Below, piece after piece: positions 1 to 64,000 of a DNA stretch of 64,000 bases. The notes below the pieces were generated by a model that had not been told where the DNA came from, ran no database searches, and worked only from the letters and a program-made list of their open reading frames with translations. The stretch spans positions 260,077-324,076 of the forward strand of contig JAUSDJ010000017.1 in assembly GCA_030650795.1 (NCBI GenBank), written 5' to 3'. This DNA is from Actinomycetota bacterium (lineage in GTDB: Bacteria > Actinomycetota > Actinomycetes > S36-B12). Positions within the stretch are counted from its first letter, which is position 1. Each line of letters starts with the position of its first letter. Position numbers and translations under genes: made by a program.

Positions 1-5
1 ACAGC

Positions 6-833
6 GTGAATCCCACAATCGTCGGAATCGCATCCATGCGACGTCGATTCCGAGATGCACGTGATGAGGCTGACCTCTGGAATGTTCGCTTAGAACTTGC
101 AGTCGCATGGATGCTCGTGAAAGCAGGTATTCGTTTTCGGTTTGGCGCTCCACCCAATCCGGAGCCTGACTTCGTTCTGGAAGATTTTGGAATTGGCATA
201 GAGGTCACTCGACGCGACTATGACGGTGTAGACGATCTCGTTCAAGATCTAACCCGGCTGATCGGAACTCGATCACTCACTTTGACACTGACGTTTGACA
301 ACTACCCGTTGCAAGTTCGGAAAGCAACAAAAAACTCCATCATGCTTCGTGTGTCCCAAGCAATAGAGACAGGCAGCCAGATTGACACGATTCATGAGAT
401 CGATACTTTTACGGGCACCTTCGCACTCGCTATCGAAATTGCCCAGAAACCAGATGACAACGACGCATCGCATGTCAAAGTGGAAGTAGAATCCGCCGCA
501 CTCGCAAGAACAATGGAACACGTTGAAGAGGCGCTTCTAGCCAAGACACGCGATCAACAGAAAATCGAGCAGGCCCGATCTATGCCTACCATCCTCTTGA
601 TCGAATCATCAGATGTTGGATATGCCTACATGCGCAGCGCAGCCACTTGGGAGGCCGTGCTTAGGACTTGGATGTCAGCCGAACTCCCCTTTCTGGGTGT
701 AGGCCTAGTCCAGCGAAATGTCCTGGCCCCTGGGATGGGCTTCACAATTGTCCTGAATCCTCATGCTGACGAGATGGTGCTTGAACGTGCATCCAATGTC
801 CTGGCGCTAATTGCAGCGGTCTTTCCAGCATAG
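6..833 (+). CDS. Hypothetical protein with possible PD-(D/E)xK nuclease-like core (may be 5'-truncated by the window edge)
   Basis: 275-aa ORF. The N-terminal pattern LELAVAWMLVKAG..IRFRFG..EPDFVLED..IGIEVTRR resembles the helix-E / strand-D / strand-ExK layout, with T in place of K. The frame is open to the window edge, so the start is uncertain. Confidence 0.45.
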   Translation: MNPTIVGIASMRRRFRDARDEADLWNVRLELAVAWMLVKAGIRFRFGAPPNPEPDFVLEDFGIGIEVTRRDYDGVDDLVQDLTRLIGTRSLTLTLTFDNYPLQVRKATKNSIMLRVSQAIETGSQIDTIHEIDTFTGTFALAIEIAQKPDDNDASHVKVEVESAALARTMEHVEEALLAKTRDQQKIEQARSMPTILLIESSDVGYAYMRSAATWEAVLRTWMSAELPFLGVGLVQRNVLAPGMGFTIVLNPHADEMVLERASNVLALIAAVFPA

Positions 834-1032
834 AAGGGCTGCCGCTCATACAAGGGTTTGCCATCCTTCCTGAAATGGGGCAAAAGCCACTTCACTCCTG
901 CGAGCAATGAACATCGCCTATGCGGAGACCGAAGGCACTCATTTGGCGCCGCCTTCCGCCCAGCTGTGAGAACCTGCTTGTGGACGCTGCACGGATACAG
1001 GAAGTGTCAGCCACCTATGGTGGAGTTGTCCC

Positions 1033-4000
1033 GTGAAGAAGGGAACTGGCCGACGGACTAAACTGTCCAAATCTAACGAGAGACGTGGCCAGCGCGCAGT
1101 GGTCGACGAAATGATCCAGTCCAAGCTTCCCTATGTGCAGGCCGGCCAGAATATTCACTTGATGGACGAGGATGCCTCCCAATGGGCTTCGACGAGACAC
1201 GGAGCCAACGCTGGGCGTGGCTTCCATTATCAAGATGCCATTTCATCTTGGTACGCGGCTCAACTACTGGTCTCTGACAGTCACACGCGAGTCGTCCCCG
1301 AATCACATCGCGAAGATGCGTCCTGCGAGGGTCAGGCAGGTACGGAGGTCCAGGCCAAGTCAAGACAGGAGCGAGTAGGACTTTTTCCCGCAAGAGAAGT
1401 CGCCGAGCACATCAAGACTCTGCATGCTCGTAAGTCCCGCAATGCGGGATCAACAATCGAATTGGTACTAGAGCGAGACATCCGCGAATGCCCGCTACCG
1501 CATAGCTGCATGCGCTTAGGAGACTTGGAAGCAGACCATCCCCTTGCCATCGCTTGCAAACGTCTCTTTGAAGACGCCTCGTGGCCGAATGCAGGTTGCA
1601 GCGAGATTCGCATTCGAATCCTCTCCTTCGAGGATGCTCGTCGGGGAACAGCAGATATCGTGCAAGACACATTCAATGTAGAGCCAGCCGTTGCTGCTCG
1701 GATTGCCGCTGACTACCTCCGACTCATAGCCGATGCCGCTGACTCCAACGCAGAACGTGACTACTCACATCGCGCCGGGCTCGATCGAACGACGCTCGAG
1801 AGGGCTGCCCATCAGGCAATTGCGGAGATTGATCCAGGCTCACTGGTCGCTTCCATCAATTCTGGTGCGATTGAACCACTCGATCTCGATACTCCTGATG
1901 ACAACGCCGTCTATTTTCAGGGCATTGATGCTCAGCCGGGCCACATAGCTGCTGGCTTACCCGCGCCTCGCACAGAACAAGTCGATGCGGTCTTGGCAGC
2001 TCTATCTGAAACTCGGGCAGTATTGATTGCGGGTCCGTCTGGTTCCGGAAAATCGACTGTTCTTTGGATGACGGCGTTTGTTGAACGTCACGTCAGCTGG
2101 TATCGCGTAAATCGACTTCTATCTTCTGACGTGGAAGACATTTACAGATTCGCCGTCGGAAGGCGTCCCACGTCAGCAGCGCCGCTCGGGTTCCTGGTCG
2201 ACGGAATAGGAATTGGAGACATGGAAGCATGGGACCAAGTTCTTCGACGACTCTCACCCTTGCAAAACGTGTACCTGCTAGGGACTGCCCGCATTGAAGA
2301 CTTGTTTGCTGCGACAACTGCCGACCTTGCAACAAGAGTCGACATCGGCCTCGACGAGGGTGTCGCCGCTCGCATCTTCGAATATCTTAAGCAAGGCGGT
2401 TTGACGCAATCGGTTCATTGGCGAGAAGCATTCAATGACGCCGATGGATTGACCCTTGAATTCACGTATCAGCTAACGCAAGGAGAGCGGCTGCCGGTCG
2501 TGCTCGGCGCACAGGTTGATCGCATGGTGAGAGAAGGAGCAAGTGATGAGCTTCAACTTCTTGCACTAGTAAGTGCGGCACACACACATGGCATTGCACT
2601 CTCCGTAGAGTCCGCGCAGCAGGCAGCCGGACTTGGCGACGATGCTTTTCGCCGTGCGATGAGACGACTTAAGGATGAACATCTTGTCCTAGAAGACTTT
2701 GATTCGATACGAGGACTGCACCTGCATCGCTCGCGCGCGCTCGTTGACTCAGTGCACGCGAATCCACCACCGACCTTGACTACAACAGTGACCCGCTTGA
2801 TGGGGGTCCTGCCCGAGAGCGACCTCGTCAAACTGGTCGTAGGAGTGCTGCGCGACAACCGCGCGCTGGACGGCGCGATTATTAAGCTAGCTGCGAGCCG
2901 TACCACCACCGGATCGCCTGAACTGCTCGGGGCGCTGCTCCACGCGTTTCGAGCACTTGATTTCGTGCGCCACGCTGAGTTGTGTGCGGGAATTGTTGAG
3001 CAGGCAGCAGTCCCTCCAGCCCATTGGCCACTTGTAGTCACATCAGGATTGACGGGAATTGAATGGCCCGAGTCGCTCTTCGATTCGTCCCTAAACGAGG
3101 CCATCAACGCGCTTGGAGAAAATCGGGTCGAGTCGACCGGACTCAGAGATGCATTTATCGATGCCGTTGACCGCGCTCAAGTGGTCGAGACCGTTCTGTC
3201 TCAGAGGAGCGCGAGTGCGCTTGCTTCCCTTCTTTCTGCATGCATCGGCGTCTCGAATACAACCGTAGACGATCTCGTTGCGGCCGATTGGGATGGAACA
3301 AGCGCGGAGAGCGTACTCACTGCGTGCACTTCCGAGGAATTCGCGGGTATTGGCCACACTGCCGGGCAACTCTCGATCCCCCTTGCAGAAAAGCTGCTCG
3401 AGTACGCGGGAGGCGAGTCCCAAATCATCGAGCGGCTACTCGAGAGCTACCCGACAGTGTTTGCAGTGGGGCGCGAGCAGCACGATGGAGTCGATGTCGC
3501 TTCTGCAAAAGTCATGTTCATCCACGAAGACTTGACCCCAGATCCAAATGCACGGGCGCACGATGTCGCGAAGGTTCTGATTCGGTCTCTCCCAGGCTGC
3601 TCGAGCGCTGCGATTGAGACCGTTCGAGCAGGCGGCAAACCCTTTCAAATCGGGGACCTGACATTCGGCCAATCTGGCTTGCTTGGGCAATACGCGTTAA
3701 CTAGCACTGATGTCGATTGGAACCGTGCTCGGACAGCATTGGTGATTCATGAGCTGGGAACTATGTCGAAGGGCAACCACGCCTCAGTGGCGGCAGGATT
3801 GCTTTATCGCGCCTATGCCTACCTGACCAGCCTTGCAGACCATTGGGTAACTCGTAGCCTGGATCCAAGCAATGCGTATTGGAAGAGTTCCGAAAAGGAA
3901 CGATCGGACCTCAAAACGGACGCGGATCAATTGGCCAACCCATTGGACGGGCTAGCGCTCTTCCGCGAAATCATTCCAAGCACTGGAGCGAGAGTAACCG

Positions 4001-5130
4001 CGCAGTTTGCAGGATTCGTAGACAACGAAATGGTCCCGTCGGCGTTGGGTCTGGACTCGGCTCACACAGTGTTACATCACGTCACGGATGTAATTCCCGC
4101 AAAGATTCGCGACGGAGAATACGGTTCACTCGCTGCAGTAGCAGCTGACCTGGTGGCCACCCTTGAGGAAGTACGATCCGCAGAACATTGGGCATTGATC
4201 GGCCTTAGTGAGCCGCCTACCGTGCTTGATGATTTGAAACTTCTCTTGATCGCAATACGCGACATAGCGTTAGCACTTCAGCATGACGCGATCACTCCTG
4301 CAGACATCCGGCGAGAACGATCTGGGCCCAAGGGGCAGGTGCTTCGTAGAGTTGCAAATCTGGCCAATCGCAAGATTGAGGCTGCATCTGAAGACTTCAT
4401 ACGGGAGTTCAATGCAGATCTTCGCGCGCGTGGTTTCAATGCGAAACTTGTGCACAAGCATGCGCCAGTTGATCAGTCCTATTGGCCTCGGATCGACGTA
4501 GCAGTCATAGTCCAGTGCGAGGACGTTGCCGCATGGACAAACCAAGTTGACGCGGTAATTCAGGCCGTCTTGGATATTCGCGATGCCCATCACCTACCAC
4601 CTACATTGATTTTTCCCGAGTTCGAAGGACGGGCAGAGCCGTCACTCGGCTGTGAGGTAATCCGTCGCTCCTTCCCGTCTGTCGCTGGGTACTACCGGTG
4701 GTATCCCGAAGAACGACCAGCCCAACAAACTCACACTCTGCAAAGCGATGTCAGCACGGCAATAGACCAGTTGATTCGATGCTCAGCGATCCAAGAGTTG
4801 CGAAGTAGAAGAAATTTGGCGCCCGAGTATGAAGACTTCTATCTCGGGTCCGTCACACAATTTGCGGAAGCCTTCGAGAGAATCACGGAATACGGTGACG
4901 ACGCTTGCCTTGGCCAAATTGCTTTTGAACTCAATCGATTGGCCATGGGCGTCGATGACGAAGGAAAGGAGGATGGCAAACCAGGAAACTTTGCATGTCA
5001 GGCACTAGACCTGCTCTCGGCCCCTTCCGACCCAGAGTCGTTGGGCGAAGGTGTAGTTATAGGCCTTCTGACACTCGCTGCCGTGCAATGGATGCACAAT
5101 TCAGACAAAGCGATCGAACTATTCGGATAG
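1033..5130 (+). CDS. Avs-like STAND NTPase with N-terminal Cap4/DUF4297-type nuclease domain
   Basis: 1365-aa ORF with a GTG start preceded by GGAG (1022-1025). The N-terminus has GRGFHYQD (aa 61-68), E90, ED (94-95) and VQAK (106-109), typical of DUF4297/Cap4 nucleases. Walker A is GPSGSGKST (aa 334-342, nt 2032-2058), Walker B is LGFLVDG (D390), and LLGTAR, a GxP-like DGLTLEF and a winged-helix-like RRLKDEHLVLED..LHLHRS follow. The C-terminal ~750 aa is a long helical region. Confidence 0.6.
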   Translation: MKKGTGRRTKLSKSNERRGQRAVVDEMIQSKLPYVQAGQNIHLMDEDASQWASTRHGANAGRGFHYQDAISSWYAAQLLVSDSHTRVVPESHREDASCEGQAGTEVQAKSRQERVGLFPAREVAEHIKTLHARKSRNAGSTIELVLERDIRECPLPHSCMRLGDLEADHPLAIACKRLFEDASWPNAGCSEIRIRILSFEDARRGTADIVQDTFNVEPAVAARIAADYLRLIADAADSNAERDYSHRAGLDRTTLERAAHQAIAEIDPGSLVASINSGAIEPLDLDTPDDNAVYFQGIDAQPGHIAAGLPAPRTEQVDAVLAALSETRAVLIAGPSGSGKSTVLWMTAFVERHVSWYRVNRLLSSDVEDIYRFAVGRRPTSAAPLGFLVDGIGIGDMEAWDQVLRRLSPLQNVYLLGTARIEDLFAATTADLATRVDIGLDEGVAARIFEYLKQGGLTQSVHWREAFNDADGLTLEFTYQLTQGERLPVVLGAQVDRMVREGASDELQLLALVSAAHTHGIALSVESAQQAAGLGDDAFRRAMRRLKDEHLVLEDFDSIRGLHLHRSRALVDSVHANPPPTLTTTVTRLMGVLPESDLVKLVVGVLRDNRALDGAIIKLAASRTTTGSPELLGALLHAFRALDFVRHAELCAGIVEQAAVPPAHWPLVVTSGLTGIEWPESLFDSSLNEAINALGENRVESTGLRDAFIDAVDRAQVVETVLSQRSASALASLLSACIGVSNTTVDDLVAADWDGTSAESVLTACTSEEFAGIGHTAGQLSIPLAEKLLEYAGGESQIIERLLESYPTVFAVGREQHDGVDVASAKVMFIHEDLTPDPNARAHDVAKVLIRSLPGCSSAAIETVRAGGKPFQIGDLTFGQSGLLGQYALTSTDVDWNRARTALVIHELGTMSKGNHASVAAGLLYRAYAYLTSLADHWVTRSLDPSNAYWKSSEKERSDLKTDADQLANPLDGLALFREIIPSTGARVTAQFAGFVDNEMVPSALGLDSAHTVLHHVTDVIPAKIRDGEYGSLAAVAADLVATLEEVRSAEHWALIGLSEPPTVLDDLKLLLIAIRDIALALQHDAITPADIRRERSGPKGQVLRRVANLANRKIEAASEDFIREFNADLRARGFNAKLVHKHAPVDQSYWPRIDVAVIVQCEDVAAWTNQVDAVIQAVLDIRDAHHLPPTLIFPEFEGRAEPSLGCEVIRRSFPSVAGYYRWYPEERPAQQTHTLQSDVSTAIDQLIRCSAIQELRSRRNLAPEYEDFYLGSVTQFAEAFERITEYGDDACLGQIAFELNRLAMGVDDEGKEDGKPGNFACQALDLLSAPSDPESLGEGVVIGLLTLAAVQWMHNSDKAIELFG

Positions 5131-5355
5131 GAAGAATCCTCTGAATAGGTGCCCGAATTCAAACGCCTTCAATACTGAATCATTCGCAAATTGACGAAGA
5201 TCCTTAGTTTCGCGCGGTCAGCCAGGTATGCATTGGACCTGCCCCCAAGTCACAGATCCCGCACAAAGCGCGGCATGAACGCGGCGAACTTAGAGCCGCT
5301 CCTCCCTACATGCATCCCTGCAGGCCATTGTCAGGAAATGCTCTCCCGATTGGAG

Positions 5356-5387
5356 ATCGTGTGAGATTTGAGTGGCATCGTGTGAGA
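5356..5387 (+). repeat. Direct repeat ATCGTGTGAGA x2 spaced 21 bp start-to-start
   Basis: Exact 11-mers at 5356-5366 and 5377-5387 lie in the gap between the STAND gene and the T1-peptidase-like gene. Confidence 0.5.
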
Positions 5388-5509
5388 CGCCTCGCACATA
5401 GGTGAGAGAACCCGCGCTCGTATCGGATACCAAGTCCGATACACCTTTAGCGTCCAGCAGAGGACGTAGAGCGTCAGGCGTGGCGATTGCGAACTGCAAT
5501 ACTTTTCCG

Positions 5510-6298
5510 GTGACTCTCATCGTGTCGGCCATCAGCGACTTTGGGGTGGTCCAAGCATCAGATTCGAATATCGTTCAAAGCCTGCCCGTTGCGGCCACCA
5601 CCGATGGCGAGAAAGTATTCGGACTCCCGTTTGCTCCTGCAGCTATCGCTGTTGCTGGTACGTATCGCGTCGGGATACTGCGCATGGATGAATGGATGCC
5701 TTCCGCAATTGCCGACTTCCAGGTAGGAACCAGTGTGAATCCCGTTGGCGCATTTGCTGAATATCTGGCCACTCGTCTTGAAAACGAACTCACCGAAAGG
5801 CAATGGGGCGAACCGACAGTGTTGCAAATCGTTGGCTACGAAGGTGACGCGAAAAATAGCCAACACCCAGTTTTGTACCACCTTCGCAATGTTGACCGCA
5901 TAGATCCAAATACCGGGAACTACGTTGGCATTAGTAACAAATTTCAAGTCACTGAGGACTTCTGGCTCAGAGATCATGACCCGGTGCGCAGTCCGGGTGC
6001 GCACAATCAATTTCGAGTGCAGTTCTACTTCAATGGCTCAACAGCAGGTCGGACTGTCTTCGGACGGCACTTAATTGAAATGTTCGGAATAATTTGGAGT
6101 GATGCCTCCAATGAGTTCAGGTCACCAAGGAATCTCTACGAACTCACTGAATTCATGAAGATTCTCATCCAAACGATAGGCACGCTGTATTCCATTAGCG
6201 ACTACGTCATGCGTCCAGTGGGCGGTCCTCCACAAATGTGGGCCATACCTCAACCAAATGGTGCTGTAGAGCTCTGGGCCGAAGCGAAGGCGACGTGA
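5510..6298 (+). CDS. Proteasome/HslV/Anbu-like (peptidase T1) Ntn-hydrolase-fold protein; start uncertain (ORF is open from 5402)
   Basis: An in-frame GTG at 5510 gives (M)TLIVSAISDFGVVQASDSNIV...GEKVF..AIAVAGT. That places Thr1, Asp17 and Lys34 as in the proteasome beta / HslV catalytic arrangement, close to the Anbu-type TYC..G.VF.SDSR N-terminus as I recall it. Later LQIVGYEGD..PVLYHLRNV, FNGSTAG and GGPPQMWAI..NGAVE fit the beta-subunit fold order with a ~45-aa insertion. No clear RBS is visible. Confidence 0.5.
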   Translation: MTLIVSAISDFGVVQASDSNIVQSLPVAATTDGEKVFGLPFAPAAIAVAGTYRVGILRMDEWMPSAIADFQVGTSVNPVGAFAEYLATRLENELTERQWGEPTVLQIVGYEGDAKNSQHPVLYHLRNVDRIDPNTGNYVGISNKFQVTEDFWLRDHDPVRSPGAHNQFRVQFYFNGSTAGRTVFGRHLIEMFGIIWSDASNEFRSPRNLYELTEFMKILIQTIGTLYSISDYVMRPVGGPPQMWAIPQPNGAVELWAEAKAT

Positions 6299-6590
6299 AA
6301 CTGTTGGACTGGTCCAGGCCCGTCGACTTGAGCCTGCTGGGGACTGCACCGAGTTCGATTGCCCCTTGACCCTTGAGGATTTGTGCTTCTGCTTATCCGC
6401 AAGCGTAGGTTGCGTCTGAGCCTGCGAGAGGATGTCGCGAGACTGATACTGATCTGACCATGCAACTTGGCGACGTTACCGGCCAAGCGCGACTTCGGCC
6501 CACCCAGCCGCTTCGAAGACTCTGTTGACACGCTGGGAAACCGTCGAGGATTGACGTGACAACCACACTGAATGACTGCATTCGTTGGGA

Positions 6591-9500
6591 TCATCCCGCC
6601 ATGCCCAAGCCTTGGTCGGGGCGCGGGCTCAGCGGGAGGGGACGCCGTAGGGCAGCGTGCGCGGTGGGCTGCTCGATGAATCCGCGTTGGGACATGCGCT
6701 CGGCAGTCATGGCAATGACCGCGTCACGGCGGGCATCAGGTCCGGCCGCCATCAGGGCGGCGGCTTGCTCTCCGTCGGCGATGTCCGCGATATTCACCAC
6801 CGCAAGCACGTCGTTTCGATGGCGGGTGAAGGCGACATAGGCGCTGGACATGTCGCGGTCCGGACCGACGTCGATCACCAGCGAGTCCACGGTCTGGCCT
6901 TGGAGTTTGTGCGTGGTCATGGCGTACCCATGGCGCGCGTTGCGCATGACCTGCAGCGCCGTCAGATGACTCGTGCAGACCTTGTCGCCGTCGCGGTACG
7001 CGATCTCGATGCCCTTGTCGTCGACTGAGGCGACCACTGCTCGGGTGCCATTGGACAGGGATCGGTTTTGGCCTCGGGTGATGTTCTTCGTGATCACGAT
7101 CTGGTCCCCGATAGCGATGCTTCTAGTAAGGCCTCGGTCGCGGAAGATGACATCGCCGCCGGTGATCCAGCCGCGGTTTCGTGCTTCGACCCGAGCCAGA
7201 GTGTTGAGAATCTCGACTTGGTCATTGCGGTCTGATTCCAGTCCAGTTGCATGGAGTCGTTCCAGTGGCTCCGGACAGCCCTCGGCGCGCTCAGCCCAGG
7301 CTGAGATGAGGACACGCTCGGCTTCGGTCTGGCTCGCAACGACGACAAGTTGCCCGGCATCTGCGAGCTTGAGCAGGGCCTGCTCGGGGTCACCGTCGCG
7401 TAGGAAGGCTGCGCATTCTCGGCCGACGTCGGTGCGTTGACGGAGGTTTTCGACGAGTTCAGCGCCAGGTCGGGATTCGTGAAATTGCCGGAAGAGGCCG
7501 GAGGGTCCGACCGGTTGGAGTTGGCGGTGATCGCCGATGAGGGTGACGGTGATGTCGTTGTCGGCAGCCCATTCCAGAACCGTGGCCATGTCGGTTGCCG
7601 GGATCATGGAGGCCTCGTCGATGACGAGATGATCCATCTGGGGCAAGGAGAAGCGTGTGCATATTCGTTGCGCCAGTGCTCGCTCTCGTCGACGCCCAGA
7701 ACGCGCGAGTTCGTCTGCCTTGATCCGGATCGGGTCTTGCGGATCTCGAGCGAAGTTGATGCGCATGGTGAGCCAGGTGACCGTGCCCGCCTGAACGCCG
7801 GCGGTGTCGCGCAAGGCCTGTGCCGCAATCGCGGCGACGCACACCCCGTAGACGCGCTGGCCACGTGCGGCCAGAACAGTCCTGGCCGCGTCGATTGCCG
7901 TGGTCTTACCCGAGCCAGCTGCCCCGATCACGGTTGAGACACTGTCACGGCCGGTCGTCATCTGGGTGAATAAAGCGAGCTGTCCGGGCGTGAAACTGAG
8001 GCTCTGTTGTGTCCAGCCGCTCAGCTCGCGCCACTGCTCAAGACCCAAGAGGGCTGCTTCGGGATCGAGGGCGTGCTTGTTCTGCTCAGAGGCTGCAGCG
8101 AAGGCCTCGCAAGCTCGGCGCTCCGCGTCGGCGATGCGGTTTGAGGCGTGCTTGCGCACCCCAACTCGCCCACGGGCAGTGACCTCCCCGGTGGTGAATT
8201 CACGCGCAACGACCTCCGACAACATGGCCCGGACCTGCTCTTCAGACCAGTCGTGCGGCGCGAACGCGCGAACGGCGGCCTCAATGCGGGCAGTGATCTC
8301 AGCGCCCTTGTTCTCACACACAATCTCCTCCACCGTCCGCGCCCAGAAGTCCACATCCCAGGCCCGGGGCTGCTGAGCGAAGTCAAGAGGGACGGCGCCA
8401 AAAGCAGAGCCTAGGTCGATCCCGAACTCATCAGCGCGGTCGATCATCCGGGCCCGGACCTGGCCCCAAGTCAGGGTCTGCTCGCCCTTGGCGCTAGTGA
8501 CCTTCCGCTTGGCACGAGAATCCAAAACCTGAAGCCTCGCGCGAGTCACGCCGACTGATTCCTCGTGCAGTGACTCCAGGGTTTCCCCGTGCACGCGTGC
8601 CTGCGCCTGGGAATAGAAGGCCATGAGATCCGTGTCGGCGCCGATGACCTCCCACTGGCGGTCGGCGAGGTCGAACTCCCATCCGGTCACGAGCCCTCGC
8701 TGCGTCGACAACTGGCGCAAGCATCGCTCGAATTGAGCTTGCAACCACCACGAATGATTGACCAAGTCCGCTCCCCCGGTTGCCATCGTGCGCTCCACGC
8801 CATCCACGCACACAACCCGGTTGGGGATCATCACGTGCCCGTGCAAGTGTGGGTCCAGTTCACGCGAGTACGACTCGATCGACACCGTCGCTGAGTAGCC
8901 CAGACCCCGAATCGGGAGGGACTTCTGCCCGTCGCCCTCGTGCCCTGCGCGCCCGTGAGCAACCCGGGCCATCAGCCCATCTGCGGCCTGACGGGCAGCA
9001 TCGCGGACCGTGGCAAGCCACTGCTCGCGCGTGGATGGATCGGCGACGAAGGCGGCAACACTGAACGACTTGGGGCACGTCAAGGTCAGCTCGTAGCCCG
9101 CGTTGCCAACGACACTGGTCTCCTCGGACTGCTCCAGGACGCGACCCCAGATCCACTCCCCGAGCTTCTTGTCTGACAGGGAATAGTCCAATGGCTTGCC
9201 GTCGAATACTTGCTGCTGGCAAGACTCTTCGAGGGCTCGATGGTGTGCACCGAGAAGACGCATCACCTCCTCCCGATCGAACTGCACGGGCGGCGGCTCG
9301 AACTCCAAGCCCTGCCGGTCCCGGGCCCAGTACATCGCCCAGGCGTGTTCATTCGAACGCAGCAGAGCCTCCGCCGTACGGATCACGACGGTGCCGTTCG
9401 ATCGGCCGGCAGCACGCGCAACGGAGCGCAACTGCGACGACAGGTTCCGCTTTGGCCAAAGATCTTCAGGGTGAATCTCCGCCAATTCACAGGCTTCCTT

Positions 9501-9860
9501 GATGACCGAGAAGTAGGGGCCCGCGGCGATACGGGCCTGACGATTTCGCTCCGTTCGTACGCGAACTCGCTCACCGGTTTGCCGGTCAATTCCATACATC
9601 GCGTCACGCACAATGCGGCCGTCGGCTAGCGTCAGCTGCTCTCCTGGGCGATAAGCCAACCTCGCGGCCGTGACCCCCTCGCCGAGGAACCAGACCTGCC
9701 TCGAGTCGACGGATTCCGACCCCAATCGGTAGTCGACTTGGGCCTCCCGGGCAGCCACGGAGGCAGACTTATCCGGTGTGATTCCGCCCAATCTGTAACC
9801 CACCTGCGCACCCAAATCGGCGCCGTGAGTGAGCATTTGGCAATGACCGCTGCGAGCCAT
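6591..9860 (-). CDS. MOBF-type conjugative relaxase fused to a RecD-like helicase (TraA/TrwC family)
   Basis: 1089-aa ORF. It has the relaxase histidine motif YSRELDPHLHGHVMIPN and a helicase Walker A VIGAAGSGKTT, followed by DEASM and a C-terminal UvrD/RecD-like region (HKLQGQTVD). Confidence 0.85.
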   Translation of the reverse strand: MARSGHCQMLTHGADLGAQVGYRLGGITPDKSASVAAREAQVDYRLGSESVDSRQVWFLGEGVTAARLAYRPGEQLTLADGRIVRDAMYGIDRQTGERVRVRTERNRQARIAAGPYFSVIKEACELAEIHPEDLWPKRNLSSQLRSVARAAGRSNGTVVIRTAEALLRSNEHAWAMYWARDRQGLEFEPPPVQFDREEVMRLLGAHHRALEESCQQQVFDGKPLDYSLSDKKLGEWIWGRVLEQSEETSVVGNAGYELTLTCPKSFSVAAFVADPSTREQWLATVRDAARQAADGLMARVAHGRAGHEGDGQKSLPIRGLGYSATVSIESYSRELDPHLHGHVMIPNRVVCVDGVERTMATGGADLVNHSWWLQAQFERCLRQLSTQRGLVTGWEFDLADRQWEVIGADTDLMAFYSQAQARVHGETLESLHEESVGVTRARLQVLDSRAKRKVTSAKGEQTLTWGQVRARMIDRADEFGIDLGSAFGAVPLDFAQQPRAWDVDFWARTVEEIVCENKGAEITARIEAAVRAFAPHDWSEEQVRAMLSEVVAREFTTGEVTARGRVGVRKHASNRIADAERRACEAFAAASEQNKHALDPEAALLGLEQWRELSGWTQQSLSFTPGQLALFTQMTTGRDSVSTVIGAAGSGKTTAIDAARTVLAARGQRVYGVCVAAIAAQALRDTAGVQAGTVTWLTMRINFARDPQDPIRIKADELARSGRRRERALAQRICTRFSLPQMDHLVIDEASMIPATDMATVLEWAADNDITVTLIGDHRQLQPVGPSGLFRQFHESRPGAELVENLRQRTDVGRECAAFLRDGDPEQALLKLADAGQLVVVASQTEAERVLISAWAERAEGCPEPLERLHATGLESDRNDQVEILNTLARVEARNRGWITGGDVIFRDRGLTRSIAIGDQIVITKNITRGQNRSLSNGTRAVVASVDDKGIEIAYRDGDKVCTSHLTALQVMRNARHGYAMTTHKLQGQTVDSLVIDVGPDRDMSSAYVAFTRHRNDVLAVVNIADIADGEQAAALMAAGPDARRDAVIAMTAERMSQRGFIEQPTAHAALRRPLPLSPRPDQGLGMAG

Positions 9861-10091
9861 CTTCAGGCCCCCGATCCGGCAGGCCGGACGGCGCGGAGCA
9901 TCTGGATGCCAGCCCGGGAGGTGTTCGTGGGCTTGTGGCTTGTGTCCTTGTCCTTGGGGTCTTCGTGGTGCTCTGGTGTGTGATTGATATTCATAGTTTC
10001 GGTGTCCTTCGTGGTCGTGTGGTCTGGTCTGCTTCTCGTGATTCGATGCCTTGAGTTCTTGGTCTCAGCTTTCACAACGGTGTCGGGGCCC

Positions 10092-10163
10092 CGGTACCTC
10101 GCATTCACGCCGGCCAGGGCGACGCGAACTTGCGAGGTACCGACCCTGCTAACACCGTTGAAC
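10092..10163 (+). promoter_or_regulatory. Island intergenic motif copy A, plus a 12-bp perfect inverted repeat (CGGTACCTCGCA 10092-10103 / TGCGAGGTACCG 10131-10142)
   Basis: GCGAACTTGCGAGGTACCGA...CACCGTTGAAC at 10124-10163 matches copies at 24666-24704 and 31196-27. It lies between the divergent relaxase gene and the 10210 ORF. Confidence 0.5.
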
Positions 10164-10209
10164 GAAGTGACGGGTCGACACCGGCCCGCGCCGACAAGGA
10201 GTTCCACTC

Positions 10210-10497
10210 GTGAACAATGACTTCCTGACCGCATCGACCATCGCCGCCAAGGACCTCACGGCGGCGCAGGCCAAGCGAGCCGGGCTCGAGGCCAAGGCCA
10301 GCGATCGTCTCGCCAGGGCTCAAGACCGGTACCCCCTCGATCTCACCGACGCTCGCCGCGTCGAAGCTGAGGCGTGGAAGCAGCTCATGGAGGTACCGGG
10401 CATGACGGCCGCTACCGCGGCGCATATCGGAGGGACCACGGCTATCAAGGTCAGCCGCTGGATTTCCTCCCGTGTCGAGGACTCGGCATGCAGCTGA
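10210..10497 (+). CDS. Hypothetical 95-aa protein (possible small HTH or relaxosome accessory protein)
   Basis: The GTG start has AAGGAG 8 nt upstream (10196-10201). The gene is divergent from the relaxase, and the segment AAHIGGTTAIKVSRWIS looks HTH-like. Confidence 0.5.
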   Translation: MNNDFLTASTIAAKDLTAAQAKRAGLEAKASDRLARAQDRYPLDLTDARRVEAEAWKQLMEVPGMTAATAAHIGGTTAIKVSRWISSRVEDSACS

Positions 10498-11207
10498 CGC
10501 CGCGCACTCTGGGCATGGCACTTGGTGCCTGCCTGGCAGGCGGCCTGGTCGTTGGCGCCGCGACGGTCATCAGCCCCAGCATCGGAGTCATCAACCCCAC
10601 CCCGGAAGCGGCTGCTTTATCGCCCGCCTATTCCGAGGCCGAACTCGGCGACATCCAGGTCACCTACCCAACACCCTCGATGCGGGTCGCCACACCGATG
10701 TCCGCCGCAACCCCGCCAGATGCGCAGCCCAACGCGCCCTTGTCAACAACCGCGCCGACTAGCGCCTCCACGCCAACACTCCCTGCACCGAAGGCAACAC
10801 CGACGGCGTCTCAAGTCACGAAGGACCCCAGCAGTCGGGATAGGACCAAGCCGACAGCAACGAAAACGAGCACCCCGACAAGACCCACCCTGCCGCCGAC
10901 ACAGGCGCCCAAGCCGACAGCAATTGCACCAGCAGTCCAGGGCTCAGCGACGCACCCGCTCCATGACTGGAAGCTGCCACATCTTGGTATCGGCGTGACT
11001 GACATCAGCGCACCGACACTGTCCTCAGGTGCACGTGTGCACGTCACGGTCATGTGTTCTCCCAGTTCAGCATGCAACGCCAGTGGCACTTCCCTGGCGA
11101 TCTCTCCGGAGGCGACGCACGTCTCAGTCACGTGGAGCGCGCCCGCTGACTCCAAGTGGCCCGCCTGGTCCCTCACGCGCGCCTACATGGGATCCGCTGC
11201 CGGGTGA
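10488..11207 (+). CDS. Membrane-anchored or secreted Pro/Thr-rich protein
   Basis: The ATG overlaps the stop of the upstream ORF. An N-terminal hydrophobic segment (LGMALGACLAGGLVVGAATVI) is followed by a long P/T/A/S/K-rich linker and a C-terminal domain. Confidence 0.55.
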   Translation: MQLTPRTLGMALGACLAGGLVVGAATVISPSIGVINPTPEAAALSPAYSEAELGDIQVTYPTPSMRVATPMSAATPPDAQPNAPLSTTAPTSASTPTLPAPKATPTASQVTKDPSSRDRTKPTATKTSTPTRPTLPPTQAPKPTAIAPAVQGSATHPLHDWKLPHLGIGVTDISAPTLSSGARVHVTVMCSPSSACNASGTSLAISPEATHVSVTWSAPADSKWPAWSLTRAYMGSAAG

Positions 11208-11256
11208 GTGTCGGACCGGACACCTACTCTGCCTGGATCGTCACGACGGAGGTTCC

Positions 11257-11475
11257 ATGATTGCGCTGATCGTCCTGGTCGCCCTGTCGCTCGTCATCGG
11301 CGCGGTGGTGGGGGCCACTGCACTGCTTGTGGCCGTCGGCAAGTTAATTTTCCGAGCGATGCGAAGCATCCCAGTCGAGACTCAGCCAGGGAGTGTGTCA
11401 GGGGTTCACCCGCCCCCTGTGGAGGTCGAGCAGGAATTCAATCGGATCATTTCGCGCGAATGGCCCAGCCCCTAG
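11257..11475 (+). CDS. Small single-pass membrane protein (72 aa)
   Basis: The ATG has GGAGG 4 nt upstream. The product begins MIALIVLVALSLVIGAVVGATALLVAVG, a transmembrane helix. Confidence 0.5.
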   Translation: MIALIVLVALSLVIGAVVGATALLVAVGKLIFRAMRSIPVETQPGSVSGVHPPPVEVEQEFNRIISREWPSP

Positions 11476-11481
11476 CACCAA

Positions 11482-13632
11482 CTACTGCGACGCTGACTCG
11501 CTGTCACGGATGTAAGTCACGCCGAAGCCAACGACTTGTCGGAACTCCTGACGGCGTGCGGCCACGTCGAACTGGCCCCCCGAGCCCTTCTGGAAGATGT
11601 CAAGGCCGCGACCGAGCAGCACCTTCCAGCCACTGTCGGTGCGGATCGACCGGTCGTGAACTGTGTCGTCCCACACGACGTTGAACTTGATACCGACCGA
11701 CGCGGCGCCATCCTGGATGTCCTTGAGCATGAGGAGGTGCTGTTGCTGGAACTCGCCCTTGTCTTCCTTGGTTACGAGCCTCACGGCAATCTCGTCAGCC
11801 GGGTCCTTGCCCGAGGCCAGAAGCGCGAGCAGGTCTACGAGGTTCCGACCCTGGTGCGGCAGGCGAACGTACGGGTCGACGATGGTGATTTCGGTCGCGC
11901 CGCGCAGGTACGGCAACAGCAAGGTCTCGTACGAGACGCCGCGCTGGTTCTCCTGGAACTCGCGGTGGCCCTCGAACAACGGCTCGGTCTTCGGTCCAAC
12001 CTCTGCAGGAGCAGCGCCGGTCGAGAGCACCGCGTCGGTGGTGCTAATAGACGACTCCTCGGCTTGGTGCTGGTGGTAGTACGCCGGATACTCGTCTTCC
12101 TCGAGGGTCGAAACTGCGTGCCAATCGCCTCCCTTGTCGTAGTAGCCAAACTTCACGTTGACCATGGTGCCGTCGATACGAAGGATCTGGTCCTTGACTC
12201 TCTTGCGCCCTTCGATGGCGAACCGCAGGATCTCCTCGATTTCCTTTTTAGCCGCCTCACCCTGCGGATACAAGATCTTCATCAGACCTGAGAACGTCTT
12301 GTGGATGCCGTCACGGTCGCGGGTGGAGATGTCTGAGCCCAAAGTGAAGTACTGCTGGTACCGGTCGGAGTAGTCGGCGTCGCGCATCGACTTGAGCACC
12401 TCTGCGATGTAATCGACGACGAAACCGTAGCCGTTAGAGAACATCTCGCCGCGGATCGTGTCGACCTCCCACCCGGGGATGTAGCAGTGCAGCCGATCGA
12501 GGAATGCCGAGTCGTGGTAGCTCTCAGGGAGTTCGTCGAATAGGTCCGAGTGTTTCAACATGAAGGGAACGTTGTGGGAAGTGTTGCCTACAAACACCAT
12601 TGATGCTTCGGCTCCCAAGGTCTCTACTCCGCGGGAGAAGGTCTTGTTCGCCATGTAGTTCTTCATGATGTCGACAAGGGCTTTATCGGTGCGCTTCTTC
12701 TTACCAGCGAACTCGTCGAACGCAACGACGTCCCAGTAGCCGACCAAGCCGATACGGCCGTTCGAGTTGTTGACGAAGAGCTTCGGAACCGTGACTTCGC
12801 CACCGGAGATCAGCATTCCGTGGGGCGAGAATTCCGAGAAGATGTGTGACTTGCCGGTGCCCTTAGGGCCGAGTTCGATGAGGTTGTAGTTTCGCTCGAC
12901 GAACGGAATCAGGCGGACGAGCTGGATGAGTTTGGCCCGGCGACCGAAAAGTTCAGGGTTGAAGCCGATGGACTGGATGAGAAGGTCGATCCATTCATCC
13001 GTCGTGAATTGGCGACGGGCAGTTACGTATCCGTCGAAGTCGAAGTTGGAGAGTTGAATCGGCTTAATGGATCCCAGGATCCAAGGCACGAAGTGAGGAC
13101 TGTCGCTGTGTGAGTACTCGATGTCGCAGATGCACCACACGCCACCTACCAACAACTTCGGATGGCTCTTGATGATCGCTGGCGAGACCAGCACCTGCTT
13201 GATGCCGAGGTTGGCAAACTCGGCTTCGTAGGTGTCCTCCTTGTCGTTGAGTTGCACCTGCACCTTGTCAATGATGCGGTAGCGGCCCTTTTCGCGAATG
13301 TTCGACTTCACCAGTTCGGCCCGGTTCCGGTGCACGTAGTGGTCGGCAAGGATCTTGCGTACGCTCTCGATTCCCGACTGGATCGTTGCCTCGTCGTCCG
13401 AGGCTGCGTACTGGCCGAGTAGGTACTCCAACACAAACGAGGGCACGATCGCGTTGCCCTTGACAGCCTTGACGAGGTCCTTGCGAACTACTGCGCCTCC
13501 AAAGAATTCGTTGATCTTCTGGTCGAGGGCTGACTTCACTGGTGGATTCGACGCAACGGGAGCATCGATAACGCCCTCTGGATAGTCGTCGTCGAATACA
13601 TCAGATTCGGTGCGTTCGGTCATCTCAGTCAC
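11482..13632 (-). CDS. brxL: BREX BrxL (AAA+/Lon-related ATPase) with atypical C-terminal MITD1-type PLD-like domain
   Basis: 716-aa ORF and the last gene of the locus. Walker A is LGPKGTGKSH and Walker B is VVAFDEF. The C-terminal ~140 aa reads IVDPYVRLPHQGRNL...VHDRSIRTDSGWKVLLGRGLDIF. Confidence 0.8.
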   Translation of the reverse strand: MTEMTERTESDVFDDDYPEGVIDAPVASNPPVKSALDQKINEFFGGAVVRKDLVKAVKGNAIVPSFVLEYLLGQYAASDDEATIQSGIESVRKILADHYVHRNRAELVKSNIREKGRYRIIDKVQVQLNDKEDTYEAEFANLGIKQVLVSPAIIKSHPKLLVGGVWCICDIEYSHSDSPHFVPWILGSIKPIQLSNFDFDGYVTARRQFTTDEWIDLLIQSIGFNPELFGRRAKLIQLVRLIPFVERNYNLIELGPKGTGKSHIFSEFSPHGMLISGGEVTVPKLFVNNSNGRIGLVGYWDVVAFDEFAGKKKRTDKALVDIMKNYMANKTFSRGVETLGAEASMVFVGNTSHNVPFMLKHSDLFDELPESYHDSAFLDRLHCYIPGWEVDTIRGEMFSNGYGFVVDYIAEVLKSMRDADYSDRYQQYFTLGSDISTRDRDGIHKTFSGLMKILYPQGEAAKKEIEEILRFAIEGRKRVKDQILRIDGTMVNVKFGYYDKGGDWHAVSTLEEDEYPAYYHQHQAEESSISTTDAVLSTGAAPAEVGPKTEPLFEGHREFQENQRGVSYETLLLPYLRGATEITIVDPYVRLPHQGRNLVDLLALLASGKDPADEIAVRLVTKEDKGEFQQQHLLMLKDIQDGAASVGIKFNVVWDDTVHDRSIRTDSGWKVLLGRGLDIFQKGSGGQFDVAARRQEFRQVVGFGVTYIRDSESASQ

Positions 13633-13635
13633 CCC

Positions 13636-16128
13636 TTAGAAGTCAAAGTCAGTCGTGAATGAGCGCTTGATGGTGTAGTTGGCCCTTGAGAAGGCCTTCC
13701 ATTGGTTCGTATTCGGGATGGGTTCTTCCAGCCGTAGCTCGACAGCGCGGTTGTTGAAGTCGTCGGCATCTTGTGTGAGGTACAGCGTGGCGGACTGGTA
13801 CCGCTCACGCTGGTCGTCCGCGTCACTGTCGAACACCAGCACCGGCTGATCGGAGATCAGCGTCTCACCCACGTAGAGACAAAGACGAACCTGACGCAAC
13901 TGAATCTTGTCGGTCACGGCCTCCCGCTGAAGCAGCTTCACGGTGAGTTGCCCGGTCGTGATCTTGTCGGTCTCGGGCATGAGATCGACCTCGACGGGGC
14001 GGATGTCGCTCTTGCGCTTCTTGTTGACCGTGACCACAGGGACGACGATTTCCTGAAGGGAAGCGCCACCGTGCACGTATCGCGTGCCAGCGCCTGGCAG
14101 CGGAATCCGATGAATTGACTTCGGAATCTGAATGTCAATGTCCCCAGACAAGCCGACTTGCGCAGAGGTGAATGTCATGAAGGACGGTGAGGGCTTCAAC
14201 GCCCTGCCCAACACGTAACGGCGATTGGTCTTAGTAACGGCATCCCCCTGCGGAGTCTCAGAGACGTAGTAGGACTGCTCCAGCGGGATGTCTTGATAAA
14301 GGAAGCCGTGGTCGGCAGTCAGCAGAATGTTCGTCGCGTTGGCGTTCGTCCATTTCTTCACGAGGAGCAACAGCTCCCGCAAAGTCTCCTCAGCGGCCTC
14401 GAAGACGGTGCGCTCCGTCGGTGCCTTGTCGCCAGCCGCGTCGATGCGGTCGTGGTAAACGTAGAAGATCTGGTGCTGCTTATAGAGATCGCGCAGTTCG
14501 TCTCCCGGCATTGCTAGCACAGCGGCGGCGGAAAGCGCGTGGCCCTTCACCGACTGCAGAATCTTGTCGCGGTTCGCCGTGCCGTCAGTGCGCTTCCCAT
14601 CAGCCAAGACAGGCAGCGCCTCGGGGTTCAACTCCAACGCGGACTGAGGTAGTAACGCGGCCATCCCCAGTTGGGTGTAACTCGGCAACACTCCTAACAC
14701 CGCCGAGAGGGATGCGTCGAAACGGTCCTCGTTGCGGATCAGGGAAGCTAGTTCTTCCGCAACCTCGTAGCGCATACCGTCAGAGATGATGACGACCGCC
14801 TTGGTTCGTCCATCCTTGACTACCGGAGCGACATGGTTGTCGAAGAACTTGGCCTGGGGCGCGAGTGCCGCCGATTTCCATTCAGTGACCGGTTCCAGGG
14901 TCTGTTGCCAGAGCCCACCGAAATCGTAGAGGAACTTATTCGCGTACTGCTTGTCCACCTCGGCCTTGAGGGCTTCAAGCGGCTGCTGGAATTCGGCAGA
15001 TTGATACGCGTATGTGAACCAGCGGTATTGCTGATCAATACGGAACCAGTCCGACTGGTACTTCTGCAATGCGATATCGAGAGCTCCAGTCGAACTAGGC
15101 AATGCGGTAATAGCTGCTAGAAGTTCCGAGGCGCTCTGAATAGCCGCGTATAACTTGGCGTACTTATGCGTCCAAAGGCTTTCCTGACGTTGCCGCACCA
15201 CGTCGGCCACGTCGCGAGGTGTGACCGCCTGGGTTGCCACGGCGGCGGCGAGGTCGACGATGACCTTGCGGTCGATCTCCTCAAAGATCGTGATCGAGAC
15301 CAACTCGTAATAGTCGGTGTGCTCGATCTTCGACTTGATATCGAGTGCGTCGGCAGCCCGAGAGGCGAGTTTCGCCATCATGTCTTGGCTGCGAACGTCG
15401 AAGCGCAGGCTGTTGAAGTCGATGCGAATATTGCGGTAGCGCCCTGGAGTGTCAGACTCGAACTTCTCGATGGCTCGACTGAACATCCAGAGTAAGAAGT
15501 CGTCGATCGTTGGATTGGCGCTGGGGTACTTGTAGATGTTGGTGAGGCCGTCCCAGAGGAATTGGTCGAGTCCGTAGGTGACGAGATCATCGAACTTGGT
15601 GTGCTTGGTTTCAGCGTTCTCAGCGAGGAGTTCCCTAGTGATATCGGTCAATGTGTGCCCGGAGGACTTCACAAGCACCTGGCACATCTTTGCGCGCAAT
15701 TTCATAGGGTCGTCCCCAGACGACAACAACTTCTCGAGTGCCTGCTTACGCACGGCGGCTGCGAAGAATTTCTGGTGCTGCTCAATGACCGGGCCGAGCG
15801 CAAGGTCGTTGAGACCGAGTTCCTGTTGGAGCATGGACGTCTTATCGGCCGTGAATACGCCATAGGCCAACTCAAGGTCCAGCAGCCAGTTGTCGGTGCC
15901 GCCCGGCACCTCACCCGCACGGTACACAAGGTGTCTGGTGACGTGGTCGGCGAGCAGCTCGCTCTTCACTCCGAACTCGTTGCCGTGCACCCGGATGATG
16001 TTGACGTTGCCGAAGTCAAGCGCGTCGACCTCAGCGTCATACTCTCCTGACGGATCGTGCCAGAACACGACTCGTTTCCCAGCGAGTCGCTTGTCCAGGG
16101 CGTCTTTGACGGAAGTCAGGTCACTCAT
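13636..16128 (-). CDS. pglZ: BREX PglZ alkaline-phosphatase-superfamily protein
   Basis: About 830 aa from ATG 16128, which overlaps the pglX stop by 8 nt. PglZ-type motifs VVIISDGMRYEV and LLTADHGFLY are present. Confidence 0.85.
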   Translation of the reverse strand: MSDLTSVKDALDKRLAGKRVVFWHDPSGEYDAEVDALDFGNVNIIRVHGNEFGVKSELLADHVTRHLVYRAGEVPGGTDNWLLDLELAYGVFTADKTSMLQQELGLNDLALGPVIEQHQKFFAAAVRKQALEKLLSSGDDPMKLRAKMCQVLVKSSGHTLTDITRELLAENAETKHTKFDDLVTYGLDQFLWDGLTNIYKYPSANPTIDDFLLWMFSRAIEKFESDTPGRYRNIRIDFNSLRFDVRSQDMMAKLASRAADALDIKSKIEHTDYYELVSITIFEEIDRKVIVDLAAAVATQAVTPRDVADVVRQRQESLWTHKYAKLYAAIQSASELLAAITALPSSTGALDIALQKYQSDWFRIDQQYRWFTYAYQSAEFQQPLEALKAEVDKQYANKFLYDFGGLWQQTLEPVTEWKSAALAPQAKFFDNHVAPVVKDGRTKAVVIISDGMRYEVAEELASLIRNEDRFDASLSAVLGVLPSYTQLGMAALLPQSALELNPEALPVLADGKRTDGTANRDKILQSVKGHALSAAAVLAMPGDELRDLYKQHQIFYVYHDRIDAAGDKAPTERTVFEAAEETLRELLLLVKKWTNANATNILLTADHGFLYQDIPLEQSYYVSETPQGDAVTKTNRRYVLGRALKPSPSFMTFTSAQVGLSGDIDIQIPKSIHRIPLPGAGTRYVHGGASLQEIVVPVVTVNKKRKSDIRPVEVDLMPETDKITTGQLTVKLLQREAVTDKIQLRQVRLCLYVGETLISDQPVLVFDSDADDQRERYQSATLYLTQDADDFNNRAVELRLEEPIPNTNQWKAFSRANYTIKRSFTTDFDF

Positions 16129-19100
16129 CCGAGGACTCCAGACCGGGGATCCTCTTGAGTGCATCCCCGAACTTCGGATAGTTGGTCTTCACACCGTCGT
16201 CAAGGTCAACAGCGATGTTCTCGGATGCCTTCGGGTAGAGCACGTCGTGCTCGTACGCGTTGAGCTCGACAATTATCTTGCGCAGGCGATCCGCCTCCTT
16301 CGCGCTCCCCGCCCTTTCGGCCTGCTGCAGGCTCGACTCGAGCTTGGTCACGTACTCTCGCAAGTACGTCAGCACCGTCGAGACGGTCGACGGTGTGTAG
16401 CGGTGCATGTAGATGAGTGCATTGAAGGAACCCTTAGGGCTGGAGAACAGCCAATAGATCGGCCGCTTCTTGTATCGCTGGACGTGGTCCTTATAGAACG
16501 ACTTCACGAAATAGTCCCGAAGATCCCGCACCCCAAGGGACTCGGTCACAAAAAGCAAGTTCTCCTCGAAATGCTCCTCACCAAAAGACACCCGAAGGAA
16601 CTCTCGGAACCGCCCAACAATGTCATCCTCGAACCAATCACCATCCACAATCGGAATCACATTGTCCGCATCTGGCATGAAACACGGGGCTGGAATCCTC
16701 GCAAGATAGTCCTGCAACTTCGCCCCCTGATCCGCAAGAATCAAACCCGGAGAATCAGGGGAATACCGCCCGAACATGCAACCCACCGCAAAAGAGACCA
16801 AATCCTCTGCCAATTCGCTGACTTGCTGTTCGAACGTAGCGTCAGAATCGCCGTCCCAAGGCAAATCTTGCTCAGCTGGCATCTCTCCGAGGAGCGCGAA
16901 TACGTCTTCAACCAAACGATTGATCGCGCCTTGGGCAGAATCTAAGCGCATCCGTCGTTGTACGCGTGCGGAATGTTCTGATTTGAAAGACCGCTCTACT
17001 TTTCCAGTCTCATAAGCAGACCCGTCTGCCATCCAGGACGGCCGCCTGAAGTCCCATGACGTCTCATACTCATCCCAAGCGTCTTTCGAAAGCTGAATAC
17101 ATCTGGAAGACAATTCGACAAGTGCGTCTGGCAGATCTCGGTAGGGAAGACTTAGGACATGCCCCAACTTGAAGTGCAAAGTTGGCGCGAGCATTTCTAA
17201 GTAACGGTCTACGACAGAACTGTTTAATAGTGCGAGTACCTTCTTCAGAGTGGTCACATCATCGACAAAGCCCATCGGAGCAGTGGCATCAAACATCAAC
17301 CCACCCGGAACCATCCGAGCAGCAAACCTTCCACTTGAGACACTCGACCAAGTCAGGCCGGGACGCAATCCGAATACCCCATTGTAATTATGCGATCTGA
17401 CTCGACCAGTCTTGCTATCCAAATAGTTCTTCGGTCGTCGGCCATCTTGCTCCCAGTCAACGACGTATTCAAGATTTCCATACCACCTTCGGAAAGTTCC
17501 ACCTTTCAAGTAGGGGAACCACCTTTTGCCCGACTGAATTGCTTGATTTTCGTCCGTTAGCCCGAATCCAATTCCCGCTGTGGAGACTTCAAACCAACGT
17601 CGCAGGAATAGGCCATTGTTGCCCGTGGTCATACCTTCTCGCGTTGCCATCGCATCACTCAGGGTCAGAAACGACTCGAACACTTGGTAGTCCCTCTCAG
17701 TTGCCCAATAGGCAATTGGGCAACCTGGCAACTTCAGCAACCTTCGTGGGCGGCTTCGAAACGCCCACCCGCAATCTGGGTTCCGAATAGCTTCTAGAGC
17801 CTTCGGGGCTTGGCTAGTTGCGCCCTTGAAGTCCGCGAGCCGAATGAAGGTTGCCTGGCGGTCCGTTTCATCCTTACACATCGTGAATGCACAGATCGGA
17901 ACCGTGGCACCCTCGAACCCGGAGTACTCCAACTGCACGAGCGATGTCAATGACAACTCGCTTAGTACGAGTTTGCGCAAGGGCTCATACATAGCGATGA
18001 ACATCCACACGAATGGAGTCATCAGGCCACAATGCCCCTGCGTCAAAAGGAACGTCACGCCTCGCGATACGTATGCTGCAAAGAGATCCGATTTATACTC
18101 GGCAAAGTTAACCTGCAACCAACCCGCGAGCAGTGCATTTAGGTTCTTGCTGCTCATGTACGGAGGGTTTGCAACGACGATGTGGTAGCGCTGGGACAGG
18201 TATTCGCTTTGAGTCAAGACCGTGTTGGCGTTGTCGACGAGTCGCTGGTTCAGTAAATGGTCTGAATGGATCGATGCTTGAACATGCGCCCGAAGTTCAG
18301 GAATGAGGACTTCGTTTGGCTGAATCAGGGATCCGAAAGTGTCGGCGTGTTCGAAGGCCTGCCAGAAGTCTTCTTCAACGAACCGGTCTCCCCCACGCGT
18401 GACAAGCTCATCCAATTCGTCGGTGGTGAAATGGACGTTCTGCAGGACGCAAATGTTGGGTTGGGTGCCGGTGTTGAAGAACGTGCGTTGCTTGGCGCGG
18501 GCTTTCATCGCTAGCGCGAACGCGGCCAAAGAACCGGCCCGCTGGTCGATCTCAACCCCGAACAAGTTGTTGCCCAAGATCAAGCTGGGGATGTCGGCGG
18601 GTGCGTAACCGGCCTCCTGATAGATCGCGTACAGCAGATCAAAGGCGTACGTGAGCATGTGACCAGACCCGCAAGCCGGGTCGATGATCTTCAACTCCTC
18701 TGGCCTGGTGATGCGGAGAAAATCGGTCTCTTCATCAACCGGGGCGATGTAGTAGTCCATCTGATCCACCAGCGCAGACTCAGGATGGTTCAACATCCAA
18801 AGACGACCAAGGGAGTTCTCAACCAGGTACCGGACAATCCAATGGGGAGTGAACAACTGCGTTGCCGCCGGGATCTCCGCAGCACCAGCCTTCTTGCCCT
18901 GTTTAAACCCCGCGAAAACCTCATCTTTACGCTCGGCAACATAGAACTGGTACAGCCAACCAATGACCTCAACGTCGCGGCACACCTCGGGCGTCAACAC
19001 CGCCACCGCCCGGCTGCGCACCGAATCATCAGCCAACAAATTCCCTGGAATCAGCAGCTCAGTGAAGTCGCCTTCGCGCTCGAACATGAACGGCATTGCC

Positions 19101-19582
19101 CGGTTCCAGTAGCGGCAGTAATCCGCGAGCAGGAGCGCGTACGCCTCCGCTTGAGCATCAACGCCCTGCCGAGGCCGACGAGTGTCGTTGAGTAGGCCCC
19201 TGATTGCAGTGACGTCTGCCGCCTTGGTGACAACAATCTTGTCAACTTGATCGCGCTTGGCAGCAGCAAGAACCTCGGGCTGACCGATCTGGTCTATCGC
19301 GGGCGACACCACACCGATGCCGGTGTAACCGTTGGCGTCCATGAATCTCAGCGCGATGATGCGGTTGAACCAGACGTATGCGACCTTGTCGGCCACATGC
19401 TTCCTGCCGACGTCTCCCCCTCCAGCGGCCGCGACTTCCCTCTCCAGAGAAGCGACGGTCCCGGCTTGCTCCACGCGCTCTGGAGAACCTTGCGCGACCA
19501 CCGCGACGATCCGCGCCGTGACTTCTCGGATCAATTCAGTCCGAGCCGACGTAGCAAAGGACTTAAGCGGTGCAGTCTCCAT
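16121..19582 (-). CDS. pglX: BREX PglX N6-adenine DNA methyltransferase
   Basis: 1153-aa ORF with the SAM-binding motif IIDPACGSGHML and the catalytic motif VVANPPYM. Confidence 0.9.
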   Translation of the reverse strand: METAPLKSFATSARTELIREVTARIVAVVAQGSPERVEQAGTVASLEREVAAAGGGDVGRKHVADKVAYVWFNRIIALRFMDANGYTGIGVVSPAIDQIGQPEVLAAAKRDQVDKIVVTKAADVTAIRGLLNDTRRPRQGVDAQAEAYALLLADYCRYWNRAMPFMFEREGDFTELLIPGNLLADDSVRSRAVAVLTPEVCRDVEVIGWLYQFYVAERKDEVFAGFKQGKKAGAAEIPAATQLFTPHWIVRYLVENSLGRLWMLNHPESALVDQMDYYIAPVDEETDFLRITRPEELKIIDPACGSGHMLTYAFDLLYAIYQEAGYAPADIPSLILGNNLFGVEIDQRAGSLAAFALAMKARAKQRTFFNTGTQPNICVLQNVHFTTDELDELVTRGGDRFVEEDFWQAFEHADTFGSLIQPNEVLIPELRAHVQASIHSDHLLNQRLVDNANTVLTQSEYLSQRYHIVVANPPYMSSKNLNALLAGWLQVNFAEYKSDLFAAYVSRGVTFLLTQGHCGLMTPFVWMFIAMYEPLRKLVLSELSLTSLVQLEYSGFEGATVPICAFTMCKDETDRQATFIRLADFKGATSQAPKALEAIRNPDCGWAFRSRPRRLLKLPGCPIAYWATERDYQVFESFLTLSDAMATREGMTTGNNGLFLRRWFEVSTAGIGFGLTDENQAIQSGKRWFPYLKGGTFRRWYGNLEYVVDWEQDGRRPKNYLDSKTGRVRSHNYNGVFGLRPGLTWSSVSSGRFAARMVPGGLMFDATAPMGFVDDVTTLKKVLALLNSSVVDRYLEMLAPTLHFKLGHVLSLPYRDLPDALVELSSRCIQLSKDAWDEYETSWDFRRPSWMADGSAYETGKVERSFKSEHSARVQRRMRLDSAQGAINRLVEDVFALLGEMPAEQDLPWDGDSDATFEQQVSELAEDLVSFAVGCMFGRYSPDSPGLILADQGAKLQDYLARIPAPCFMPDADNVIPIVDGDWFEDDIVGRFREFLRVSFGEEHFEENLLFVTESLGVRDLRDYFVKSFYKDHVQRYKKRPIYWLFSSPKGSFNALIYMHRYTPSTVSTVLTYLREYVTKLESSLQQAERAGSAKEADRLRKIIVELNAYEHDVLYPKASENIAVDLDDGVKTNYPKFGDALKRIPGLESSDE

Positions 19583-22500
19583 CAGTTCGAGATTCGCTTT
19601 CCGCCATTGATCGTCTGCACCAGGGCAGTACGGAGCGACGCGAGGTACGCATCCACGTCAGATTCGGTTTCAATAATGGTCGGCCCACCTACTGCCTTGA
19701 CGGTGGTAACTGCGACCGTGGGCTTCTGGGGTGCGTCCTTTGAAGAGGTGGATTGGGTGAGCTGGTCGATGATGCCGGGGTATACGTTCGACTCGAAGTT
19801 CGTGCCGGTTTGCTGGATGACCGCGATGAGACTCTCGTTGTCGAGCCCAGCGAGCAAGTGGTTCACGCTGTCGACCGCCGCTTTCTGCGCGGCCTCCGTT
19901 GCCGCCTTGTAGAAGGACTGGGACTGGAGGCCGGTGAACTTGACGGCGACTGTTGTCCTAACCGTGGCTCGGGACTCACTGACCTTGCTGTCGAGGAGTC
20001 CCTTGAGAGTGTCGGATGCCGCCTTGAGCTGGTTCATCTTGTTGCCGCGGAAGGCGTTGGGGTCTGCAAGCAGAGCGTTGACGTCTTCGGCAGTGCCGTC
20101 CGGGACGTAGCTCAGGTTGCCGCTGTTGGTGTTTAGCAGACTTTGCGCATCGTCGAAAATCTTGCCCTGCTGACCCTTGAGGAAGGCTCTGATCGGGTCG
20201 ACCAAGTTCTCCTTGGCATCCACAAGCTGATCGGCACTGTCGAACTGACCGAGGTACCAGTCGGCGGGCTTTCCTATGACGTGGTCGAGCAGTGTGACAA
20301 CACCGGCGAGTTGGCTGACGAACGGATACCGACTGGTGCTCACCAGCGCATTGAGTTCTTCGCGTTTGGCTGCGAGCTTGTCCTTCCCGAATCGAGCCAA
20401 CTCCGTAGGGTCGCTCGGCACGCCGCCCTCGTCGAAGAAGTCCGTGCAGAACTTCTTGAACGCTGCCATCTTGGTCTCGTCATAGACCTTCTGGGGGGCA
20501 ACGATGGTGTGCTGCTGCTTGGCAGTGTTGCGAATCAGGACTGCGGCCTCAGTGCGCACCACAGGGTTTGCATCAACGCTGAGGGTGACCTTGCCGTTGC
20601 CTACGAGCCAACCCAGCACAACCTCGATAGAGCCGAGGTCCCAGCCATAGGGCTTTGTCTCGAAGCGCCCGACGATCTTCTTGACCGTCACCTGCTCACC
20701 GAGATTGGTCTGGGAGACGATCCACGATTCCACTTCGGTGCCAGGTGAGGCGAGCACGGTCAGGTTCTCCGACCCGAACAGGCCTTGGTCGTTTTGAACT
20801 GCACCTGCGACCTGCTGCTCGGTGAAAACCTTGCCACCGAGCAGGCTGAGGTTCGTATACGTGCGGCTGACGAGTTCTTGGAAGCCGTCGGACACCCGCG
20901 TTTGGGCATCCTGCGAACTGGACTTAACTTCGGCAGCGTTGATGAAGAGCTGGGCCTTACCAACGGCTTGGCGAAGGCGCTCGATGAGTTCCTTCTCGCG
21001 GTCGGCATTGAGCAGCTGCTTTGACTGCAGGATCGCCTGCATTGTCGGAGTTGCGCCCGAGTTGGTGCGTTGCTTGGTGTACTTCTCGGTCTTCAGTAGC
21101 AGACGAAGGTCTGACAGCAGCCGCTTGTCGCGACCGAGGAACACGCGTAGCTCATCCTTGCCCGCGCCCTGCATCTTGATCTCGTCGTCTGTGTAGCTCG
21201 TCTCCGGCGTAATGAAATGGACGGTGAGCTCACGCTGGTTGCCCTGAACGATGTCGTCGAGCTTGTACCCGAACGCGAAGTCCTGCTGATTCTTGGTGTA
21301 TTTGAGCTTGTTCGTCTTGAAGATGTCGGACGAGAGGTACTTGAAGAGCTTGCTAGAGAGTTCGGAGGAGTCGATATCGACCGCCTTAATCTCCTTCTCG
21401 ATTTCCTGCTCCTCGTTGGTGAGGTAGTCGTAGACGTTTCCATTTCGCTGCGCGTAGGACTGTGTCTCCAGCAGGTTGAGCGCCTCTTGCACCTGGTCGC
21501 CCAGGGCCTTGAGGTCGAGACCGAAGCGGTCATATACCAGCACGGTTAGGTTGCGAGGCGTGGCCTTGAAGTTGTCGACATACTTCACGAGAAACAAGGC
21601 CTTGAGCAGGCGGTTCGCGAGAATCGTGACGTCGGATGTGGGGTCAGGCAGGTGCCTTTCGGCCTGGAGAATGGCACTCTGCGCTGCCGCCTTGAGCGCA
21701 GCGCTAATGCCGGAGAACATCTGATCGAACGTGGCTAAATAGCCCACCTGTTCGCCGCCGATGCGCTTGGCAACCTCTTGGACCACACCGAGCATTGAGC
21801 GCTCACCTACCGAACTGTTTCGCCCCTCGAACATGTTGTGATCGGACAATCCCTCAATAGATGCCTGGAACATCGGAATCTGATAAGTCACGAAGGGGTA
21901 AGTCCCAATGAAGTGGCTTTCATCAACGTAGTTGCGATACGTCTTCGCGCCGTCAACGAAGTCGAATATCGTCTTGAAGTTCGCGGCCTCCTCGGCGTGG
22001 ATGGCCTTGAGTTCGACGGAGCCTGCATCGTTCTTCTCTAAGAGTCGTTTACTAATGACTTCTTCGACATCGGCGCTGGTGAGCTTCACGCGAATCCTGA
22101 AGCGGGCCTGAATCTTCGAGAAGTCGTTTTCCTGCTGACGGGTCTGGTCACCGATCACCTTCTCCATATCCTCCTGCGAGGTAACGAAGACCCACGACTG
22201 CCCCTTGCACTTCGTGTTGAGAGACTCGGCAATGGTCTGAAGATTGAGCATGAGTTTCACGTCGTCAGCTACGAACTGGCCAACCTCGTCAACGAAAAAA
22301 TTGAGGCGGTAGCCCGCCTCCTGCGTGTCAATCCACGCTTTGACCGAGTCGGCGAAGTCTTCGATCGATACGGCATACGAGGCTTGGTACTGGCCGATGA
22401 TGCCGGGGTTTGCTTCGCCGTTGACCTCGGCAAACGCCTTGTCGACGTTGTGCGCTTCGAGAGCTGTTTGCTCGCGGCCTTGTGTCCAGTCGATGCCCGC

Positions 22501-23055
22501 GTGCTTCCGGAATGCGGTCTTGAACTCGTCGTACTGATCGCGCTTGTCAAGATCTTCCTCGAAGCGCGCTACCGCGCCGTCGTTTCCAAAGTAGCCGCGA
22601 CTCTCGTCGAAGACCTTGACGAAGACCTTGAGCAAGGCGTCCGTCTGGTCCTTGGCGATCAGGTTCGCCTTCTGATCGATGTTGAACAGCAGGCTCTTGG
22701 CGGGGATCGCCGCGGCCTTCTTCAGCGCGGCGATGAGCATCGCGTCGTCGGTCTTACCCATGAAGCTGTCACTCACTTGAGACCGCGGAAATTCCTGACC
22801 TTCCACGTCGCCGAGCAGGTGGGCGAGCATCTTCAAGAGGTGCGACTTGCCGGAACCGAAGAAGCCCGAGATCCAGACGCCGTTTGCGTTCGTGTAGTTG
22901 GAGTACTCCTCCAGCAGCGGGGCCACGCCCTTGGCCGCGTCGTTTGTGAGGACGTACTCCTCGACCTCGATCCCCAGGTGATCAAAGTCGTCGGCCTTGA
23001 CCACGCCCTCGATGGAGCGGGTGACGTCTTTGCGGAAGATCTCGTTGAGTCTCAT
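19582..23055 (-). CDS. brxC: BREX BrxC/PglY P-loop ATPase
   Basis: 1157-aa ORF with Walker A GFFGSGKSHLLKML near the N-terminus, positioned between brxB and pglX. Confidence 0.85.
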   Translation of the reverse strand: MRLNEIFRKDVTRSIEGVVKADDFDHLGIEVEEYVLTNDAAKGVAPLLEEYSNYTNANGVWISGFFGSGKSHLLKMLAHLLGDVEGQEFPRSQVSDSFMGKTDDAMLIAALKKAAAIPAKSLLFNIDQKANLIAKDQTDALLKVFVKVFDESRGYFGNDGAVARFEEDLDKRDQYDEFKTAFRKHAGIDWTQGREQTALEAHNVDKAFAEVNGEANPGIIGQYQASYAVSIEDFADSVKAWIDTQEAGYRLNFFVDEVGQFVADDVKLMLNLQTIAESLNTKCKGQSWVFVTSQEDMEKVIGDQTRQQENDFSKIQARFRIRVKLTSADVEEVISKRLLEKNDAGSVELKAIHAEEAANFKTIFDFVDGAKTYRNYVDESHFIGTYPFVTYQIPMFQASIEGLSDHNMFEGRNSSVGERSMLGVVQEVAKRIGGEQVGYLATFDQMFSGISAALKAAAQSAILQAERHLPDPTSDVTILANRLLKALFLVKYVDNFKATPRNLTVLVYDRFGLDLKALGDQVQEALNLLETQSYAQRNGNVYDYLTNEEQEIEKEIKAVDIDSSELSSKLFKYLSSDIFKTNKLKYTKNQQDFAFGYKLDDIVQGNQRELTVHFITPETSYTDDEIKMQGAGKDELRVFLGRDKRLLSDLRLLLKTEKYTKQRTNSGATPTMQAILQSKQLLNADREKELIERLRQAVGKAQLFINAAEVKSSSQDAQTRVSDGFQELVSRTYTNLSLLGGKVFTEQQVAGAVQNDQGLFGSENLTVLASPGTEVESWIVSQTNLGEQVTVKKIVGRFETKPYGWDLGSIEVVLGWLVGNGKVTLSVDANPVVRTEAAVLIRNTAKQQHTIVAPQKVYDETKMAAFKKFCTDFFDEGGVPSDPTELARFGKDKLAAKREELNALVSTSRYPFVSQLAGVVTLLDHVIGKPADWYLGQFDSADQLVDAKENLVDPIRAFLKGQQGKIFDDAQSLLNTNSGNLSYVPDGTAEDVNALLADPNAFRGNKMNQLKAASDTLKGLLDSKVSESRATVRTTVAVKFTGLQSQSFYKAATEAAQKAAVDSVNHLLAGLDNESLIAVIQQTGTNFESNVYPGIIDQLTQSTSSKDAPQKPTVAVTTVKAVGGPTIIETESDVDAYLASLRTALVQTINGGKRISN

Positions 23056-23058
23056 ATG

Positions 23059-23673
23059 TCAAGCTTCCTGATCGAGGATGCGCTTCGCGCGGTAAAAGGA
23101 GTCGTCCTTGAGTTGGCCGAAGAGGACTAGCGAAGAGCCCTGCGTGGTGGACACGTCGTACCTGCCGGGGAAGAACATCAGCATTGGCGCGTCGGAGACG
23201 ACGGTTTGCAGGTTATTGAGCACCGTGTGTGAGCGTATGAACGGAAAGACTTCCCCGATGCCGGTGAGGAAGAGGATGTCGAAGGTCTCGCCGTCTATGC
23301 GGGACTTGATGGCTGGGGCGAGATGAATCTGGGGGTCGAGCATGTTCTGGAGCATCTTGAGGAAGTCACGCTTGTCCATCGTTGGCTCGGCTGCGATTAC
23401 GCGATCCCAGACGTTGCGCTCTTTGAGAAGTTCGACGCTGAGGTCGTAAAGATTGATCTCGAAGACCTTGATGCCTACTTCGGTTTCGAGCTTGGTCTTG
23501 ATGCGCCTCTTGGCCTGAGCAACGTCGAGCGCCCAAGTCTGGTCGTAGTCATAGATGAAGTGGGCGACCTCGTTGCCCAGCCCCTCCATCTTGAGGAAGC
23601 GCTCGCTGCTGAGCACCTTGAACAGGTGCTCCTCCTGCTGGGTCAGCGTGGTCTTGGCTCGCACACTCATCAC
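23059..23673 (-). CDS. brxB: BREX BrxB (DUF1788)
   Basis: 204-aa ORF with a 4-nt overlap with brxA and DUF1788-like segments (FIYDYDQ, LFLTGIGEVFPFIRSH). Confidence 0.8.
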   Translation of the reverse strand: MMSVRAKTTLTQQEEHLFKVLSSERFLKMEGLGNEVAHFIYDYDQTWALDVAQAKRRIKTKLETEVGIKVFEINLYDLSVELLKERNVWDRVIAAEPTMDKRDFLKMLQNMLDPQIHLAPAIKSRIDGETFDILFLTGIGEVFPFIRSHTVLNNLQTVVSDAPMLMFFPGRYDVSTTQGSSLVLFGQLKDDSFYRAKRILDQEA

Positions 23674-24296
23674 GCCACCCTCGACGGGAAGAACCGGATG
23701 TCGCTAGGGGTGCGCTGATTGAGGCACTCCGCGACGCGGGTTGAGAGCAGGACGGGCTCGATATCGCCTTGCTTAGTCAGCAGACCGGCTTCGACCATCA
23801 TCTTGAAGAGCACCTGGCGGAGCTTCTTGTAAGAGAGATCAGTGACCTCGTCGAGTTCACCGTGCCACATGGCCTTGGAGCGATAGAACGAGTCGTAGTC
23901 CTCGTATGCGAGTGTGCCGACCAGTGTGAGGAACCGCTCGTGCAACACTTCCTCCGCGAACTCAGCGATCAGGAGGTAACTGCGGCAGGCGGCCGCCCAC
24001 ATCAAGTGGCCCCGCTCCGTGGACGTACCTTCCGCGACGATCTGCAGCTCTGCGTCGGTCAGGACTTGGAGTCGAGGGATGAGTGCGCCCAGTTTTCTGG
24101 TGGTTGACGCCGAGACCCGAGCTTGAAGAAGGTTTTCCATTTTGACTCGGGCGCGGGTCTTCGCCCAGTCACGATCCTCGAGATATATGGGGGTGACTAC
24201 GGCCGCTTCACCAGCGAGCAGTGCACCGCTAGTAAACGAAAGCGCATACGCCGCCGAATTCGTCATTACCGCCCTCACGCTTGTCTCCCCCGTCAC
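23670..24296 (-). CDS. brxA: BREX BrxA (DUF1819)
   Basis: 198-208 aa and the first gene of the locus. The call rests on size and position plus DUF1819-like sequence. An alternative ATG start lies at 24266. Confidence 0.75.
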   Translation of the reverse strand: MTGETSVRAVMTNSAAYALSFTSGALLAGEAAVVTPIYLEDRDWAKTRARVKMENLLQARVSASTTRKLGALIPRLQVLTDAELQIVAEGTSTERGHLMWAAACRSYLLIAEFAEEVLHERFLTLVGTLAYEDYDSFYRSKAMWHGELDEVTDLSYKKLRQVLFKMMVEAGLLTKQGDIEPVLLSTRVAECLNQRTPSDIRFFPSRVA

Positions 24297-24361
24297 CCTG
24301 ATCTGAAACCGCCAAACTATGACCGGCCTACGACAACGCTGCCTTCCGTCGAGTCATACAG

Positions 24362-24544
24362 TCATCCCGCCGCTGCGCCGTCGCTGGAAGCAGCACCCCC
24401 GCCCCGGACCCAGTCGTCCACCTCACTCGTTTGGAACTTCCAAAGTCGGCCCACCTTGTGCGCGGGCATCCGCTTGTCCACGATCCAGGAGTAGACAGTG
24501 TCCTTTGTGACGCCTAAGTGAACGGCGATGTCTTCGGCGGACAT
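24362..24544 (-). CDS. Excisionase-family (HTH_17/MerR-like) DNA-binding protein, 60 aa
   Basis: The product is MSAEDIAVHLGVTKDTVYSWIVDKRMPAHKVGRLWKFQTSEVDDWV. The gene is co-oriented with brxA and ends 65 bp upstream of it. Confidence 0.7.
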   Translation of the reverse strand: MSAEDIAVHLGVTKDTVYSWIVDKRMPAHKVGRLWKFQTSEVDDWVRGGGAASSDGAAAG

Positions 24545-24665
24545 CCAAGGCTCGGACACTCGAATGAACCTCCTAGGACTGCCCGCTTTCGAGGCGAGCA
24601 AACCAGATTCTAGTCCTGTCTTGCCGGGTCTAGCATTGTTTCGTGAAGGCTTCCTCCACGAGTCA

Positions 24666-24704
24666 GCGAACTTGCGAGGTACCGAGGGGGTCACACCGTT
24701 GACA
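24666..24704 (+). promoter_or_regulatory. Island intergenic motif copy B (ends in TTGACA)
   Basis: GCGAACTTGCGAGGTACCGAGGGGGTCACACCGTTGACA lies in the divergent gap between the HTH gene and the DUF4192 gene. Confidence 0.5.
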
Positions 24705-24743
24705 GGGTAGAGATCGCGATTGGCGCGGTCCTGACCGAGAGGC

Positions 24744-25883
24744 GTGACCATGTCCGATCCCCGCACAACTGCCCCAACGGGTGTCCCTGAGCGGCTGACC
24801 TTGTCCAGCCCTGATGCGTTCCTCGCGGCCATTCCGCACCTGCTGGGCTTTCCTCCCCGCGATTCCGTCGTCCTGGTTGGTCTGGCCGATGATGGCTCAG
24901 GGCGTGAGACGATTCGGCTGACCCAGCGGTTCGATCGCCCAGGTACAGACTTGACCGCTTTACAGCTGGCTGACCTCGCTCAGGCCGCCACCGATCCCAT
25001 GGCGGCAAGTGGCTCGACCTCGGTGATTGTCGCGGTCTTCGGGGATGAGAACCCGGCCCGTACCGATGTGCTGCCAGCCACTGGCCTGGTCGACCAGCTG
25101 GTTGAGGCCTTGGACGAGCGTGACCTGTGGGTCAAGGACGCGCTGTATACCGATGGGGCCTCGCGCTGGTCGTATGGCTGCCAGAACCCCGCGTGCTGCC
25201 CCATCGAAGGGGCGCCGATCGCAGATGAGTTGCGCACGATGATTGCCGCGGAGTTCGCCGGGGCCGGCGCGGCGATGGCCCCGTCTCGACAGGCCCTCCG
25301 GGATGAGGTCGCCCCGGATTCAACTTCGATCGAACGCGTGGCTGAGCTGATCCCGGCGCATGCGGCCCCCTCCGGCGATGTGGAGGGGTGGCGCGATGAG
25401 GCCATCGGCCAGATCGCCGGCCTGCGCCAGGATCCGGCCCCGTCACCTCAGACCATCGCGGCGGTCACCGCCGGCCTGCAGGACATCCGCGTGCGCGACA
25501 CCGCGCTGTGGGAAATGGCCCACGACAGCACTGACTCGACCAACACCATGTCCGGACTGAACGCGGCACTGCGCAGCGCCCCAGACGGCTATGTCGCGCC
25601 GGTCGCAACAACGCTGGCCATTCAGCACTGGACCCGCGGCGACGGAGCCCGCGCGAACGCCTGCCTGGACCGGGCAGCCGACGATGACCCGAACTACTCG
25701 CTGGCCTCGATGGTCAGTACGGCAATCGGTCGCGCTCTGCCGCCGTCATCGTGGACCGAAGTCATGCAGCAACTGGATCGGACCAGCTGCCGCCACGGGA
25801 ACTCTGCTCCGCCCCAGGCCTGGTCTGTGCGGCGATCACCGTCGATGCCGATGACCGCGTCCGGCCCAACCTTGGCCATCTGA
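24744..25883 (+). CDS. DUF4192-family protein (common in actinobacterial plasmids and ICEs)
   Basis: The N-terminal signature is LTLSSPDAFLAAIPHLLGFPPRDSVVLVGL. The length is 379 aa. Confidence 0.7.
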   Translation: MTMSDPRTTAPTGVPERLTLSSPDAFLAAIPHLLGFPPRDSVVLVGLADDGSGRETIRLTQRFDRPGTDLTALQLADLAQAATDPMAASGSTSVIVAVFGDENPARTDVLPATGLVDQLVEALDERDLWVKDALYTDGASRWSYGCQNPACCPIEGAPIADELRTMIAAEFAGAGAAMAPSRQALRDEVAPDSTSIERVAELIPAHAAPSGDVEGWRDEAIGQIAGLRQDPAPSPQTIAAVTAGLQDIRVRDTALWEMAHDSTDSTNTMSGLNAALRSAPDGYVAPVATTLAIQHWTRGDGARANACLDRAADDDPNYSLASMVSTAIGRALPPSSWTEVMQQLDRTSCRHGNSAPPQAWSVRRSPSMPMTASGPTLAI

Positions 25884-25964
25884 CCTTTCCGCGTGAGCAC
25901 GTCCAGCGCAGCGCTCCATGCGTCGCGCCCCCGCTGCCCGAATAATTTCCTGATTGGAGTTGCT

Positions 25965-26390
25965 ATGCGAACAACGAATCTGCGCTTAATCGAATGCCAG
26001 GTGTCCCGCCGTGCCACGCCTCTGAACCGCGCCTGGTCCTGGGCCAGCGCCATCCGCACCACGATTGACACTGCGCCCACAAGGCTCTGCTGCTGGGACT
26101 TGCCCCCGCAGCCGCTCGCGTGGTTAGCCCTCGAGATGCAGTGGGCCTGCGAGGACCTCGTGGAAGCCGGCGCCTGGCCAAGCGATGTCGACCTCGATCT
26201 CCCGGGCATCAAGAGCCCATGCCAAGTGCGCCAACTCGTCGAGTCGATGCTCACACACCTCCAGTCACTGTCCAGCGCTGACATCGAAGAATCCACCGTT
26301 CTGGTGGAAACGCGCGCCCGGGCAAGGGCATGCCTGCTCGCACTCCAGAGCGATCGGCGAGATGGCGTGCGCGCTGCGGATGCAGCGTGA
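25965..26390 (+). CDS. Hypothetical protein (141 aa)
   Basis: The ATG has GGAG 5-6 nt upstream, and the stop overlaps the GTG start of the next gene (GTGA). Confidence 0.5.
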   Translation: MRTTNLRLIECQVSRRATPLNRAWSWASAIRTTIDTAPTRLCCWDLPPQPLAWLALEMQWACEDLVEAGAWPSDVDLDLPGIKSPCQVRQLVESMLTHLQSLSSADIEESTVLVETRARARACLLALQSDRRDGVRAADAA

Positions 26391-27439
26391 CTGCCCCATC
26401 GACCGTCGGCGCGCGCCAGGCGCGTGCGAGCCGGACCCCGGAACAGCGCCAGGCCGACCTTGAGGCAACACTCGCCACATTGCAGGCTGGCGTTGCATCG
26501 CTGCAGACCTCGGACGGCTGGCGGGCGTGGCTGGATTTTGCTGCGCGCATGCCCGCGTACTCACTCAACAACCAACTGCTCATCGTGGCGCAGCGACCGA
26601 CCGCATCAGCCGTTGCCAGTTACACCGCTTGGAAGTCACTTGGACGACAGGTGCGCCGGGGAGGGACCGGGATCCGGATCCTGGCACCCACGACCCGAAG
26701 GATTACTCGGGATGGGGGCGCGGACGCGGACGACAACGCAGCGCCCGAGCCTGACGATGCTGACGTTCGGGAGCAGTCTCGACGCGTGTTGACGGGTTTT
26801 CGCACGGTGGCGGTCTTCGACGTGGCCCAGACTGACGGCGACCCGCTGCCAGTGCCGCAACGCCCCGCACTGCTGCAGGGACAAGCACCTGAAGGACTGT
26901 GGGGCGCCCTTGCGCATCAGGTTGCTGCGGCCAATTTCACGCTCACCCGCGTCGCAGATGCGGCCATGATCGGTGGCGCGAATGGCGTGACGGATTTCGG
27001 AGCCCGCACAGTTCGGGTGCGCATGGACGTCAGTGAAGCGCAGGCCGTTAAGACGCTGGCCCATGAACTTGGGCATGTGATGTTGCATGATCCGGCGTCC
27101 GATCCGACCTGGTCGATGCCGTGCCGGGAAGTCAAAGAAGTCGAGGCCGAGTCCGTGGCATACGTGGTCACAGCTCATGCTGGGCTTGACTCATCGGAGT
27201 ACACCTTCGGCTACGTCGCCGGGTGGTCCGCGGGGACTTCACCTGAGGTGATCACCAAGGTTGCTGGTCGCGTGCTCGCGACCGCGCGCAGCATCACGGA
27301 ACGACTCGACCTCCCTGCAGCTGCGGAACTTGTCGACCACGCAGTTTCCGGTACTCGGCTTGACATGCAAGTACGGGATCGCCTCAAGCCAGCTCAACTC
27401 TCGCCAGCTGGAGCAGGCACGCACTCGCTAACGCAGTAA
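26387..27439 (+). CDS. ArdC-like anti-restriction protein (ssDNA-binding N-domain + zinc metalloprotease)
   Basis: The N-terminal region has YSLNNQLLIVAQRP..ASYTAWKSLGRQVRRGGTGIRILAP, an ArdC_N/DUF1738 pattern. A HELGHVMLHD metalloprotease motif follows. Confidence 0.75.
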   Translation: MTAPSTVGARQARASRTPEQRQADLEATLATLQAGVASLQTSDGWRAWLDFAARMPAYSLNNQLLIVAQRPTASAVASYTAWKSLGRQVRRGGTGIRILAPTTRRITRDGGADADDNAAPEPDDADVREQSRRVLTGFRTVAVFDVAQTDGDPLPVPQRPALLQGQAPEGLWGALAHQVAAANFTLTRVADAAMIGGANGVTDFGARTVRVRMDVSEAQAVKTLAHELGHVMLHDPASDPTWSMPCREVKEVEAESVAYVVTAHAGLDSSEYTFGYVAGWSAGTSPEVITKVAGRVLATARSITERLDLPAAAELVDHAVSGTRLDMQVRDRLKPAQLSPAGAGTHSLTQ

Positions 27440-27473
27440 CGAGTTCTCGCGGTCTGTGGTGCGGGTTCGACGG

Positions 27474-28157
27474 CTATGCCCAGGAGATCGACGGTGGCTG
27501 CTGCGTGGTGCCGGGAGCTGTGGCGTCGACGCCTTGACTGCGTGCGTGTTCGAGGACTGGTTCGACCTCATTGGTGTAGTCATCTAGGCCGCGATCCTGT
27601 GCGATGGCTTGCAGGGCCTTGCCTGTGGACCAGTGGATGGCGTTGCGGGCATGGAACACCGCGATGGTTGCCCCTGTCGTACCGGTGAGATCGACGTCGG
27701 TGAGATCGGCCCCAGCCAGGGCCGCCCCAGTGACGTCTGCATTTGTGAGATTGGCTTTGGCGAGATCGGCGCGCAGGAAGGACGCTGATCGGGCGTCTGC
27801 GCCGGTCAGGTTCGCGCCTGCCAGGCAGGCGCCATCAAAGACCGCCCCGGTGAGGTCGGCGTTGGCTAGGCAGGCGCCCGAGAAATCGGCCCGTCGGAGG
27901 TCGGCGTTGGCCAGGCAGGCGCCCGTGAGGTCCGCCGCGGTAAGCGTTGCGCCGTGCAGAACCGCTCCGCTCAGATCCGCGCCAGGGAATTTGGCACCGC
28001 GAAGGTCTGCCCCTGTGAAGTCGGCACCGTCCAGTTGGGCGCCGGTGAAGTCCGCGCCAGCCAGATCGGCACGGATGAACCGGGCATCAGACAGCGCCGC
28101 TCCTGCGAATGGTCCTGCCAGCACAGTTGAAGCGGGCTTGGGATCGGGTTCTGCCAT
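27474..28157 (-). CDS. Pentapeptide-repeat protein
   Basis: About 30 consecutive A(D/N)L/FxG pentapeptides are present (ADLAGADFTGAQLDGADFTGADLRGAKF...). The ATG at 28157 has GGAGG 5 nt upstream. Confidence 0.85.
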   Translation of the reverse strand: MAEPDPKPASTVLAGPFAGAALSDARFIRADLAGADFTGAQLDGADFTGADLRGAKFPGADLSGAVLHGATLTAADLTGACLANADLRRADFSGACLANADLTGAVFDGACLAGANLTGADARSASFLRADLAKANLTNADVTGAALAGADLTDVDLTGTTGATIAVFHARNAIHWSTGKALQAIAQDRGLDDYTNEVEPVLEHARSQGVDATAPGTTQQPPSISWA

Positions 28158-28282
28158 GTGTGCCTCCAACGTGACGTGCGTGCTTCCTGCGGGCGTGACG
28201 GACGAGCACTCGCCGAGTTGCGCGAAGTGTCCTACTTAGTCAACGGTGTCAGCGGGCTCGGTACCGACCGTTTTCGCCACGT

Positions 28283-28930
28283 TCACGAGCTGGCTCGCGC
28301 CTGAGAGTTGCTGCCGTCGCTGTCCGGGTCGATCGCGGCCAGGCGCCAGATGCCGTCGGCGATGGCTTGCGCACGTTTGGCCTTGGTGTCGAAGTGCACC
28401 AGACCCAAGTATTCGTTGATGAGCTGTCCGTTGAGGAAGGCGCTCAATTCCCAAGCCTGCACGTCGGGACGCGCCCATCCTGCGGCCTTGCCAGCCTCTA
28501 GCCCTTGCGCCAGTGCGGCCTCGCGCGGCTTCAAGACGTGCTCTTGCACGGCGGCAAGGAGTTCAGGCGTGCTGTGGGCGTGCGTGATGACCGTTGCCAG
28601 TAGGCGGGGCAGTCGCATCGGTAGCAGCGAACTTTCGCGAGCAGCGGCCAGGATCCTGTCCCGAGGGGTTCCCAAGCGATTCAGGTCAGTAGCCAATGCG
28701 GGCATCTGCCGGATTGCGGCTACGGCAAGATCGACCAGCGAGGGATAGTGGCGGTAGATGGTCCTGCGATTGATTCCACTGGAGGCCGCCAGGGCGTCGA
28801 CGGTGAAGCCGTCATAGCCCCGCTCGACCAGAAGATCCAGTGCGTGCGCAGCGATCGATGCGTGCAACTGGGTCCATGCGGCGCCACCGGTGTGGACACC
28901 CTTGATGGCTTTCGATGGGTTCGCTGACAT
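28283..28930 (-). CDS. TetR-family transcriptional regulator
   Basis: The N-terminal HTH reads LLVERGYDGFTVDALAASSGINRRTIYRHYPS. The ATG is at 28930. Confidence 0.8.
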   Translation of the reverse strand: MSANPSKAIKGVHTGGAAWTQLHASIAAHALDLLVERGYDGFTVDALAASSGINRRTIYRHYPSLVDLAVAAIRQMPALATDLNRLGTPRDRILAAARESSLLPMRLPRLLATVITHAHSTPELLAAVQEHVLKPREAALAQGLEAGKAAGWARPDVQAWELSAFLNGQLINEYLGLVHFDTKAKRAQAIADGIWRLAAIDPDSDGSNSQARASS

Positions 28931-28963
28931 ACCAGCATCGTATTGCACGCTGCGGCAAATATC

Positions 28964-29059
28964 TGTCACAGACTTGTGCTGGTCTATGAATGTTTCATTT
29001 CTGTAAAAGTGACATCAAGCCTTTGTCAGAACCATTGTTTACCTTGTTATAAGTGTCAT
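28964..29059. promoter_or_regulatory. AT-rich divergent promoter/operator region between the TetR gene and the secreted-protein gene
   Basis: A perfect 13-bp palindrome ATGAATGTTTCAT lies at 28986-28998. TGTCA pentamers sit at 28964, 29024 and 29054 (60 and 30 bp apart), with an inverted GTGACA at 29009-29014. Confidence 0.5.
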
Positions 29060-29099
29060 AGTTCTCTGTATAGCCATTCGGTCAAACAAGGAGAACATC

Positions 29100-30281
29100 A
29101 TGAAGACCAACCGCAAGGCAACCCTGGCCATCACCACCCTGGCAGCGGGAACCCTGATCTACGCACCAGCTGCATTCGCCGATCCCGTCGCATCCAGCGT
29201 CATCGCCCAGGACCCGACGCCCGCACCCACCGTTGCACCGGACGCGACCGTGATCGGTGTGGACGCCAACATCGTTGGCGGCCTGACCGTCACCGGCGCG
29301 GCAGGCAAGCCCGTCACTGTGACCGCCAAAGGTCAAGCCCCGCGCATGGCTACTGCTGGCCCTGGTGCTCCGGTGGTGTTTCGCAAGCTGTCCACCGGCG
29401 TCCCGTATGCCGTAGCGATCGCCGGCAGGACCATCGGCATCGCAACACCGCTGGCAGCTCCCGGCGCAGCCTTCGGACTCACCGTTTCGACAACGACAAC
29501 CCCGGGATCCGTGCAACTGGACTGGCAGCACCAGACCGCGCGCAGCGAAGGCAAGGTCAGCTACACCATCACGGCCACTCCAACCGGTACGCAACTGCGC
29601 ACTGCTGCAGAAGTCGCGCCGGTGCGCGCAATAGCCAACGTGACCAGCGCAACCTTGACCGGCCTGAACCCCGACACCCTGTACACCTTCACCGTCACCC
29701 CCACCAACACCGCAGCCACGGGACAAGCCTCATCGGCAACGATGACCCGTACCCTCGCCGACCTGTCCGCTGCCAACAAGCCAGCAGCTGTAGCTATACC
29801 ACTGCCCAAGGCCGCTGACCCTGCTCCAGCCCCCGCACCGGCTTCGGCACCTACTCCTGCCGGCCCAACCACGCGCACGATCTACGTCTGCCCCACCGGA
29901 TTCACCGACGCGGGATCACTGTGCAACAAGACGCAGACGTACACCTTCCACTCCGTGACCACCACAAGCCCCTACAGCTATCACCAGCAGTTCGTGCAAA
30001 CCGGATCGCACACCGACTACTCCGCCTCACCAAACGGTGGCACCTACTACGCGCAAGATGCCTGGAACGGCAACGATGGCAGCCCCGCGGGCTACTACGC
30101 CGTCATCCCCGACGGGTACTACGCAACAGTCAAGGACGCCCCGCCTACCGGGTACACCGACAACGGGTCCGCGTACAGCAAGACCGAACTCGTCAAGGAC
30201 ACAGCCCCTGTCGGCTATAGCGACAACGGAACCGCCTGGATCACCACCGCAGCCAAGGTCGCCCAAGAAGTCCCCGCCTAG
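29100..30281 (+). CDS. Secreted protein with a fibronectin type III-like domain and C-terminal PxG[YF][TS]DxG repeats
   Basis: AAGGAG RBS and signal peptide MKTNRKATLAITTLAAGTLIYAPAAFA. An FN3-like segment reads VQLDW...TLTGLNPDTLYTFTVTP. A Pro/Ala linker is followed by three PTGFTDAGS / PTGYTDNGS / PVGYSDNGT repeats. Confidence 0.7.
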   Translation: MKTNRKATLAITTLAAGTLIYAPAAFADPVASSVIAQDPTPAPTVAPDATVIGVDANIVGGLTVTGAAGKPVTVTAKGQAPRMATAGPGAPVVFRKLSTGVPYAVAIAGRTIGIATPLAAPGAAFGLTVSTTTTPGSVQLDWQHQTARSEGKVSYTITATPTGTQLRTAAEVAPVRAIANVTSATLTGLNPDTLYTFTVTPTNTAATGQASSATMTRTLADLSAANKPAAVAIPLPKAADPAPAPAPASAPTPAGPTTRTIYVCPTGFTDAGSLCNKTQTYTFHSVTTTSPYSYHQQFVQTGSHTDYSASPNGGTYYAQDAWNGNDGSPAGYYAVIPDGYYATVKDAPPTGYTDNGSAYSKTELVKDTAPVGYSDNGTAWITTAAKVAQEVPA

Positions 30282-30354
30282 ACAGGCAGACAGCTCCACA
30301 GCTGCTTCGACTACAGCCCGCCATCACCCCAAACCTCATAGAGAAGGCACAGCC

Positions 30355-31194
30355 ATGCGTAACAACGAACTGGAATCACTGATCAACGACCCCGACCTGA
30401 ACACGCCAGCCGCGGCCCGCGTCCTGCTGGCCTTGGCGCAAAGCGTCTCGCGAGGCGACCCGGACATCGCCGGCGACGTCACCATCCTGCTGACCGAACG
30501 CCTCATGCCAGGCGGAGCCATCCGCACGCGCCTGACCACCCACGCGAACCCGGCTGCGCTGCTGACCCTCGCGGCCAAGAACGCCGCCGCACAAGCCTAT
30601 GAGTCCGCCGGCCGTTACAAACGCACCATTCCCCTGACCGAAGACGGCGACCTTGCCGCCATAGAACCGGCCCCATCGCCATTCTCCCCAACCATCGGGA
30701 TCTTCGACCTCCTAGAAGACCTCGGTTGGACACTGGCGCACCTGGAGATGCTGGCCATCCCCCGCAAGCGACCCGGGCGTTCGGTCCACCCAGGCATCGA
30801 AGCCGCCCTCGAAAGGGTCGCATCGTGCTTTGGGATCCCCGTGCGGTGCCCAGGCTGCCCCACCGACATGGAGCTCCTTCGCTTGGACCTGCGCGGCCCG
30901 ACTTCCTGGCCGCACCTAGTACCCGTACTACACGAATGGGGATGGGCCCACGAAGTCATCGACCTCATCACCACGTCGCCGGTCAACATCGCGCAGTGGC
31001 GAGATCTCGACATCCGACCACCAGCCCGGCAGGAGCGACGCATGGTCGAGATCGCCCGCAAGATGCGTGTCGAGCCTTGGCTGCTGCAGGACTCCCAGGC
31101 GATCCGCGACTCCGTGCGCACCACGCGTAGCAGGGCACCCCGCATCCAGATCGCCACGCCCCAGGGGTGGGGAGCCTGCGAAATGGCGTCGTAA
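30355..31194 (+). CDS. Hypothetical protein (279 aa)
   Basis: The ATG follows GAGAAGG. The upstream part of the longer ORF overlaps the previous gene in another frame, so the shorter start is used. No motif was recognised. Confidence 0.5.
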   Translation: MRNNELESLINDPDLNTPAAARVLLALAQSVSRGDPDIAGDVTILLTERLMPGGAIRTRLTTHANPAALLTLAAKNAAAQAYESAGRYKRTIPLTEDGDLAAIEPAPSPFSPTIGIFDLLEDLGWTLAHLEMLAIPRKRPGRSVHPGIEAALERVASCFGIPVRCPGCPTDMELLRLDLRGPTSWPHLVPVLHEWGWAHEVIDLITTSPVNIAQWRDLDIRPPARQERRMVEIARKMRVEPWLLQDSQAIRDSVRTTRSRAPRIQIATPQGWGACEMAS

Positions 31195-31195
31195 A

Positions 31196-31227
31196 TGCGA
31201 GGTACCGAGGGGGTGGGGCCGTTGATA
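31196..31227 (+). promoter_or_regulatory. Island intergenic motif copy C (ends in TTGATA)
   Basis: TGCGAGGTACCGAGGGGGTGGGGCCGTTGATA begins right after the stop of the 30355 gene and 69 nt upstream of the 31265 start. Confidence 0.5.
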
Positions 31228-31264
31228 AGGCAGAAGCACAATTCGTCCCCGCCCGGAGGTACCC

Positions 31265-32056
31265 GTGAACACCATCAGCGCCAGACCCATTACGCCTGGC
31301 GACATCGTCGCCGCCTTAGGCCACTGCGACCCCGACCAACTCGCCGCCGCCCTGGCCACCTGCCCAGACCCAGCGTTCGCGCAGCTAGCAGAAGCTGTTC
31401 TGGAAGCGGCCGTGCGCAAGGCCACCTACCCGCGCGCGCAGGTCATCGCCGAAGCGGACGCATTGCTGTATCAAGTGCTGTGCTCTCCAGTCGCCGACGC
31501 AACCCCCAACGGTGTCACCATGGATCCAGCCACCTACGCCCGCCACTCGGGCGCCAGCATCGCCGAAGCCGAACAGGTCCTGCAGCACATCGCATCAACC
31601 GAATCCCAAGCCTGCGACCAGTTGCTGGCCTCCGGAGTCGAACCCAACTTCACCCTTGAGCAAGCACAGGTCTACGACTGCATCGTGGCCTTGCGCAAAC
31701 AACAGCGAGTCCCGACCCGCCAGCTTGTCCGCGACCACGCCACCTCCGTTGCCGCATCAGCCATGCGTCCCGATGATGGAAATGAGCCCATCATCTACGC
31801 CTCAGATCCGACGCTTCTGCCTCGGATCGTGAGTCCGTCGCCAAAGGTTCATGTACTGCTGTGGCTCGACCGCATGGACGCGAACCCCCGAACGCCAGGA
31901 ATCCTCGAGGATCGAATTGCATATCTCCAGGATGCGAAGACGTCCATGGGCCAGGCTGCTCGAATATCCAGCGAGTTGGTACACCACGTCGAAGGCCCCA
32001 GGTGGCCGAAAACTCGTCCGAGTTCTTCCACACCTTCATTTCAACTGGCAGGTTGA
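31265..32056 (+). CDS. Hypothetical protein (263 aa)
   Basis: The GTG start has GGAGG 5 nt upstream. No motif was recognised. Confidence 0.5.
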   Translation: MNTISARPITPGDIVAALGHCDPDQLAAALATCPDPAFAQLAEAVLEAAVRKATYPRAQVIAEADALLYQVLCSPVADATPNGVTMDPATYARHSGASIAEAEQVLQHIASTESQACDQLLASGVEPNFTLEQAQVYDCIVALRKQQRVPTRQLVRDHATSVAASAMRPDDGNEPIIYASDPTLLPRIVSPSPKVHVLLWLDRMDANPRTPGILEDRIAYLQDAKTSMGQAARISSELVHHVEGPRWPKTRPSSSTPSFQLAG

Positions 32057-32057
32057 G

Positions 32058-32285
32058 ATGGCCTCCACCTCAATGGCTGCTAACGTGGACAGCCTTCTGA
32101 CGATCGAGCAAGCAGCTGAGATCCTCGCGGTGAACACACGCATGATTCGCCGTCTCGTCGAGAGTCGGCGCATCGCCTTCGTGAAGGTGGGGAGGCATGT
32201 GCGGTTTCGCGAATCGGACCTCGTGAGCGCCATGCAAGCGTGGACGATCCAGCCGTCTGCACGATCCGTATCCCGCCGGGGCTGA
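32058..32285 (+). CDS. Excisionase-family (HTH_17) DNA-binding protein, 75 aa
   Basis: The product contains LLTIEQAAEILAVNTRMIRRLVESRRIAFVKVGRHVRFRESDL. The start is 1 nt after the upstream stop. Confidence 0.7.
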   Translation: MASTSMAANVDSLLTIEQAAEILAVNTRMIRRLVESRRIAFVKVGRHVRFRESDLVSAMQAWTIQPSARSVSRRG

Positions 32286-32374
32286 TCCGTAGGTCTCCTG
32301 TGAACGCTCGAGGCTGTATTATGAGTGACCAACGTAACGAATTTCGTAACGATAGCCACTCTTTAGGGAAATTC

Positions 32375-33166
32375 ATGCCGACTGCCAGCGAACTCGCAGA
32401 CTGGCTCCTGTCTCGCGGACGCAGCGCCGTGACCACGGAGCAAGCCGCCGAGCTCCTCGGGGTGCAGCGCGACCAGGTGCGGGTTCGCCTGCACAAGCCG
32501 GTGGCCGATGGCAGCCTGTTCAGCCCTGGCCGCGGCCTGTGGATCGCGATTGCGCCGAAGTACCGCACCTGGGGGGCTCCACCAGCCGTGGAGTTCATCG
32601 ACACACTCATGACGCACCTGGACCGGGCCTACTACGTGGGTTGGCTATCAGCAGCTGAGATCCATGGCGCCGCTCATCAACGCCCGCAGGCAACGCAGAT
32701 TGCCGTGGACCGGCCCACTGAGAATCGATCCTTCGGGCGGGCGCATCTGCGCTTCTACCGCCAGTCGAAAGCCGCGGGCCTGCCTCGTCAACATCACAGC
32801 GTGGAGTCCGGGCAGGTGTGGATCTCAACGCCTGAGCTGACCGCTGTGGATCTCGTGGACCGCCCTGAACTGGGCGGCGGGGTCAGCAATGTCGCAACCG
32901 TGCTGTACGAACTCGCCGAGAGCGTTCCATTGGACCCCGAAGGTCTTGCAGTTGTCGCCGCGGGGTTTTCGACCACGGCCGTCCGCCGGCTCGGATTCCT
33001 GCTGGACCTGGTCGGAGCCGACGTCGACACCGGCCCGCTGGGCCACCGTGCAACCGTGCAACCAATGGGCCATCCCGCACTGCTGGATCCACGCATGCCC
33101 CGACGTGGCCATGTCGACCTCCGGTGGGGCATCTGCGTGAATACCGATGTGGAGCCCGACCTGTGA
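32375..33166 (+). CDS. abiEi: AbiEi-family type IV antitoxin / transcriptional regulator
   Basis: The N-terminal winged HTH reads ASELADWLLSRGRSAVTTEQAAELLGV..VRVRLHKPVADGSLFSPGRGLW. The gene pairs with a downstream nucleotidyltransferase. An alternative ATG lies at 32321. Confidence 0.7.
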   Translation: MPTASELADWLLSRGRSAVTTEQAAELLGVQRDQVRVRLHKPVADGSLFSPGRGLWIAIAPKYRTWGAPPAVEFIDTLMTHLDRAYYVGWLSAAEIHGAAHQRPQATQIAVDRPTENRSFGRAHLRFYRQSKAAGLPRQHHSVESGQVWISTPELTAVDLVDRPELGGGVSNVATVLYELAESVPLDPEGLAVVAAGFSTTAVRRLGFLLDLVGADVDTGPLGHRATVQPMGHPALLDPRMPRRGHVDLRWGICVNTDVEPDL

Positions 33167-33945
33167 TCCCAGCCGCGTTCGTCACCGACTGGAGCCTGCA
33201 CGCTCCGTGGCCCACCATGGCCCAGGTGGAGCAGGATCTGCTGCTCAGCCGGGTGCTCATTGAGATCTACCGCGACCCGTACCTCAGTCGCGAACTCGTC
33301 TTCCGCGGCGGAACATGCCTGCACAAGCTGCACCTGAATCCGCCTCGCCGCTACAGCGAGGACCTGGACTTCGTGCGAACCACGCAGTCAGGCATCGCCC
33401 CCATCACGCAGGCAGTCAGCGCCCTGGGTCAACGCCTGGGCTTCGAGGTCTCCACACGCATCAGCCAGCAGCCGAAGATCTACTTGCGCACAAGAGCTGC
33501 GGACGGCTCGACCCTGCGGATCAAGGTCGAGATCAACACGCACGAGCGCTCCCCCGCCCTCCCGCTTATCGCCATCCCGCACGTCGTCGGATCGCCGTGG
33601 TGGACGGGCCAGGCGGAAATTCTCACCTTCACCCCAGCCGAACTGGTGTCAACGAAGATTCGCGCCCTGCACCAGCGCAAGAAGGGCCGCGATCTGTTCG
33701 ACCTGTGGCTAGCCCTCACGGACCTTGGTATCGATCCGGACGACATCCTTGCCGCCTACCCCACCTACGCCCCGCCCGGGCTCACCTCAAAGCGCGCCGA
33801 GGCAGACCTGCGTGCCAAGATGGCTGACCCCGGCTTCCGCGAGGACATCGCACCACTGGTTGAGCCTTGGCCCATCGGCTACAACATCGATGCCGCCGGT
33901 GAACTGGTCATCGCGCAGCTGCTCAGCAAACTCCCTCGCCCCTGA
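33163..33945 (+). CDS. abiEii: AbiEii/AbiGii-family nucleotidyltransferase toxin (DUF1814)
   Basis: The GTG overlaps the abiEi stop (GTGA). The motif FRGGTCLHKLHL...RYSEDLDF is typical of the family. Confidence 0.75.
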   Translation: MIPAAFVTDWSLHAPWPTMAQVEQDLLLSRVLIEIYRDPYLSRELVFRGGTCLHKLHLNPPRRYSEDLDFVRTTQSGIAPITQAVSALGQRLGFEVSTRISQQPKIYLRTRAADGSTLRIKVEINTHERSPALPLIAIPHVVGSPWWTGQAEILTFTPAELVSTKIRALHQRKKGRDLFDLWLALTDLGIDPDDILAAYPTYAPPGLTSKRAEADLRAKMADPGFREDIAPLVEPWPIGYNIDAAGELVIAQLLSKLPRP

Positions 33946-34045
33946 ACCTTCCGCGTGACCTCACGACGCAGAACGAAGTCAGCAGTTCACATCGCGGCAT
34001 TCGCCCTGTACAGCCTAGGTTGACCTGACCGATTCGCCCGATTTC

Positions 34046-34068
34046 GGCGTGCAATAGGCGTGCAATAG
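34046..34068 (+). repeat. Tandem pair of the 11-mer GGCGTGCAATA (copy set 1)
   Basis: The sequence GGCGTGCAATAGGCGTGCAATAG is identical to 34140-34162. Confidence 0.8.
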
Positions 34069-34139
34069 CGACCCGCAGGTCGAGATCGAACTGAACTCCC
34101 CCCGTTGAGGTGCAACCCCTTACGTGGCAATATCTTTCC

Positions 34140-34162
34140 GGCGTGCAATAGGCGTGCAATAG
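34140..34162 (+). repeat. Tandem pair of the 11-mer GGCGTGCAATA (copy set 2)
   Basis: It is identical to the 23-mer 94 bp upstream. Degenerate GTGCAAC / GTGGCAATA variants lie between the two sets. Confidence 0.8.
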
Positions 34163-34215
34163 TGAGAGGGGTCAAGAGGGCACGAAAGGGGCTCAGCGGC
34201 AATCCTCGAATAGAG

Positions 34216-34245
34216 AAAACCCCTTGATTTACAAGGGGTTTTCTC
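34216..34245. terminator. Bidirectional rho-independent terminator hairpin
   Basis: An 11-bp stem AAAACCCCTTG / CAAGGGGTTTT with loop ATTTA has T-runs on both strands. It lies immediately 3' of tRNA-Met. Confidence 0.75.
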
Positions 34246-34321
34246 GGTGGGGCGGGCGGGGCTCGAACCCGCGACGACCAGATTATGAGTCCGGGGCTCT
34301 AACCAGCTGAGCTACCGCCCC
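34246..34321 (-). tRNA. tRNA-Met (anticodon CAT; a lysidine-modified tRNA-Ile2 cannot be excluded)
   Basis: The reverse complement folds as a cloverleaf: acceptor GGGGCGG/CCGCCCC, D-arm GCTCAGCTGGTTAGAGC, anticodon stem CCGGA/TCTGG with loop CTCATAA, and T-arm GCGGGTTCGAGCCCCGC. The 3' end is ACC, so CCA is only partly encoded. Confidence 0.9.
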
Positions 34322-34379
34322 CCAACGAGCACTGCACTCTACTGAAGTGGCAGTGGGCGCCCTCGCGCCTCAGCGCTGC

Positions 34380-35333
34380 TCACGCCCTGCAGAAGTCACT
34401 CGTCCTGCCGCTGGCCGGATCTGCGGCCGGCAGTGTGGCGACTCGCGCCTTCTGCTGCGGTGGCAGCAATTCCAGCCAGCACAGCGCATGTCCGGCCAGC
34501 GCGAAGTCCTGTGCATGCTGCCCAGCCCAGACCGGACTGGCGGCACTGGCATTGGTCGACCGGTAGTCGTAGACGCCCCAGTCGAGGAAGACATTGGGAG
34601 CGGGCCTGGTGACGCCCACCTGGGTGGCGAGGAGCTCGCCAGCCGCCACGGGTACGGGCGGGCTGACGAAGGTGGTGCGCGAGTCGTTCTCCTGCGGGGC
34701 AGGGAACCTGTCAGCGATGGCCTGCATCCGCGGCGCGAGCACCAGCAGATGACCCAGCCGATTCATGATGCCGCACGGGCTCATGATGTCGAAGGTGTAC
34801 TGCACCTCGCCGCTGACGAGATAGCGGGCCCCGAGCACAACGGAGCCGGCCATCGGGGCGTGGACCGCAATCGCGTTGTCCGCGTTCGAGTCGAACCTGA
34901 ACCCGCCATGCGCCTTGTAGTTGCCGCCACGGGTCTGCCCTGGATAGAGGATCGATGTGGCCCGCGCGACGTCGACGGGAGGCTCGATCACCAGTGGCGC
35001 CGGGCACACGGGAGGCGTTCCGTTGGCGCGCCATCCGTCAGCGGTGGGTGACCACGTGATGCTGTTTGCCGATCCGAGTTGCTGGCCCTGCTGGGAGCCG
35101 CCACCACTGGAGTTCCCCTGCGGCATCCAGACCAGGCCCTTGGCTGTTCTCACGCAGACGGACTTGGTGCCAGCGATCGTTGCTCGAGCTCCCGCCTTCG
35201 TGCAGGCGCGTTGGGCCGTCGGAGCGGCAGCGGACCCTGGTACTGCTGTCATGCCCACGATGCTGACAGCGATCACGACGGTCAGCGCTCGTAGCCGACT
35301 CATGGCGAGCATCGGCTCACTTCGGGATCGCAT
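34380..35333 (-). CDS. Secreted hypothetical protein
   Basis: 317-aa ORF with a signal-like N-terminus (LTVVIAVSIVGMTAVPGSAAA) and a Cys-bounded CTKAG...C...GLVW module. Confidence 0.6.
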   Translation of the reverse strand: MRSRSEPMLAMSRLRALTVVIAVSIVGMTAVPGSAAAPTAQRACTKAGARATIAGTKSVCVRTAKGLVWMPQGNSSGGGSQQGQQLGSANSITWSPTADGWRANGTPPVCPAPLVIEPPVDVARATSILYPGQTRGGNYKAHGGFRFDSNADNAIAVHAPMAGSVVLGARYLVSGEVQYTFDIMSPCGIMNRLGHLLVLAPRMQAIADRFPAPQENDSRTTFVSPPVPVAAGELLATQVGVTRPAPNVFLDWGVYDYRSTNASAASPVWAGQHAQDFALAGHALCWLELLPPQQKARVATLPAADPASGRTSDFCRA

Positions 35334-36375
35334 TGGTCAATGATCGTGCAACGAGCACGCCGAAGCCGAGCGAAGGTGAGACCTCCGAGCCGTAGTACAT
35401 GAGCCACTTGTTCTTGCCACTGCTGATGATGTCGGGGTCACCACCGCCCGAGATGACGAACTTCTCGCTGCCGAAGGCTGTGCCGTTGGCGCTCGTGGAC
35501 ATGAAGATGCCGTACGAAGCGCCACGGTCGGCCGCGTAATAGAGCGCGATCCGGCCCTTGGCATCCGTCAGGGCGAATGGGTGCGAGCCGCTCATGGCCA
35601 ACTGCGGACCCATGGTCCATGTGAGCATGTCGGTCGAGGTCGCCGTGCGCATGACTCGTTCGGCCTGCACCCCCGGCTTCTCGAGATTGGAGAAGTAGGC
35701 ACGGTAGCCGCCCGCAACCCTCACGAGGCTGAGCGTGCCGGGTTCGAAGCCGGCCTGGGCGCTGGTGATGACTGGCCCCTCCTCGGTGAACGTGAGCCCG
35801 TTGTCTGTGCTGATCGCCGCAGTGATGGTGCCAGCACTGGTGTAGAAGAGCCGGATGCGACTGGCATCCACGCGCACGGCGCGCGGCTGCCCGGCCATCG
35901 ACTTCAGTGGCGCCACCGAGTCAGCGACGAACTTCGTCCCGGTAGCGTCCGTCGAGGTCGCCGTGCGCAATCCCGTGGGGTTGACCCACGAGTACAGACG
36001 GATGCGGCCGTCGGCGAGGCGGATCGCTGTCGGATCGGCCACCTGCTTGCCTGTGCCGCCGAAGGTGTCCTGCGTGAGCACTGGGCCGACAGACTTGAAG
36101 ATGCCCGCGGTCTTGGCCGCCGCGGCCGGCTTGGGCGGCGCGGCCGGGGCACCCGTGGCATTGCCAACCGGAGCACCGGCTGCCGGCTTCGAGCTCGGCG
36201 CCCATGTGCCATTGATGCATTCGATGGCTCCCGCCCCCAATGGCTTGACCTCGCCGGGCTTGCTGCAGGGCTCGCCCGGCAGCTCAGCGGCACTTGCCAA
36301 CGAGTCGCCGACGACAAGCGCGGCGAGTACGACGGACACGGAAAGCGCGGTGCGCACCATGGTGTGCTTTGTCAT
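35317..36375 (-). CDS. Secreted hypothetical protein (beta-propeller/sialidase-like composition)
   Basis: 352-aa ORF with signal peptide MTKHTMVRTALSVSVVLAALVVGDSLASA and a CSKPG...C.NGTW module. The repetitive beta-rich body is only weakly suggestive of a fold. Confidence 0.55.
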   Translation of the reverse strand: MTKHTMVRTALSVSVVLAALVVGDSLASAAELPGEPCSKPGEVKPLGAGAIECINGTWAPSSKPAAGAPVGNATGAPAAPPKPAAAAKTAGIFKSVGPVLTQDTFGGTGKQVADPTAIRLADGRIRLYSWVNPTGLRTATSTDATGTKFVADSVAPLKSMAGQPRAVRVDASRIRLFYTSAGTITAAISTDNGLTFTEEGPVITSAQAGFEPGTLSLVRVAGGYRAYFSNLEKPGVQAERVMRTATSTDMLTWTMGPQLAMSGSHPFALTDAKGRIALYYAADRGASYGIFMSTSANGTAFGSEKFVISGGGDPDIISSGKNKWLMYYGSEVSPSLGFGVLVARSLTNAIPK

Positions 36376-36581
36376 GTGCCGAGGCTAGTGGGCCAGAGTC
36401 TCCGGAGCCACAGATCCACGCCACGGTCCTCGCCCAGACCAGGGTCGCGATCGAATGCTCCGTTGAGCAGTCTGCGCGTGACGATCCTGGTCAGGCGCTC
36501 GCCGAGCGTGGTGTTCGTCTCTTCACTCGTTGCCAGCACGGCTGGCGCAGCGGCGCACCGGTCCGTGGTTGCATTGCTGCA

Positions 36582-36866
36582 ATGGAATCGCTGCGGATCA
36601 CGTTACGGGTGAAGCCAGGGGCCTCCCGCGCACGCGTCGGTGGCTCCTACGGCGAGCCCGCGGTGCTGATCGTCGCTGTGCATGCGCAGCCGGTCGACGG
36701 CCAGGCCAACGCGGCTGTGATCGATGCGCTTGCCACAGCGCTCGACGTGCGCAGGGCCGAGGTGAGCGTCGTGACCGGTCACACAGGTCGCACGAAGGTG
36801 GTCGAGATCGAGTGCGCTGATGCTGCCGCAGTGCAGGCGCGCGTCGACGAGCTGCTGCAGGCCTAG
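36582..36866 (+). CDS. DUF167/YggU-family protein
   Basis: The product [42 protein letters not shown] matches the UPF0235 pattern. Confidence 0.7.
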
Positions 36867-37210
36867 GCCTTCTTGACCACGCTCGACTTGAGCATCATCG
36901 GGCCGAAGCCGTCGACTTTTGCGTCGATGTCGTGATCACCCGCACCTTGCACCAATCTGATGTCGCGCACCTTGGTGCCGACCTTGAGCGGTGACGCGCT
37001 GCCCTTGACCTTGACATCTTTGATGATGGTCACCGAATCGCCGTCGGTCAGAACATTGCCCACGGCATCGCGAGTGACAACTGCCGCGGTGCCGTCATCT
37101 GCACCGTCTTGCATTGACCACTCATGGGCGCACTCCGGGCACACAAACAGCCCACTCAATTCGTACGTGAACTCGCAACTGCACAGCGGGCATGGGGGCG
37201 TCTGGTCCAT
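36863..37210 (-). CDS. PhnA/YjdM-family zinc-ribbon protein
   Basis: The N-terminus has [21 protein letters not shown] and the C-terminus has [32 protein letters not shown]. Confidence 0.75.
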
Positions 37211-37219
37211 ACCGCGAAC

Positions 37220-38116
37220 CTAGCCCTTGATGTTTGGGAACCTCTTCTGGGCTTCTTCCAGAGCGATCTCCGCACGCTGCTGGGCAACCCTGCGGGGTGC
37301 TGGTCCGTAGCCCTTCTCAGCGTTCTCCTTGCGCCAGTCCGCAACATCGCCAGCGTGACCGGTGATCTCCATCATTTGCAAACTGTTCTGCAGGCTGACA
37401 CGCATGCCCATCGTCTCCCAGGTGCGCTTTACTCCTGCCTTGATGCCCATCAACACCGAAAGCGGAGCCTGCGCGATCTGCCAGGCAATGAGTTCAGCCG
37501 TCTGCTCGAGTTCGTCAAGCGGCACCACACGATTGACCATGCCAATGCGCTTTGCCTCGTGCGCGTCGATGGTCTGCGAGAGGTAGAGGTATTCATAGGT
37601 CTGGTGGAAGTTCATCGTGACCCAAGGCTCGATCAGCGTCTCGCCGCCGGGGAAGCCCAGACCTTGTGGCAATGGCATCTGGAAGTACGCATCTTCTGAA
37701 GCGATAACGATGTCGTTCAGGAGTGCGAAGTAGGTGCCACCGCCGATGCAGTAGCCCTGGACGGCCGAAATGGTCGGCTTGCGGAACTCCCAAAGGTGGA
37801 GCACTGGCCACGTGAACAGCTTGGCCTGTCCGGCCCACGGGTGGCCGTGCTCGGCCGCCTCGGCAAACTCCGGGTAAGCAGGACCGCCGCTGGCGGGCAC
37901 ATCATGTCCGGCAGAGAAGCCCCTGCCATTGGCCTTCATGATGACGACCTTGATGTTGTAGTCGTTCTCCGCGTCGTTCAGGGAGTTCTCGACGTCCCAG
38001 ACCATCGCTGAACTCTGGGCATTGGCCTTCTCTGGGCGGTTCAAGATGATGCGAGCGATAGGCCCGTCCTTCTCATAGATAACGGCCTCAAGTTCATGAC
38101 GTTCCATGGGATTCAC
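37220..38116 (-). CDS. Enoyl-CoA hydratase/isomerase (crotonase) family protein
   Basis: Crotonase-like motifs ILNRPEKANAQS and GRGFSAGHD are present in a 298-aa ORF. Confidence 0.75.
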   Translation of the reverse strand: MNPMERHELEAVIYEKDGPIARIILNRPEKANAQSSAMVWDVENSLNDAENDYNIKVVIMKANGRGFSAGHDVPASGGPAYPEFAEAAEHGHPWAGQAKLFTWPVLHLWEFRKPTISAVQGYCIGGGTYFALLNDIVIASEDAYFQMPLPQGLGFPGGETLIEPWVTMNFHQTYEYLYLSQTIDAHEAKRIGMVNRVVPLDELEQTAELIAWQIAQAPLSVLMGIKAGVKRTWETMGMRVSLQNSLQMMEITGHAGDVADWRKENAEKGYGPAPRRVAQQRAEIALEEAQKRFPNIKG

Positions 38117-38298
38117 CCTTCGCTCGCATCAATTGGTCGGAGTACCTCGGGGACCCTAGCCGCTTTACCCCGTATGCCGAGGTCAAATCCGACCTTTGGG
38201 GCAAGCTTGGATCCGCCGGGTCCGGGGCCATCTGTGAGGGGAATTCGGGGCTTTGCCCACGCCACGGTTATCTTGAGGTACTGCTCCGCCACAGCCGT

Positions 38299-38772
38299 GT
38301 GTCGATCGGGGGTCAGAGGATGGGTCGCATCAAGGACGCCACGAGCGTCCGTGCTGCCCTCAGGATGATCTTGGGCGCAGTTGCCGCCTTGGGTTTGGTC
38401 TTCTTCATTGCCCAGATCCCATCTGGAACTATTACCGAGGCCGCGCCCGCGGCGAGTTCCAGCGCGACACCGCAAGCTGATGTTGCGCCTCAGTTGAGCA
38501 CGGCTGATGCGGCTGCTTGCGGACTTCTGCAAAGGGCACTCTTGCGCGTTGCCCGAGGGATGGACTTCGACCGTGCCCTCACCAATTACGCGTTCGTGCC
38601 ATGGACAACAGGGCTGCCGAGTTCAAATATGCGTGGGGTGTTCAACGCGTTCCACCGCGCCACTTCGCTTCAGCGCAACTACATGCAAGGTGAAGCCACA
38701 CAGCAGGAAGCAGCAGATTCGTTCAACAGTTCGGTTGCGGCATACGCCCAAATCTGCGAGGTCGGCGCCTGA
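38299..38772 (+). CDS. Hypothetical secreted or membrane-anchored protein
   Basis: A hydrophobic N-terminal segment reads ILGAVAALGLVFFIAQ. The start is uncertain, with an alternative ATG near 38320. Confidence 0.45.
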   Translation: MSIGGQRMGRIKDATSVRAALRMILGAVAALGLVFFIAQIPSGTITEAAPAASSSATPQADVAPQLSTADAAACGLLQRALLRVARGMDFDRALTNYAFVPWTTGLPSSNMRGVFNAFHRATSLQRNYMQGEATQQEAADSFNSSVAAYAQICEVGA

Positions 38773-38798
38773 GAAACTCGCAAGAGCGATGGTTGAGT

Positions 38799-39785
38799 TC
38801 AGACGGAGATGACGACTTTGCCCACGTGCTCCTGAGCACGCAGATGCCTGTAGGCATCTTGTGCTTGTTCAAATGCAAAGACTCGATCGACTACGGGTTG
38901 CATAGCGTTGACGTCAATCGCCGCAACCATTTCGGAGAACATCCGACGACTCCCGACGTACACCCCTCGTAAGTTCGCACTTCGAGAAAGCAGCGGAAAG
39001 GGATCGATTGGTGCCTGCCCAGAGACCATGCCGATCAGCGCAATCTCGCCACCGAATCGGGTGCAACTCATTGAACGCTGCAATGTGGCTCCACCGCCGA
39101 CCTCAACTACAAGATCAACACCCGCACCACCAGTGGCATCGAGGACCTCAAGTTGCCATTCCTCGCTCGTGCGGTAGTTGATGGTCACGTCTGCGCCAAG
39201 TTCGCGCATGCGCTCCAGCTTCGCATCGCTGCTCGAGGTGATGATCGCGCGGGCTCCAAGCATCTTCGCGAATTGAAGGCCAAATACCGAGACTCCGCCT
39301 GTGCCAAGCAAGAGGACCGTTGAGCCTGCGCGGATGTGTTGGCCCTCGACCAGCGCGTTCCAGGCAGTGAGCCCGGCGCACGGCAAGGTCGCCGTCTGTT
39401 CATCCGTCCAGTTGCGAGGGGATGTGACAACGCCGTCTTGGGACAGGATCACGGTCTCGGCGAGCATCCCGTCGATGCTGCCACCCAGAGCCGCCTCGTG
39501 GTATTTGGCTTCCATCCGGCCGTCGAGCCAGTCTTGAAAGAAGCAGCCCGCGACGCGATCACCAACAGCGACAGCACTGACTCCATCGCCGATAGCACTC
39601 ACGGTTCCAGCGCCATCTGAGAGTGGGATGCGGTTGCTCGCACTGCGCGCAAGCAACAAGTCGCGGAAGTTGAGTGAGGTGGCACCTACTCGAACTGCGA
39701 TCTCACCTGGTCCGGGGGCCTGATCAGGCAGATTTCGTATTTCTAAGCCTAGAATTCCGGCGCCAGTCAGTACTTGTGCTCGCAT
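38799..39785 (-). CDS. NADPH:quinone oxidoreductase / zinc-type alcohol dehydrogenase family (MDR)
   Basis: The N-terminal region has GPGEIAVRVGATSLNFRD and the Rossmann motif is LLGTGGVSVFGLQFAK. Confidence 0.8.
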   Translation of the reverse strand: MRAQVLTGAGILGLEIRNLPDQAPGPGEIAVRVGATSLNFRDLLLARSASNRIPLSDGAGTVSAIGDGVSAVAVGDRVAGCFFQDWLDGRMEAKYHEAALGGSIDGMLAETVILSQDGVVTSPRNWTDEQTATLPCAGLTAWNALVEGQHIRAGSTVLLLGTGGVSVFGLQFAKMLGARAIITSSSDAKLERMRELGADVTINYRTSEEWQLEVLDATGGAGVDLVVEVGGGATLQRSMSCTRFGGEIALIGMVSGQAPIDPFPLLSRSANLRGVYVGSRRMFSEMVAAIDVNAMQPVVDRVFAFEQAQDAYRHLRAQEHVGKVVISV

Positions 39786-39810
39786 GCGGCCACATTACTA
39801 AGCAGCTGAG

Positions 39811-39883
39811 CTCCCCCATCTGGACTCGAACCAGAAACCCTTCGATTAACAGTCGAATGCTCTGCCAATTGAGCTATGGGGGA
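39811..39883 (-). tRNA. tRNA-Asn (anticodon GTT)
   Basis: The reverse complement is TCCCCCATAGCTCAATTGGCAGAGCATTCGACTGTTAATCGAAGGGTTTCTGGTTCGAGTCCAGATGGGGGAG, which folds as a clean cloverleaf with anticodon loop CTGTTAA. Confidence 0.9.
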
Positions 39884-39936
39884 TTAATTGCGGCCCGCAG
39901 AGAATAGCAAGGCGCTGGACCCTCACTCGCCACAGG

Positions 39937-40440
39937 TCAAATACCCAGTGCTGACCGCAATTCGTTCAATGCGAAATCGGCTTGCGCCCGAATTTCGGGA
40001 TCAGTTGGGTCCACGCCTTCATCGAAAACCACAGTCCAGGAAATTTCATCTCCGGCTTGGCGTCGAGCCGCGGCCAAGCATTGCGAGCCGTTGGCAAGAA
40101 TCAATTTCTCGCTGACGATGACATTGGCTGTGACCTGAGTGTGGACAGCGGCTGGCAGATTTCCCGGCTCGGCCAGCGGGATGCGCAGCCTTTGACTCGT
40201 GCCTCCAACTTGCTCCGTCGTCAGTTCAAGGAATGGCTCGTTCCAGTGAGCCCGGATGATGTTCACCCACGGAATGACAGCACCCTTGGCATAAATGGCA
40301 GAGTTCGTGGCAATCACGAAGAGCTCCGGATCGCGTTGATCCGGCGCCCAAGCGATGACCCGCTCACTTGCCGGAACACCTGCCGCCTCGCGCGCAGTTT
40401 TCGGCAGGCGATTCTTGGCAACCTTGGTGAACAGGCTCAT
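39937..40440 (-). CDS. Conserved hypothetical protein downstream of dnaG
   Basis: 167-aa ORF with a 4-nt overlap with the dnaG stop. No motif was recognised. Confidence 0.5.
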   Translation of the reverse strand: MSLFTKVAKNRLPKTAREAAGVPASERVIAWAPDQRDPELFVIATNSAIYAKGAVIPWVNIIRAHWNEPFLELTTEQVGGTSQRLRIPLAEPGNLPAAVHTQVTANVIVSEKLILANGSQCLAAARRQAGDEISWTVVFDEGVDPTDPEIRAQADFALNELRSALGI

Positions 40441-42314
40441 GTCTGCTCGCCCAAGGCCGCGGCCTGCAAAGAGCGTCGATAGGTCTCAAGCTCAAGCAGC
40501 TGGGTGAAGAGTTCTTGGTGCTCCTCGCCCTGCTCTTCGGAGGCAGTGCGCTGGAGGCGTCCGCGCACATCGAGGATTCTGCGACCGGCATCAAGCTCAA
40601 GAAGTCGAGCGATGAGACTGGTGGCATAACGATCGCTGTTGATGGCGTCCGATGGCAGTGGATCTACCGACAGCTCACGGACCATTCGACGCACCTCATC
40701 GTCAGGTGATGCTGCAAGTACGGCATCGATCCACCGAAGGCCGTCGACTCTGGCAGTGGGTAATCCGGCGATCACAATGGCGGTGTGCACCTCGCGAGCT
40801 CGCGGGTGCGTAAAGGCAGAGGCTTCAAGTGCCGGGTACCACTCTTCGACAGCCGAAGGCAGTTGCAGAGCGCACTTCAAGGCCTCGCGCTCAATGGTGA
40901 AAGCCGGACCATCAGCGATTGGGATCTCCTGAGTCGGAGTTGGTCTTGGCTCAGCCGCGGGCGCCTGATTGAAACTCGGGCGCTGAGTTGGCGCTGGACG
41001 CTGGCCAACGGCAGCAGTCACGGCCGCAACGTCAAGCCCCAACCAACCGGCAAGCAAGCGAGTGTACTCGGGTCGGAGGGCAGCGTCCTTGATCTTCGCA
41101 ACCACAGGTGCGGCTTCGCGCAAGGCAGCTATTCGCCCTTCGGCGCGCTCAAGATCGTGACCCGCCAGTATCGACTTGATCGCAAACTGGAAGAGCGGCA
41201 CTCGGTGATCCACAAGCGCGACCACCGCTTCATCACCTTTGGCAAGACGCAGATCACAAGGATCCATACCGGAGGGCTCAACTGCGACAAAGGTATTGGT
41301 GACAAAGCGCTGATCTTCGTCGAAGGCGCGAAGCGCGGCCTTCTGCCCAGCTGCGTCACCATCGAAGGTGAACACCACCTCACCGCGCATCTGATCGTCA
41401 TCCATCAGAAGTCGTCGCAGCACCTTGATGTGGTCGGATCCGAATGACGTGCCACAGGTAGCGACCGCAGTGGTGATGCCGGCCAAATGACAGGCCATCA
41501 CGTCGGTGTAGCCCTCGACGATGACTGCCTGCTGTTGTTTGGAGATTTCCTTGCGAGCCATATCGAGCCCGTAGAGCACCTGACTCTTCTTATAGATAGG
41601 CGTCTCAGGTGTGTTCAAATATTTGGGACCGTCATCATCTTCATAGAGCTTGCGAGCGCCAAAGCCGATCACATCGCCGCTCAACTCGCGAATTGGCCAG
41701 ACCAGACGCCCGCGGAAGCGGTCGTAGACGCCACGATTGCCTTGGCTCAGCAGCCCACCGGCAAGCAACTCGGCGTCAGTGAACCCCTGCTTGCGCAGAG
41801 TGTTCAAGAGCGCATCCCAGGATTTCGGTGCGTAACCGACCCCGAAATTCTTGGCCGAGTCAGCATCAAAGCCTCGGGAGTTCAGAAAATCACGGCCGAT
41901 CTGAGCATCAGGACTGGCCAACTGTTCGAGATAGAACTGTGCGGCTAATTTATGCGCCTCAACCAAACGGGTGCGCTGCCCCTGCTGCCGGTTGATCGCT
42001 GCTCCACCATCGACATAGCGCAGTTCGACACCCGTCTTGCCAGCGAGCTTTTCAACAGATTCAGCGAAACTCAGATGATCGATCTTCTGCAGGAACCCAA
42101 GAACATCGCCGCCCTCACCGCAGCCAAAGCAGTACCACATGCCTCGACTTGGAGTGACATGAAAACTGGGTGATCGCTCCTCATGGAAGGGGCAAAGCCC
42201 CTTGAGGGAGCCACCTCCGGCGGACTTCAGAGTGACGTATTCACGGACCACATCGTCGATGCGGGCTCGCTCGCGCACCAGAGCGATGTCTTCATCGCGA
42301 ATCCGGCCTGCCAT
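40437..42314 (-). CDS. dnaG: DNA primase
   Basis: The zinc finger CPFHEERSPSFHV..WYCFGCGEGGD and a TOPRIM region EGYTDVM are present in a 625-aa ORF. Confidence 0.95.
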   Translation of the reverse strand: MAGRIRDEDIALVRERARIDDVVREYVTLKSAGGGSLKGLCPFHEERSPSFHVTPSRGMWYCFGCGEGGDVLGFLQKIDHLSFAESVEKLAGKTGVELRYVDGGAAINRQQGQRTRLVEAHKLAAQFYLEQLASPDAQIGRDFLNSRGFDADSAKNFGVGYAPKSWDALLNTLRKQGFTDAELLAGGLLSQGNRGVYDRFRGRLVWPIRELSGDVIGFGARKLYEDDDGPKYLNTPETPIYKKSQVLYGLDMARKEISKQQQAVIVEGYTDVMACHLAGITTAVATCGTSFGSDHIKVLRRLLMDDDQMRGEVVFTFDGDAAGQKAALRAFDEDQRFVTNTFVAVEPSGMDPCDLRLAKGDEAVVALVDHRVPLFQFAIKSILAGHDLERAEGRIAALREAAPVVAKIKDAALRPEYTRLLAGWLGLDVAAVTAAVGQRPAPTQRPSFNQAPAAEPRPTPTQEIPIADGPAFTIEREALKCALQLPSAVEEWYPALEASAFTHPRAREVHTAIVIAGLPTARVDGLRWIDAVLAASPDDEVRRMVRELSVDPLPSDAINSDRYATSLIARLLELDAGRRILDVRGRLQRTASEEQGEEHQELFTQLLELETYRRSLQAAALGEQT

Positions 42315-42346
42315 GAAGGGAGTCTAGGCGCGCTGGCTGACCGGAT

Positions 42347-43576
42347 TCATCGGATCAGTCGGGCATGCCAGTGCACCACGCTCACGTCCGTGAGGCTGGC
42401 AACCTGATCAATGATCACGCGCAAGCGTTCAGCATCAGTCTGAGCGGATTCGTACGTCTCCTTGAGCCAATTCTCCAAGGATCGACCTTCGTCGAGGCGC
42501 AGTGCGTGGACGACTTCGGCCAGGAGCTCACGCTGCCGGGCTCGCTCCGCATCGATTCCGGGACGGCCCATCACGAAGTGGACGGCAATGGCCTTCATCA
42601 CTTCAACTTCATCGCGGACCTCTTCTGGCACCACCAAATCAGCGGCATAGCGAGTGAGCGGCTGATCTCCGTGACGGATGCGGGTTGCGACCTGAGTGCT
42701 CACGCAGAACCTCGAGGTGAGGTAACTGGTTGCACGTTTGAGCGCAGCCAGAGCACGCATGGAGCCGTCGAATTCGGTCGGCCAATATTCCAGGCCGAGC
42801 AAGCGGTCAATCGCCGCATTCAGTTCAGCAACATCACGGCTCGGCCCAAGTCTCCTGCTCGCCGTCTCAACAAGAATCTTCTTGTTGACGGGGTCGCGTA
42901 GTTCCTCGAAAGTGACAAGGCCGGCCTGGATCGCATCCTCAACATCGTGAATCGAGTAGGCCACATCGTCGGCCCAGTTCATCACCTGTTCCTCGATGCA
43001 GTGTTCCTCCGCGGGTGCGCCCTCGCGCAGCCAACGAAACACTGGTTCATCATCGGCGTAGTAGCCGAATTTCGGGTTTCCCTCGCGCCTTGGCCAGGGA
43101 TATTTGCACGAGGCATCGAGTGTGGCGCGAGTGAGATTGAGACCAGCGCTTGCACCCGATTCGTCAAAGACCTTGGCTTCCAAACGCGAGACGATGCGCA
43201 GGGTCTGCGCATTGCCCTCGAAGCCGCCGATGCTGTCCGAAAGCCGGTTCAATTCGGTTTCGCCGTTGTGGCCAAAAGGCGGATGCCCAAGGTCGTGCGC
43301 GAGTCCGGCAACTTCGACTATGTCGGGATTGCAACCAAGGGCCTCACCTAATTCGCGAGCGATCTGCGCGACCTCAAGAGTGTGCGTCAATCGTGTCCGT
43401 GGAAAGTCGTTCAATCCAGTCGTCATCACCTGAGTCTTTGCTGCAAGACGCCGGAGCCCGGCTGAATGCAGGACGCGCGCTCGATCGCGCGCGAAGGGAC
43501 TGCGCACTGATTCCTTGATTGGTTCTGAGACGTACCGCACACTCGCGGATTCGTCATAACCCGGCGGAAGACTCAT
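42347..43576 (-). CDS. dgt: dGTP triphosphohydrolase-like HD-domain protein
   Basis: The motifs RLTHTLEVAQI and HDLGHPPFGH are present. The start is chosen at MSLPPGY; the ORF is open to 43648. Confidence 0.85.
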   Translation of the reverse strand: MSLPPGYDESASVRYVSEPIKESVRSPFARDRARVLHSAGLRRLAAKTQVMTTGLNDFPRTRLTHTLEVAQIARELGEALGCNPDIVEVAGLAHDLGHPPFGHNGETELNRLSDSIGGFEGNAQTLRIVSRLEAKVFDESGASAGLNLTRATLDASCKYPWPRREGNPKFGYYADDEPVFRWLREGAPAEEHCIEEQVMNWADDVAYSIHDVEDAIQAGLVTFEELRDPVNKKILVETASRRLGPSRDVAELNAAIDRLLGLEYWPTEFDGSMRALAALKRATSYLTSRFCVSTQVATRIRHGDQPLTRYAADLVVPEEVRDEVEVMKAIAVHFVMGRPGIDAERARQRELLAEVVHALRLDEGRSLENWLKETYESAQTDAERLRVIIDQVASLTDVSVVHWHARLIR

Positions 43577-43623
43577 CAGTACGACTTTAGCGGTGCGCCG
43601 TCCACCCAATCTCCCGCACAAGT

Positions 43624-44298
43624 GTGAGCATTGAGAACGTGAGTGCACCCCCCGCTACATCCTCACGCCATGGGTCTCTTCGACCAGCAATGCGAACCAA
43701 GCGCGGTTGGATCACGGCGGGAATCACGATCTCCCTCGCTTTGGTTCTGCTCATCCCAATTGGTGCCGCAATGCAGATCGTCTTCACCGCTCAGTTCGAT
43801 GATCGAAGCCCAACACAGGCCATCATCTTGATGGATCCCACGCGATTCTGGGGCGACGACCCTGCAGTTATGGCCTCTCGGGCCGACCATGCTGCAGATC
43901 TCTACAACACGGGGGTTGCCCCGGTCATCATGCTCACTGGGCGTGCCCGAACTGCAGACATAGAACGCAAACTTCTTCGCGCTCGCAGCGTGCCTGACCA
44001 AGACATCGTCAGTTTCACCACATCCATGGACACCCTTGGCTCTTTGCAGATGATCGCTGCAGTGATGAGCGATCTGGGCTGGAGTTCAGCGACGATCGTT
44101 ACTGATCCGCCAAACGCAGCACGGGCATCGGCTATTGCGTCTGGATTCGGAATTGATGCCCACCTCTCCCCTGCAATATCCGGACCAGGTTCGGCGATGA
44201 CCAGTGACTACGTTGGGCGCGAAACTGCAGCGCTGATGCGCTACTACCTGATCAGCCGATGGACTCAGCCAGAACTGGTGAAGGCCCCCCACTCCTAG
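43624..44298 (+). CDS. DUF218 (YdcF/SanA-like) membrane-anchored protein
   Basis: An N-terminal TM segment (ITAGITISLALVLLIPIG) is followed by AIILMDP...ADLYNTGVAPVIMLTG. Confidence 0.65.
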   Translation: MSIENVSAPPATSSRHGSLRPAMRTKRGWITAGITISLALVLLIPIGAAMQIVFTAQFDDRSPTQAIILMDPTRFWGDDPAVMASRADHAADLYNTGVAPVIMLTGRARTADIERKLLRARSVPDQDIVSFTTSMDTLGSLQMIAAVMSDLGWSSATIVTDPPNAARASAIASGFGIDAHLSPAISGPGSAMTSDYVGRETAALMRYYLISRWTQPELVKAPHS

Positions 44299-47036
44299 CG
44301 AGAGTCACTCCCAGTAGCGGTGCTCGCCACAGTCGCCCGGCCTGCTTCAAGTCTGGCCACCGGCACCCGGAAGGGCGAACAGGAAACGTAATCCAGCCCC
44401 ACCTCATCGAAGAAATGGATCGAGTCCGGATCACCGCCGTGCTCACCACAGACTCCGCAATGCAAATTGGGCCGCGTTCGACGGCCGCGCTCGACGGCGA
44501 TGCGAACGAGTTCGCCGACTCCCTCACGATCGATGGATTCGAACGGAGAAACACTGAACACTCCCTTCTCCAGATAGGTGGAGAAGAATGCGGCCTCGAC
44601 ATCGTCGCGACTGAAGCCCCAGGTCGTCTGTGTGAGGTCATTGGTGCCGAAGGAGAAGAACTCCGCAGCCTCCGCGATCTGATCGGCCGTCACCGCAGCT
44701 CGCGGCAACTCGATCATCGTGCCGATGGGGAAAGACAAGGTGCAGCCATTGGCATCGGCCACGTCCTTGAGGACTCCTGCTGCCTCGTCGATGACCAGTT
44801 CGAGCTCTTGGATCGAACCCACCAGCGGGATCATGATCTCGGCCATCGGGTTGCCGCCTAACTTCTTGCGGAAGCAAGCTGCCTCAGCAATGGCTCGAAC
44901 CTGAAGGGCGAACAGACCAGGCAGCACCAACCCCAGGCGTACTCCGCGCAAACCCAGCATCGGATTCTGCTCGTGCAGGCGGCGCACGGCCTGAAGCATG
45001 CGCAACTCCGCGGCATTCTGCTCACCACGTGCTTCGGCCACGGCAACGCGAACCGCGAGGTCTGTGAGGTTTGGCAGGAACTCATGCAGCGGTGGGTCGA
45101 TGAGCCGAATGGTCACTGGGAGACCGTCCATTGCCTCCAGAATGCGGATGAAGTCCTTGCGCTGCAAGGGCAGCAGTGCCGCCAACGCCTCGTCATGCTC
45201 CTGCTGAGTGTCGGCAATGATGAGACGCTCGACGTAGACCTTCCGCTCACCCAGGAACATGTGCTCCGTGCGCAGCAGACCGATGCCTTCGGCGCCCATC
45301 CTCCGTGAACGCAGCGCGTCGACCGGGGTATCTGCGTTCGCTCGAACGCGCAGGCGCCGACGCTTGTCGGCATGCGCGATAAGTCGGTCAACAGCATGGA
45401 TCAACTCGTTCGTCGCCTGATCTGCGGTCGCCAGTGCCTCGGCCATCCCGTGTTCGAAGTACTCGGCCACCGGACTGGGCACGACCGGGACTTCACCTAG
45501 GAATACCTCTCCGGTCGCGCCGTCGATCGAAATGGAGTCGCCTTCGATCACCACGAGCCCTTCATGAGTCGTCAATCGCTTGGCCCTGGTCTCCACCTCT
45601 AGCTCCTCGGCGCCACAGACTGCGGTCTTGCCCATGCCGCGTGCCACGACTGCTGCATGCGAGGTCTTGCCGCCACGGCTGGTGAGGATTCCGGCTGCAG
45701 CGACCATTCCGGCCAGATCATCGGGATTGGTCTCACGGCGTACGAGGATCACCTGCTCCCCTGCTTCTGCCCAAGCGACAGCTGTGGCTGAATCAAAGAC
45801 GGCTCGACCGACCGCGGCCCCCGGCGAAGCACTCATGCCTCGAGCGATGAGTTGATGGCTGACATCTGCGGCGAATCTCGGGAACATCAACTGTGAGAGT
45901 TGGTGGCCGCTCACGCGCAGGAGCGCTTCGTCCAGGGTGATCACATGCTCGTCGACCAGTTGCGTGGCAATTCGGAAGGCGGCTGCCGCCGTGCGCTTTC
46001 CAACACGGGTCTGCAGCATCCAGAGTTTGCCCCGCTCAATGGTGAATTCGATGTCGCACAGGTCCCGATAGTGGAGTTCCAGTCGGCGCATGATGTCGAG
46101 CAGTTCGCGGTAGGACTTCGGGTCGATGTCTTCGAGCTGCTCCAACTGAAGAGTGTTTCGGATGCCCGCTACAACATCCTCGCCCTGTGCATTCTGCAGA
46201 TAGTCGCCGTAGATGCCACGGGCTCCGGTGCTCGGATCGCGCGTGAATGCGACTCCCGTGCCCGAGCCCTCACCCGCATTCCCGAATGCCATCACCTGAA
46301 CGTTGACCGCCGTGCCCAGATCATGCGGAATGCGCTCTCTGCGGCGATACAGCCGCGCGCGATCGGTGTTCCAGGAATCAAAGACGGCCTGAACCGCCAT
46401 GTTCAACTGCTGGTAGGGATCTTGCGGGAACTCAATGTCAGCGAGCCGCACCACCATGGCCTTGTAGATGGTGACCAGTTTCTTCAGCTCCTCTACCGGC
46501 AGGTCCACATCGGAGATCACCTGCGCACGCTGTTTGGCCTCTTCCAATGCCTGCTCAAAACCTTCGCCTTCAAGGCCAAGCACCGTCTTGCCGAACATCT
46601 GGATGAGTCGGCGATAGGAATCCCAGGCAAAGCGCTCATCATTGGCTCGCGTTGCCAGCCCGAGCACGCTCGCGTCATTGAGTCCGATGTTCAGGACGGT
46701 GTCCATCATGCCCGGCATGGAGAACCGGCCGCCTGAACGCACTGATACCAGCAGCGGATCAGTTGCATCACCGAGTCGCTGTCCCATCTCCTGCTCAAGC
46801 AGCTCCAGAAAATCCTGGATCTGCTCGGCCAATCCCTGCGGCAACGCTCCCGCCGTCAGATAGGCCCGACAGGCCGCCGTTGAGACCGTGAATCCGGGCG
46901 GGACGGGAAGACCCAATCGCGTCATCTCGGCCAGATTCGCACCCTTGCCACCCAGGAGATCAGCTTGCGATCGGTCACCCTGCGCGAACGAGAAGACATA
47001 GTGCGGAATGCCGCCGGCATCACCCAGTGTGTTCAT
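44295..47036 (-). CDS. ppdK: Pyruvate, phosphate dikinase
   Basis: 913-aa ORF. The N-terminus has LLGGKGANLAEMTRLGLPVPPGF, the phosphohistidine region has GGKTSHAAVVARGMG, and a PEP-utilizer C-terminus with GVCGEHGGDP follows. Confidence 0.9.
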   Translation of the reverse strand: MNTLGDAGGIPHYVFSFAQGDRSQADLLGGKGANLAEMTRLGLPVPPGFTVSTAACRAYLTAGALPQGLAEQIQDFLELLEQEMGQRLGDATDPLLVSVRSGGRFSMPGMMDTVLNIGLNDASVLGLATRANDERFAWDSYRRLIQMFGKTVLGLEGEGFEQALEEAKQRAQVISDVDLPVEELKKLVTIYKAMVVRLADIEFPQDPYQQLNMAVQAVFDSWNTDRARLYRRRERIPHDLGTAVNVQVMAFGNAGEGSGTGVAFTRDPSTGARGIYGDYLQNAQGEDVVAGIRNTLQLEQLEDIDPKSYRELLDIMRRLELHYRDLCDIEFTIERGKLWMLQTRVGKRTAAAAFRIATQLVDEHVITLDEALLRVSGHQLSQLMFPRFAADVSHQLIARGMSASPGAAVGRAVFDSATAVAWAEAGEQVILVRRETNPDDLAGMVAAAGILTSRGGKTSHAAVVARGMGKTAVCGAEELEVETRAKRLTTHEGLVVIEGDSISIDGATGEVFLGEVPVVPSPVAEYFEHGMAEALATADQATNELIHAVDRLIAHADKRRRLRVRANADTPVDALRSRRMGAEGIGLLRTEHMFLGERKVYVERLIIADTQQEHDEALAALLPLQRKDFIRILEAMDGLPVTIRLIDPPLHEFLPNLTDLAVRVAVAEARGEQNAAELRMLQAVRRLHEQNPMLGLRGVRLGLVLPGLFALQVRAIAEAACFRKKLGGNPMAEIMIPLVGSIQELELVIDEAAGVLKDVADANGCTLSFPIGTMIELPRAAVTADQIAEAAEFFSFGTNDLTQTTWGFSRDDVEAAFFSTYLEKGVFSVSPFESIDREGVGELVRIAVERGRRTRPNLHCGVCGEHGGDPDSIHFFDEVGLDYVSCSPFRVPVARLEAGRATVASTATGSDSR

Positions 47037-47110
47037 GCACCAAGTTGAGCACTGATGAGTCGCATTGGAAAGTCACGTTGGTCATCCCGCGCGATATTGA
47101 ACCAGTTCCT

Positions 47111-48229
47111 TCAACCGCCACTCACCGACAACTCGGCATCTTGAAGCATGAGTCGCGCCGGAGCATCCAGCTCAGGCGAATCAAGCCAGCCATCGGGCAG
47201 CGTGGGCCGACGACCGCCGGAGGTGCGACCGCGCGGTCCGGCACCGACCTCACTATTGAACGGTTGATCGGGATTGATCTGCGCGAGCAAGGCATCGAGT
47301 TCGCCGATGCTCGCGACTGTGCCCAGGCCTTGTCGGACTTGCTGCCTGACGCTGAAGCCCTTGAGGTACCAGGCCATGTGCTTGCGGATATCACGGATGC
47401 CTTTGTATTCGCCATAGTCCTGACACAGCAATTGCGCATGTCGGCGCAAGGTGAGCAGCACATGAGTCAGATCAGGATCGGCCGGAACAGCCGCGCCCGT
47501 GAATGCTGCTGCTAACTGGCCAAACAGCCAAGGTCTGCCAAGACATCCGCGGCCCACGACGACTCCGTCAGCACCTGTGCGAGCGACCATGTCGAGGGCA
47601 TCCTGCGCGGTCCAGATGTCTCCATTGCCCAAGACGGGCGTGCCAATTGGCGCCAGATGATCTTTCAATCGTGCAATCGCATCCCAATCGGCGACACCCG
47701 AATACATCTGCTCAGCAGTGCGCGCATGAAGTGCAACCCACGTGGCGCCTTCCTCGGCGGCCGCACGACCGGCCTCGAGATAGGTCAGGTGATCCTCATC
47801 GATGCCCTTGCGCATCTTCACCGTCACCGGAACGCGGCCGTCCGCCGCAGTGACAGCAGCGCGGACGATCGCTCGGAAGAGATCGCGCTTCCACGGCAGT
47901 GCACTGCCGCCACCCTTGCGCGTGACCTTGGGAACCGGGCAGCCGAAGTTCATGTCGATGTGATCGGCGCGATCCTCATCAATGATGATGCGCACCGCCG
48001 CAGCCATCACCTTTGGATCAACGCCATAGAGCTGCACTGAACGCGGGACCTCATCAACATCGAAAGTGACCATGTCAATCGTCTCCGCATTGCGCTCGAC
48101 CAATGCCCGCGAAGTCACCATTTCAGAGACGTACAGCCCAGCGCCGGCTTCACGACAAAGACGACGGAAAGCGCGATTGGTGATGCCCGCCATTGGCGCG
48201 AGAACAACCGGCACACTGAGGTTGCCCAT
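47111..48229 (-). CDS. dus: tRNA-dihydrouridine synthase
   Basis: The motifs VLAPMAGITNRAFRRLC and DMNFGCP are present. The start is chosen at MGNLSVP; the ORF is open to 48493. Confidence 0.85.
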   Translation of the reverse strand: MGNLSVPVVLAPMAGITNRAFRRLCREAGAGLYVSEMVTSRALVERNAETIDMVTFDVDEVPRSVQLYGVDPKVMAAAVRIIIDEDRADHIDMNFGCPVPKVTRKGGGSALPWKRDLFRAIVRAAVTAADGRVPVTVKMRKGIDEDHLTYLEAGRAAAEEGATWVALHARTAEQMYSGVADWDAIARLKDHLAPIGTPVLGNGDIWTAQDALDMVARTGADGVVVGRGCLGRPWLFGQLAAAFTGAAVPADPDLTHVLLTLRRHAQLLCQDYGEYKGIRDIRKHMAWYLKGFSVRQQVRQGLGTVASIGELDALLAQINPDQPFNSEVGAGPRGRTSGGRRPTLPDGWLDSPELDAPARLMLQDAELSVSGG

Positions 48230-48535
48230 CGAGATCACCGGATGATTCTGCCAGTGCGACGAGTACGAACAGAATTCAACGCAACTCCGCTCACGCGGAG
48301 GGTGAGCCGTATCGTCTCGAAATAGTCGCGATGACGACTTCATAAGACGAGTACCACGTCGTCTTGCCCTGCTCCTGCGCTGCCAGGTGTTCCCCCACCT
48401 GTTTCCAACTCCTGGCAGAAGCTTCGTCGCGCCAATACGAAACGGTGATTCCCTGACGGGTGACAGGGTCGCGTACTGAATCAATCGAGACAAAGCCCTC
48501 CCGCTGCTTCCGGCGACACCCGCACCCTCGACTCG

Positions 48536-49099
48536 TTAGCGCTGGCGCGCATAGGTGTGAACAACCACGCCGTTGTCGAAGTTCTGCGTTGTGCGATAAC
48601 TGAGTGCGTAGGTGTCCTCGACCTCATCGAAGAGGCCAAAGCCACTTCCAAGAATGATCGGAAAGATCATGAAGTGATACTCATCAACCAGATCAAGTTC
48701 TTTGAGCGCATTGACGACCGTGCGACTGCCAGCCACCTGGATCTCACCGCGATGCGCAGCTTTTACCTTGTCGACTTCGGTGCGAAAATGACCCGAAAGG
48801 ACCGAGGTGTTGTTCCAGTCGGCCAAAGTCATGGTGGTGCTTACCACATACTTTGGCATCGCGTTTATCTTGTCTGCGAACTCTCCGTCGCGTTCTGGCC
48901 AGGCTCCCGCGAAACTCTCGTAGGTAGTGCGCCCAATAAGCAAGGCTTCCGAATCCAGCACTTCCTGCAATTTGTACTCAAGCCAGTCGTCGTTGGCATA
49001 ACTGTGCACCCATCCTGAGTGCTCGAATCCCTCTTCGCCGCCCGGAGCTTCAACAACTCCGTCGAGGGACATGAACGTGGTGACGACAATTTTGCCCAT
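48536..49099 (-). CDS. Dihydrofolate reductase-family (RibD C-terminal domain) protein
   Basis: The product has MGKIVVTTFMSLDGVVEAPGG...LLIGRTTYESFAGAWPER. Confidence 0.75.
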   Translation of the reverse strand: MGKIVVTTFMSLDGVVEAPGGEEGFEHSGWVHSYANDDWLEYKLQEVLDSEALLIGRTTYESFAGAWPERDGEFADKINAMPKYVVSTTMTLADWNNTSVLSGHFRTEVDKVKAAHRGEIQVAGSRTVVNALKELDLVDEYHFMIFPIILGSGFGLFDEVEDTYALSYRTTQNFDNGVVVHTYARQR

Positions 49100-49119
49100 G
49101 CGCGCAGCCTAGATGTGGC

Positions 49120-50514
49120 TCAGTACGAAGGCAGACGAATGGCGAGCCATGCCGGCAGCGCATCAAGGCCGATGCGCTCCTGCTGCATGGTGTCGCGCTC
49201 ACGAACTGTTACGGCCTGATCCTCAAGGGTGTCGAAATCAACCGTGACGCAGAAAGGAGTACCGATCTCGTCCTGACGGCGATAGCGGCGGCCAATAGCA
49301 CCGGCATCGTCGAACTCAACATTCCACCGCTTACGCAATTCAGTGGCGAGATCTTTGGCCTTGGGCGAGAGATCTGCATTGCGCGAGAGCGGCAAGACTG
49401 CGACCTTGACCGGTGCGAGACGGGGATCAAGTCGAAGCACTGTGCGGGTATCGACCCCACCCTTGGAGTTGGGTGCTTGGTCTTCGTCGTACGAATCCAG
49501 CAGGAAGGCCAAAACTGCGCGGGTCAATCCGGCAGCAGGCTCAATGACGTAGGGCACCCAGCGCTCTTCTGAGTCCTGGTCAAAGTAGGAAAGATCAGTA
49601 CCGGAGTGCTGACCGTGCGTGGTCAAATCAAAATCGGTGCGGTTGGCGATGCCTTCAAGCTCTGCCCACTCGGAGCCGGCGAATCGGAATCGATATTCGA
49701 TGTCGACAGTGCGCTTGGAATAGTGCGAGAGCTTCTCCTTGGGGTGCTCAAGGAAACGCATGTTCTCAGAATCAAGGCCTAGGTCGACATACCAATCCCA
49801 GCGCTGCTTCAGCCAGTACTCATGCCATTCCTCATCAGTGCCGGGCTTGACGAAGAATTCCATTTCCATCTGCTCAAACTCACGCGTGCGGAAGATGAAG
49901 TTGCCAGGAGTGATCTCGTTGCGGAAACTCTTGCCCGTCTGGCCGATGCCAAAAGGAGGCTTCTTGCGAGCCGCGTTCATCACATTGAGGTAGTTGACGA
50001 AGATTCCCTGCGCTGTTTCCGGGCGGAGGTAGTGAATGGCTCCCGCGTCTTCAACAGGACCGACCGTGGTGCGCAGCATGCCGTTGAAATCGCGGGGCTC
50101 GGTGAATTCGCCTTTGTTTCCACAGTTGGAGCAGGTGATGTCAGCGAGCCCATTGGCTGGCGCGCGGCCATGCTTCTCTTCGTACTGCTCGATGAGTTGA
50201 TCTGCGCGCCAACGACGATTGCACTTCTTGCATTCGGTCAGCGGATCAACAAACGCGTTGACATGGCCCGATGCTTCCCACACCTGCGGCGCAAGAATGA
50301 TTGACGAATCAAGGCCAACAACGTCCTCGCGACCCCGAACCATGTACTGCCACCACTGGCGGCGCACATTGTCTTTGAGCTCAACACCGTTGGGGCCATA
50401 GTCCCAAGCTGAACGGGTACCGCCATAGATTTCTGAAGATGGGAAGACAAATCCTCGACGCTTGCAGAGATTGACTACTGCATCAACACGATCGGCGGCC
50501 ATTGAGCGCTCCAT
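49120..50514 (-). CDS. glyQS: Glycine--tRNA ligase (dimeric class II)
   Basis: The motifs [17 protein letters not shown] and RPETAQGIF are present, with a C-terminal anticodon-binding domain. The start is either 50514 or 50502; the ORF is open to 50784. Confidence 0.9.
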
Positions 50515-50569
50515 TTCCGAAGCGCTTGCGGCGCTCCAATCCGGCTGGGTGTCGGCGGGTGGAGGGAGT

Positions 50570-51019
50570 CTACGAGAGAAGGTCGAAATCCAGGTAGTGA
50601 CCTTCCAAGGGCAAGCCGTCCGCGCACACGTGCAGGACAGCAAGTTCGTCGTAGATAGCGCCGAGTTCTGCAATGCGCTCTTGGGGACACACCGGCACCG
50701 CGAGAACAATCCGCAAGGCGCCCGTCGCTCGGATGGCCACGCCGACAACGCGCGCCGCTGTTCCCGATTCAACTCCGTCATCAACCACGATCACGGTTCG
50801 CCCGAGAGTCTCGGGCAATTCAGTGGTGGTTACCGAATCGCCCGTCTTCAGAACTGCCACCGGTTCGCACGGGACGCCGAGTGCCCTTGCCACCGGACTT
50901 GCCACCAACTGCCCTCGAGCATTCATCCCGATGACACATGGGTCAAAGAATCGTCCAGAAGCGAGCACTTCAACGGCCAGAAGGCGCCCTGCTTCCGCGA
51001 AACTTGAATAGGCGGTCAC
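50570..51019 (-). CDS. Phosphoribosyltransferase-domain protein
   Basis: The PRPP-binding motif is [16 protein letters not shown]. Confidence 0.7.
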
Positions 51020-51489
51020 AGTTGAACCGGCGGAACTCTCGCGGCCGAGGCGCGGCCCAGCCCAATGACGTCGGCGTCTGCCGCACGCCCAGAGGCAACG
51101 GTGATCGTTTCTCCATCACTGATCATGTGCACAGCTTCAAAGGCGGAGGATTCGTCGATGGCCTGCGACAACAGCGGAACCGCAGAAACCTTGACCTCAA
51201 ATCTTGAAAGAGCCCGACGGTAGGAACCAACGTCTTTCCATCGGGTGGTGACCAGGCGCAAATCAGTCTCATCAGTGGCCTGAGCGATTGCGCCATCAAT
51301 GAATCCGACACTCCCAGCCAGGGTCGCCAAAGCGAGACGGGCATCCTCGGCAAAGCTCGCACTCTGATCCGAAGCGACCCGAAAGCGGTTGATCACAAGC
51401 AAGATGGGCGCACTAGAGTCACCCTGCAGTTCACTCACCGCTCGACGGTAGCGGGTATCGGAGGATTCATGGCCAAGCCCCCACGCCAA
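51016..51489 (-). CDS. Antibiotic-biosynthesis-monooxygenase (ABM/Dabb)-like protein
   Basis: The pattern ILLVINRFRV...FIDGAIAQATDE..LRLVTTRWKDVGSYRRA is ABM-like. The call is weak. Confidence 0.45.
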   Translation of the reverse strand: MAWGLGHESSDTRYRRAVSELQGDSSAPILLVINRFRVASDQSASFAEDARLALATLAGSVGFIDGAIAQATDETDLRLVTTRWKDVGSYRRALSRFEVKVSAVPLLSQAIDESSAFEAVHMISDGETITVASGRAADADVIGLGRASAARVPPVQL

Positions 51490-51549
51490 CTGCCGCCAGG
51501 TGTGCGCGGACCCAGCGGTCCGGGACGCGAGGCAGTTGAGCGCCGAAGC

Positions 51550-51810
51550 ATGCGGTTCCTACTCATCCTCAATCGCTTGCCTCGATGGCTCGTAGTAGTA
51601 GTCATGGGCGCATTGCTGTTCCTCGGACTCATTCAGACCGGCCCGCTGGCCTGGCTTGGTGGAGTCCTGCTGCTGATCGTTACCGCCTTCTTGTTCTGGC
51701 TGCTTGTTCTGGCTTGGCCCGTGCTGCCTACCCAGGCCCGTCTCATCCGCTTGATCGTGGTCGGTGGCGCCTTCGGCATTGCGATCTTGAAGTTCCTCGG
51801 TCGCTTCTAG
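51550..51810 (+). CDS. Small membrane protein (2-3 TM helices)
   Basis: The product starts MRFLLILNRLPRWLVVVVMGALLFLGLIQ and contains further hydrophobic helices. Confidence 0.5.
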   Translation: MRFLLILNRLPRWLVVVVMGALLFLGLIQTGPLAWLGGVLLLIVTAFLFWLLVLAWPVLPTQARLIRLIVVGGAFGIAILKFLGRF

Positions 51811-51812
51811 TT

Positions 51813-51846
51813 TGAAATTGACAATCATTTTCAATAAGCCTAGGTT
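51813..51846 (+). promoter_or_regulatory. Zur-box-like palindrome overlapping a sigma70-type promoter (-35 TTGACA 51818-51823; -10 TAGGTT 51841-51846)
   Basis: TGAAATTGACAATCATTTTCAA contains TGACAATCATTTTCA, one mismatch from the actinobacterial Zur consensus TGAAAATCATTTTCA as I recall it. The promoter spacer is 17 bp, and the -10 ends 6 nt before the ATG at 51853. Confidence 0.6.
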
Positions 51847-51852
51847 TTCGCC

Positions 51853-52770
51853 ATGGCCTTCATCGCAGGGCGCACCTCTGCGCTGATCCTGCTCACAGCG
51901 GTAGGCCTGAGCGCTTGCAGCAGCGCTGAGCCCTCGAGTTCGACTTCCTCCGATGGACTGTCAATCGTGGCCACTACCACGATGCTCGGCAGCGTCGTGG
52001 GTGACTTGGCGGCCTGTGCTGGGGGTGAGGTCACCACCTTGCTCCCCAATGGAGCCGATCCGCATGACTTTGCTCCGTCCTCCCAGCAAGTGGCATCGCT
52101 CGTTCACGCCGACATCGTGATCGCAAATGGGCTCGGCCTCGAAGGTGGGCTCGTTGACGCTTTGGAGTCAGCGAAAAGCGACGGTGCAACGGTGTATGAA
52201 GTCGCGCCTGACATTTCCCCTCGCAAGTTCGCTGGGACAACGACCCCGGACCCTCACTTCTGGTTCGACATGACGCGCATGGCGCATGCGGTCGAGCTGA
52301 TTGGCGATCAGCTCGCCGTGAAGGGTGGCGCAAAATACAAGAGCTGTGCCACTGCAGAAGCAGAAAAGATCCGCTCAGCAGAGCAAGAGGTGAAGGCGAT
52401 TTTGGCGTCAGTGCCAGCGAAGAGGCGTGTGCTGGTCACTGATCACGACGCATTTGGCTACTTTGCGAATGCATACGGCTACTCAATTGTTGGCGCCGTC
52501 ATTCCCTCTGGCACCACCTTGGCTGAGCCAAGCACGGTCGACCTTGCAGCGCTCGCCAAGACGATCACGGACAAGGGAGTCACGGCGATCTTCGCGAACA
52601 CCAATACCCCGAAGGCTTTGGCTACAGCCGTTGCAGGGGAAGTGGGATACCCGGTTTCCGTCGTTGATCTGTACGTCGACAGCCTGGGACCCGCGGGCAG
52701 CAGTGCCGGCACCTACATCGGATACATGCACACCGATGCTCAGCGCATCGCAGAGGCCTTGAAGAGCTGA
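51853..52770 (+). CDS. Metal (Zn/Mn) ABC transporter substrate-binding lipoprotein (cluster A-I, ZnuA/TroA-like)
   Basis: A lipobox-like LSACSS is present, together with the family motifs NGADPHDF and DPHFWFD. Confidence 0.8.
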   Translation: MAFIAGRTSALILLTAVGLSACSSAEPSSSTSSDGLSIVATTTMLGSVVGDLAACAGGEVTTLLPNGADPHDFAPSSQQVASLVHADIVIANGLGLEGGLVDALESAKSDGATVYEVAPDISPRKFAGTTTPDPHFWFDMTRMAHAVELIGDQLAVKGGAKYKSCATAEAEKIRSAEQEVKAILASVPAKRRVLVTDHDAFGYFANAYGYSIVGAVIPSGTTLAEPSTVDLAALAKTITDKGVTAIFANTNTPKALATAVAGEVGYPVSVVDLYVDSLGPAGSSAGTYIGYMHTDAQRIAEALKS

Positions 52771-52771
52771 C

Positions 52772-53626
52772 ATGGACTGGTGGATCGAGCCCTTCTCGCT
52801 GGGCTTTGAGCAGCGCGCACTCATCGGAGGCGCGCTTGCCGGTTTGATGTCTTCCATCGTCGGAACGTGGTTGGTCCTTCGCGGGATGAGCTTCTTCGGC
52901 GATGCATTCGTGCATGGAGTTGTTCCCGGCATTGCTGCGGCAGTCGTCCTGGGTATCAATCCCGTCATTGGGGCAGCAGTCGCGGCCCTTGTGATGGTGC
53001 TGCTGATCGAGCTGGTGAATCGTCAAACCGCGCTTACTGAAGACACTGGCATCGGTCTGCTGTTCGTAGGCATGCTGGCACTTGGCGTCGTGATCATCTC
53101 CAGGCTGAGCTCTTTCTCGGGCAGTCTGACCACCATCTTGTTTGGTGATGCACTGGGCGTGACGACCAGCGATCTATGGGCTCAAGGAATACTTGCTCTG
53201 GCAATTGTCATCGTGACAACGGCTCTCTATCGACCACTGCTGGCGCTTTCGTTCAATCGCGACAAGGCCGAGCTTCTCGGGATGCGACCCAAAGCCACCC
53301 ACGCGGCTCTGCTGATCCTGATTGCCGCGGCAGTGATCGGAAGTTTCCAATCGGTGGGAACGCTGCTGGTCTTCGGACTGCTGGTCGGACCGCCGGCTAC
53401 AGCGGCACTTCTGGCGCGGACCGTGCCGCGCATGATGCTGATCTCGGCGGGAATAGCTCTGGTCTCTGTGTGGCTTGGCCTCACCTTCAGCTACCACCTC
53501 GGCACAGCGGGTTCGGCAACCATGGCGCTGATGCCGATTCTTATCTTCTTCATCGTGCTCACCGTCACTCGACTTCGCATGATCTTTGCCAAGAGAACTG
53601 CAGTGGAGAAGGCCGAATATGCCTGA
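52772..53626 (+). CDS. Metal ABC transporter permease (ZnuB-like)
   Basis: 284-aa polytopic membrane protein that starts 2 nt after the upstream stop. Confidence 0.8.
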   Translation: MDWWIEPFSLGFEQRALIGGALAGLMSSIVGTWLVLRGMSFFGDAFVHGVVPGIAAAVVLGINPVIGAAVAALVMVLLIELVNRQTALTEDTGIGLLFVGMLALGVVIISRLSSFSGSLTTILFGDALGVTTSDLWAQGILALAIVIVTTALYRPLLALSFNRDKAELLGMRPKATHAALLILIAAAVIGSFQSVGTLLVFGLLVGPPATAALLARTVPRMMLISAGIALVSVWLGLTFSYHLGTAGSATMALMPILIFFIVLTVTRLRMIFAKRTAVEKAEYA

Positions 53627-54452
53627 CGTGCATAGCCATCACAACCACAGCGCCGCAGTTGACGCTGTGGTTGCCGACGATGTCGTGCTCGGGCATAACT
53701 CGCATATCGCAGTGCATGCCTCGTCGTTCTTCATCCCCGCTGGCAAAGTGACAACCGTCATCGGACCAAACGGCAGCGGCAAATCAACCTTGCTGCACGC
53801 CATCGCGGGGCTGATCAGTCCACTCGCCGGCAGCCTTCGCGTACTCGATTCGCAACCACAGTCACGTCGGGAGCACATCAGCTACGTCCTGCAGAACACG
53901 ACCGTGCCCGTCGGCACACCGATCACCGTTGCCGAGTCCGTAATGATGGGTCGCTACCCCGGGCTTGGGTTGATGCGCCGCCCAAGCAAGCTCGACAAAG
54001 CTCGGGTAGGTGAGGCGATGGAGAAGCTGCGCATCACCGATCTTGCCAAGCGCCATTTGAGTGAGTTGTCAGGTGGCCAACGGCAGCGGGTCTACGTGGC
54101 TCAAGGCATTGCGCAGGATCACGATCTGCTGCTGCTCGACGAGCCTTTGACTGGTTTGGACATCGGCTCTGCTCAGACGATTGACGAAATCATCCATCAA
54201 GAGCCCGAGGGCGGGTGCACGGTCATCCTCACCACCCACGACCTGGATGAGGCTCGGGCTTCAGATTTCGTTGTGCTGTTGGCCGGGCGCGTGATAGCTG
54301 CAGGCCCACCGGCAGCCGTGCTCACCAATGACAATCTGCTGACTGCCTACGGGCTTGGCGGATTGCATCGAAGCGAAGATGCCGAGCCCTCCACCGATCA
54401 TCATCATCACGAAGACGGTCACAACGATCACGACCACAACCACGGGCATTGA
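53619..54452 (+). CDS. Metal ABC transporter ATP-binding protein with His-rich termini
   Basis: Walker A GPNGSGKST, signature LSGGQRQR and Walker B LLLLDEP are present. The N-terminus is HSHHNHS and the C-terminal tail is DHHHHEDGHNDHDHNHGH. The ATG overlaps the permease stop (ATGCCTGA). Confidence 0.85.
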   Translation: MPDVHSHHNHSAAVDAVVADDVVLGHNSHIAVHASSFFIPAGKVTTVIGPNGSGKSTLLHAIAGLISPLAGSLRVLDSQPQSRREHISYVLQNTTVPVGTPITVAESVMMGRYPGLGLMRRPSKLDKARVGEAMEKLRITDLAKRHLSELSGGQRQRVYVAQGIAQDHDLLLLDEPLTGLDIGSAQTIDEIIHQEPEGGCTVILTTHDLDEARASDFVVLLAGRVIAAGPPAAVLTNDNLLTAYGLGGLHRSEDAEPSTDHHHHEDGHNDHDHNHGH

Positions 54453-54453
54453 G

Positions 54454-54843
54454 ATGACAAGCGGACCACGTTCTACCCGCCAACGCGCCGCAGTTGCGTC
54501 AGCGCTCGATGGCTTAGATGACTTTCGCTCAAGCCAGGAATTACATGAATACCTCCGCACTCGGGGCGAAAGCGTGGGGCTCACCACGGTCTACCGGACT
54601 CTGCGAGCAATGGCTGATGCTGGCGAAGTCGATGTCATCGTCCGCGAAGACGGGGAGTCTGTCTATCGCCAGTGCAGCGGCTCACACCATCATCACTTGG
54701 TCTGCCGCAAATGTGGCTCGGCAGTTGAGATCGAAGGACCGGCGGTTGAGCGCTGGGCTGATGCGGTAGCTGCGCAACACAGATTCACCGAAGTCAGCCA
54801 TACCTTGGAGCTCTTCGGCTTATGCGCTCATTGCGGCGCTTGA
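54454..54843 (+). CDS. Fur-family metalloregulator (probably Zur)
   Basis: The product has [39 protein letters not shown] and a C-terminal CAHCG. It sits immediately downstream of the metal ABC operon. Confidence 0.8.
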
Positions 54844-55613
54844 TTCGGAAGTGCTCCGCCGTAGCGACGATCTCGTGCGGCATAGATCTCGCAGGCATGC
54901 CACAGATGTCGGCGATCGAAATCGGGCCACAAGGTGTCCATGAACACCAGTTCGGCATATGCCGACTGCCAGAGCAAGAAGTTGCTCGTGCGCTGCTCCC
55001 CCGACGATCGAATGAACAGATCGACATCAGGCATATCGGGCTCGTCGAGATAGCGGTGGAACATTCGCTCGTCGATGCGCTCGGCATTCAATCGACCAGC
55101 TTGAACATCGCGAGCCATCGCTGCAGCTGCATCAGCAATTTCCGCTCGGCCCCCGTAGTTCACACACATCGTCAGCGTCAGCGTTGTGTTCTTGGCCGTC
55201 AGCCGCTCGGCTTCTTCCAACTCATTGATCACACTGCGCCACAACTTTGGTCGCCGTCCGGCCCATCGGATACGAACGCCCATCTCATTCATCTCATCAC
55301 GGCGACGACGAATGACATCGCGATTGAATCCCATCAGGAATCGCACCTCTTCAGGTGAGCGTTTCCAGTTCTCAGTTGAGAAGGCGTAGGCAGAGATCCA
55401 GCCGATGCCGAGCTCGAGTGCGCCATGCACGCAATCGAGCAGGCTGGCCTCGCCTTGTTCATGTCCCGCAGTTCGGGGCAGCCCGCGCTCCTTTGCCCAG
55501 CGCCCATTGCCGTCCATCACGACAGCAACATGACGGGGCACGAGATCAGATGGCAACTTCGGCGGCTTGACGCCGGCGCTATGCGGCGTTGGAAGGCGCA
55601 CCTGCTTCTTCAT
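54828..55613 (-). CDS. uppS: Isoprenyl (undecaprenyl/decaprenyl) diphosphate synthase
   Basis: The motifs [13 protein letters not shown] and FSTENW are present, with a C-terminal RDRRYGG. Confidence 0.9.
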
Positions 55614-56359
55614 GAACCAAGCTTTCGATCGTCACGGTCGACAAAAGGCAGCGAACGCAATCCCCGCTCCAAGTGCCATTGCAAAAAGGCTGCCACCAGC
55701 CCGCTGGCTTCCCTACGCTCGCGCACCTCACTGGCATCGGCAAGCTCCCAGTCGCCACTGAGCAGGGCAGCGAGCAAGGCGATGGCGGCGATCGATGGAG
55801 TTGCCGAACCTGGTGGGCGGCAATCGCCACACACCATGCCGCCACCTTGGACTGAGAAGGCCCGATGCGGGCCGGCTGTACCACAGCGCGCGCACTCATC
55901 GAAAGAAGGCGACCAACCAGCGATGGATAAGGACCTCAAGAGATAGGAATCCAAGATGAGCGGTGAATCGTGACCGCCGCCGACCAGTGATCGCAATCCA
56001 CTCAAGAGCAGGACGTACTGCTGCACGGCGGGCTCGCGCTCAACTGGAGTCAGACGCTCGGCTGTCTCGACCATCGCCATTGCTGTAGTCCAACGTCCGT
56101 AGTCACCTGAGAGTTGCGCTCCGTGCGAGTCGATGGTCTCAACCTGCGTGACGTTGTCCAGGTTCTTTCCCTCGTAGAGCTGCACATCGACATGACTGAA
56201 CGGCTCAAGGCGAGCCCCAATGCGACTGGATGTCTTGCGAACCCCGCGAGCCACTGCTCGGACTCGACCATGCCTGCGAGTCAAGAGAGTCACGATGCGA
56301 TCGGCCTCGCCCAATTTGTGGGTCCGCAGCACGATGGCTTCGTCACGATAAAGCGGCAC
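55610..56359 (-). CDS. recO: DNA repair protein RecO
   Basis: The product begins [27 protein letters not shown] and has the zinc motif CARCG...CGDC. Confidence 0.9.
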
Positions 56360-56423
56360 AGGACATTGTCATCTTCACTCGGGGTTCCGGCCAACTGCCA
56401 CGCCTGTCAGAGGCGTGAAAGGG

Positions 56424-57338
56424 CTAGAAACCAAGGCGGCGCAGCTGCTTGGGATCGCGCTGCCAATCCTTGGCGATCTTCACTCGAATATCCAAATAGA
56501 CCGGCGTGCCAACCAAATGCTCGATGTTCTGGCGAGCCTTGGTGCCCACCGCTTTCAAGCGCGAGCCGCCCTTGCCGATGATGATCGACTTCTGGCTGTC
56601 ACGTTCAACGAAGAGGTTCGCGTGGATGTCGGTCAACGGACGATCTGCAGATCGTCCCGCTCGCAGGCCCATCTCTTCGATGGTCACAGCGATCGAATGT
56701 GGGAGTTCGTCGCTCACGCCTTCCAGTGCGGCTTCGCGGATGAGCTCGGCGACTGCGATCTCCAAAGGCTCATCAGTGACCTCTCCATCGACATAGAGCA
56801 GTGGACCTTCAGGCATCAGGTCGATGAATTCCGCCACAAGAGCATCGATGTTCTCGCCGTTGTTGGCCGAGACCGGCACGATCGCTGCCCATTGAGTGCC
56901 AAGTTGCTCAGCCAGCAATTGAGCATCGAGCAAACGCTCAGCAAGCGCCTCACGCGAGACTTTGTCGGACTTGGTGATGATGGCAATGATGGGAATTCGG
57001 CCGAGCTCGACGATCTGCTTGGCGATGTAGCGGTCGCCTGGCCCGATCAATTGATCGGCCGGAAGACAAAGGCCGATTGCGTCGACTGTGGTCCAGGTTT
57101 CGCGGACCTGATCGTTGAGGCGTTCTCCAAGGAGAGTGCGTGGACGGTGCAAGCCCGGGGTGTCGACGAGGATGAGTTGGGATTCTTCGCTTGTAAGGAT
57201 TCCTCGAATGAGTCGCCGGGTGGTCTGCGGCTTCGATGAGGTGATGGCGATCTTCTGCCCAACCAAGCGGTTCGTCAGCGTTGACTTCCCAGCATTGGGG
57301 CGTCCGACGATGGAGACGAAACCACTGCGAAAGGCCAT
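56424..57338 (-). CDS. era: GTPase Era
   Basis: G1 is GRPNAGKSTL and G3 is DTPG, with TKSD and a C-terminal KH domain (VKIAKDWQRD). Confidence 0.95.
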   Translation of the reverse strand: MAFRSGFVSIVGRPNAGKSTLTNRLVGQKIAITSSKPQTTRRLIRGILTSEESQLILVDTPGLHRPRTLLGERLNDQVRETWTTVDAIGLCLPADQLIGPGDRYIAKQIVELGRIPIIAIITKSDKVSREALAERLLDAQLLAEQLGTQWAAIVPVSANNGENIDALVAEFIDLMPEGPLLYVDGEVTDEPLEIAVAELIREAALEGVSDELPHSIAVTIEEMGLRAGRSADRPLTDIHANLFVERDSQKSIIIGKGGSRLKAVGTKARQNIEHLVGTPVYLDIRVKIAKDWQRDPKQLRRLGF

Positions 57339-57667
57339 CAGGACGCTATCCGCGACTGCACGGAGCCGTTCGCAGCACAGATCAGGATTGTGACACCCGA
57401 CCCACCAAGATCGCGCACACTTGTGTGTTCAATCTCAGAGCCGCCGACCACAACTGCACACTCAAGACCCGTCGCACCGGCGGCCACTGCCTGCGCAACG
57501 GCGAGCTCCAAACTGCTCAGATGCAAACTCGGCAATTCGACTGTTGCCCCTGCATAGGTTCTGCCGAGTTCATCGCGCACAGCAGCCCCCTGACTAGCAC
57601 CGATGCGAGCACGTGCCCCGCGCGCCAAAGTGACGAGCTTGGCGTCTTCAGGGTTCAGTTCATCCAT
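57338..57667 (-). CDS. Small conserved protein between the CBS-domain gene and era (cytidine-deaminase-like fold suggested)
   Basis: 109-aa ORF in a position conserved in actinobacterial era operons. No zinc-binding motif is seen. Confidence 0.4.
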   Translation of the reverse strand: MDELNPEDAKLVTLARGARARIGASQGAAVRDELGRTYAGATVELPSLHLSSLELAVAQAVAAGATGLECAVVVGGSEIEHTSVRDLGGSGVTILICAANGSVQSRIAS

Positions 57668-58973
57668 CGGTCTGAGCCTTCACTTGATCCTCTGCGAATA
57701 TGCGCTCCACGCGAATAGCGTTGATTCGGTTGCGGCGCCCACCGCTGCTCTCGGCAGTCAACACATAGCCATCTTCAATGATTGCCGCTCCAGGAATCGG
57801 CACGCGACCCAGTCGCTTGGCCAGAAGCCCGAGCACTGTGTCCACGCCTTCTTCTTCAGCGTCGATCTTGATGCCGAGAAGCTCAGCCACATCCTCAACG
57901 TGCATGCGCGAACTCACGCGATAGCCACCATCGCCCAGCTCGGTCACCTCAGGCATCTCAGTGTCATATTCATCAGCGATCTCACCGACGATCTCCTCGA
58001 GCACATCTTCGATAGTGACCAAGCCGGCCGTACCGCCGTATTCATCAACCACGATGGCCAGGTGAACGCGCGCGGCCTGCATATCGCGCAGAAGCTCATC
58101 GACCGGCTTGCTGTCGGGCACGAAGAAGGTCTTGCGCATCAGCGACTCAACGAGTTCATCCTCCTCGGCCTGACGATCATCGAAGACTCGTCGCACGAGG
58201 TCCTTCAGATACACCACGCCGACAATGTCATCAGCGCCTTCACCGATGACCGGGATCCGACTGAATCCGGATCGCAGGCCAAGAGACAGTGCCTGCCGCA
58301 AGGATTTCTGGCGCTCGACAACGACCATCTCGGTGCGCGGAACCATGACCTCTCGCGCGCGCGTATCGCCAAGTTCAAAGACCGAGTGAATCATCTGACG
58401 CTCGTCGTCCTCGATGAGGCTGTCGGCTTCAGCGAGGTCAACCAACTCGCGCAATTCAGCTTGTGACGCAAACGGACCTTCGCGATAGCCCTTGCCGGGA
58501 GTCAACGCATTGCCGATCACAATCAACAATGAGGTGATCGGCCCAAGGATCGTGGCCATTGTGCGCACCAACCCTGCGCTCGACATCGCAATGCGATCAG
58601 CGTGCTGGCGCCCAAGGGTACGCGGCGCAACGCCGAGAGCAACGTATGAGACGACGACCATGACCCCGACTGCGAGCAATAAGGCGCCGCCGTATGACCA
58701 GTCGTGCCCAATGGCAAGGGTGTCAACGCAGACATACCCAACGATGACTGTCGCGCCAACGGTGGCAACGGTAGACAAGAAGAGCAGGACGTTCACGTAG
58801 CGAGCACGATCCTCGAGCAGGATCAACAGTCGGTCGGCTGACTTCTGCTTTTCTCGTCGGAGTTCCTCGATCCGAGATCGCGAGACCCGACCAATGGCCG
58901 TTTCGGCACTGACGAGCAGACCTGCGAGCACCACAAGAACCACTGCGATGGCGAGCAGCCAGGCGCTAGCCAC
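57660..58973 (-). CDS. Hemolysin/CorC-family protein (DUF21 TM domain + CBS pair + CorC_HlyC)
   Basis: 437-aa ORF with N-terminal TM helices, a CBS region (AREVMVPRTEMV...RIPVIGE) and a C-terminal transporter-associated domain. Confidence 0.85.
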   Translation of the reverse strand: MASAWLLAIAVVLVVLAGLLVSAETAIGRVSRSRIEELRREKQKSADRLLILLEDRARYVNVLLFLSTVATVGATVIVGYVCVDTLAIGHDWSYGGALLLAVGVMVVVSYVALGVAPRTLGRQHADRIAMSSAGLVRTMATILGPITSLLIVIGNALTPGKGYREGPFASQAELRELVDLAEADSLIEDDERQMIHSVFELGDTRAREVMVPRTEMVVVERQKSLRQALSLGLRSGFSRIPVIGEGADDIVGVVYLKDLVRRVFDDRQAEEDELVESLMRKTFFVPDSKPVDELLRDMQAARVHLAIVVDEYGGTAGLVTIEDVLEEIVGEIADEYDTEMPEVTELGDGGYRVSSRMHVEDVAELLGIKIDAEEEGVDTVLGLLAKRLGRVPIPGAAIIEDGYVLTAESSGGRRNRINAIRVERIFAEDQVKAQTDG

Positions 58974-59433
58974 GTTCTCCCCCTACTACGCCGCGTGCGC
59001 CCTGCCACTGCACCAGCAGTTCATCCTGAAATGCGAACATCACGTCGTACTCATCCTCTGTTGCATGGTCGTAGCCGATGAGATGCAGCATCCCATGAAC
59101 CAGAAGGAACTCCAGCCGCTGCGACAGGGACATCCCCGGGCGCTGGGTGTCATATTCAACAAACTCCGGACAGATCACGATGTCGCCGAGCATCCCGGGT
59201 TGGGGATCCATTGATGGCCGCAGCTCATCCATCGGGAAGGACAGGATGTCGGTAGCACCCGGCTCCTGCATCCATTCAAGATGCAGTTCCTCCATATCGG
59301 CCGTACTGATCAGAGTGATCGCCAACTCAGTTTCCGGGTGCAATTGCAAGGCGCCGAAAAGGAACTCAGCCTCAGCCTTCAGTCCTTCCAGATCAACTTG
59401 GTAATTCGTCTCGTTCTCGCAAGTCAGCGTCAT
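58966..59433 (-). CDS. ybeY: rRNA maturation endoribonuclease YbeY
   Basis: The metal-binding motif is HGMLHLIGYDH. Confidence 0.9.
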   Translation of the reverse strand: MTLTCENETNYQVDLEGLKAEAEFLFGALQLHPETELAITLISTADMEELHLEWMQEPGATDILSFPMDELRPSMDPQPGMLGDIVICPEFVEYDTQRPGMSLSQRLEFLLVHGMLHLIGYDHATEDEYDVMFAFQDELLVQWQGARGVVGGERG

Positions 59434-60410
59434 ACTTCGCGCTGCGCCTCATAACGCGCATAGGCCTCAACAATGCGTCCAACGAGTTTGTGACGCACCA
59501 CATCGCCGGAAGTCAACTGACAAAAAGCCACGTCATCGATCTCGTCGAGGATGTCGCCGACGACGCGCAGGCCGCTCGTAGTGCCGCCGGGCAGATCAAC
59601 CTGGGTCACGTCACCGGTGATCACCATCGTCGAGCCAAAGCCAAGACGGGTGAGGAACATCTTCATCTGTTCGGCCGAGGTGTTCTGCGCCTCATCAAGA
59701 ATGATGAATGCGTCGTTCAGGGTGCGGCCACGCATGTACGCAAGCGGTGCGACTTCGATTGTGCCGCTGGTCATCAGTCGCGGGATCGACTCGGGATCGA
59801 TCATGTCGTGCAGCGCGTCGTAGAGCGGACGCAAATATGGGTCGATCTTCTCCGACAGGGTTCCGGGCAGGAAACCAAGGCGCTCACCAGCTTCAACGGC
59901 AGGGCGAGTCAGGATGATGCGTGACACCCTCTTTGCCTGGAGGGCCTGCACGCCTTTTGCCACAGCGAGGTACGTCTTGCCGGTACCTGCCGGGCCGATG
60001 CCGAACACGACGGTGTTGTTGTCGATGGCGTCCACATAGCGCTTCTGATTGAGAGTCTTGGCCCGAATCGTGCGCCCGCGATTGCTCAGGATATTTGCCG
60101 TCAGCACCTCAGTGGGGCGAGTGCCACTGCGAAGAAGAGTGATGCTGCGATCCACTGACTCTTGGGTCAGCAACTGCCCCGTGCGCAGCACAGCGAGCAT
60201 CTCGCCGATGAGTGTCTCTGCGATTCCAACCTCTTCAGGTGCACCGGTCAACTGAATTTCATTGCCGCGCACAAGTATCACCACGGCTGGAAAGGCCGCC
60301 TCTATCAATCGAATGTGCGCATCGCTGACGCCCAGGAGCGCAACCATCGGCTGTGAAGCAGGAACAGTGATGCGCGCCTCTGCGCGCGACTCAGAAGGCA
60401 GGATGCTCAT
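59430..60410 (-). CDS. phoH: PhoH-like ATPase
   Basis: Walker A GPAGTGKTYLAVA and Walker B FIILDEAQN are present. The start is chosen at MSILPSE; the ORF is open to 60857 but overlaps the HIT gene in another frame. Confidence 0.85.
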   Translation of the reverse strand: MSILPSESRAEARITVPASQPMVALLGVSDAHIRLIEAAFPAVVILVRGNEIQLTGAPEEVGIAETLIGEMLAVLRTGQLLTQESVDRSITLLRSGTRPTEVLTANILSNRGRTIRAKTLNQKRYVDAIDNNTVVFGIGPAGTGKTYLAVAKGVQALQAKRVSRIILTRPAVEAGERLGFLPGTLSEKIDPYLRPLYDALHDMIDPESIPRLMTSGTIEVAPLAYMRGRTLNDAFIILDEAQNTSAEQMKMFLTRLGFGSTMVITGDVTQVDLPGGTTSGLRVVGDILDEIDDVAFCQLTSGDVVRHKLVGRIVEAYARYEAQREV

Positions 60411-60414
60411 GCAG

Positions 60415-60756
60415 TTATCCCGGTGGCCATGTGAATTCCCTTCCGCCCAAAACGTGTCCGTGCACATGCAATACCGACTGGCCAACAGCCGCGCCTGTGT
60501 TGAACACCAAGCGATAGGCCTCCCCCACCCCTGCGTTAGCCGCAACGGTCGCCGCAGCACCAATGAGGCTCGCGGTGAGCTCTGGTGCCGCAGCGGAGAG
60601 CTCTTGAACATTGGCGTAGTGAGCAATCGGCACCACGAGCAAGTGCACAGGCGCCTGCGGGCTGATATCGCGAAAGGCGACAACATCCTCCGTGCGCAGC
60701 ACAACATCAGCAGGGATCTCCCCAGCGACGATGCTGCAAAACAGGCAATCAGACAT
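60415..60756 (-). CDS. HIT-family (histidine triad) protein
   Basis: The N-terminus has CLFCSIVAGEIP and the triad is HVHGHVLGG. Confidence 0.85.
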   Translation of the reverse strand: MSDCLFCSIVAGEIPADVVLRTEDVVAFRDISPQAPVHLLVVPIAHYANVQELSAAAPELTASLIGAAATVAANAGVGEAYRLVFNTGAAVGQSVLHVHGHVLGGREFTWPPG

Positions 60757-60759
60757 AGT

Positions 60760-61521
60760 TCATCCTCCCACGCCAGGCGCGGGTGGCGCTGCCCAGCGAA
60801 GCCGGGCTGCCAGGACGCTGATCGCCACCGTCCCAGCCAGCGAGGTACGCAGCACATCGGGGCCTAGCAAGACGGGAATAGCGCCCTGCGCAGAGAACAA
60901 CGTCAACTCCTCGGGCGAGATCCCGCCTTCCGCCCCCACAATCAGGCAGATGTGGCCAGAAGTCGGCAAGTCTGCTGAGGCGAGCGGGATCGTTGCTGCC
61001 TCGTGCAGGAGAAAGACAGCATCAAAGTCAGCGAGCAGCGCCACGACTTCTTGGGTGGAAAGCGCTGCACTGATAACCGGAAGGCGCGAACGACGCGACT
61101 GCTTTGCGGCAGCACGCGCTGCTTGTTGCCATTTGATCAGGGCTTTGTCAGCGCGATCCCCTTTGAGTTGAACGATCGAGCGCTGAGCGGCCCAGGGAAT
61201 GATGCGATCAACTCCCACTTGAGTCATCAAATCGATCGCCAGTTCACCGTGCTCACCTTTGGCCAATGCCTGAACAACAGTTATGGACGGATCCAGCGCC
61301 GGTTCGTCGCTGATGCTCTCGATGACAACGGACGCAGCACTGTTCTGTACTTCCAGCCTGCCTATGGCTTTGCGTCCGAGTCCATCGGCGAGCAACACAT
61401 GTTCGCCCGAAGTCATGCGCAAAGCGGCGATCGCATGGCGCGCCTCTTGGGGCGACAATTGAACGACCGCGCCAATCTCGGCCGCACTCACGGCCTCGCA
61501 CAGCAATAACTGCATCGTCAC
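60760..61521 (-). CDS. rsmE: 16S rRNA (uracil1498-N3)-methyltransferase
   Basis: 253-aa ORF located between dnaJ and the HIT/phoH genes. The C-terminal [22 protein letters not shown] is the SPOUT knot motif. Confidence 0.8.
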
Positions 61522-62675
61522 TTCTGAGTGAACGCATCCTTGAGTCGAGTGAACAATCCGGAGTTGGCCTCCGCTGATGGGTGCGATACACGCACGGCTT
61601 CTTCTTCGCGCAATTGCGCGAGTTGCTGAAGAAGGATGCGTTGCTCTTCATCAAGATCCGTGGGCACACGCACATCGAGATGCACATGCAGATCGCCACG
61701 CTGGCCACCACGGAGTCGGGCCGCCCCCTTGCCACGAAGAATGAGTTCCTCACCGGATTGGGTCCCGGCACGGACATCAAGGAGTTCATCGCCATCAAGG
61801 GTTTCCAGGCTGATGCTTGTTCCCAGCGCAGCCGATGTCATTGGCACCGCGACCCGGCAATGCAGTTCGTCACCGTGACGTTCAAAGACAGGGTGCGCAG
61901 CTTGAACGATCTCGACATAGAGATCACCGGCAGGCCCGCCATTGGGTCCAACCTCCCCCTCGCCCGTGAGTTGAATGCGAGTGCCAGTGTCGACACCTGG
62001 CGGAATCTGGATCGTCATCGTGCGACGGGTCCGCACTCGACCATCACCGGAGCACTCGTGGCAAGGATGCGGAATGGTCGTACCAAAACCTTGGCACTGC
62101 GGGCAAGGACGTGAAGTCATCACTTGCCCAAGGAACGAGCGTTGCATCTGCTGCAACTCGCCACGACCCTTGCACATCACACACACCACTGGCTGGCTGT
62201 CGCCATCGAGACCGGTGCTGTTGCACGATCCACAGCGACTGGCGGTGTCGACGGTGATGTCGCGGGTGTCGCCGAAGACCGCAGTGTTCAAGTCGATTTG
62301 CAAGCGGATGAGCGCATCTTGTCCACGACGAGCCCGCGTGCGTGGCCCGCGTTGCCCAGACCCGCCACCACCAAAGAAGGCATCCATGATGTCGCCGAAG
62401 TCGAATCCACCTTGGAATCCACCAGCGCCGGAGCCGCCTTGTCGCGGATCGCCCCCCGCGTCATACATCTGACGCTTCTCTGGATCGCTGAGCACCTCGT
62501 AGGCAGCAGTCACGTTCTTGAAACGATCCTGCGCATGTGGATCAGGATTGACATCAGGGTGAAGCTCGCGCGCAAGTTTGCGGTAGGACTTCTTGATCTC
62601 CTCCGGGCTCGCAGTTCGTTCAACGCCAAGCAGTGCGTAGAAATCGGTGCTCACTGCAGACTCACTGCTCCTCAA
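61518..62675 (-). CDS. dnaJ: Chaperone DnaJ
   Basis: The J-domain has DFYALLGV...HPD, followed by a G/F-rich linker and four CxxCxG zinc motifs. Confidence 0.95.
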
Positions 62676-63678
62676 GTATTCGAGTTACGTATTGCGCGAC
62701 CGCATTGACCGAGCGGATGGCCCCGGCGTAGTCCATATGGGTTGGGCCAACGACACCCAAGGAGGCAAGCCCCTGTCCGTGTCGGCCATAGCGAGTGGTG
62801 ACAAGGGAGGTCGACTGGAGACCCTCGACATCGGTTTCTTGGCCGATGCGAACGGTGACCCCACTAGTCGTGGCCTCGCCCATCAAGCGCATCAGCACGA
62901 CTTGCTCCTCCAAGGCTTCGAGCACTGGCTGAATGTCGATCGGAAAGGCCTCGCCGTACCTGGCCAGGTGGGCGGTGCCGCCGAGCACGATGCGCTCATC
63001 AACCGTCTCCATTGCAGCATCCAAGAGCGTGGCCGTGATCGATGTTGCTGCAGGGCGCAGCGCCGGTTCGCAGTTCTCCGTGAATTGCTCAAGCAGCGTG
63101 GCCAAGGCAGAGAAAGGCTGTCCCATCACAACAGTGAGAAGACGAGCGCGGAGTTCGCCAATCAACTGCTCACTGATCGGCTCATTGATTTCGATCGTGC
63201 GTTGCTCAATACGGCCGGTGTCCGCAATCAAGATCAGCAGCAATCGCGTTGTGCTGATGGCTATGAGTTCGATATGTCGAACGGAACTGCGCGTCAGTGA
63301 TGGGTACTGCACCAGAGCCACCTGCCGGGTGACTTGAGCAAGCAGGCGCACGGTGCGGACCATCACGTCGTCAAGATCGACCGCGCCTGACAGGAACTGC
63401 TCAATTGCTCTGCGCTCTCCTGCTGATAGCGGCTTGACGGCCGAGAGCCGATCAACAAAGAGCCGATATCCAAGATCGGTTGGGATTCGGCCGGCACTGG
63501 TGTGCGGCTGGGCAATGTATCCCTCGTCTTCAAGGGCGGCCATGTCATTGCGGATCGTGGCTGGAGAGACGCCGAGACTGTGCCGCTCGACTAGAGCTTT
63601 GGAACCCACAGGCTCGTGAGTGGACACGTAGTCCTCGACGATGGCACGCAAGACAGCCAAACGGCGGTCTTCGAGCAT
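62662..63678 (-). CDS. hrcA: Heat-inducible transcription repressor HrcA
   Basis: The product begins [29 protein letters not shown]. The ATG at 63678 has GGAGG 5 nt upstream (the ORF track starts at GTG 63684), and a CIRCE element lies upstream. Confidence 0.95.
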
Positions 63679-63693
63679 GCTCACCTCCAGGCC

Positions 63694-63720
63694 TTAGCAC
63701 TCGCAATTCTTGAGTGCCAA
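63694..63720. promoter_or_regulatory. CIRCE operator (HrcA binding site)
   Basis: TTAGCACTC-GCAATTCTT-GAGTGCCAA has one mismatch to the consensus TTAGCACTC-N9-GAGTGCTAA. Confidence 0.9.
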
Positions 63721-63793
63721 GTGTACGCGCGCTGAGAGCGTGAGGAAGATGGTGCAGTCGTAGGCCTACGCAGAACAAAAGGAGCAGCCAAAG

Positions 63794-64000
63794 ATGAGTG
63801 CACGACGACCCCACCGACCTCTGGCACTGCTCCTTGGTGCGCTCGCCATAGTTCTGGCGGCAGGACTGCTGCCCGCACCGGCACAAGCCTCTATCGCCCC
63901 TTGGGTCGACCAGATCGGAACCTACGACTCCCTCATCTCACCGAACTACTCCGGGCTTGTCCCGGTGAAGTCGTTCATCAATGATCAGAACATCGGGATC
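63794..64000 (+). CDS. Secreted hypothetical protein (5' part only; runs off the window)
   Basis: An ATG at 63794 opens a frame that continues to the window end. The signal peptide is MSARRPHRPLALLLGALAIVLAAGLLPAPAQA. Confidence 0.5.
   Translation, partial: MSARRPHRPLALLLGALAIVLAAGLLPAPAQASIAPWVDQIGTYDSLISPNYSGLVPVKSFINDQNIGI

What the first reader, a model, noticed from the sequence alone, without database searches (positions are those of the whole stretch)
1033..5130. 1365-aa Cap4/DUF4297-nuclease-STAND fusion (Avs-like)
The sequence shows GRGFHYQD, E90, E94-D95 and Q107-x-K109 (Cap4-type nuclease signature), followed about 220 aa later by the P-loop GPSGSGKST, the Walker B hhhhD (GFLVDG), LLGTAR, a GxP-like DGLTLEF and a winged-helix-like segment. 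A ~750-aa helical C-terminus could be the sensor. This architecture is known in outline from Avs/AVAST families, but the C-terminal sensor region looks unrelated to anything I can name, and the subtype is undetermined.
Basis: partly seen in the sequence, partly recalled or inferred. Interest (0 to 1): 0.6.

Follow-up and report, generated by a model that had tools for sequence, protein, structure and literature searches.

The report
Untested Avs-like nuclease-STAND defence gene
This intact 1365-codon gene encodes a one-protein bacterial immune receptor of the known Avs type (DNA-cutting head, ATP-driven STAND switch, large sensor of unmatched fold); it sits on a mobile island beside a BREX system and belongs to a sizeable family that I could not find named or tested.

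Summary
The protein itself gets only sub-threshold P-loop hits, but a profile search finds a large full-length family (1848 50%-identity clusters at E<=1e-3). Among 36 members, 22 match Pfam nSTAND_NTPase5, 6 match Cap4_nuclease and 11 match PADLOC LmuA. None matches an Avs1-5 model. An AlphaFold model of residues 27-620 (pLDDT 79) matches Avs3 best (Foldseek E 2e-10), then SAMD9, Avs4, CED-4 and Avs5. The nuclease, Walker A/B, sensor-1 Arg and winged-helix His residues are 91-100% conserved. The 766-residue C-terminus folds confidently (pLDDT 85) but has no match in the PDB or BFVD. One family member carries a TIR domain in place of the nuclease. No neighbouring gene is conserved. Neighbourhoods hold BREX, CBASS, ApeA, integrases and transposases. 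The gene was not found in 40 related genomes. Verdict: a single-gene, Avs-like antiphage STAND receptor with a Cap4-type nuclease effector and an unknown trigger, a new member of a known kind. This scan has already reported similar ~1300-aa Cap4-STAND genes on other DNA.

The parts
1019..1025 (+). Shine-Dalgarno-like GGTGGAG, 7 nt before the GTG start
   Evidence: Read from the sequence.
1033..1194 (+). Residues 1-54: basic, poorly conserved N-terminal tail, predicted disordered
   Evidence: pLDDT is below 50 in the model. Homologues have an alignable K/R/T/P-rich tail. Mean pairwise identity is 0.19.
1195..1557 (+). Residues 55-175: Cap4/DUF4297-type PD-(D/E)xK nuclease core (GRGFHYQD 61-68; E90, D95, Q107, K109, E147)
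   Evidence: Profile hits to HamA 8zue_A and LmuA 9ux7_C. PF14130 and LmuA hits in family members. Alpha-beta-beta-beta-alpha-beta topology in the model. Catalytic residues 91-95% conserved.
1558..1911 (+). Residues 176-293: helical bundle linking the nuclease to the NTPase (conserved D237, N239, C/I280-E281)
   Evidence: Model helices and conservation. It forms part of the predicted homodimer interface.
1912..2352 (+). Residues 294-440: STAND nucleotide-binding domain. It holds the conserved strap YFxGxxxQPGHxAAGLxxPR (294-313), Walker A 334-341, Walker B D390, and sensor-1 R420 followed by E422-D423
   Evidence: The Pfam nSTAND_NTPase5 match starts at residue 294 and is found in 22 of 36 members. 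Foldseek matches to Avs3, Avs4 and CED-4. Conservation 95-100%.
2353..2541 (+). Residues 441-503: helical (lid) domain with the GLTLE(F/Y)T motif (472-478) and invariant Q494
   Evidence: Model helices and invariant columns.
2542..2772 (+). Residues 504-580: winged-helix domain with invariant E549-H550, H563 and R566, and the PPP 578-580 hinge
   Evidence: Three helices plus a beta-hairpin in the model. H563 and R566 are 100% conserved. Weak GntR and Crp wHTH hits in 4 of 36 members.
2773..5127 (+). Residues 581-1365: family-specific sensor region. It is mostly alpha-helical, with two small alpha/beta inserts (about 809-885 and 1137-1198)
   Evidence: AF2 model of residues 600-1365 has pLDDT 84.8 and pTM 0.74. 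No significant match in the PDB (best E 0.1) or BFVD. No Atlas relative for this part alone. Mean pairwise identity is 0.20-0.27, against 0.40-0.42 for the NTPase.
5128..5130 (+). Stop codon

Best explanation
The gene encodes a stand-alone antiviral STAND (Avs-like, NLR-like) receptor. SHOWN here: (a) an N-terminal Cap4/LmuA-type PD-(D/E)xK nuclease with an intact catalytic set; (b) a central nSTAND5-type NTPase (NBD, helical domain, winged helix) with intact Walker A and B, a sensor-1 Arg and a winged-helix His; (c) a 785-residue C-terminal module that is conserved across the family but diverges fastest; (d) a position as strain-specific cargo on a mobilisable island beside a BREX system. INFERRED from SeAvs3, EcAvs4 and SeAvs7: in the resting state the ADP-bound NTPase and the sensor hold the nuclease inactive. 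A phage-made protein binds the sensor, the NTPase exchanges ADP for ATP and oligomerises, and the Cap4 domains are brought together into an active nuclease. That nuclease degrades dsDNA indiscriminately and aborts the infection. The trigger is unknown.
For: Domain identity. The N-half model matches Avs3 8dgc at E 1.9e-10 over 707 columns, then SAMD9, Avs4, PAB2304, CED-4 and EfAvs5. nSTAND_NTPase5 is hit in 22 of 36 members and Cap4_nuclease in 6 of 36. LmuA is hit in 11 of 36 and HamA in 3 of 36. Profile searches of the PDB hit HamA and LmuA.

Functional residues are 91-100% conserved across 127 full-length members.

Effector swapping. Family member P0159 has a TIR_2 domain (E 5.6e-26) in place of the nuclease, on the same NTPase and sensor. 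This is the usual pattern in immune STANDs.

Single-gene system. Neither window neighbour has a homologue in 72 family loci, and no neighbour family occurs in more than 8 of 65 loci.

Defence and mobile context. The window holds BrxL and a TrwC relaxase. Family loci lie next to or near CBASS, RelA_SpoT, integrases, a NACHT protein, ApeA, IS21, SIR2, Mrr, SAVED and a 7-deazaguanine-type cluster. Relatives occur on 12 plasmids, 7 of them conjugative.

Accessory gene. It is single-copy and was not found in 40 relatives.

The nuclease plus linker region is predicted to homodimerise (ipSAE 0.66, best of 3 controls 0.31; the mark was reached by 20 of 30 proteins solved as pairs of one chain and 1 of 23 solved as single chains).

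The Avs3 and Avs7 mechanism is described in bioRxiv 10.64898/2026.01.04.697583.
Against: There are no experimental data for any member of the family. The protein itself has only sub-threshold family hits. No PADLOC Avs1-5 model matches any member. The sensor resembles no sensor with a known trigger. Co-folding the nuclease with the sensor gave no support for an autoinhibitory dock (score 0.00), which is not evidence against one. Walker B is hhhhDG rather than the hhhhDD/DE that I recall as typical of STAND NTPases, so ATP hydrolysis may be slow or absent. Context association was judged from a handful of annotated loci, not from a statistical defence score.
Confidence: 0.75

Rival explanations
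1. The architecture is the same, but the sensor does not bind a phage protein. It would monitor a nucleic-acid or genome-integrity cue, or a host factor perturbed by infection, as Lamassu and Hachiman do. Their effector nucleases are the closest sequence relatives of this N-terminus.
For: By sequence the nuclease is closest to LmuA and HamA. The sensor contains two small alpha/beta inserts and is not a plain TPR array. It matches no known protein-sensing Avs sensor. Lee et al. leave non-protein ligands open.
Against: Lamassu and Hachiman need partner ATPases or helicases (LmuB/LmuC, HamB). No partner gene is conserved here. Most STAND sensors with known triggers bind proteins. No nucleic-acid-binding domain was detected.
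Confidence: 0.1
2. The gene serves competition between mobile elements (anti-plasmid, anti-ICE or entry exclusion for its island) rather than phage defence.
For: It lies 1.5 kb from a TrwC-type relaxase on a mobilisable island. Relatives sit on conjugative plasmids and next to integrases and transposases. None was found in phage genomes.
Against: Defence genes are commonly carried by such elements, so this context does not discriminate. Several homologues sit in chromosomal defence islands beside CBASS, ApeA and SIR2 with no conjugation genes nearby.
Confidence: 0.1
3. The gene is one part of a three-gene module with the upstream 359-aa ORF and the downstream 298-aa proteasome-like ORF. This was proposed in the scan's own note e1-3584540.
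For: All three genes are on the same strand, separated by 200-270 bp gaps, and share a lower-GC segment (0.53-0.56, against 0.63-0.65 further on).
Against: Neither neighbour has a tblastn match in any of 72 family loci. No neighbour family recurs beyond closely related Streptomyces. Neither neighbour has a Pfam hit.
Confidence: 0.03
4. It is a non-immune P-loop protein, such as an ABC-type or AAA+ ATPase or a MalT-like regulator, that happens to carry a nuclease-like N-terminus.
For: NCBI names a Kitasatospora homologue 'ABC transporter ATP-binding protein' and UniRef names it 'EcfA2'. The Walker A sequence GPSGSGKST resembles ABC P-loops, and weak ABC hits cover the P-loop only.
Against: The ABC matches cover only about 20-55 residues around the P-loop. 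The fold matches are led by STAND proteins and include the winged helix. The nuclease catalytic residues are conserved. A TIR effector variant exists.
Confidence: 0.02

Closest known systems
SeAvs3 (AVAST type 3; PDB 8dgc, Avs3 bound to phage PhiV-1 terminase)
   Same: The domain order is the same: an N-terminal Cap4-like PD-(D/E)xK nuclease, a STAND NTPase and a large C-terminal sensor in one polypeptide. It is the best fold match of residues 27-620 (E 1.9e-10). Activation through assembly of the Cap4 domains is the inferred mechanism.
   Different: There is no sequence-level match: profile searches of the PDB do not find Avs3 and no PADLOC Avs model is hit. The NTPase falls under Pfam nSTAND_NTPase5. 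The sensor shows no fold similarity to the Avs3 sensor, so there is no reason to expect terminase recognition.
SeAvs7 and the Avs8, Avs10-24 families (Lee et al. 2026, bioRxiv 10.64898/2026.01.04.697583)
   Same: Avs7 is also a Cap4 nuclease, STAND NTPase and helical sensor protein that tetramerises through its Cap4 and NTPase domains. That survey describes 198 defence-associated STAND clades and 684 sensor clusters, a landscape this family fits.
   Different: I could not place this family in that classification. Its signature motifs are absent from the part of the supplementary tables held here (the file was cut when stored), and two homologue accessions are not listed. No trigger is known. 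The family was found mostly in Actinomycetota and Chloroflexota, whereas the tested Avs proteins are mostly from Enterobacteriaceae.
Lamassu LmuA and Hachiman HamA effector nucleases, and the CBASS Cap4 nuclease domain (Pfam PF14130)
   Same: These are the closest sequence relatives of the N-terminal domain. The G-x-GF-x-YQD helix, the PE..ED strands and the VQVK strand all align.
   Different: Those proteins work with separate partners (LmuB/LmuC SMC-like ATPase, HamB helicase, or a SAVED domain plus a CD-NTase). Here the nuclease is fused to a STAND NTPase and no partner gene is conserved.

Membership tests
STAND NTPase superfamily (Pfam nSTAND_NTPase5 group) | P-loop NBD followed by a helical domain and a winged-helix domain | tested here: met
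   The AF2 model shows NBD 294-440, helical domain 441-503 and winged helix 504-580. Foldseek is led by Avs3, SAMD9, Avs4, PAB2304, CED-4, Avs5, NOD2 and Apaf-1.
STAND NTPase superfamily (Pfam nSTAND_NTPase5 group) | Significant match to a STAND family profile | tested here: inconclusive
   P0001 itself scores 22 bits for PF25199, below the 34-bit cut-off. Of 36 full-length family members, 22 match it at E<=0.01, best 6.7e-9. Membership therefore rests on transitive homology.
STAND NTPase superfamily (Pfam nSTAND_NTPase5 group) | Walker A GxxxxGK[ST], Walker B acidic residue, sensor-1 Arg and conserved WHD His | tested here: met
   G334-S341, D390, R420 and H563 are 98-100% conserved. Walker B has a single acidic residue (DG).
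Cap4/DUF4297 nuclease domain (PF14130) | Profile match plus the PD-(D/E)xK catalytic set | tested here: met
   There is no direct Pfam hit on P0001. PF14130 is hit in 6 of 36 members (5.1e-9), and member P0149 scores 34.3 bits against a 26.2-bit cut-off. LmuA is hit in 11 of 36 members. The family profile matches HamA and LmuA in the PDB. E90, D95, Q107 and K109 are 91-95% conserved.
AVAST/Avs types 1-5 | Match to the type-specific profiles (PADLOC-DB v2) | tested here: not met
   No Avs model is hit by P0001 or by any of 36 family members.
AVAST/Avs types 1-5 | Sensor domain homologous to a terminase- or portal-binding Avs sensor | tested here: not met
   The C-terminal model (pLDDT 85) has no PDB match at E<0.1. 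Avs3 8dgc, Avs4 8dgf and Avs5 9jap are in the library, since they are hit by the N-half.
Avs in the broad sense (antiviral STAND: effector, STAND NTPase, sensor of at least 400 aa, defence-associated) | Tripartite architecture, modular effector and defence or mobile-element context | tested here: met
   Architecture. TIR-for-nuclease swap in P0159. Context of BREX, CBASS, ApeA, SIR2, integrases and plasmids.
Avs in the broad sense (antiviral STAND: effector, STAND NTPase, sensor of at least 400 aa, defence-associated) | Demonstrated protection against phage, triggered by a phage component | not testable with these tools
   This needs plaque assays and co-expression toxicity screens.
Lamassu (LmuA-LmuB-LmuC) and Hachiman (HamA-HamB) | Adjacent SMC-like LmuB or helicase HamB partner gene | tested here: not met
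   The window neighbours have no Pfam hits. No neighbour family is conserved across 65 loci.
CBASS Cap4 effector | Nuclease fused to a SAVED sensor and encoded in a CD-NTase operon | tested here: not met
   No SAVED hit in P0001 or in 36 members. A CD-NTase-like gene is a neighbour in only 5 of 65 loci, where it belongs to separate operons.

The most novel reading that the evidence does not exclude
The 785-residue C-terminal module is a sensor fold not represented among solved or characterised Avs sensors. It would recognise a phage (or mobile-element) component outside the set known for Avs1-24, possibly one specific to phages of Actinomycetota and Chloroflexota, or a non-protein cue. That would define a new Avs family with a new trigger.
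Probability: 0.3. Interest if true: 0.55.

Novelty: new member of a known kind. Interest (0 to 1): 0.35.

Why it matters
The case shows that a large, full-length-conserved family of Cap4-nuclease STAND receptors is still missed by PADLOC v2 and NCBIfam. The family spans at least 58 species, mainly Actinomycetota and Chloroflexota, and also occurs on proteobacterial and cyanobacterial plasmids. One member is mislabelled 'ABC transporter ATP-binding protein'. The family is a ready candidate for trigger discovery in hosts whose phage-sensing repertoire is little studied. The confident sensor model and the TIR-swapped relative give clear handles for experiments. It does not change the current picture of how Avs-type immunity works.

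Tried and rejected
1. Direct Pfam, PADLOC and NCBIfam scans of P0001 gave only sub-threshold P-loop hits.
2. The word-indexed homologue search found only 14 proteins and made the family look rare. The exhaustive profile search corrected this.
3. The first genome-contig scan was swamped by a generic P-loop pattern and confirmed nothing. An alignment of 36 sequences was too divergent for the tool. A 13-sequence alignment of the helical and winged-helix region worked.
4. Foldseek of the sensor model against the PDB and BFVD gave nothing below E 0.1. The Atlas search with the sensor alone scored 0.58 or less.
5. I looked for the family in the Lee et al. 2026 supplementary tables by accession and by motif and found nothing. 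The stored file is cut, so this is not evidence that the family is absent from their set.
6. Co-folding the nuclease domain with the sensor to look for an autoinhibitory dock scored 0.00. This is no support and no evidence against.
7. The consensus scan found no sigma-70-like promoter and no more terminator-like sites than in shuffles.
8. The three-gene-module idea was rejected because the neighbours are not conserved.
9. I did not attempt sensor-trigger co-folding. The sensor alone uses 766 of the 1000 residues allowed, and nothing pointed to a particular candidate.
Full report
OBSERVATION. The + strand carries an uninterrupted ORF from 1033 to 5130 that encodes 1365 residues from a GTG start. 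The public protein record for this gene starts at M27 and is 1339 aa long. I prefer the GTG at 1033 for two reasons. A GGTGGAG site lies 7 nt upstream of it. Homologues carry an alignable basic N-terminal tail of the MAKRSKRTKRTP type.

DIRECT DATABASE SEARCHES ARE NEARLY SILENT. Pfam gives only sub-threshold hits over the P-loop region: nSTAND_NTPase5 at 22 bits against a 34-bit cut-off, plus AAA_16, nSTAND3 and nSTAND1. There is no Cap4_nuclease hit. PADLOC and NCBIfam give only P-loop noise.

THE FAMILY. The word-indexed search found only 14 relatives. An exhaustive profile search with residues 40-1190 against 1.84 billion cluster representatives found 1848 proteins at E<=1e-3 and 811 at E<=1e-30. 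The best 150 all score above 665 bits, and most span the profile from the nuclease to the sensor. The ~1300-aa architecture is therefore conserved as a unit in a sizeable family.

In a 127-sequence alignment the conserved positions are the expected functional ones:
- Nuclease: P89-E90, D95, Q107, K109-S-R and E147.
- NBD: G297, P302, H304, L309 and R313 in a strap before the domain; G334-P-S-G-x-G-K-S (Walker A); D390 (Walker B); R420 (sensor-1) followed by E422-D423.
- Helical domain: L473, E476 and Q494.
- Winged helix: E549-H550, H563 and R566.

Mean pairwise identity is 0.42 for the NBD, 0.40 for the helical and winged-helix domains, 0.35 for the nuclease and 0.20-0.27 for the C-terminal parts. 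A sensor that evolves faster than the switch is the usual pattern for immune receptors.

DOMAIN IDENTITY BY TRANSITIVE HOMOLOGY AND BY FOLD. Of 36 full-length members, 22 match nSTAND_NTPase5 (best E 6.7e-9) and 6 match Cap4_nuclease PF14130 (best E 5.1e-9). A divergent member, P0149, scores 34.3 bits for PF14130 against a 26.2-bit cut-off. In PADLOC, 11 of 36 members match LmuA (2.7e-9), 3 match HamA, and none matches an Avs1-5 model. NCBIfam has no model for the family. Family profiles searched against PDB sequences hit HamA (8zue_A, E 3e-4 to 9e-4) and LmuA (9ux7_C, E 2e-3 to 0.08). The alignments run across G-x-GF-x-YQD, PE..ED and VQVK.

An AlphaFold2 model of residues 27-620 has mean pLDDT 79. 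It shows four parts in order:
- an alpha-beta-beta-beta-alpha-beta nuclease core;
- a helical bundle;
- a Rossmann-like NBD;
- a helical lid and a three-helix, beta-hairpin winged helix.

Foldseek against the PDB ranks Avs3 first (8dgc, E 1.9e-10, 707 aligned columns). SAMD9, Avs4, PAB2304, CED-4 and EfAvs5 follow. AAA+ proteins, NOD2, Apaf-1 and plant NLRs come lower. The ABC-like hits in sequence searches cover only about 20-55 residues around the P-loop. I conclude that the N-terminus is a Cap4/LmuA-type nuclease and that the NTPase is STAND.

The motif DGLTLEF has no proline. It sits about 52 residues after sensor-1. From my own knowledge, NB-ARC proteins carry GLPL at a similar distance, so I read it as the counterpart of the GxP motif by analogy only.

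THE SENSOR. A model of residues 600-1365 is confident even with 13 sequences (pLDDT 84.8, pTM 0.74). It is mostly helical, with two small alpha/beta inserts. It has no significant match in the PDB (best E 0.1), although Avs3, Avs4 and Avs5 are in that library. It has no match in BFVD. The protein-language-model atlas finds nothing for this part alone (score 0.58 or less). For the whole protein, the atlas returns nSTAND5 and nSTAND3 clusters of 1290-1340 aa, one nearby cluster carrying Cap4_nuclease. The trigger cannot be inferred by homology.

EVIDENCE THAT THE N-TERMINUS IS AN INTERCHANGEABLE EFFECTOR. Member P0159 (1213 aa) aligns with P0001 from residue 274 into the sensor (29% identity over 685 columns, E 5e-55). 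Its first ~130 residues are a TIR_2 domain (E 5.6e-26). It is the only one of the 162 sequences examined that has enough N-terminal sequence before the P-loop and lacks the family nuclease. Swaps between a nuclease and a TIR domain on a constant switch and sensor are typical of defence STANDs.

ONE GENE, NO PARTNERS. The upstream ORF is 359 aa when read in full and the downstream ORF is 298 aa. Neither has a Pfam hit, and neither has a tblastn match in any of 72 family loci. I clustered all ORFs within 7 kb of the gene in 65 non-redundant loci. No neighbour family occurs in more than 8 loci, and the most frequent ones come from closely related Streptomyces. Among the recurrent neighbours are an integrase-like protein (7 loci) and a CD-NTase-like protein (5 loci).

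CONTEXT. In the window the gene lies 1.5 kb from a TrwC-type relaxase (6591-9860, - strand) and about 6 kb from brxL (11482-13632, - strand). An earlier scan note reports a complete type 1 BREX system there. GC content is 0.53-0.56 over 1-6500 and 0.63-0.65 beyond.

Annotated homologue loci show these neighbours:
- three integrases, a NACHT protein and a ResIII helicase;
- a complete CBASS operon immediately upstream and a RelA_SpoT gene downstream;
- a solitary insertion between PTS and tautomerase genes;
- transposases and a 7-deazaguanine-type cluster in Kitasatospora;
- ApeA and IS21 copies;
- SIR2, Mrr, HNH, SAVED and AGS_C.

Relatives occur on 12 plasmids, 7 of them conjugative, and in no phage record. 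The gene is single-copy in its own 2.64-Mb genome. It was not found in 40 relatives: 12 of the same genus, 12 of the same family and 16 of the same order. A family-specific motif scan of species-representative genomes confirmed 58 loci. Most are in Actinomycetota (Streptomyces, Kitasatospora, Saccharothrix, Kribbella, Promicromonospora, Acidimicrobiia) and Chloroflexota (Dehalococcoidia), with single cases in Acidobacteriota and Bacteroidota.

MECHANISM. The following are shown: the architecture, the intact catalytic and nucleotide-binding residues, the accessory and mobile status, and the modular effector.

The following is inferred from SeAvs3, EcAvs4 and SeAvs7. The ADP-bound resting state is autoinhibited. 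A phage protein binds the sensor, ATP-dependent oligomerisation follows, and the Cap4 domains assemble into an active dsDNA nuclease that aborts the infection.

One modelling result fits the proximity-activation step. The nuclease plus linker region (residues 40-290) is predicted to form a symmetric homodimer. The ipSAE is 0.66 and the best of 3 controls is 0.31. In the tool's calibration the mark was reached by 20 of 30 proteins solved as pairs of one chain and by 1 of 23 solved as single chains. The interface uses the conserved 47-65 segment and the 219-247 helix.

Co-folding the nuclease with the sensor gave no support for an autoinhibitory dock (score 0.00). This is not evidence against one.

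COMPARISON WITH WHAT IS KNOWN. The protein works like an Avs protein and meets the broad definition: effector, STAND NTPase, large sensor and defence context. It fails the membership tests for Avs1-5, both by profile and by sensor fold. It is not Lamassu, Hachiman or CBASS Cap4, because the defining partners or the SAVED domain are absent.

Lee et al. (bioRxiv 10.64898/2026.01.04.697583) catalogue 198 defence-associated STAND clades and 684 sensor clusters. This family probably lies somewhere in that catalogue. I could not verify this because the held supplementary file is cut.

This scan has already reported similar ~1300-1400-aa Cap4-STAND genes with unknown sensors in other genomes. I did not test whether they belong to the same family.

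VERDICT. The gene is an uncharacterised member of a known kind, with an unknown trigger. Interest is moderate to low. The value lies in a well-defined, widespread and untested family whose sensor is confidently modelled but matches no known fold.

Noticed in passing
window 1-833 (+); full ORF is L073:222-1301: The upstream ORF is 359 aa when read beyond the window edge. It has no Pfam hit and no homologue in 72 loci of the STAND family, so it is not a conserved partner.
   Followed up: partly
window 5402-6298 (+): This 298-aa ORF has no Pfam hit. An earlier scan note calls it an orphan proteasome-like Thr1 hydrolase. It has no homologue next to any other family member.
   Followed up: partly
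window 11482-13632 (-): BrxL has the usual BrxL_N and BrxL_ATPase domains, but its C-terminus matches MIT_C (the phospholipase-D-like domain of MITD1) at E 1.5e-40. I expected a Lon-protease-like domain there.
   Followed up: no
window about 6000-7000: GC content steps from 0.53-0.56 (positions 1-6500, the STAND gene and its two small neighbours) to 0.63-0.65 (relaxase region). This suggests the STAND segment was acquired separately within the island.
   Followed up: no
P0159 / L074:1169-4810: This family member has a TIR_2 domain in place of the Cap4 nuclease on the same NTPase and sensor. It is a natural effector swap.
   Followed up: partly
P0171 (WP_184944859.1, Kitasatospora kifunensis) / L012:10001-14029: This full-length family member is named 'ABC transporter ATP-binding protein' in NCBI and 'EcfA2' in UniRef, probably because of the GPSGxGKS P-loop. 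This looks like a misannotation. It sits beside transposases and a QueC/PTPS/GTP-cyclohydrolase/radical-SAM cluster that also has RT-like and FGE-sulfatase genes.
   Followed up: no
L075:7977-12301 (Sphingopyxis indica plasmid pMC4): A relative annotated 'dsDNA nuclease domain-containing protein' ends after about 632 aa, directly in front of an IS21 istA-istB pair. The gene appears to be truncated by the insertion.
   Followed up: no
L035 and L052 (Candidatus Poriferisodalis sp., one chromosome): One sponge-associated genome carries two diverged copies of the family. Many hits come from sponge-symbiont-like Dehalococcoidia and Acidimicrobiia MAGs.
   Followed up: no
window 1912-1971 (residues 294-313): The motif YFxGxxxQPGHxAAGLxxPR is among the most conserved stretches of the family (G297 100%, H304 99%, L309 98%), yet most of it falls in the low-confidence loop of the model (residues 287-309). 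It may be a nucleotide-contacting strap or a regulatory hinge between the effector and the NBD.
   Followed up: no
L005, L042, L063, L067 (and L014): In about 5 of 65 loci, a CD-NTase-like gene (CBASS-like where annotated, as in L005) lies within 7 kb of the family gene.
   Followed up: partly

Follow-up and report, generated by a model that had tools for sequence, protein, structure and literature searches.

What does the open reading frame encode that lies between a P-loop NTPase gene and a relaxase gene in the window (the 64,000-nucleotide stretch of Actinomycetota DNA analysed here), and is its product functionally tied to the NTPase beside it? An earlier note on this DNA had read the frame as a stand-alone proteasome beta/HslV/Anbu-like protein with an N-terminal threonine nucleophile. 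The coding sequence runs from 5510 to 6298 on the forward strand (262 aa, stop included in the coordinates), and its product is identical to NCBI MDO8731931.1, a 'hypothetical protein' from an Actinomycetota MAG.

The product of 5510..6298 is a member of a large, unannotated, single-gene family. The family comprises 604 clusters at 50% identity (representatives at E ≤ 1e-3), nearly all metagenomic, and is spread over Actinomycetota, Acidobacteriota, Chloroflexota, Bacteroidota, Planctomycetota, Dormibacterota and CPR bacteria. Every named match is annotated as 'hypothetical' and carries no Pfam domain, and none of the models in Pfam, NCBIfam, PHROG or PADLOC covers the family. When the window protein itself was scanned with Pfam, NCBIfam and PADLOC, nothing usable came back either; a single PADLOC match to SduA (E 0.014, C-terminal 48 residues) was taken as noise. 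Against PF00227 (Proteasome) the window protein gave no match at E ≤ 1 and did not reach the gathering threshold, while sub-threshold matches were seen in 7 of 63 family members (best E 6.9e-4). Members were absent from INPHARED phages and PLSDB plasmids (tblastn), from IMG/VR (pattern scan) and from the PHROGs, so a family carried by phages or plasmids was no longer considered. Each locus has one family copy within ±10 kb, and a search of the same interval for tandem paralogues, such as an alpha/beta-like pair, found none.

The frame offers two possible starts. An open reading frame of 298 codons with a GTG start occupies 5402..6298 (+), and the earlier note had allowed for translation from 5402, with a 36-residue propeptide cut autocatalytically before the Thr as in 20S beta subunits. 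Alternatively, the GTG at 5510 is directly followed by an ACT codon for the predicted nucleophile (mature Thr1; both codons 5510..5515, +). In each of the 24 loci the Thr/Ser codon has an ATG or GTG immediately in front of it, and in 7 of these loci an in-frame stop is found 1–7 codons further upstream, so that GTG 5510 is where translation begins. Family members begin M-T/S, and the NCBI annotation also starts at this codon. The longer form is extremely unlikely. The frame is indeed open from 5402, on an identical contig a metagenome gene caller chose a start that precedes 5510 by 10 codons, and no Shine-Dalgarno sequence is visible before GTG 5510. However, the 36 upstream residues have no counterpart in any homologue, the residue preceding the Thr would be Val/Met and not the conserved Gly-1 of autoprocessed beta subunits, and the start codons and upstream stops at the other loci argue directly against a propeptide. 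The in-frame stretch 5402..5509 (+) is most likely untranslated. The correction of the start from 5402 to 5510 and the definition of the family are the gains for annotation.

Placed in this way, the Thr is positioned for exposure by removal of the initiator Met, as had been proposed, and nothing in the mapped start prevents it from becoming N-terminal. Methionine aminopeptidase permits removal of Met where the second residue is Thr or Ser, and from this specificity we infer that Thr1 would be exposed. The family would thus display a minimal maturation route, in which the start codon is placed directly before the nucleophile. In Actinomycetota, GTG starts that are leaderless or lack a Shine-Dalgarno sequence are common. 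Scans of 4900–6800 found neither a sigma-70-like promoter nor a terminator. A TANNNT-like TACTTT occurs at 5500–5505, just 4 nt before the GTG, a distance too short to make the case for leaderless transcription.

Conservation was counted over an alignment of 107 members, with residue numbers that include Met1. Residue 2 is Thr in 95 members and Ser in 12. Asp18 (Asp17 of the mature protein; codon 5561..5563, +), Lys35 (mature Lys34, in GEKVF; 5612..5614, +) and Gly50 (mature Gly49, in AIAVAGT; 5657..5659, +) are each present in 107/107 and align in register with the Thermoplasma acidophilum beta subunit and HslV. Asp18 is the equivalent of proteasome Asp/Glu17 (aligned to the HslV Asp and to T. 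acidophilum beta Glu17), Lys35 that of Lys33, and Gly50 that of the oxyanion-hole Gly47, falling on the 'AG' of both proteins. The earlier note had regarded a lack of conservation of D17 and K34 among homologues as evidence against its reading, and both are invariant. Asn175-Gly176 (6032..6037, +; 107/107) closes the strand before helix H3 and, judged by the order of secondary-structure elements in the model, would occupy the position of the proteasome Gly128-Ser129-Gly130 turn. By the same element order, the segment S230-D231-Y232...G238-G239 after helix H4 (6197..6226, +) appears to resemble the proteasome Asp166...Ser169-Gly170 segment. Here S230 is found in 105/107, position 231 is D in 87, N in 12 and E in 4, and G238 and G239 are both 107/107. 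To judge from the aligned homologues, this pattern (D18, K35, G50, N175-G176 and G238-G239, all invariant) is not a chance one. The succession of elements that had been listed from the Thr onwards (D17, K34, AIAVAGT, LQIVGYEGD..PVLYHLRNV, FNGSTAG, GGPPQMWAI) was recovered in full.

Between the core strands at residues 118–126 and 170–175 the high-confidence model places a family-specific insertion (residues 127–169; 5888..6016, +), delimited by the secondary structure of the model, so that the insertion of ~45 aa noted earlier is real. Within it, the motif F-x-V-[ST]-E-D-F-W-x-R-D (residues 145–155; 5942–5974, +) is almost invariant, with E149 retained in 106 of the 107 members, W152 in 104, D150 in 102, F151 in 100 and D155 in 98. 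The linker between H3 and H4 is lengthened and very strongly conserved, and carries W-x-F-R-P-P. These accessory motifs are unusually well conserved and directly open to mutagenesis. The window protein itself is atypical within the family, with replacements at several near-invariant positions (E121V, W201N, H106Q, F124H and A108V) and a profile score that is the lowest but two among the loci.

The fold was predicted with AF2 from the 107-homologue alignment, which gave a model with pLDDT 89.9 and pTM 0.89; a run with a 3-sequence alignment (pLDDT 41) was discarded. The model consists of beta-beta-beta-beta, alpha-alpha, beta-beta-(insert)-beta, alpha-alpha, beta, and contains the S1-S4, H1-H2, S5-S8, H3-H4, S9(-S10) order of a T1-type sandwich. 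Helices H1 (59–69) and H2 (78–93) are present, the S3-S4 connection is short, and a C-terminal H5 is missing. Foldseek returned 101 matches in the PDB at E ≤ 1e-3, and the best 50 of these 101 were all 20S alpha/beta, Anbu or HslV chains (TM 0.42–0.63, E down to 5e-6). The best matches in BFVD were phage proteasome-like proteins (TM 0.58–0.70). Model and both structure searches agree on the proteasome-beta/HslV/Anbu-type Ntn fold that the earlier note had proposed, and for which it had asked whether profile searches would find an Ntn/T1 match.

Sequence comparison connects the protein to known T1 peptidases only weakly (E 0.005 to 2). A phmmer search of the single window protein against the PDB gave chance matches only (e.g. 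NEDD4, BurrH), and the family profile gave weak matches, 5 of 7 of them to proteasome subunits and in register. With hhalign, M1-T2, D18, K35 and G50 fell in register with a real 10-sequence HslV alignment (E 0.005), in a match that spans just 50 columns, and single sequences of T. acidophilum beta and E. coli HslV were also in register; all these matches are statistically weak, and they were used as support for the register and not as proof of homology. Since no curated sequence model recognises the protein and the sequence links are weak, membership of the superfamily rests mainly on predicted structure, at moderate TM (about 0.5). On the strength of that model, the window protein is a proteasome-like Ntn hydrolase, an unannotated relative of the proteasome catalytic subunit. 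The family is a sizeable addition to this group of hydrolases, with no existing model and entries that are all 'hypothetical'.

The gene is flanked on the same strand, 379 bp upstream, by the P-loop NTPase (1033..5130, +; 1365 aa), which belongs to an actinobacterial nSTAND5-type family; its own nSTAND matches are sub-threshold, and many of its relatives carry PF25199. On the other side, a MobF/TrwC relaxase-helicase of an integrated conjugative element (6591..9860, −; TrwC 5.5e-23, AAA_30 7e-39) lies convergent to the hydrolase gene, 292 bp downstream. The STAND NTPase had been given as the only neighbour; it is a neighbour, but the relaxase is another. The conjugative island also carries type 1 BREX and AbiE (AbiEi/AbiEii), and on the identical contig (L032) a T4SS coupling protein is encoded upstream. 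The identity to this second contig is 100% over 16.3 kb and therefore gives no information on selection.

In the other loci this context is not conserved. All-vs-all BLAST of ±4 genes in 24 loci found no recurrent neighbour, except between two near-identical Chitinophagales contigs, and Pfam and PADLOC scans of 85 neighbours at these loci found no recurring AAA+ unfoldase or STAND partner. The description of the protein as stand-alone thus holds, as neither HslU-like nor Anbu-operon partners occur at the 24 loci. A homologue of the NTPase adjoins the hydrolase gene in 0 of 23 other loci. Conversely, relatives of the NTPase (40–44% identity) directly adjoin a TrwC relaxase, without an intervening Ntn gene, and the NTPase-relaxase gap is 8 bp in two such loci (L033 and L034) versus 1460 bp in the window. 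The GC content of the hydrolase gene region is below that of the flanking relaxase. The hydrolase gene is a solitary passenger on the integrated conjugative element, inserted as cargo with the NTPase gene on one side and the relaxase gene on the other. A search for flanking repeats that would mark the insertion gave only short matches at chance level.

These observations bear on the idea, implied by the defence-island setting, that the hydrolase is the effector of the adjacent NTPase. Phage sensing would then cause the NTPase to oligomerise and to activate or recruit the protease, which would cleave host or phage proteins in an abortive infection. The common strand and the distance of 379 bp to an nSTAND5-type NTPase, the presence of type 1 BREX and AbiEi/AbiEii in the same island, and a few family members with defence-like neighbours (e.g. 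single MTase and PDC matches) are compatible with such a role. However, neither the NTPase nor any other neighbour recurs, the NTPase relatives lack the Ntn gene, and many family members are found in housekeeping surroundings, with the dcw cluster, uvrB and dnaX as examples. In addition, the 379-bp gap suggests separate transcription, PADLOC gives no match, and the family is missing from the phage, plasmid and IMG/VR collections. The effector role is largely refuted by these context data and we consider it very unlikely; a defence system of STAND/NLR type whose effector is a separate protease was likewise rejected, as the conserved co-occurrence of NTPase and effector was found in 0 of 23 other loci. 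The locus is a warning that function is not to be read from one defence-island neighbourhood.

The protein agrees with what has been published on orphan homologues of the proteasome, of which there are many. Twenty-two such families have been described (WPH, PHI, PMI-1 to PMI-6, DAH, AAH, CPH, PPH and others), none with an AAA+ partner or conserved context; propeptides are found only in 20S beta and HslV, and insertions occur at the N-terminus, in S3/S4, after H1/H2, in H3/H4 and at the C-terminus (Fuchs, Alva and Lupas 2021, PMC8665760). Like these, the family consists of single-gene prokaryotic proteins of proteasome fold that retain Thr1/Ser1, Asp17, Lys33 and Gly47, and that combine a family-specific insertion and a sporadic phylogenetic spread with the lack of a propeptide, AAA+ partner or informative context. 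It differs in that its main insertion (residues 127–169) lies between strands that follow H2, and, unlike most of the 22, it has neither Proteobacteria nor Firmicutes among its 20 genome hits. None of the representative accessions of Fuchs et al. coincides with an NCBI accession of our members, though by sequence the family may yet be one of the 22. The existence of published orphan homologues without genomic context (PMC8665760) lessens the novelty of the present family.

HslV shares the Met-Thr start from which removal of Met exposes the nucleophile, the register of the N-terminal 50 residues (T, D17, K33 and the 'AG' glycine) and a compact C-terminus without H5. However, HslV is a ~175-aa protein encoded beside hslU and has a GSGG motif, whereas the window protein has 262 aa, a 43-residue insertion and N-G in place of G-S-G, has no AAA+ neighbour at 24 loci, and reaches a profile similarity of E 0.005 only. 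Identity with HslV was rejected, given the missing HslU neighbour (24 loci, 85 neighbours) and the departure from a compact ~175-aa subunit of significant similarity. Anbu and BPH are also bacterial homologues without a known unfoldase, and chains of Anbu rank with the best fold matches in the PDB, but the Anbu operon with its ATP-grasp and transglutaminase-like genes and the long C-terminal (coiled-coil) helix are both absent here. The protein was not assigned to Anbu, with no recurrent neighbour at 24 loci and no conserved C-terminal helix in the family model. BPH differs in being compact and free of insertions (PMC8665760). A 20S beta subunit was rejected for want of a paired alpha gene (one copy within ±10 kb) and of a propeptide, the start codon standing directly before Thr/Ser. 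Connectase, a proteasome-like protein ligase of methanogens, is likewise a propeptide-less Thr1 homologue that acts alone and owes a high substrate specificity to an insertion, and by this analogy it is the functional model we favour. It lacks H1/H2, carries a two-helix insertion between S3 and S4 and is restricted to methanogenic archaea (PMC8665760); the window protein has H1/H2, a short S3-S4 connection and its insertion elsewhere, and so is not a connectase.

Taken together, the gene probably encodes a catalytically competent proteasome-like Ntn (MEROPS T1-type) hydrolase that starts at GTG 5510 and is solitary, with a substrate-specific role favoured. Deformylase and methionine aminopeptidase would remove the initiator Met, as Thr at residue 2 (Ser in ~11% of members) permits, and Thr1 would be exposed without an autocatalytic propeptide, as in E. 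coli HslV. Its O-gamma could then attack an amide bond, activated by the alpha-amine of the same residue and by the Lys34/Asp17 pair, and the Gly49 backbone would provide the oxyanion hole. The enzyme would work without a dedicated ATPase or other co-encoded partner, and the 43-residue insertion (E-D-F-W-x-R-D) and the W-x-F-R-P-P linker of H3/H4 may form a site for a particular substrate. Accordingly, a peptidase, amidase or transpeptidase of narrow specificity is favoured over a general degradation chamber, with the insertion as a putative substrate-binding element. If it is a specific ligase or protease like connectase, the enzyme could make a useful tool. A bolder version of this proposal, which we consider unlikely, sees the family as an undescribed branch of the superfamily whose members act as monomers and modify proteins at specific sequences, either as transpeptidases in the manner of connectase or as proteases or amidases that cut at one site. 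Their specificity pocket would be built from the E-D-F-W-x-R-D insertion, and the single gene would move as a module, by horizontal transfer, onto islands and conjugative elements on account of a conflict-related or niche benefit, e.g. by inactivating an invading or competing protein.

The main competitor of a specific enzyme is a self-compartmentalising homo-oligomer, in which hexameric or heptameric (double) rings like those of HslV or BPH would need no ATPase to break down peptides or unfolded proteins, and ring assembly would keep the propeptide-less Thr1 harmless. This is possible, though not the likelier outcome. Most characterised relatives (20S, HslV, BPH, Anbu), which are also the best fold matches, form ring or helical assemblies, the model retains all of H1-H4, which mediate ring contacts, and a single gene copy per locus fits a homo-oligomer. 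Isolated propeptide-less proteasome subunits are also inactive until assembled (cited in PMC8665760). However, the 43-residue insertion and the lengthened, conserved H3/H4 linker, together with the lack of a C-terminal H5 helix in the model, weigh against rings, and insertions in H3/H4 could prevent double-ring assembly (Fuchs et al., PMC8665760). The present evidence is compatible with the specific enzyme as well as with the ring-forming protease; were rings formed, the family would be a further data point on how ATPase-independent relatives of the proteasome work.

It may also be asked whether this particular copy is a decaying, non-functional relic on the island, in a family that is itself real. 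The replaced near-invariant residues, a profile score among the lowest, and a GTG start with no recognisable ribosome-binding site or promoter could be taken in this sense. Yet starts of this kind are, as mentioned, common in Actinomycetota, and the frame is intact over 262 codons. AF2 models the window sequence with high confidence, and the invariant residues G12, D18, K35, G50, W62, G109, Y110, N127, Y138, N175, G176, F203, P206, G238 and G239 are all retained, which makes a relic distinctly improbable.

The proteasome-like gene lies in an open reading frame of 298 codons with a GTG start (5402..6298, plus strand), within which ACT (Thr) directly follows GTG 5510. Counted from this threonine, the protein reads TLIVSAISDFGVVQASD(17)SN...GEK(34)VF...AIAVAG(49)T, with LQIVGYEGD, PVLYHLRN, FNGSTAG and GGPPQMWAI farther downstream; the frame and all motifs read as the earlier note had stated. 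The NCBI entry for the same sequence is a 'hypothetical protein' from an Actinomycetota MAG (MDO8731931.1), likewise starting at 5510. The protein has no match in Pfam, NCBIfam or PADLOC, and 63 family members gave no meaningful match in PHROG. A first word-indexed search with the window protein returned only 3 relatives. A profile of these, searched against 1.84 billion cluster representatives, retrieved 604 proteins at E<=1e-3, of which 271 reached <=1e-10 and 115 reached <=1e-30. Repeating the indexed search with 63 members as queries added 134 further relatives. All relatives from the indexed searches are named 'hypothetical', and none carries a precomputed Pfam domain. The hydrolase family is real, large and anonymous. 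The 20 loci from the genome collection all derive from MAGs, assigned to Acidimicrobiales, Acidobacteriaceae, Dormibacterota, Anaerolineales, Chloroflexia, Parcubacteria, Bacteroidales, Flavobacteriaceae, Chitinophagales, Isosphaeraceae, Planctomycetota, Bryobacterales and Bifidobacteriaceae, with no Proteobacteria or Firmicutes among them. Searches of phage genomes, plasmids and IMG/VR turned up no members.

The fold is of the proteasome type. Built from 3 sequences, an AF2 model was of no use (pLDDT 41); the model from 107 homologues reached a pLDDT of 89.9 and a pTM of 0.89, and its secondary-structure elements follow the order of a proteasome subunit. Strands at residues 4-9, 12-17, 36-39 and 44-50 are followed by helices at 59-69 and 78-93, strands at 103-112 and 118-126, an insertion (127-169) that includes a short strand and a helix, a strand at 170-175, helices at 178-197 and 209-228, and a strand at 242-247. 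Foldseek comparison with the PDB gave 101 matches at E<=1e-3. The best 50, with E from 5e-6, include nothing but 20S alpha/beta subunits, Anbu and HslV; their TM-scores are 0.42-0.50 when scaled to query length and reach 0.63 when scaled to target length. In BFVD the model comes closest to a 'proteasome beta type-2 subunit' from a phage (TM 0.60/0.70) and to a protein of a Gordonia phage (TM 0.58). Evidence from sequence alone is weaker and points in the same direction. With the family profile, proteasome subunits are five of the seven best matches among PDB sequences, in register (E 0.2-2); sub-threshold matches to PF00227 occur in 7 of 63 members (best 6.9e-4); and hhalign of the family against a 10-species HslV alignment, built from loci L038-L047, places the first 50 columns in register (E 0.005). 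It is thus chiefly the predicted structure, together with the conserved residues, that places the protein in the superfamily, and the fold matches support the likeness to proteasome subunits, HslV and Anbu that had been proposed.

Residue 2 (numbering includes Met1) is Thr in 95 and Ser in 12 of 107 aligned members, with no other residue observed, and Asp18, Lys35 and Gly50 are each present in 107/107. The latter three align with proteasome Asp/Glu17, Lys33 and Gly47. These counts support the predicted Thr1 nucleophile and its partners D17 and K34, as numbered after Met removal. Asn175-Gly176 and Gly238-Gly239 are also found in 107/107, Ser230 in 105/107, and residue 231 is D in 87, N in 12 and E in 4 of the 107. 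Judging from the order of elements, N175-G176 may stand in place of the proteasome G128-S129-G130 turn, and S230-D231...G238-G239 in place of D166...S169-G170. Family-specific elements are conserved nearly as strongly as the catalytic residues, both in the insertion (E149 in 106/107, D150 in 102, F151 in 100, W152 in 104, D155 in 98) and in the H3/H4 linker (of 107, W201 in 99, F203 in 107, R204 in 105, P206 in 107).

To locate the translation start, 24 independent loci were aligned at the DNA level with tblastn, without use of gene calls; at one of them (L031) the start codon was settled by reading more upstream DNA. The codon directly before the Thr/Ser codon is a start codon in 24/24 loci (ATG in 19, GTG in 5), so translation begins at GTG 5510, and the 36 codons from 5402 are outside the protein. 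An in-frame stop 1-7 codons upstream of the start in 7 of the 24 excludes a long propeptide. Where database members seem extended at the N-terminus, Thr/Ser is in every case immediately preceded by Met, or by Val encoded by GTG; the extensions are over-extended gene calls. The alternative of a start at 5402 followed by autocatalytic removal of a propeptide is accordingly rejected. Thr and Ser at position 2 make good methionine-aminopeptidase substrates. Removal of Met would expose Thr1, the same maturation route as in HslV. The Thr1 O-gamma would then act as the nucleophile, helped by its own alpha-amine, Lys34 and Asp17, and Gly49 would provide the oxyanion hole.

Propeptides have been reported solely in 20S beta and HslV subunits (Fuchs et al. 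2021, PMC8665760). With neither a propeptide nor a gating ATPase, uncontrolled proteolysis must be checked by assembly or by specificity. A ring-shaped general protease is rather unlikely, since the H3/H4 linker and the insertion are strongly conserved and H3/H4 insertions may block double-ring formation (Fuchs et al. 2021, PMC8665760). Given these conserved family-specific elements, and the report in the same paper that an insertion confers specificity on connectase, a substrate-specific peptidase, amidase or transpeptidase is tentatively favoured.

The nearest published counterparts are 22 orphan proteasome homologues that have conserved catalytic residues and diverse insertions and lack a propeptide, an AAA+ partner or an informative context (Fuchs, Alva and Lupas 2021, PMC8665760), traits they have in common with the family here. 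However, their accessions are different ones, the paper does not give the insertion site seen here, the genome matches lack Proteobacteria and Firmicutes, and the family had few members in nr in 2020. These differences argue indirectly, and none decisively, against membership in one of the 22; the family is a further member of this known kind and possibly a 23rd such family. What emerges is a solid enzyme family, sizeable and unannotated, whose motifs can be tested; it falls within an already published pattern and offers no functional clue. HslV, Anbu, BPH, the 20S beta subunit and connectase were each ruled out by their own defining features. A literature search for proteasome homologues linked to defence islands found no such paper.

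All-against-all BLAST of the genes within +/-4 of the member in the 24 loci revealed no recurrent neighbour, the single exception being two near-identical Chitinophagales contigs, and each locus carries exactly one copy of the family. The 85 flanking proteins scanned (Pfam, PADLOC) fall into 73 different Pfam families, nearly all seen once. Many are housekeeping proteins (FtsZ, MurG, UvrB, DnaX, peptidases, transporters), and defence-like matches are isolated only. In an Aggregatilineales MAG (JBGAFZ010000001.1, L001 8068-11976) the member lies between ftsW and murG within an otherwise canonical dcw cluster, and the insertion also carries a YhhN-family gene and a GNAT acetyltransferase gene. 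In two Bacteroidota-type loci (L008 6873-7781 and L010 7073-7975) a same-strand gene for a ~300-aa protein is immediately upstream; the product is DUF4238 in the former and has no Pfam match in the latter, and since the two are dissimilar by BLAST no partner is implied.

In the window, the gene is 379 bp downstream of the gene for a 1365-aa P-loop NTPase (1033..5130, plus strand) and 292 bp from the 3' end of the convergent TrwC/MobF relaxase gene (6591..9860, minus strand). A complete type 1 BREX system (BrxA, BrxB, BrxC, PglX, PglZ, BrxL) occupies 11482-24296 on the minus strand, DUF4192 and ArdC-like genes lie farther along, and an AbiEi/AbiEii toxin-antitoxin pair (32240-33945, plus strand) adjoins tRNA-Met (34246-34321, minus strand). 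Core chromosomal genes (dnaG, dGTPase, PPDK, dus, glyS) follow beyond ~38 kb, and a T4SS coupling protein is seen upstream on an identical contig from another run. Together, these genes show that the hydrolase gene is carried on an integrated conjugative element with much defence cargo, and the location in a defence island is borne out. The mobile element probably integrated at the tRNA-Met, which would also mark its right-hand boundary. BrxL (11482-13632, minus strand) has BrxL_N and BrxL ATPase domains followed by a C-terminal, phospholipase-D-like MIT_C domain (residues 564-708, E 1.5e-40), an architecture also present on the identical contig (L032).

The family of the NTPase is actinobacterial; its members are 1250-1400 aa long, and many carry PF25199 (nSTAND_NTPase5). 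Relatives at 44% and 40% identity lie directly against a TrwC relaxase, with a gap of 8 bp in L033/L034 and the hydrolase gene absent; a third has neither gene adjoining. In the window the NTPase-to-relaxase distance is 1460 bp, best read from these relatives as the insertion of a solitary cargo gene. The defence neighbourhood does not characterise the family, and the link to defence and the STAND NTPase implied in the earlier note is not supported. On integrative elements of actinobacteria, and close to an integrase, the nSTAND5-type NTPase recurs directly beside the TrwC/MobF relaxase (L033/L034 5001-12639; L035 1-9191), a pairing that could reflect defence cargo or a transfer role. GC content is 52-56% over 1-6 kb (NTPase and hydrolase genes) versus 62-65% over 7-12 kb (relaxase region), a mosaic over 1-12000 that would fit cargo from different sources.

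Within its family the window protein is an outlier, with H106Q, A108V, E121V, F124H and W201N at near-invariant positions of the 107-member alignment (its Val121 is the only one) and a profile score among the lowest of the loci compared. Its gene starts with GTG, and neither a ribosome-binding site nor a promoter or terminator is evident. The substitutions may mark a divergent sub-lineage or relaxed constraint. Since all strictly invariant residues and an intact frame are kept, this copy is very probably functional. An exact 11-nt direct repeat, ATCGTGTGAGA, occurs at 5356-5366 and 5377-5387, the two copies 21 bp apart and ~125-150 bp upstream of GTG 5510, and could be an operator-like site or a chance occurrence.

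What the first reader, a model, noticed from the sequence alone, without database searches (positions are those of the whole stretch)
11485..11910. BrxL C-terminus looks like a MITD1-type phospholipase-D-like (MIT_C) domain rather than a Lon-protease-like domain
BrxL residues 1-510 match the usual N-domain plus AAA+ module (LGPKGTGKSH, VVAFDEF, FAIEGRKRVKDQ). After a ~60-aa low-complexity linker, the last ~140 aa read EITIVDPYVRLPHQGRNLVDLL...VRLVT...VHDRSIRTDSGWKVLLGRGLDIF...F..........VTYI. Motif for motif, this parallels the C-terminal PLD-like domain of human MITD1 as I recall it (IEDPYIR..HQ..NF..., IHDREIRFNNGW.IKIGRGLDYF). Characterised BrxL proteins are described as having a Lon-protease-like C-terminal domain, so this may be a domain-swapped BrxL variant. 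In MITD1 the PLD-like domain is non-catalytic and mediates dimerisation and membrane binding, which would suggest a different assembly or localisation mode.
Basis: partly seen in the sequence, partly recalled or inferred. Interest (0 to 1): 0.6.

Follow-up and report, generated by a model that had tools for sequence, protein, structure and literature searches.

The report
BrxL with MITD1-type PLD tail
The last gene of this BREX anti-phage operon does end in a phospholipase-D-fold domain like that of human MITD1 instead of the usual Lon-like domain, but this variant makes up about a third of BrxL proteins and was described in print in 2025-2026, so only its untested function is still open.

Summary
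BrxL (window 11482-13632, minus strand, 716 aa) has BrxL_N, the BrxL AAA+ ATPase, a ~26-residue disordered linker and a full-length Pfam MIT_C domain (E 1.5e-40). No Lon_C is present.

Human MITD1 is the only solved relative of the tail (phmmer E 5e-19; AF2 model pLDDT 95.8, TM 0.87-0.89, rmsd 1.5 A). Acinetobacter BrxL aligns only to residues 35-510.

It is not new:
- PADLOC has a full-length model for this architecture.
- Li et al. (NAR 2025, PMC12065111) noted MIT_C on many BrxL proteins.
- A BREX survey (NAR 2026, PMC12839542) counted it in 1030 of 2913 taxa as an "HKD/HRD endoDNase".
- This scan has met it on at least 20 other genomes.

My sample of 401 Actinomycetota genomes gave 18 with a BrxL ATPase match, 16 of them with a readable tail: 6 MIT_C, 7 Lon-like, 3 Schlafen/AlbA_2. 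None of the three tail types forms one clade on the N+AAA tree, so the tail is a repeatedly swapped slot.

A set of polar residues (D586, Q594, N597, T621, H659-x-R661, D666, R675, D678, R698) is near-invariant across 111 diverged domains. This fits a phosphoester-binding or catalytic pocket better than a plain scaffold or membrane anchor. Catalysis is unproven, and the link to HKD enzymes is by fold only.

The parts
11482..13632 (-). brxL, 716 aa from GTG at 13632. Databases aa from the ATG at 13623. Last gene of the type 1 BREX operon.
   Evidence: ORF. NCBIfam TIGR02688 632 bits, above its cutoff of 329. PADLOC PDLC02508 1127 bits over 2-696 of 698. The 100%-identical 713-aa record is P0002.
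13114..13509 (-). BrxL_N domain (residues 42-173)
   Evidence: PF20442, E 4.9e-49. Aligns to Acinetobacter BrxL 8EMC.
12166..13080 (-). BrxL AAA+ ATPase (residues 185-489), with Walker A GPKGTGKS and Walker B VVAFDE
   Evidence: PF13337, E 4.1e-130. Aligns to 8EMC across 35-510.
11986..12063 (-). Disordered, poorly conserved linker (residues 524-549, AEESSISTTDAVLSTGAAPAEVGPKT)
   Evidence: pLDDT below 50 for 524-549 in the full-length AF2 model. Lowest column conservation among 124 MIT_C-type BrxL, 0.40 against 0.85 or more elsewhere. Translation checked.
11506..11940 (-). MIT_C (MITD1-type PLD-fold) C-terminal domain (residues 565-709)
   Evidence: PF16565, E 1.5e-40, full length. AF2 pLDDT 95.8. 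Foldseek to MITD1 4A5Z: TM 0.87-0.89, rmsd 1.5 A. Profile search of PDB sequences finds only MITD1, E 1.4e-37.
11599..11658 (-). H659-D-R661-(x)4-D666 ... G674-R675-G676-L677-D678, the HKD-like 'HRD' motif on a beta-hairpin
   Evidence: Translation HDRSIRTDSGWKVLLGRGLD. Counts among 111 diverged domains: H659 110, R661 110, D666 87 (N in 21), W669 111, R675 101, G676 111, D678 111.
11842..11877 (-). D586-P-Y...Q594..N597, the first conserved polar block, after strand beta2
   Evidence: Translation DPYVRLPHQGRN. Counts among 111: D586 110, Q594 111, N597 103.
13636..24296 (-). Rest of the type 1 BREX operon: pglZ 13636-16164, pglX 16121-19582, brxC 19582-23055, brxB 23059-23673, brxA 23670-24296
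   Evidence: PADLOC and Pfam hits for each gene.

Best explanation
brxL is the last gene of a complete type 1 BREX operon. It encodes the already described MIT_C ('HRD/HKD-like') variant of BrxL.

Shown here:
- The N-domain and MCM-like AAA+ module are about as conserved as in the DNA-encircling Acinetobacter BrxL.
- A ~26-residue disordered tether follows.
- The protein ends in a MITD1-type PLD-fold domain that stands where the catalytically dead Lon-like domain stands in other BrxL proteins.

Inferred mechanism:
- The AAA+ ring assembles on DNA, as shown for Acinetobacter BrxL.
- The tethered tails pair as homodimers, taking over the ring-pairing role of the Lon-like tail or linking neighbouring subunits.
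- Each tail presents a conserved phosphoester-binding pocket (D586, Q594, N597, T621, H659, R661, D666, R675, D678, R698) to the nucleic acid held by the motor.
- The tail most likely acts as a PLD-type phosphodiesterase or nuclease effector.

My odds: identity and architecture about 0.97; a functional ligand or catalytic pocket about 0.8; actual nucleic-acid cleavage about 0.4-0.45. The single confidence figure of 0.55 is for the whole statement, including the tethered-effector mechanism.
For: - Domain calls.
- PDB sequence hits: 8EMC covers only 35-510, MITD1 covers 558-684.
- High-confidence model, with MITD1 as top fold match and then PLD2, PLD3 (crystallised with ssDNA), Streptomyces PLD and Zucchini at E about 1e-3.
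- Near-invariant polar residues across 111 domains only 32-55% identical to the query.
- In the models the H-x-R motif directly precedes a two-strand hairpin (strands 662-665 and 669-673) with D666 in the turn. From memory, that is where the HKD motif lies in PLD enzymes.
- Predicted homodimer: ipSAE 0.44 against best control 0.01. That mark was reached by 21 of 30 solved homodimers and 0 of 23 monomers.
- MITD1 dimerises through this domain (PMC3496609).
- Other prokaryotic MIT_C fusions are to S1, GIY-YIG and a weakly matching UvrD-like helicase domain.
- The same slot holds a Schlafen/AlbA_2 domain in 3 of 16 actinobacterial BrxL.
- All three tail types are polyphyletic on the N+AAA tree, AU p <= 1e-11, as expected of an exchangeable effector slot.
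- The nuclease hypothesis is published (PMC12065111; PMC12839542).
Against: - No activity has been measured for any MIT_C domain.
- MITD1, the closest relative, is described as a membrane-binding, dimerising module, and its PLD-like domain was dispensable for MITD1's antiviral effect.
- K is replaced by R. The GSxN element is replaced by GRGLD, two residues further from the His than my recalled G-S-x-N spacing.
- There is only one conserved His per domain.
- The predicted dimer interface (592-607, 635-648, 685-697) does not include H659 or R661. The two-histidine composite site of Nuc/Zucchini-type dimers is therefore not predicted.
- No sequence-level match to PLDc/HKD families (at E <= 1; at E <= 10).
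- The domain is mildly acidic (net -3, pI 5.8).
- The DNA co-fold was uninformative.
Confidence: 0.55

Rival explanations
1. The tail is a non-catalytic assembly module. It only dimerises, pairing two BrxL rings tail to tail as the Lon-like tail does, or bridging BrxL to other BREX parts. The conserved pocket binds a phosphate group (DNA backbone or a nucleotide) without cleaving it.
For: - Predicted homodimer.
- MITD1 dimerises through this domain.
- The Lon-like tail of Acinetobacter BrxL mediates ring-ring dimerisation and is catalytically dead.
- K to R change, a single conserved His, and H-x-R outside the predicted interface.
- PglZ has been reported as the BREX nuclease, so a second nuclease is not required.
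Against: - Near-invariance of about ten polar residues over deep divergence, including in non-BrxL architectures, is more than a dimer interface needs. Those residues are not the predicted interface residues.
- A flexible 26-residue tether fits rigid ring stacking poorly.
- The slot alternates with a Schlafen-type domain from a nuclease family.
Confidence: 0.35
2. The tail is a membrane anchor. As in MITD1, it binds acidic phospholipids and localises BrxL or BREX at the membrane where phage DNA enters.
For: MITD1's PLD-like domain is described as mediating membrane association (PMC11962514). Fold and motif identity with MITD1 is high.
Against: - The domain is net acidic in 83% of family members.
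- Most identifiable fusion partners in prokaryotes are nucleic-acid-related.
- BrxL's known substrate is dsDNA.
- Nothing in the locus suggests a membrane link.
- Bacteria lack the phosphoinositides that, from memory, MITD1 was reported to prefer.
Confidence: 0.08
3. The architecture is an artefact: a mis-assembly, a fused reading frame or a decaying gene.
For: None found.
Against: The frame is uninterrupted. More than 120 homologues at 81-86% identity share the same three-domain architecture. The tail is as conserved as the ATPase. The same fusion occurs in one open frame in 5 other sampled genomes.
Confidence: 0.01

Closest known systems
BrxL with C-terminal MIT_C / 'HKD (HRD) endoDNase' (Li et al., NAR 2025, PMC12065111; BREX diversity survey, NAR 2026, PMC12839542; PADLOC PDLC02508; NCBIfam TIGR02688)
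   Same: Same three-domain architecture, same HDR/HRD motif, same type 1 BREX operon position. The PADLOC model matches end to end.
   Different: Nothing material. This is one more member, 81-86% identical to many actinobacterial proteins.
Acinetobacter BrxL (PDB 8EMC/8EMH; Shen et al. 2023, PMC10164562; NCBIfam TIGR02653)
   Same: N-domain and AAA+ module align over residues 35-510 at E 1e-146. Same operon role.
   Different: The tail is a Lon-like domain there and a PLD-fold MIT_C here. TIGR02653 matches only positions 3-469 of 675 and scores below its cutoff. The window protein also has a disordered tether before the tail.
Human MITD1 C-terminal PLD-like domain (PDB 4A5Z, 2YMB)
   Same: 32% identity, TM 0.87-0.89, rmsd 1.5 A. 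Shares the DPY.R..HQ..N and HDR.IR...GW....GRGLD.F motifs. Both dimerise, predicted here and shown for MITD1.
   Different: MITD1 carries an N-terminal MIT domain that binds ESCRT-III and acts at membranes in cytokinesis. Here the partner is a DNA-binding AAA+ motor in a phage-defence operon. At the (x)4 position BrxL has D666 and MITD1 has N.
Single-HKD PLD-superfamily nucleases (Nuc, BfiI, Zucchini/PLD6) and PLD3/PLD4 exonucleases
   Same: Same fold at a distance: Foldseek E 1e-3 to 1e-2, TM 0.38-0.48. The His-x-basic-(x)4-Asp motif sits on the equivalent hairpin.
   Different: No sequence-level match. Arg replaces Lys, and GRGLD replaces GSxN. The predicted dimer does not bring two His motifs together. 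No activity has been shown.

Membership tests
BrxL (type 1 BREX) | BrxL_N plus BrxL AAA+ ATPase domains above curated cutoffs | tested here: met
   PF20442 166 bits, PF13337 434 bits. TIGR02688 632 bits against a cutoff of 329.
BrxL (type 1 BREX) | Encoded last in a brxA-brxB-brxC-pglX-pglZ-brxL operon | tested here: met
   All five partners were identified upstream on the same strand, 13636-24296.
Lon-type BrxL (TIGR02653 / Acinetobacter type) | C-terminal Lon_C-like domain | tested here: not met
   No Lon_C hit at E <= 1. TIGR02653 scores 603 against a cutoff of 628.25 and matches only 3-469 of 675. 8EMC aligns only to residues 35-510.
MIT_C (PF16565, MITD1-type PLD-like domain) | Full-length match to the family profile above cutoff | tested here: met
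   138.8 bits against a cutoff of 25, positions 1-142 of 142, E 1.5e-40.
MIT_C (PF16565, MITD1-type PLD-like domain) | Same fold as the solved MITD1 domain | tested here: met
   AF2 pLDDT 95.8. Foldseek to 4A5Z: TM 0.87-0.89, rmsd 1.5 A, E 4e-18.
MIT_C (PF16565, MITD1-type PLD-like domain) | Homodimerisation through the domain | tested here: inconclusive
   Predicted ipSAE 0.44 against control 0.01. The model may be recalling the MITD1 crystal dimer. No experiment.
HKD / PLD superfamily phosphodiesterases | H-x-K-(x)4-D-(x)6-G-S-x-N motif (motif as I recall it) | tested here: inconclusive
   H659, D666 and the hairpin position are present. K is R661. GSxN is replaced by G674-R-G-L-D678, two residues later.
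HKD / PLD superfamily phosphodiesterases | Sequence-profile match to PLDc-type families or to solved HKD enzymes | tested here: not met
   Pfam at E <= 1 returns no PLD-type family besides MIT_C. The profile of 111 domains finds only MITD1 in PDB sequences at E <= 10.
HKD / PLD superfamily phosphodiesterases | PLD fold | tested here: met
   Foldseek hits to PLD2, PLD3, Streptomyces PLD and Zucchini at E 9e-4 to 1e-2, probability 0.97 or higher.
HKD / PLD superfamily phosphodiesterases | Two His motifs brought together (two domains or a dimer) to form one active site | tested here: not met
   One conserved His per domain. The predicted homodimer interface excludes 659-678. This is a prediction only, and other assemblies on a hexameric ring are not excluded.
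HKD / PLD superfamily phosphodiesterases | Measured phosphodiester hydrolysis through a phosphohistidine intermediate | not testable with these tools
   I found no experimental report for any MIT_C domain.

The most novel reading that the evidence does not exclude
The C-terminus of BrxL is a hot-swappable effector slot. Lon-like, MITD1-type PLD and Schlafen/AlbA_2 domains have been exchanged repeatedly on nearly identical motor cores. On this reading BrxL is the effector-delivery motor of BREX. The MIT_C tail would be a single-His PLD-type phosphodiesterase that does not use the classical two-His mechanism. Human MITD1, which keeps the same invariant residues, would then also be an unrecognised enzyme.
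Probability: 0.3. Interest if true: 0.65.

Novelty: already known. Interest (0 to 1): 0.2.

Why it matters
How BREX stops phage DNA is still unsettled, and BrxL is the restriction-specific component. A BrxL tail with an intact PLD-like pocket could be a built-in nuclease, and the same residues are conserved in human MITD1. That idea is already in print, however, and this locus adds only one more ordinary member. The useful additions here are:
- an independent frequency estimate (6 of 16 BrxL tails);
- evidence that three tail types have been swapped repeatedly on the same motor core;
- the caveat that the predicted dimer does not build a classical two-His HKD site.

Tried and rejected
- A co-fold of two tails with 20 bp of dsDNA gave no verdict: score 0.07 against control 0.06, with no confident contacts. 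It did not show where the invariant residues sit relative to DNA.
I could not measure whether the invariant residues cluster in space, or superpose them on Nuc or Zucchini active sites.
- The MITD1 structure paper (PMC3491508) is not held. What it says about catalytic residues and dimer geometry could not be checked, and my memory of it is not used as evidence.
- Sequence-level links to HKD enzymes were sought and not found.
- No terminator-like or promoter-like site was found downstream of brxL.
- The artefact or pseudogene reading is rejected.
- The short 200-300 aa hits in the representative search looked at first like stand-alone MIT_C proteins. About 30 of the 150 carry C-terminal BrxL sequence upstream of the domain, so many are probably gene fragments from short contigs. 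I did not count them as architectures.

Full report
**The gene.** The ORF at window 11482-13632 (minus strand) encodes 716 aa from a GTG. The 100%-identical database record starts three codons later, at the ATG at 13623, and is 713 aa (P0002).

**Domain calls.**
- Pfam gives BrxL_N (residues 42-173, E 4.9e-49), BrxL_ATPase (185-489, E 4.1e-130) and MIT_C PF16565 (565-709, E 1.5e-40, positions 1-142 of 142). There is no Lon_C hit even at E <= 1.
- NCBIfam TIGR02688 ("BREX system Lon protease-like protein BrxL", a 449-position model of the N+AAA part) passes its cutoff.
- The Lon-type model TIGR02653 (675 positions) matches only positions 3-469 and falls below its cutoff.
- PADLOC has a BrxL model (PDLC02508, 698 positions) that matches end to end with 1127 bits. 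Defence-system databases therefore already model this architecture.

**Solved relatives.** phmmer against PDB sequences aligns Acinetobacter BrxL (8EMC/8EMH) to residues 35-510 only. It aligns human MITD1 (4A5Z, 2YMB) to residues 558-684 at E 5e-19.

**Operon context.** Upstream on the same strand lie pglZ (13636-16164), pglX (16121-19582), brxC (19582-23055), brxB (23059-23673) and brxA (23670-24296). Each has strong PADLOC and Pfam hits. This is a complete type 1 BREX operon. A TrwC-type relaxase gene lies next to it (6591-9860), consistent with a mobile island.

**Structure.**
- An AF2 model of residues 556-716, built on an alignment of 111 diverged MIT_C domains, has mean pLDDT 95.8.
- Foldseek against the PDB puts MITD1 first (TM 0.87-0.89, rmsd 1.5 A, 32% identity). 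It is followed at E about 1e-3 to 1e-2 and TM 0.38-0.48 by PLD2, PLD3 crystallised with ssDNA, Streptomyces PLD and Zucchini. The domain belongs to the PLD fold, and MITD1 is by far its nearest solved relative.
- A profile of the 111 domains finds only MITD1 among PDB sequences, even at E <= 10. The link to HKD enzymes is therefore at fold level only.
- The full-length model (pLDDT 79.6) has pLDDT below 50 for residues 524-549. Among 124 MIT_C-type BrxL proteins, the 521-540 block is the least conserved internal stretch (0.40 against 0.85 or more elsewhere).

**Is it new? No.**
- Li et al. [quoted passage not shown] - The BREX survey in NAR 2026 (PMC12839542) counts 1030 cases among 2913 type 1 BREX taxa with BrxL where LonP is replaced by an "HKD-endoDNase" with an HRD motif. 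It proposes direct degradation of invading DNA.
- All of the best 120 homologues of the window protein have the same three Pfam domains at 81-86% identity. Those that carry an organism name are mostly from Actinobacteria.
- Earlier notes of this scan report the same finding on at least 20 other genomes with the same verdict. I consulted them after reaching my own conclusion.

**Independent frequency check.** Among 401 sampled Actinomycetota genomes, 18 have a BrxL ATPase match. MIT_C lies in the same open frame in 6 of them, including this genome. Of the others, 7 have Lon_C-like tails, with matches ranging from strong (E 3e-25) to marginal (E 1e-3). Three have a Schlafen AlbA_2 tail (PF04326, E 7.5e-10 to 3.6e-17). 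One is cut by a contig end and one is a fragment. Six of 16 agrees with the published figure of about 35%.

**Swapping of the tail.**
- I built a maximum-likelihood tree of the N+AAA module from 23 rows: 17 actinobacterial proteins plus 6 diverse MIT_C-type representatives.
- The window protein sits in a well-supported MIT_C clade of 9 rows (99/100).
- Another MIT_C protein (P0235) nests with 100/100 support beside a Lon-type and a Schlafen-type protein. A third, long-branched MIT_C pair lies apart.
- The AU test rejects a single MIT_C clade (p 1.7e-57).
- After removing the three long-branch rows, it still rejects one clade for MIT_C (p 1.2e-11), Schlafen (p 2.9e-48) and Lon (p 6.9e-56).
- The sample is small and the root is not inferred. 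The data do show that the tail has been exchanged several times on closely related motor cores.

**What does the tail do?**
- Counts among the 111 diverged domains (32-55% identical to the query): D586 110, Q594 111, N597 103, T621 109, H659 110, R661 110, D666 87 (N in 21), W669 111, R675 101, G676 111, D678 111, Q695 98, R698 109. Most of these residues are also present in human MITD1.
- In the models, H659-x-R661 directly precedes a two-strand hairpin (strands 662-665 and 669-673) with D666 in the turn, and GRGLD follows the second strand. That is the position the H-x-K-(x)4-D...G-S-x-N motif occupies in PLD enzymes as I recall them. This is established knowledge of the superfamily, not tested by superposition here.
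- Other prokaryotic proteins with closely related MIT_C domains carry three S1 domains, a GIY-YIG nuclease domain with DUF6884 and DUF7669, a weakly matching UvrD-like helicase domain, or PKD domains. Most of these partners are nucleic-acid-related.
- Together with the alternation with a Schlafen-type tail, this favours a ligand-binding or catalytic effector over a plain scaffold.

**Reasons for caution.**
- No MIT_C domain has a measured activity.
- Lys is replaced by Arg, and GSxN by GRGLD shifted by two residues.
- Only one His per domain is conserved.
- The tail is predicted to homodimerise: ipSAE 0.44 against best control 0.01. That mark was reached by 21 of 30 solved homodimers and 0 of 23 monomers. 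The interface (592-607, 635-648, 685-697) does not contain the H-x-R motif, so the classical two-His site across a dimer is not predicted. The prediction may also simply recall the MITD1 crystal dimer.
- The domain is mildly acidic (net -3, pI 5.8; 83% of family members have pI below 7). This argues weakly against bulk electrostatic binding of DNA or acidic membranes.
- A co-fold with DNA was uninformative.
- PglZ has been reported as the type 1 BREX nuclease, so BREX does not strictly need a second one.

**Most likely mechanism (inferred).**
1. The AAA+ ring loads on DNA, as shown for Acinetobacter BrxL.
2. The tethered tails pair up.
3. Their conserved pockets engage phosphodiester groups of the bound nucleic acid, probably cleaving it.

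**Verdict.** Interest is low. The remaining open question, whether MIT_C is an enzyme, needs bench work.

Noticed in passing
L011:742-2868:- (G346), L013:561-2675:+ (G252), L015:236-2695:+ (G130): A third BrxL tail type. In 3 of 16 actinobacterial BrxL proteins the C-terminus is a Schlafen AlbA_2 domain (PF04326, E 7.5e-10 to 3.6e-17) instead of Lon-like or MIT_C. The only held paper that mentions both BrxL and Schlafen describes Schlafen genes in BREX loci only as separate genes. Earlier notes of this scan have seen the fusion on other genomes.
   Followed up: partly
N+AAA tree of P0001, L001-L016, P0179, P0200, P0205, P0216, P0235, P0262: None of the three tail types (MIT_C, Lon-like, Schlafen) forms one clade on the motor-core tree. 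AU p is 1.2e-11 or lower even without the long-branch rows. One 100/100 clade holds one protein of each type (L015, L004, P0235). The tail has been exchanged repeatedly.
   Followed up: yes
P0126, P0144, P0151, P0213, P0239 (hits): Other prokaryotic architectures of the MIT_C domain: two MIT_C plus three S1 RNA-binding domains; DUF7669 + MIT_C + DUF6884 + GIY-YIG; DUF7669 + MIT_C; PKD/Ig repeats + MIT_C; a weakly matching UvrD-like helicase + MIT_C. Several long proteins have an N-terminal region with no Pfam match.
   Followed up: partly
window 13623-13632: Start codon ambiguity. The longest frame starts at GTG 13632 (716 aa). The identical database protein starts at ATG 13623 (713 aa). The pglZ stop lies 3 nt upstream of the GTG.
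   Followed up: no
window 6591-9860 (-) and 10374-11207 (+): A TrwC-type relaxase with an AAA_30 helicase domain lies just downstream of brxL. Between the two genes is a 277-aa Pro/Thr/Ala-rich ORF with no Pfam match, convergent with brxL. The BREX operon is cargo of a mobilisable element.
   Followed up: no
window 11000-11700: No intrinsic-terminator-like hairpin was found after the brxL stop on either strand.
   Followed up: no
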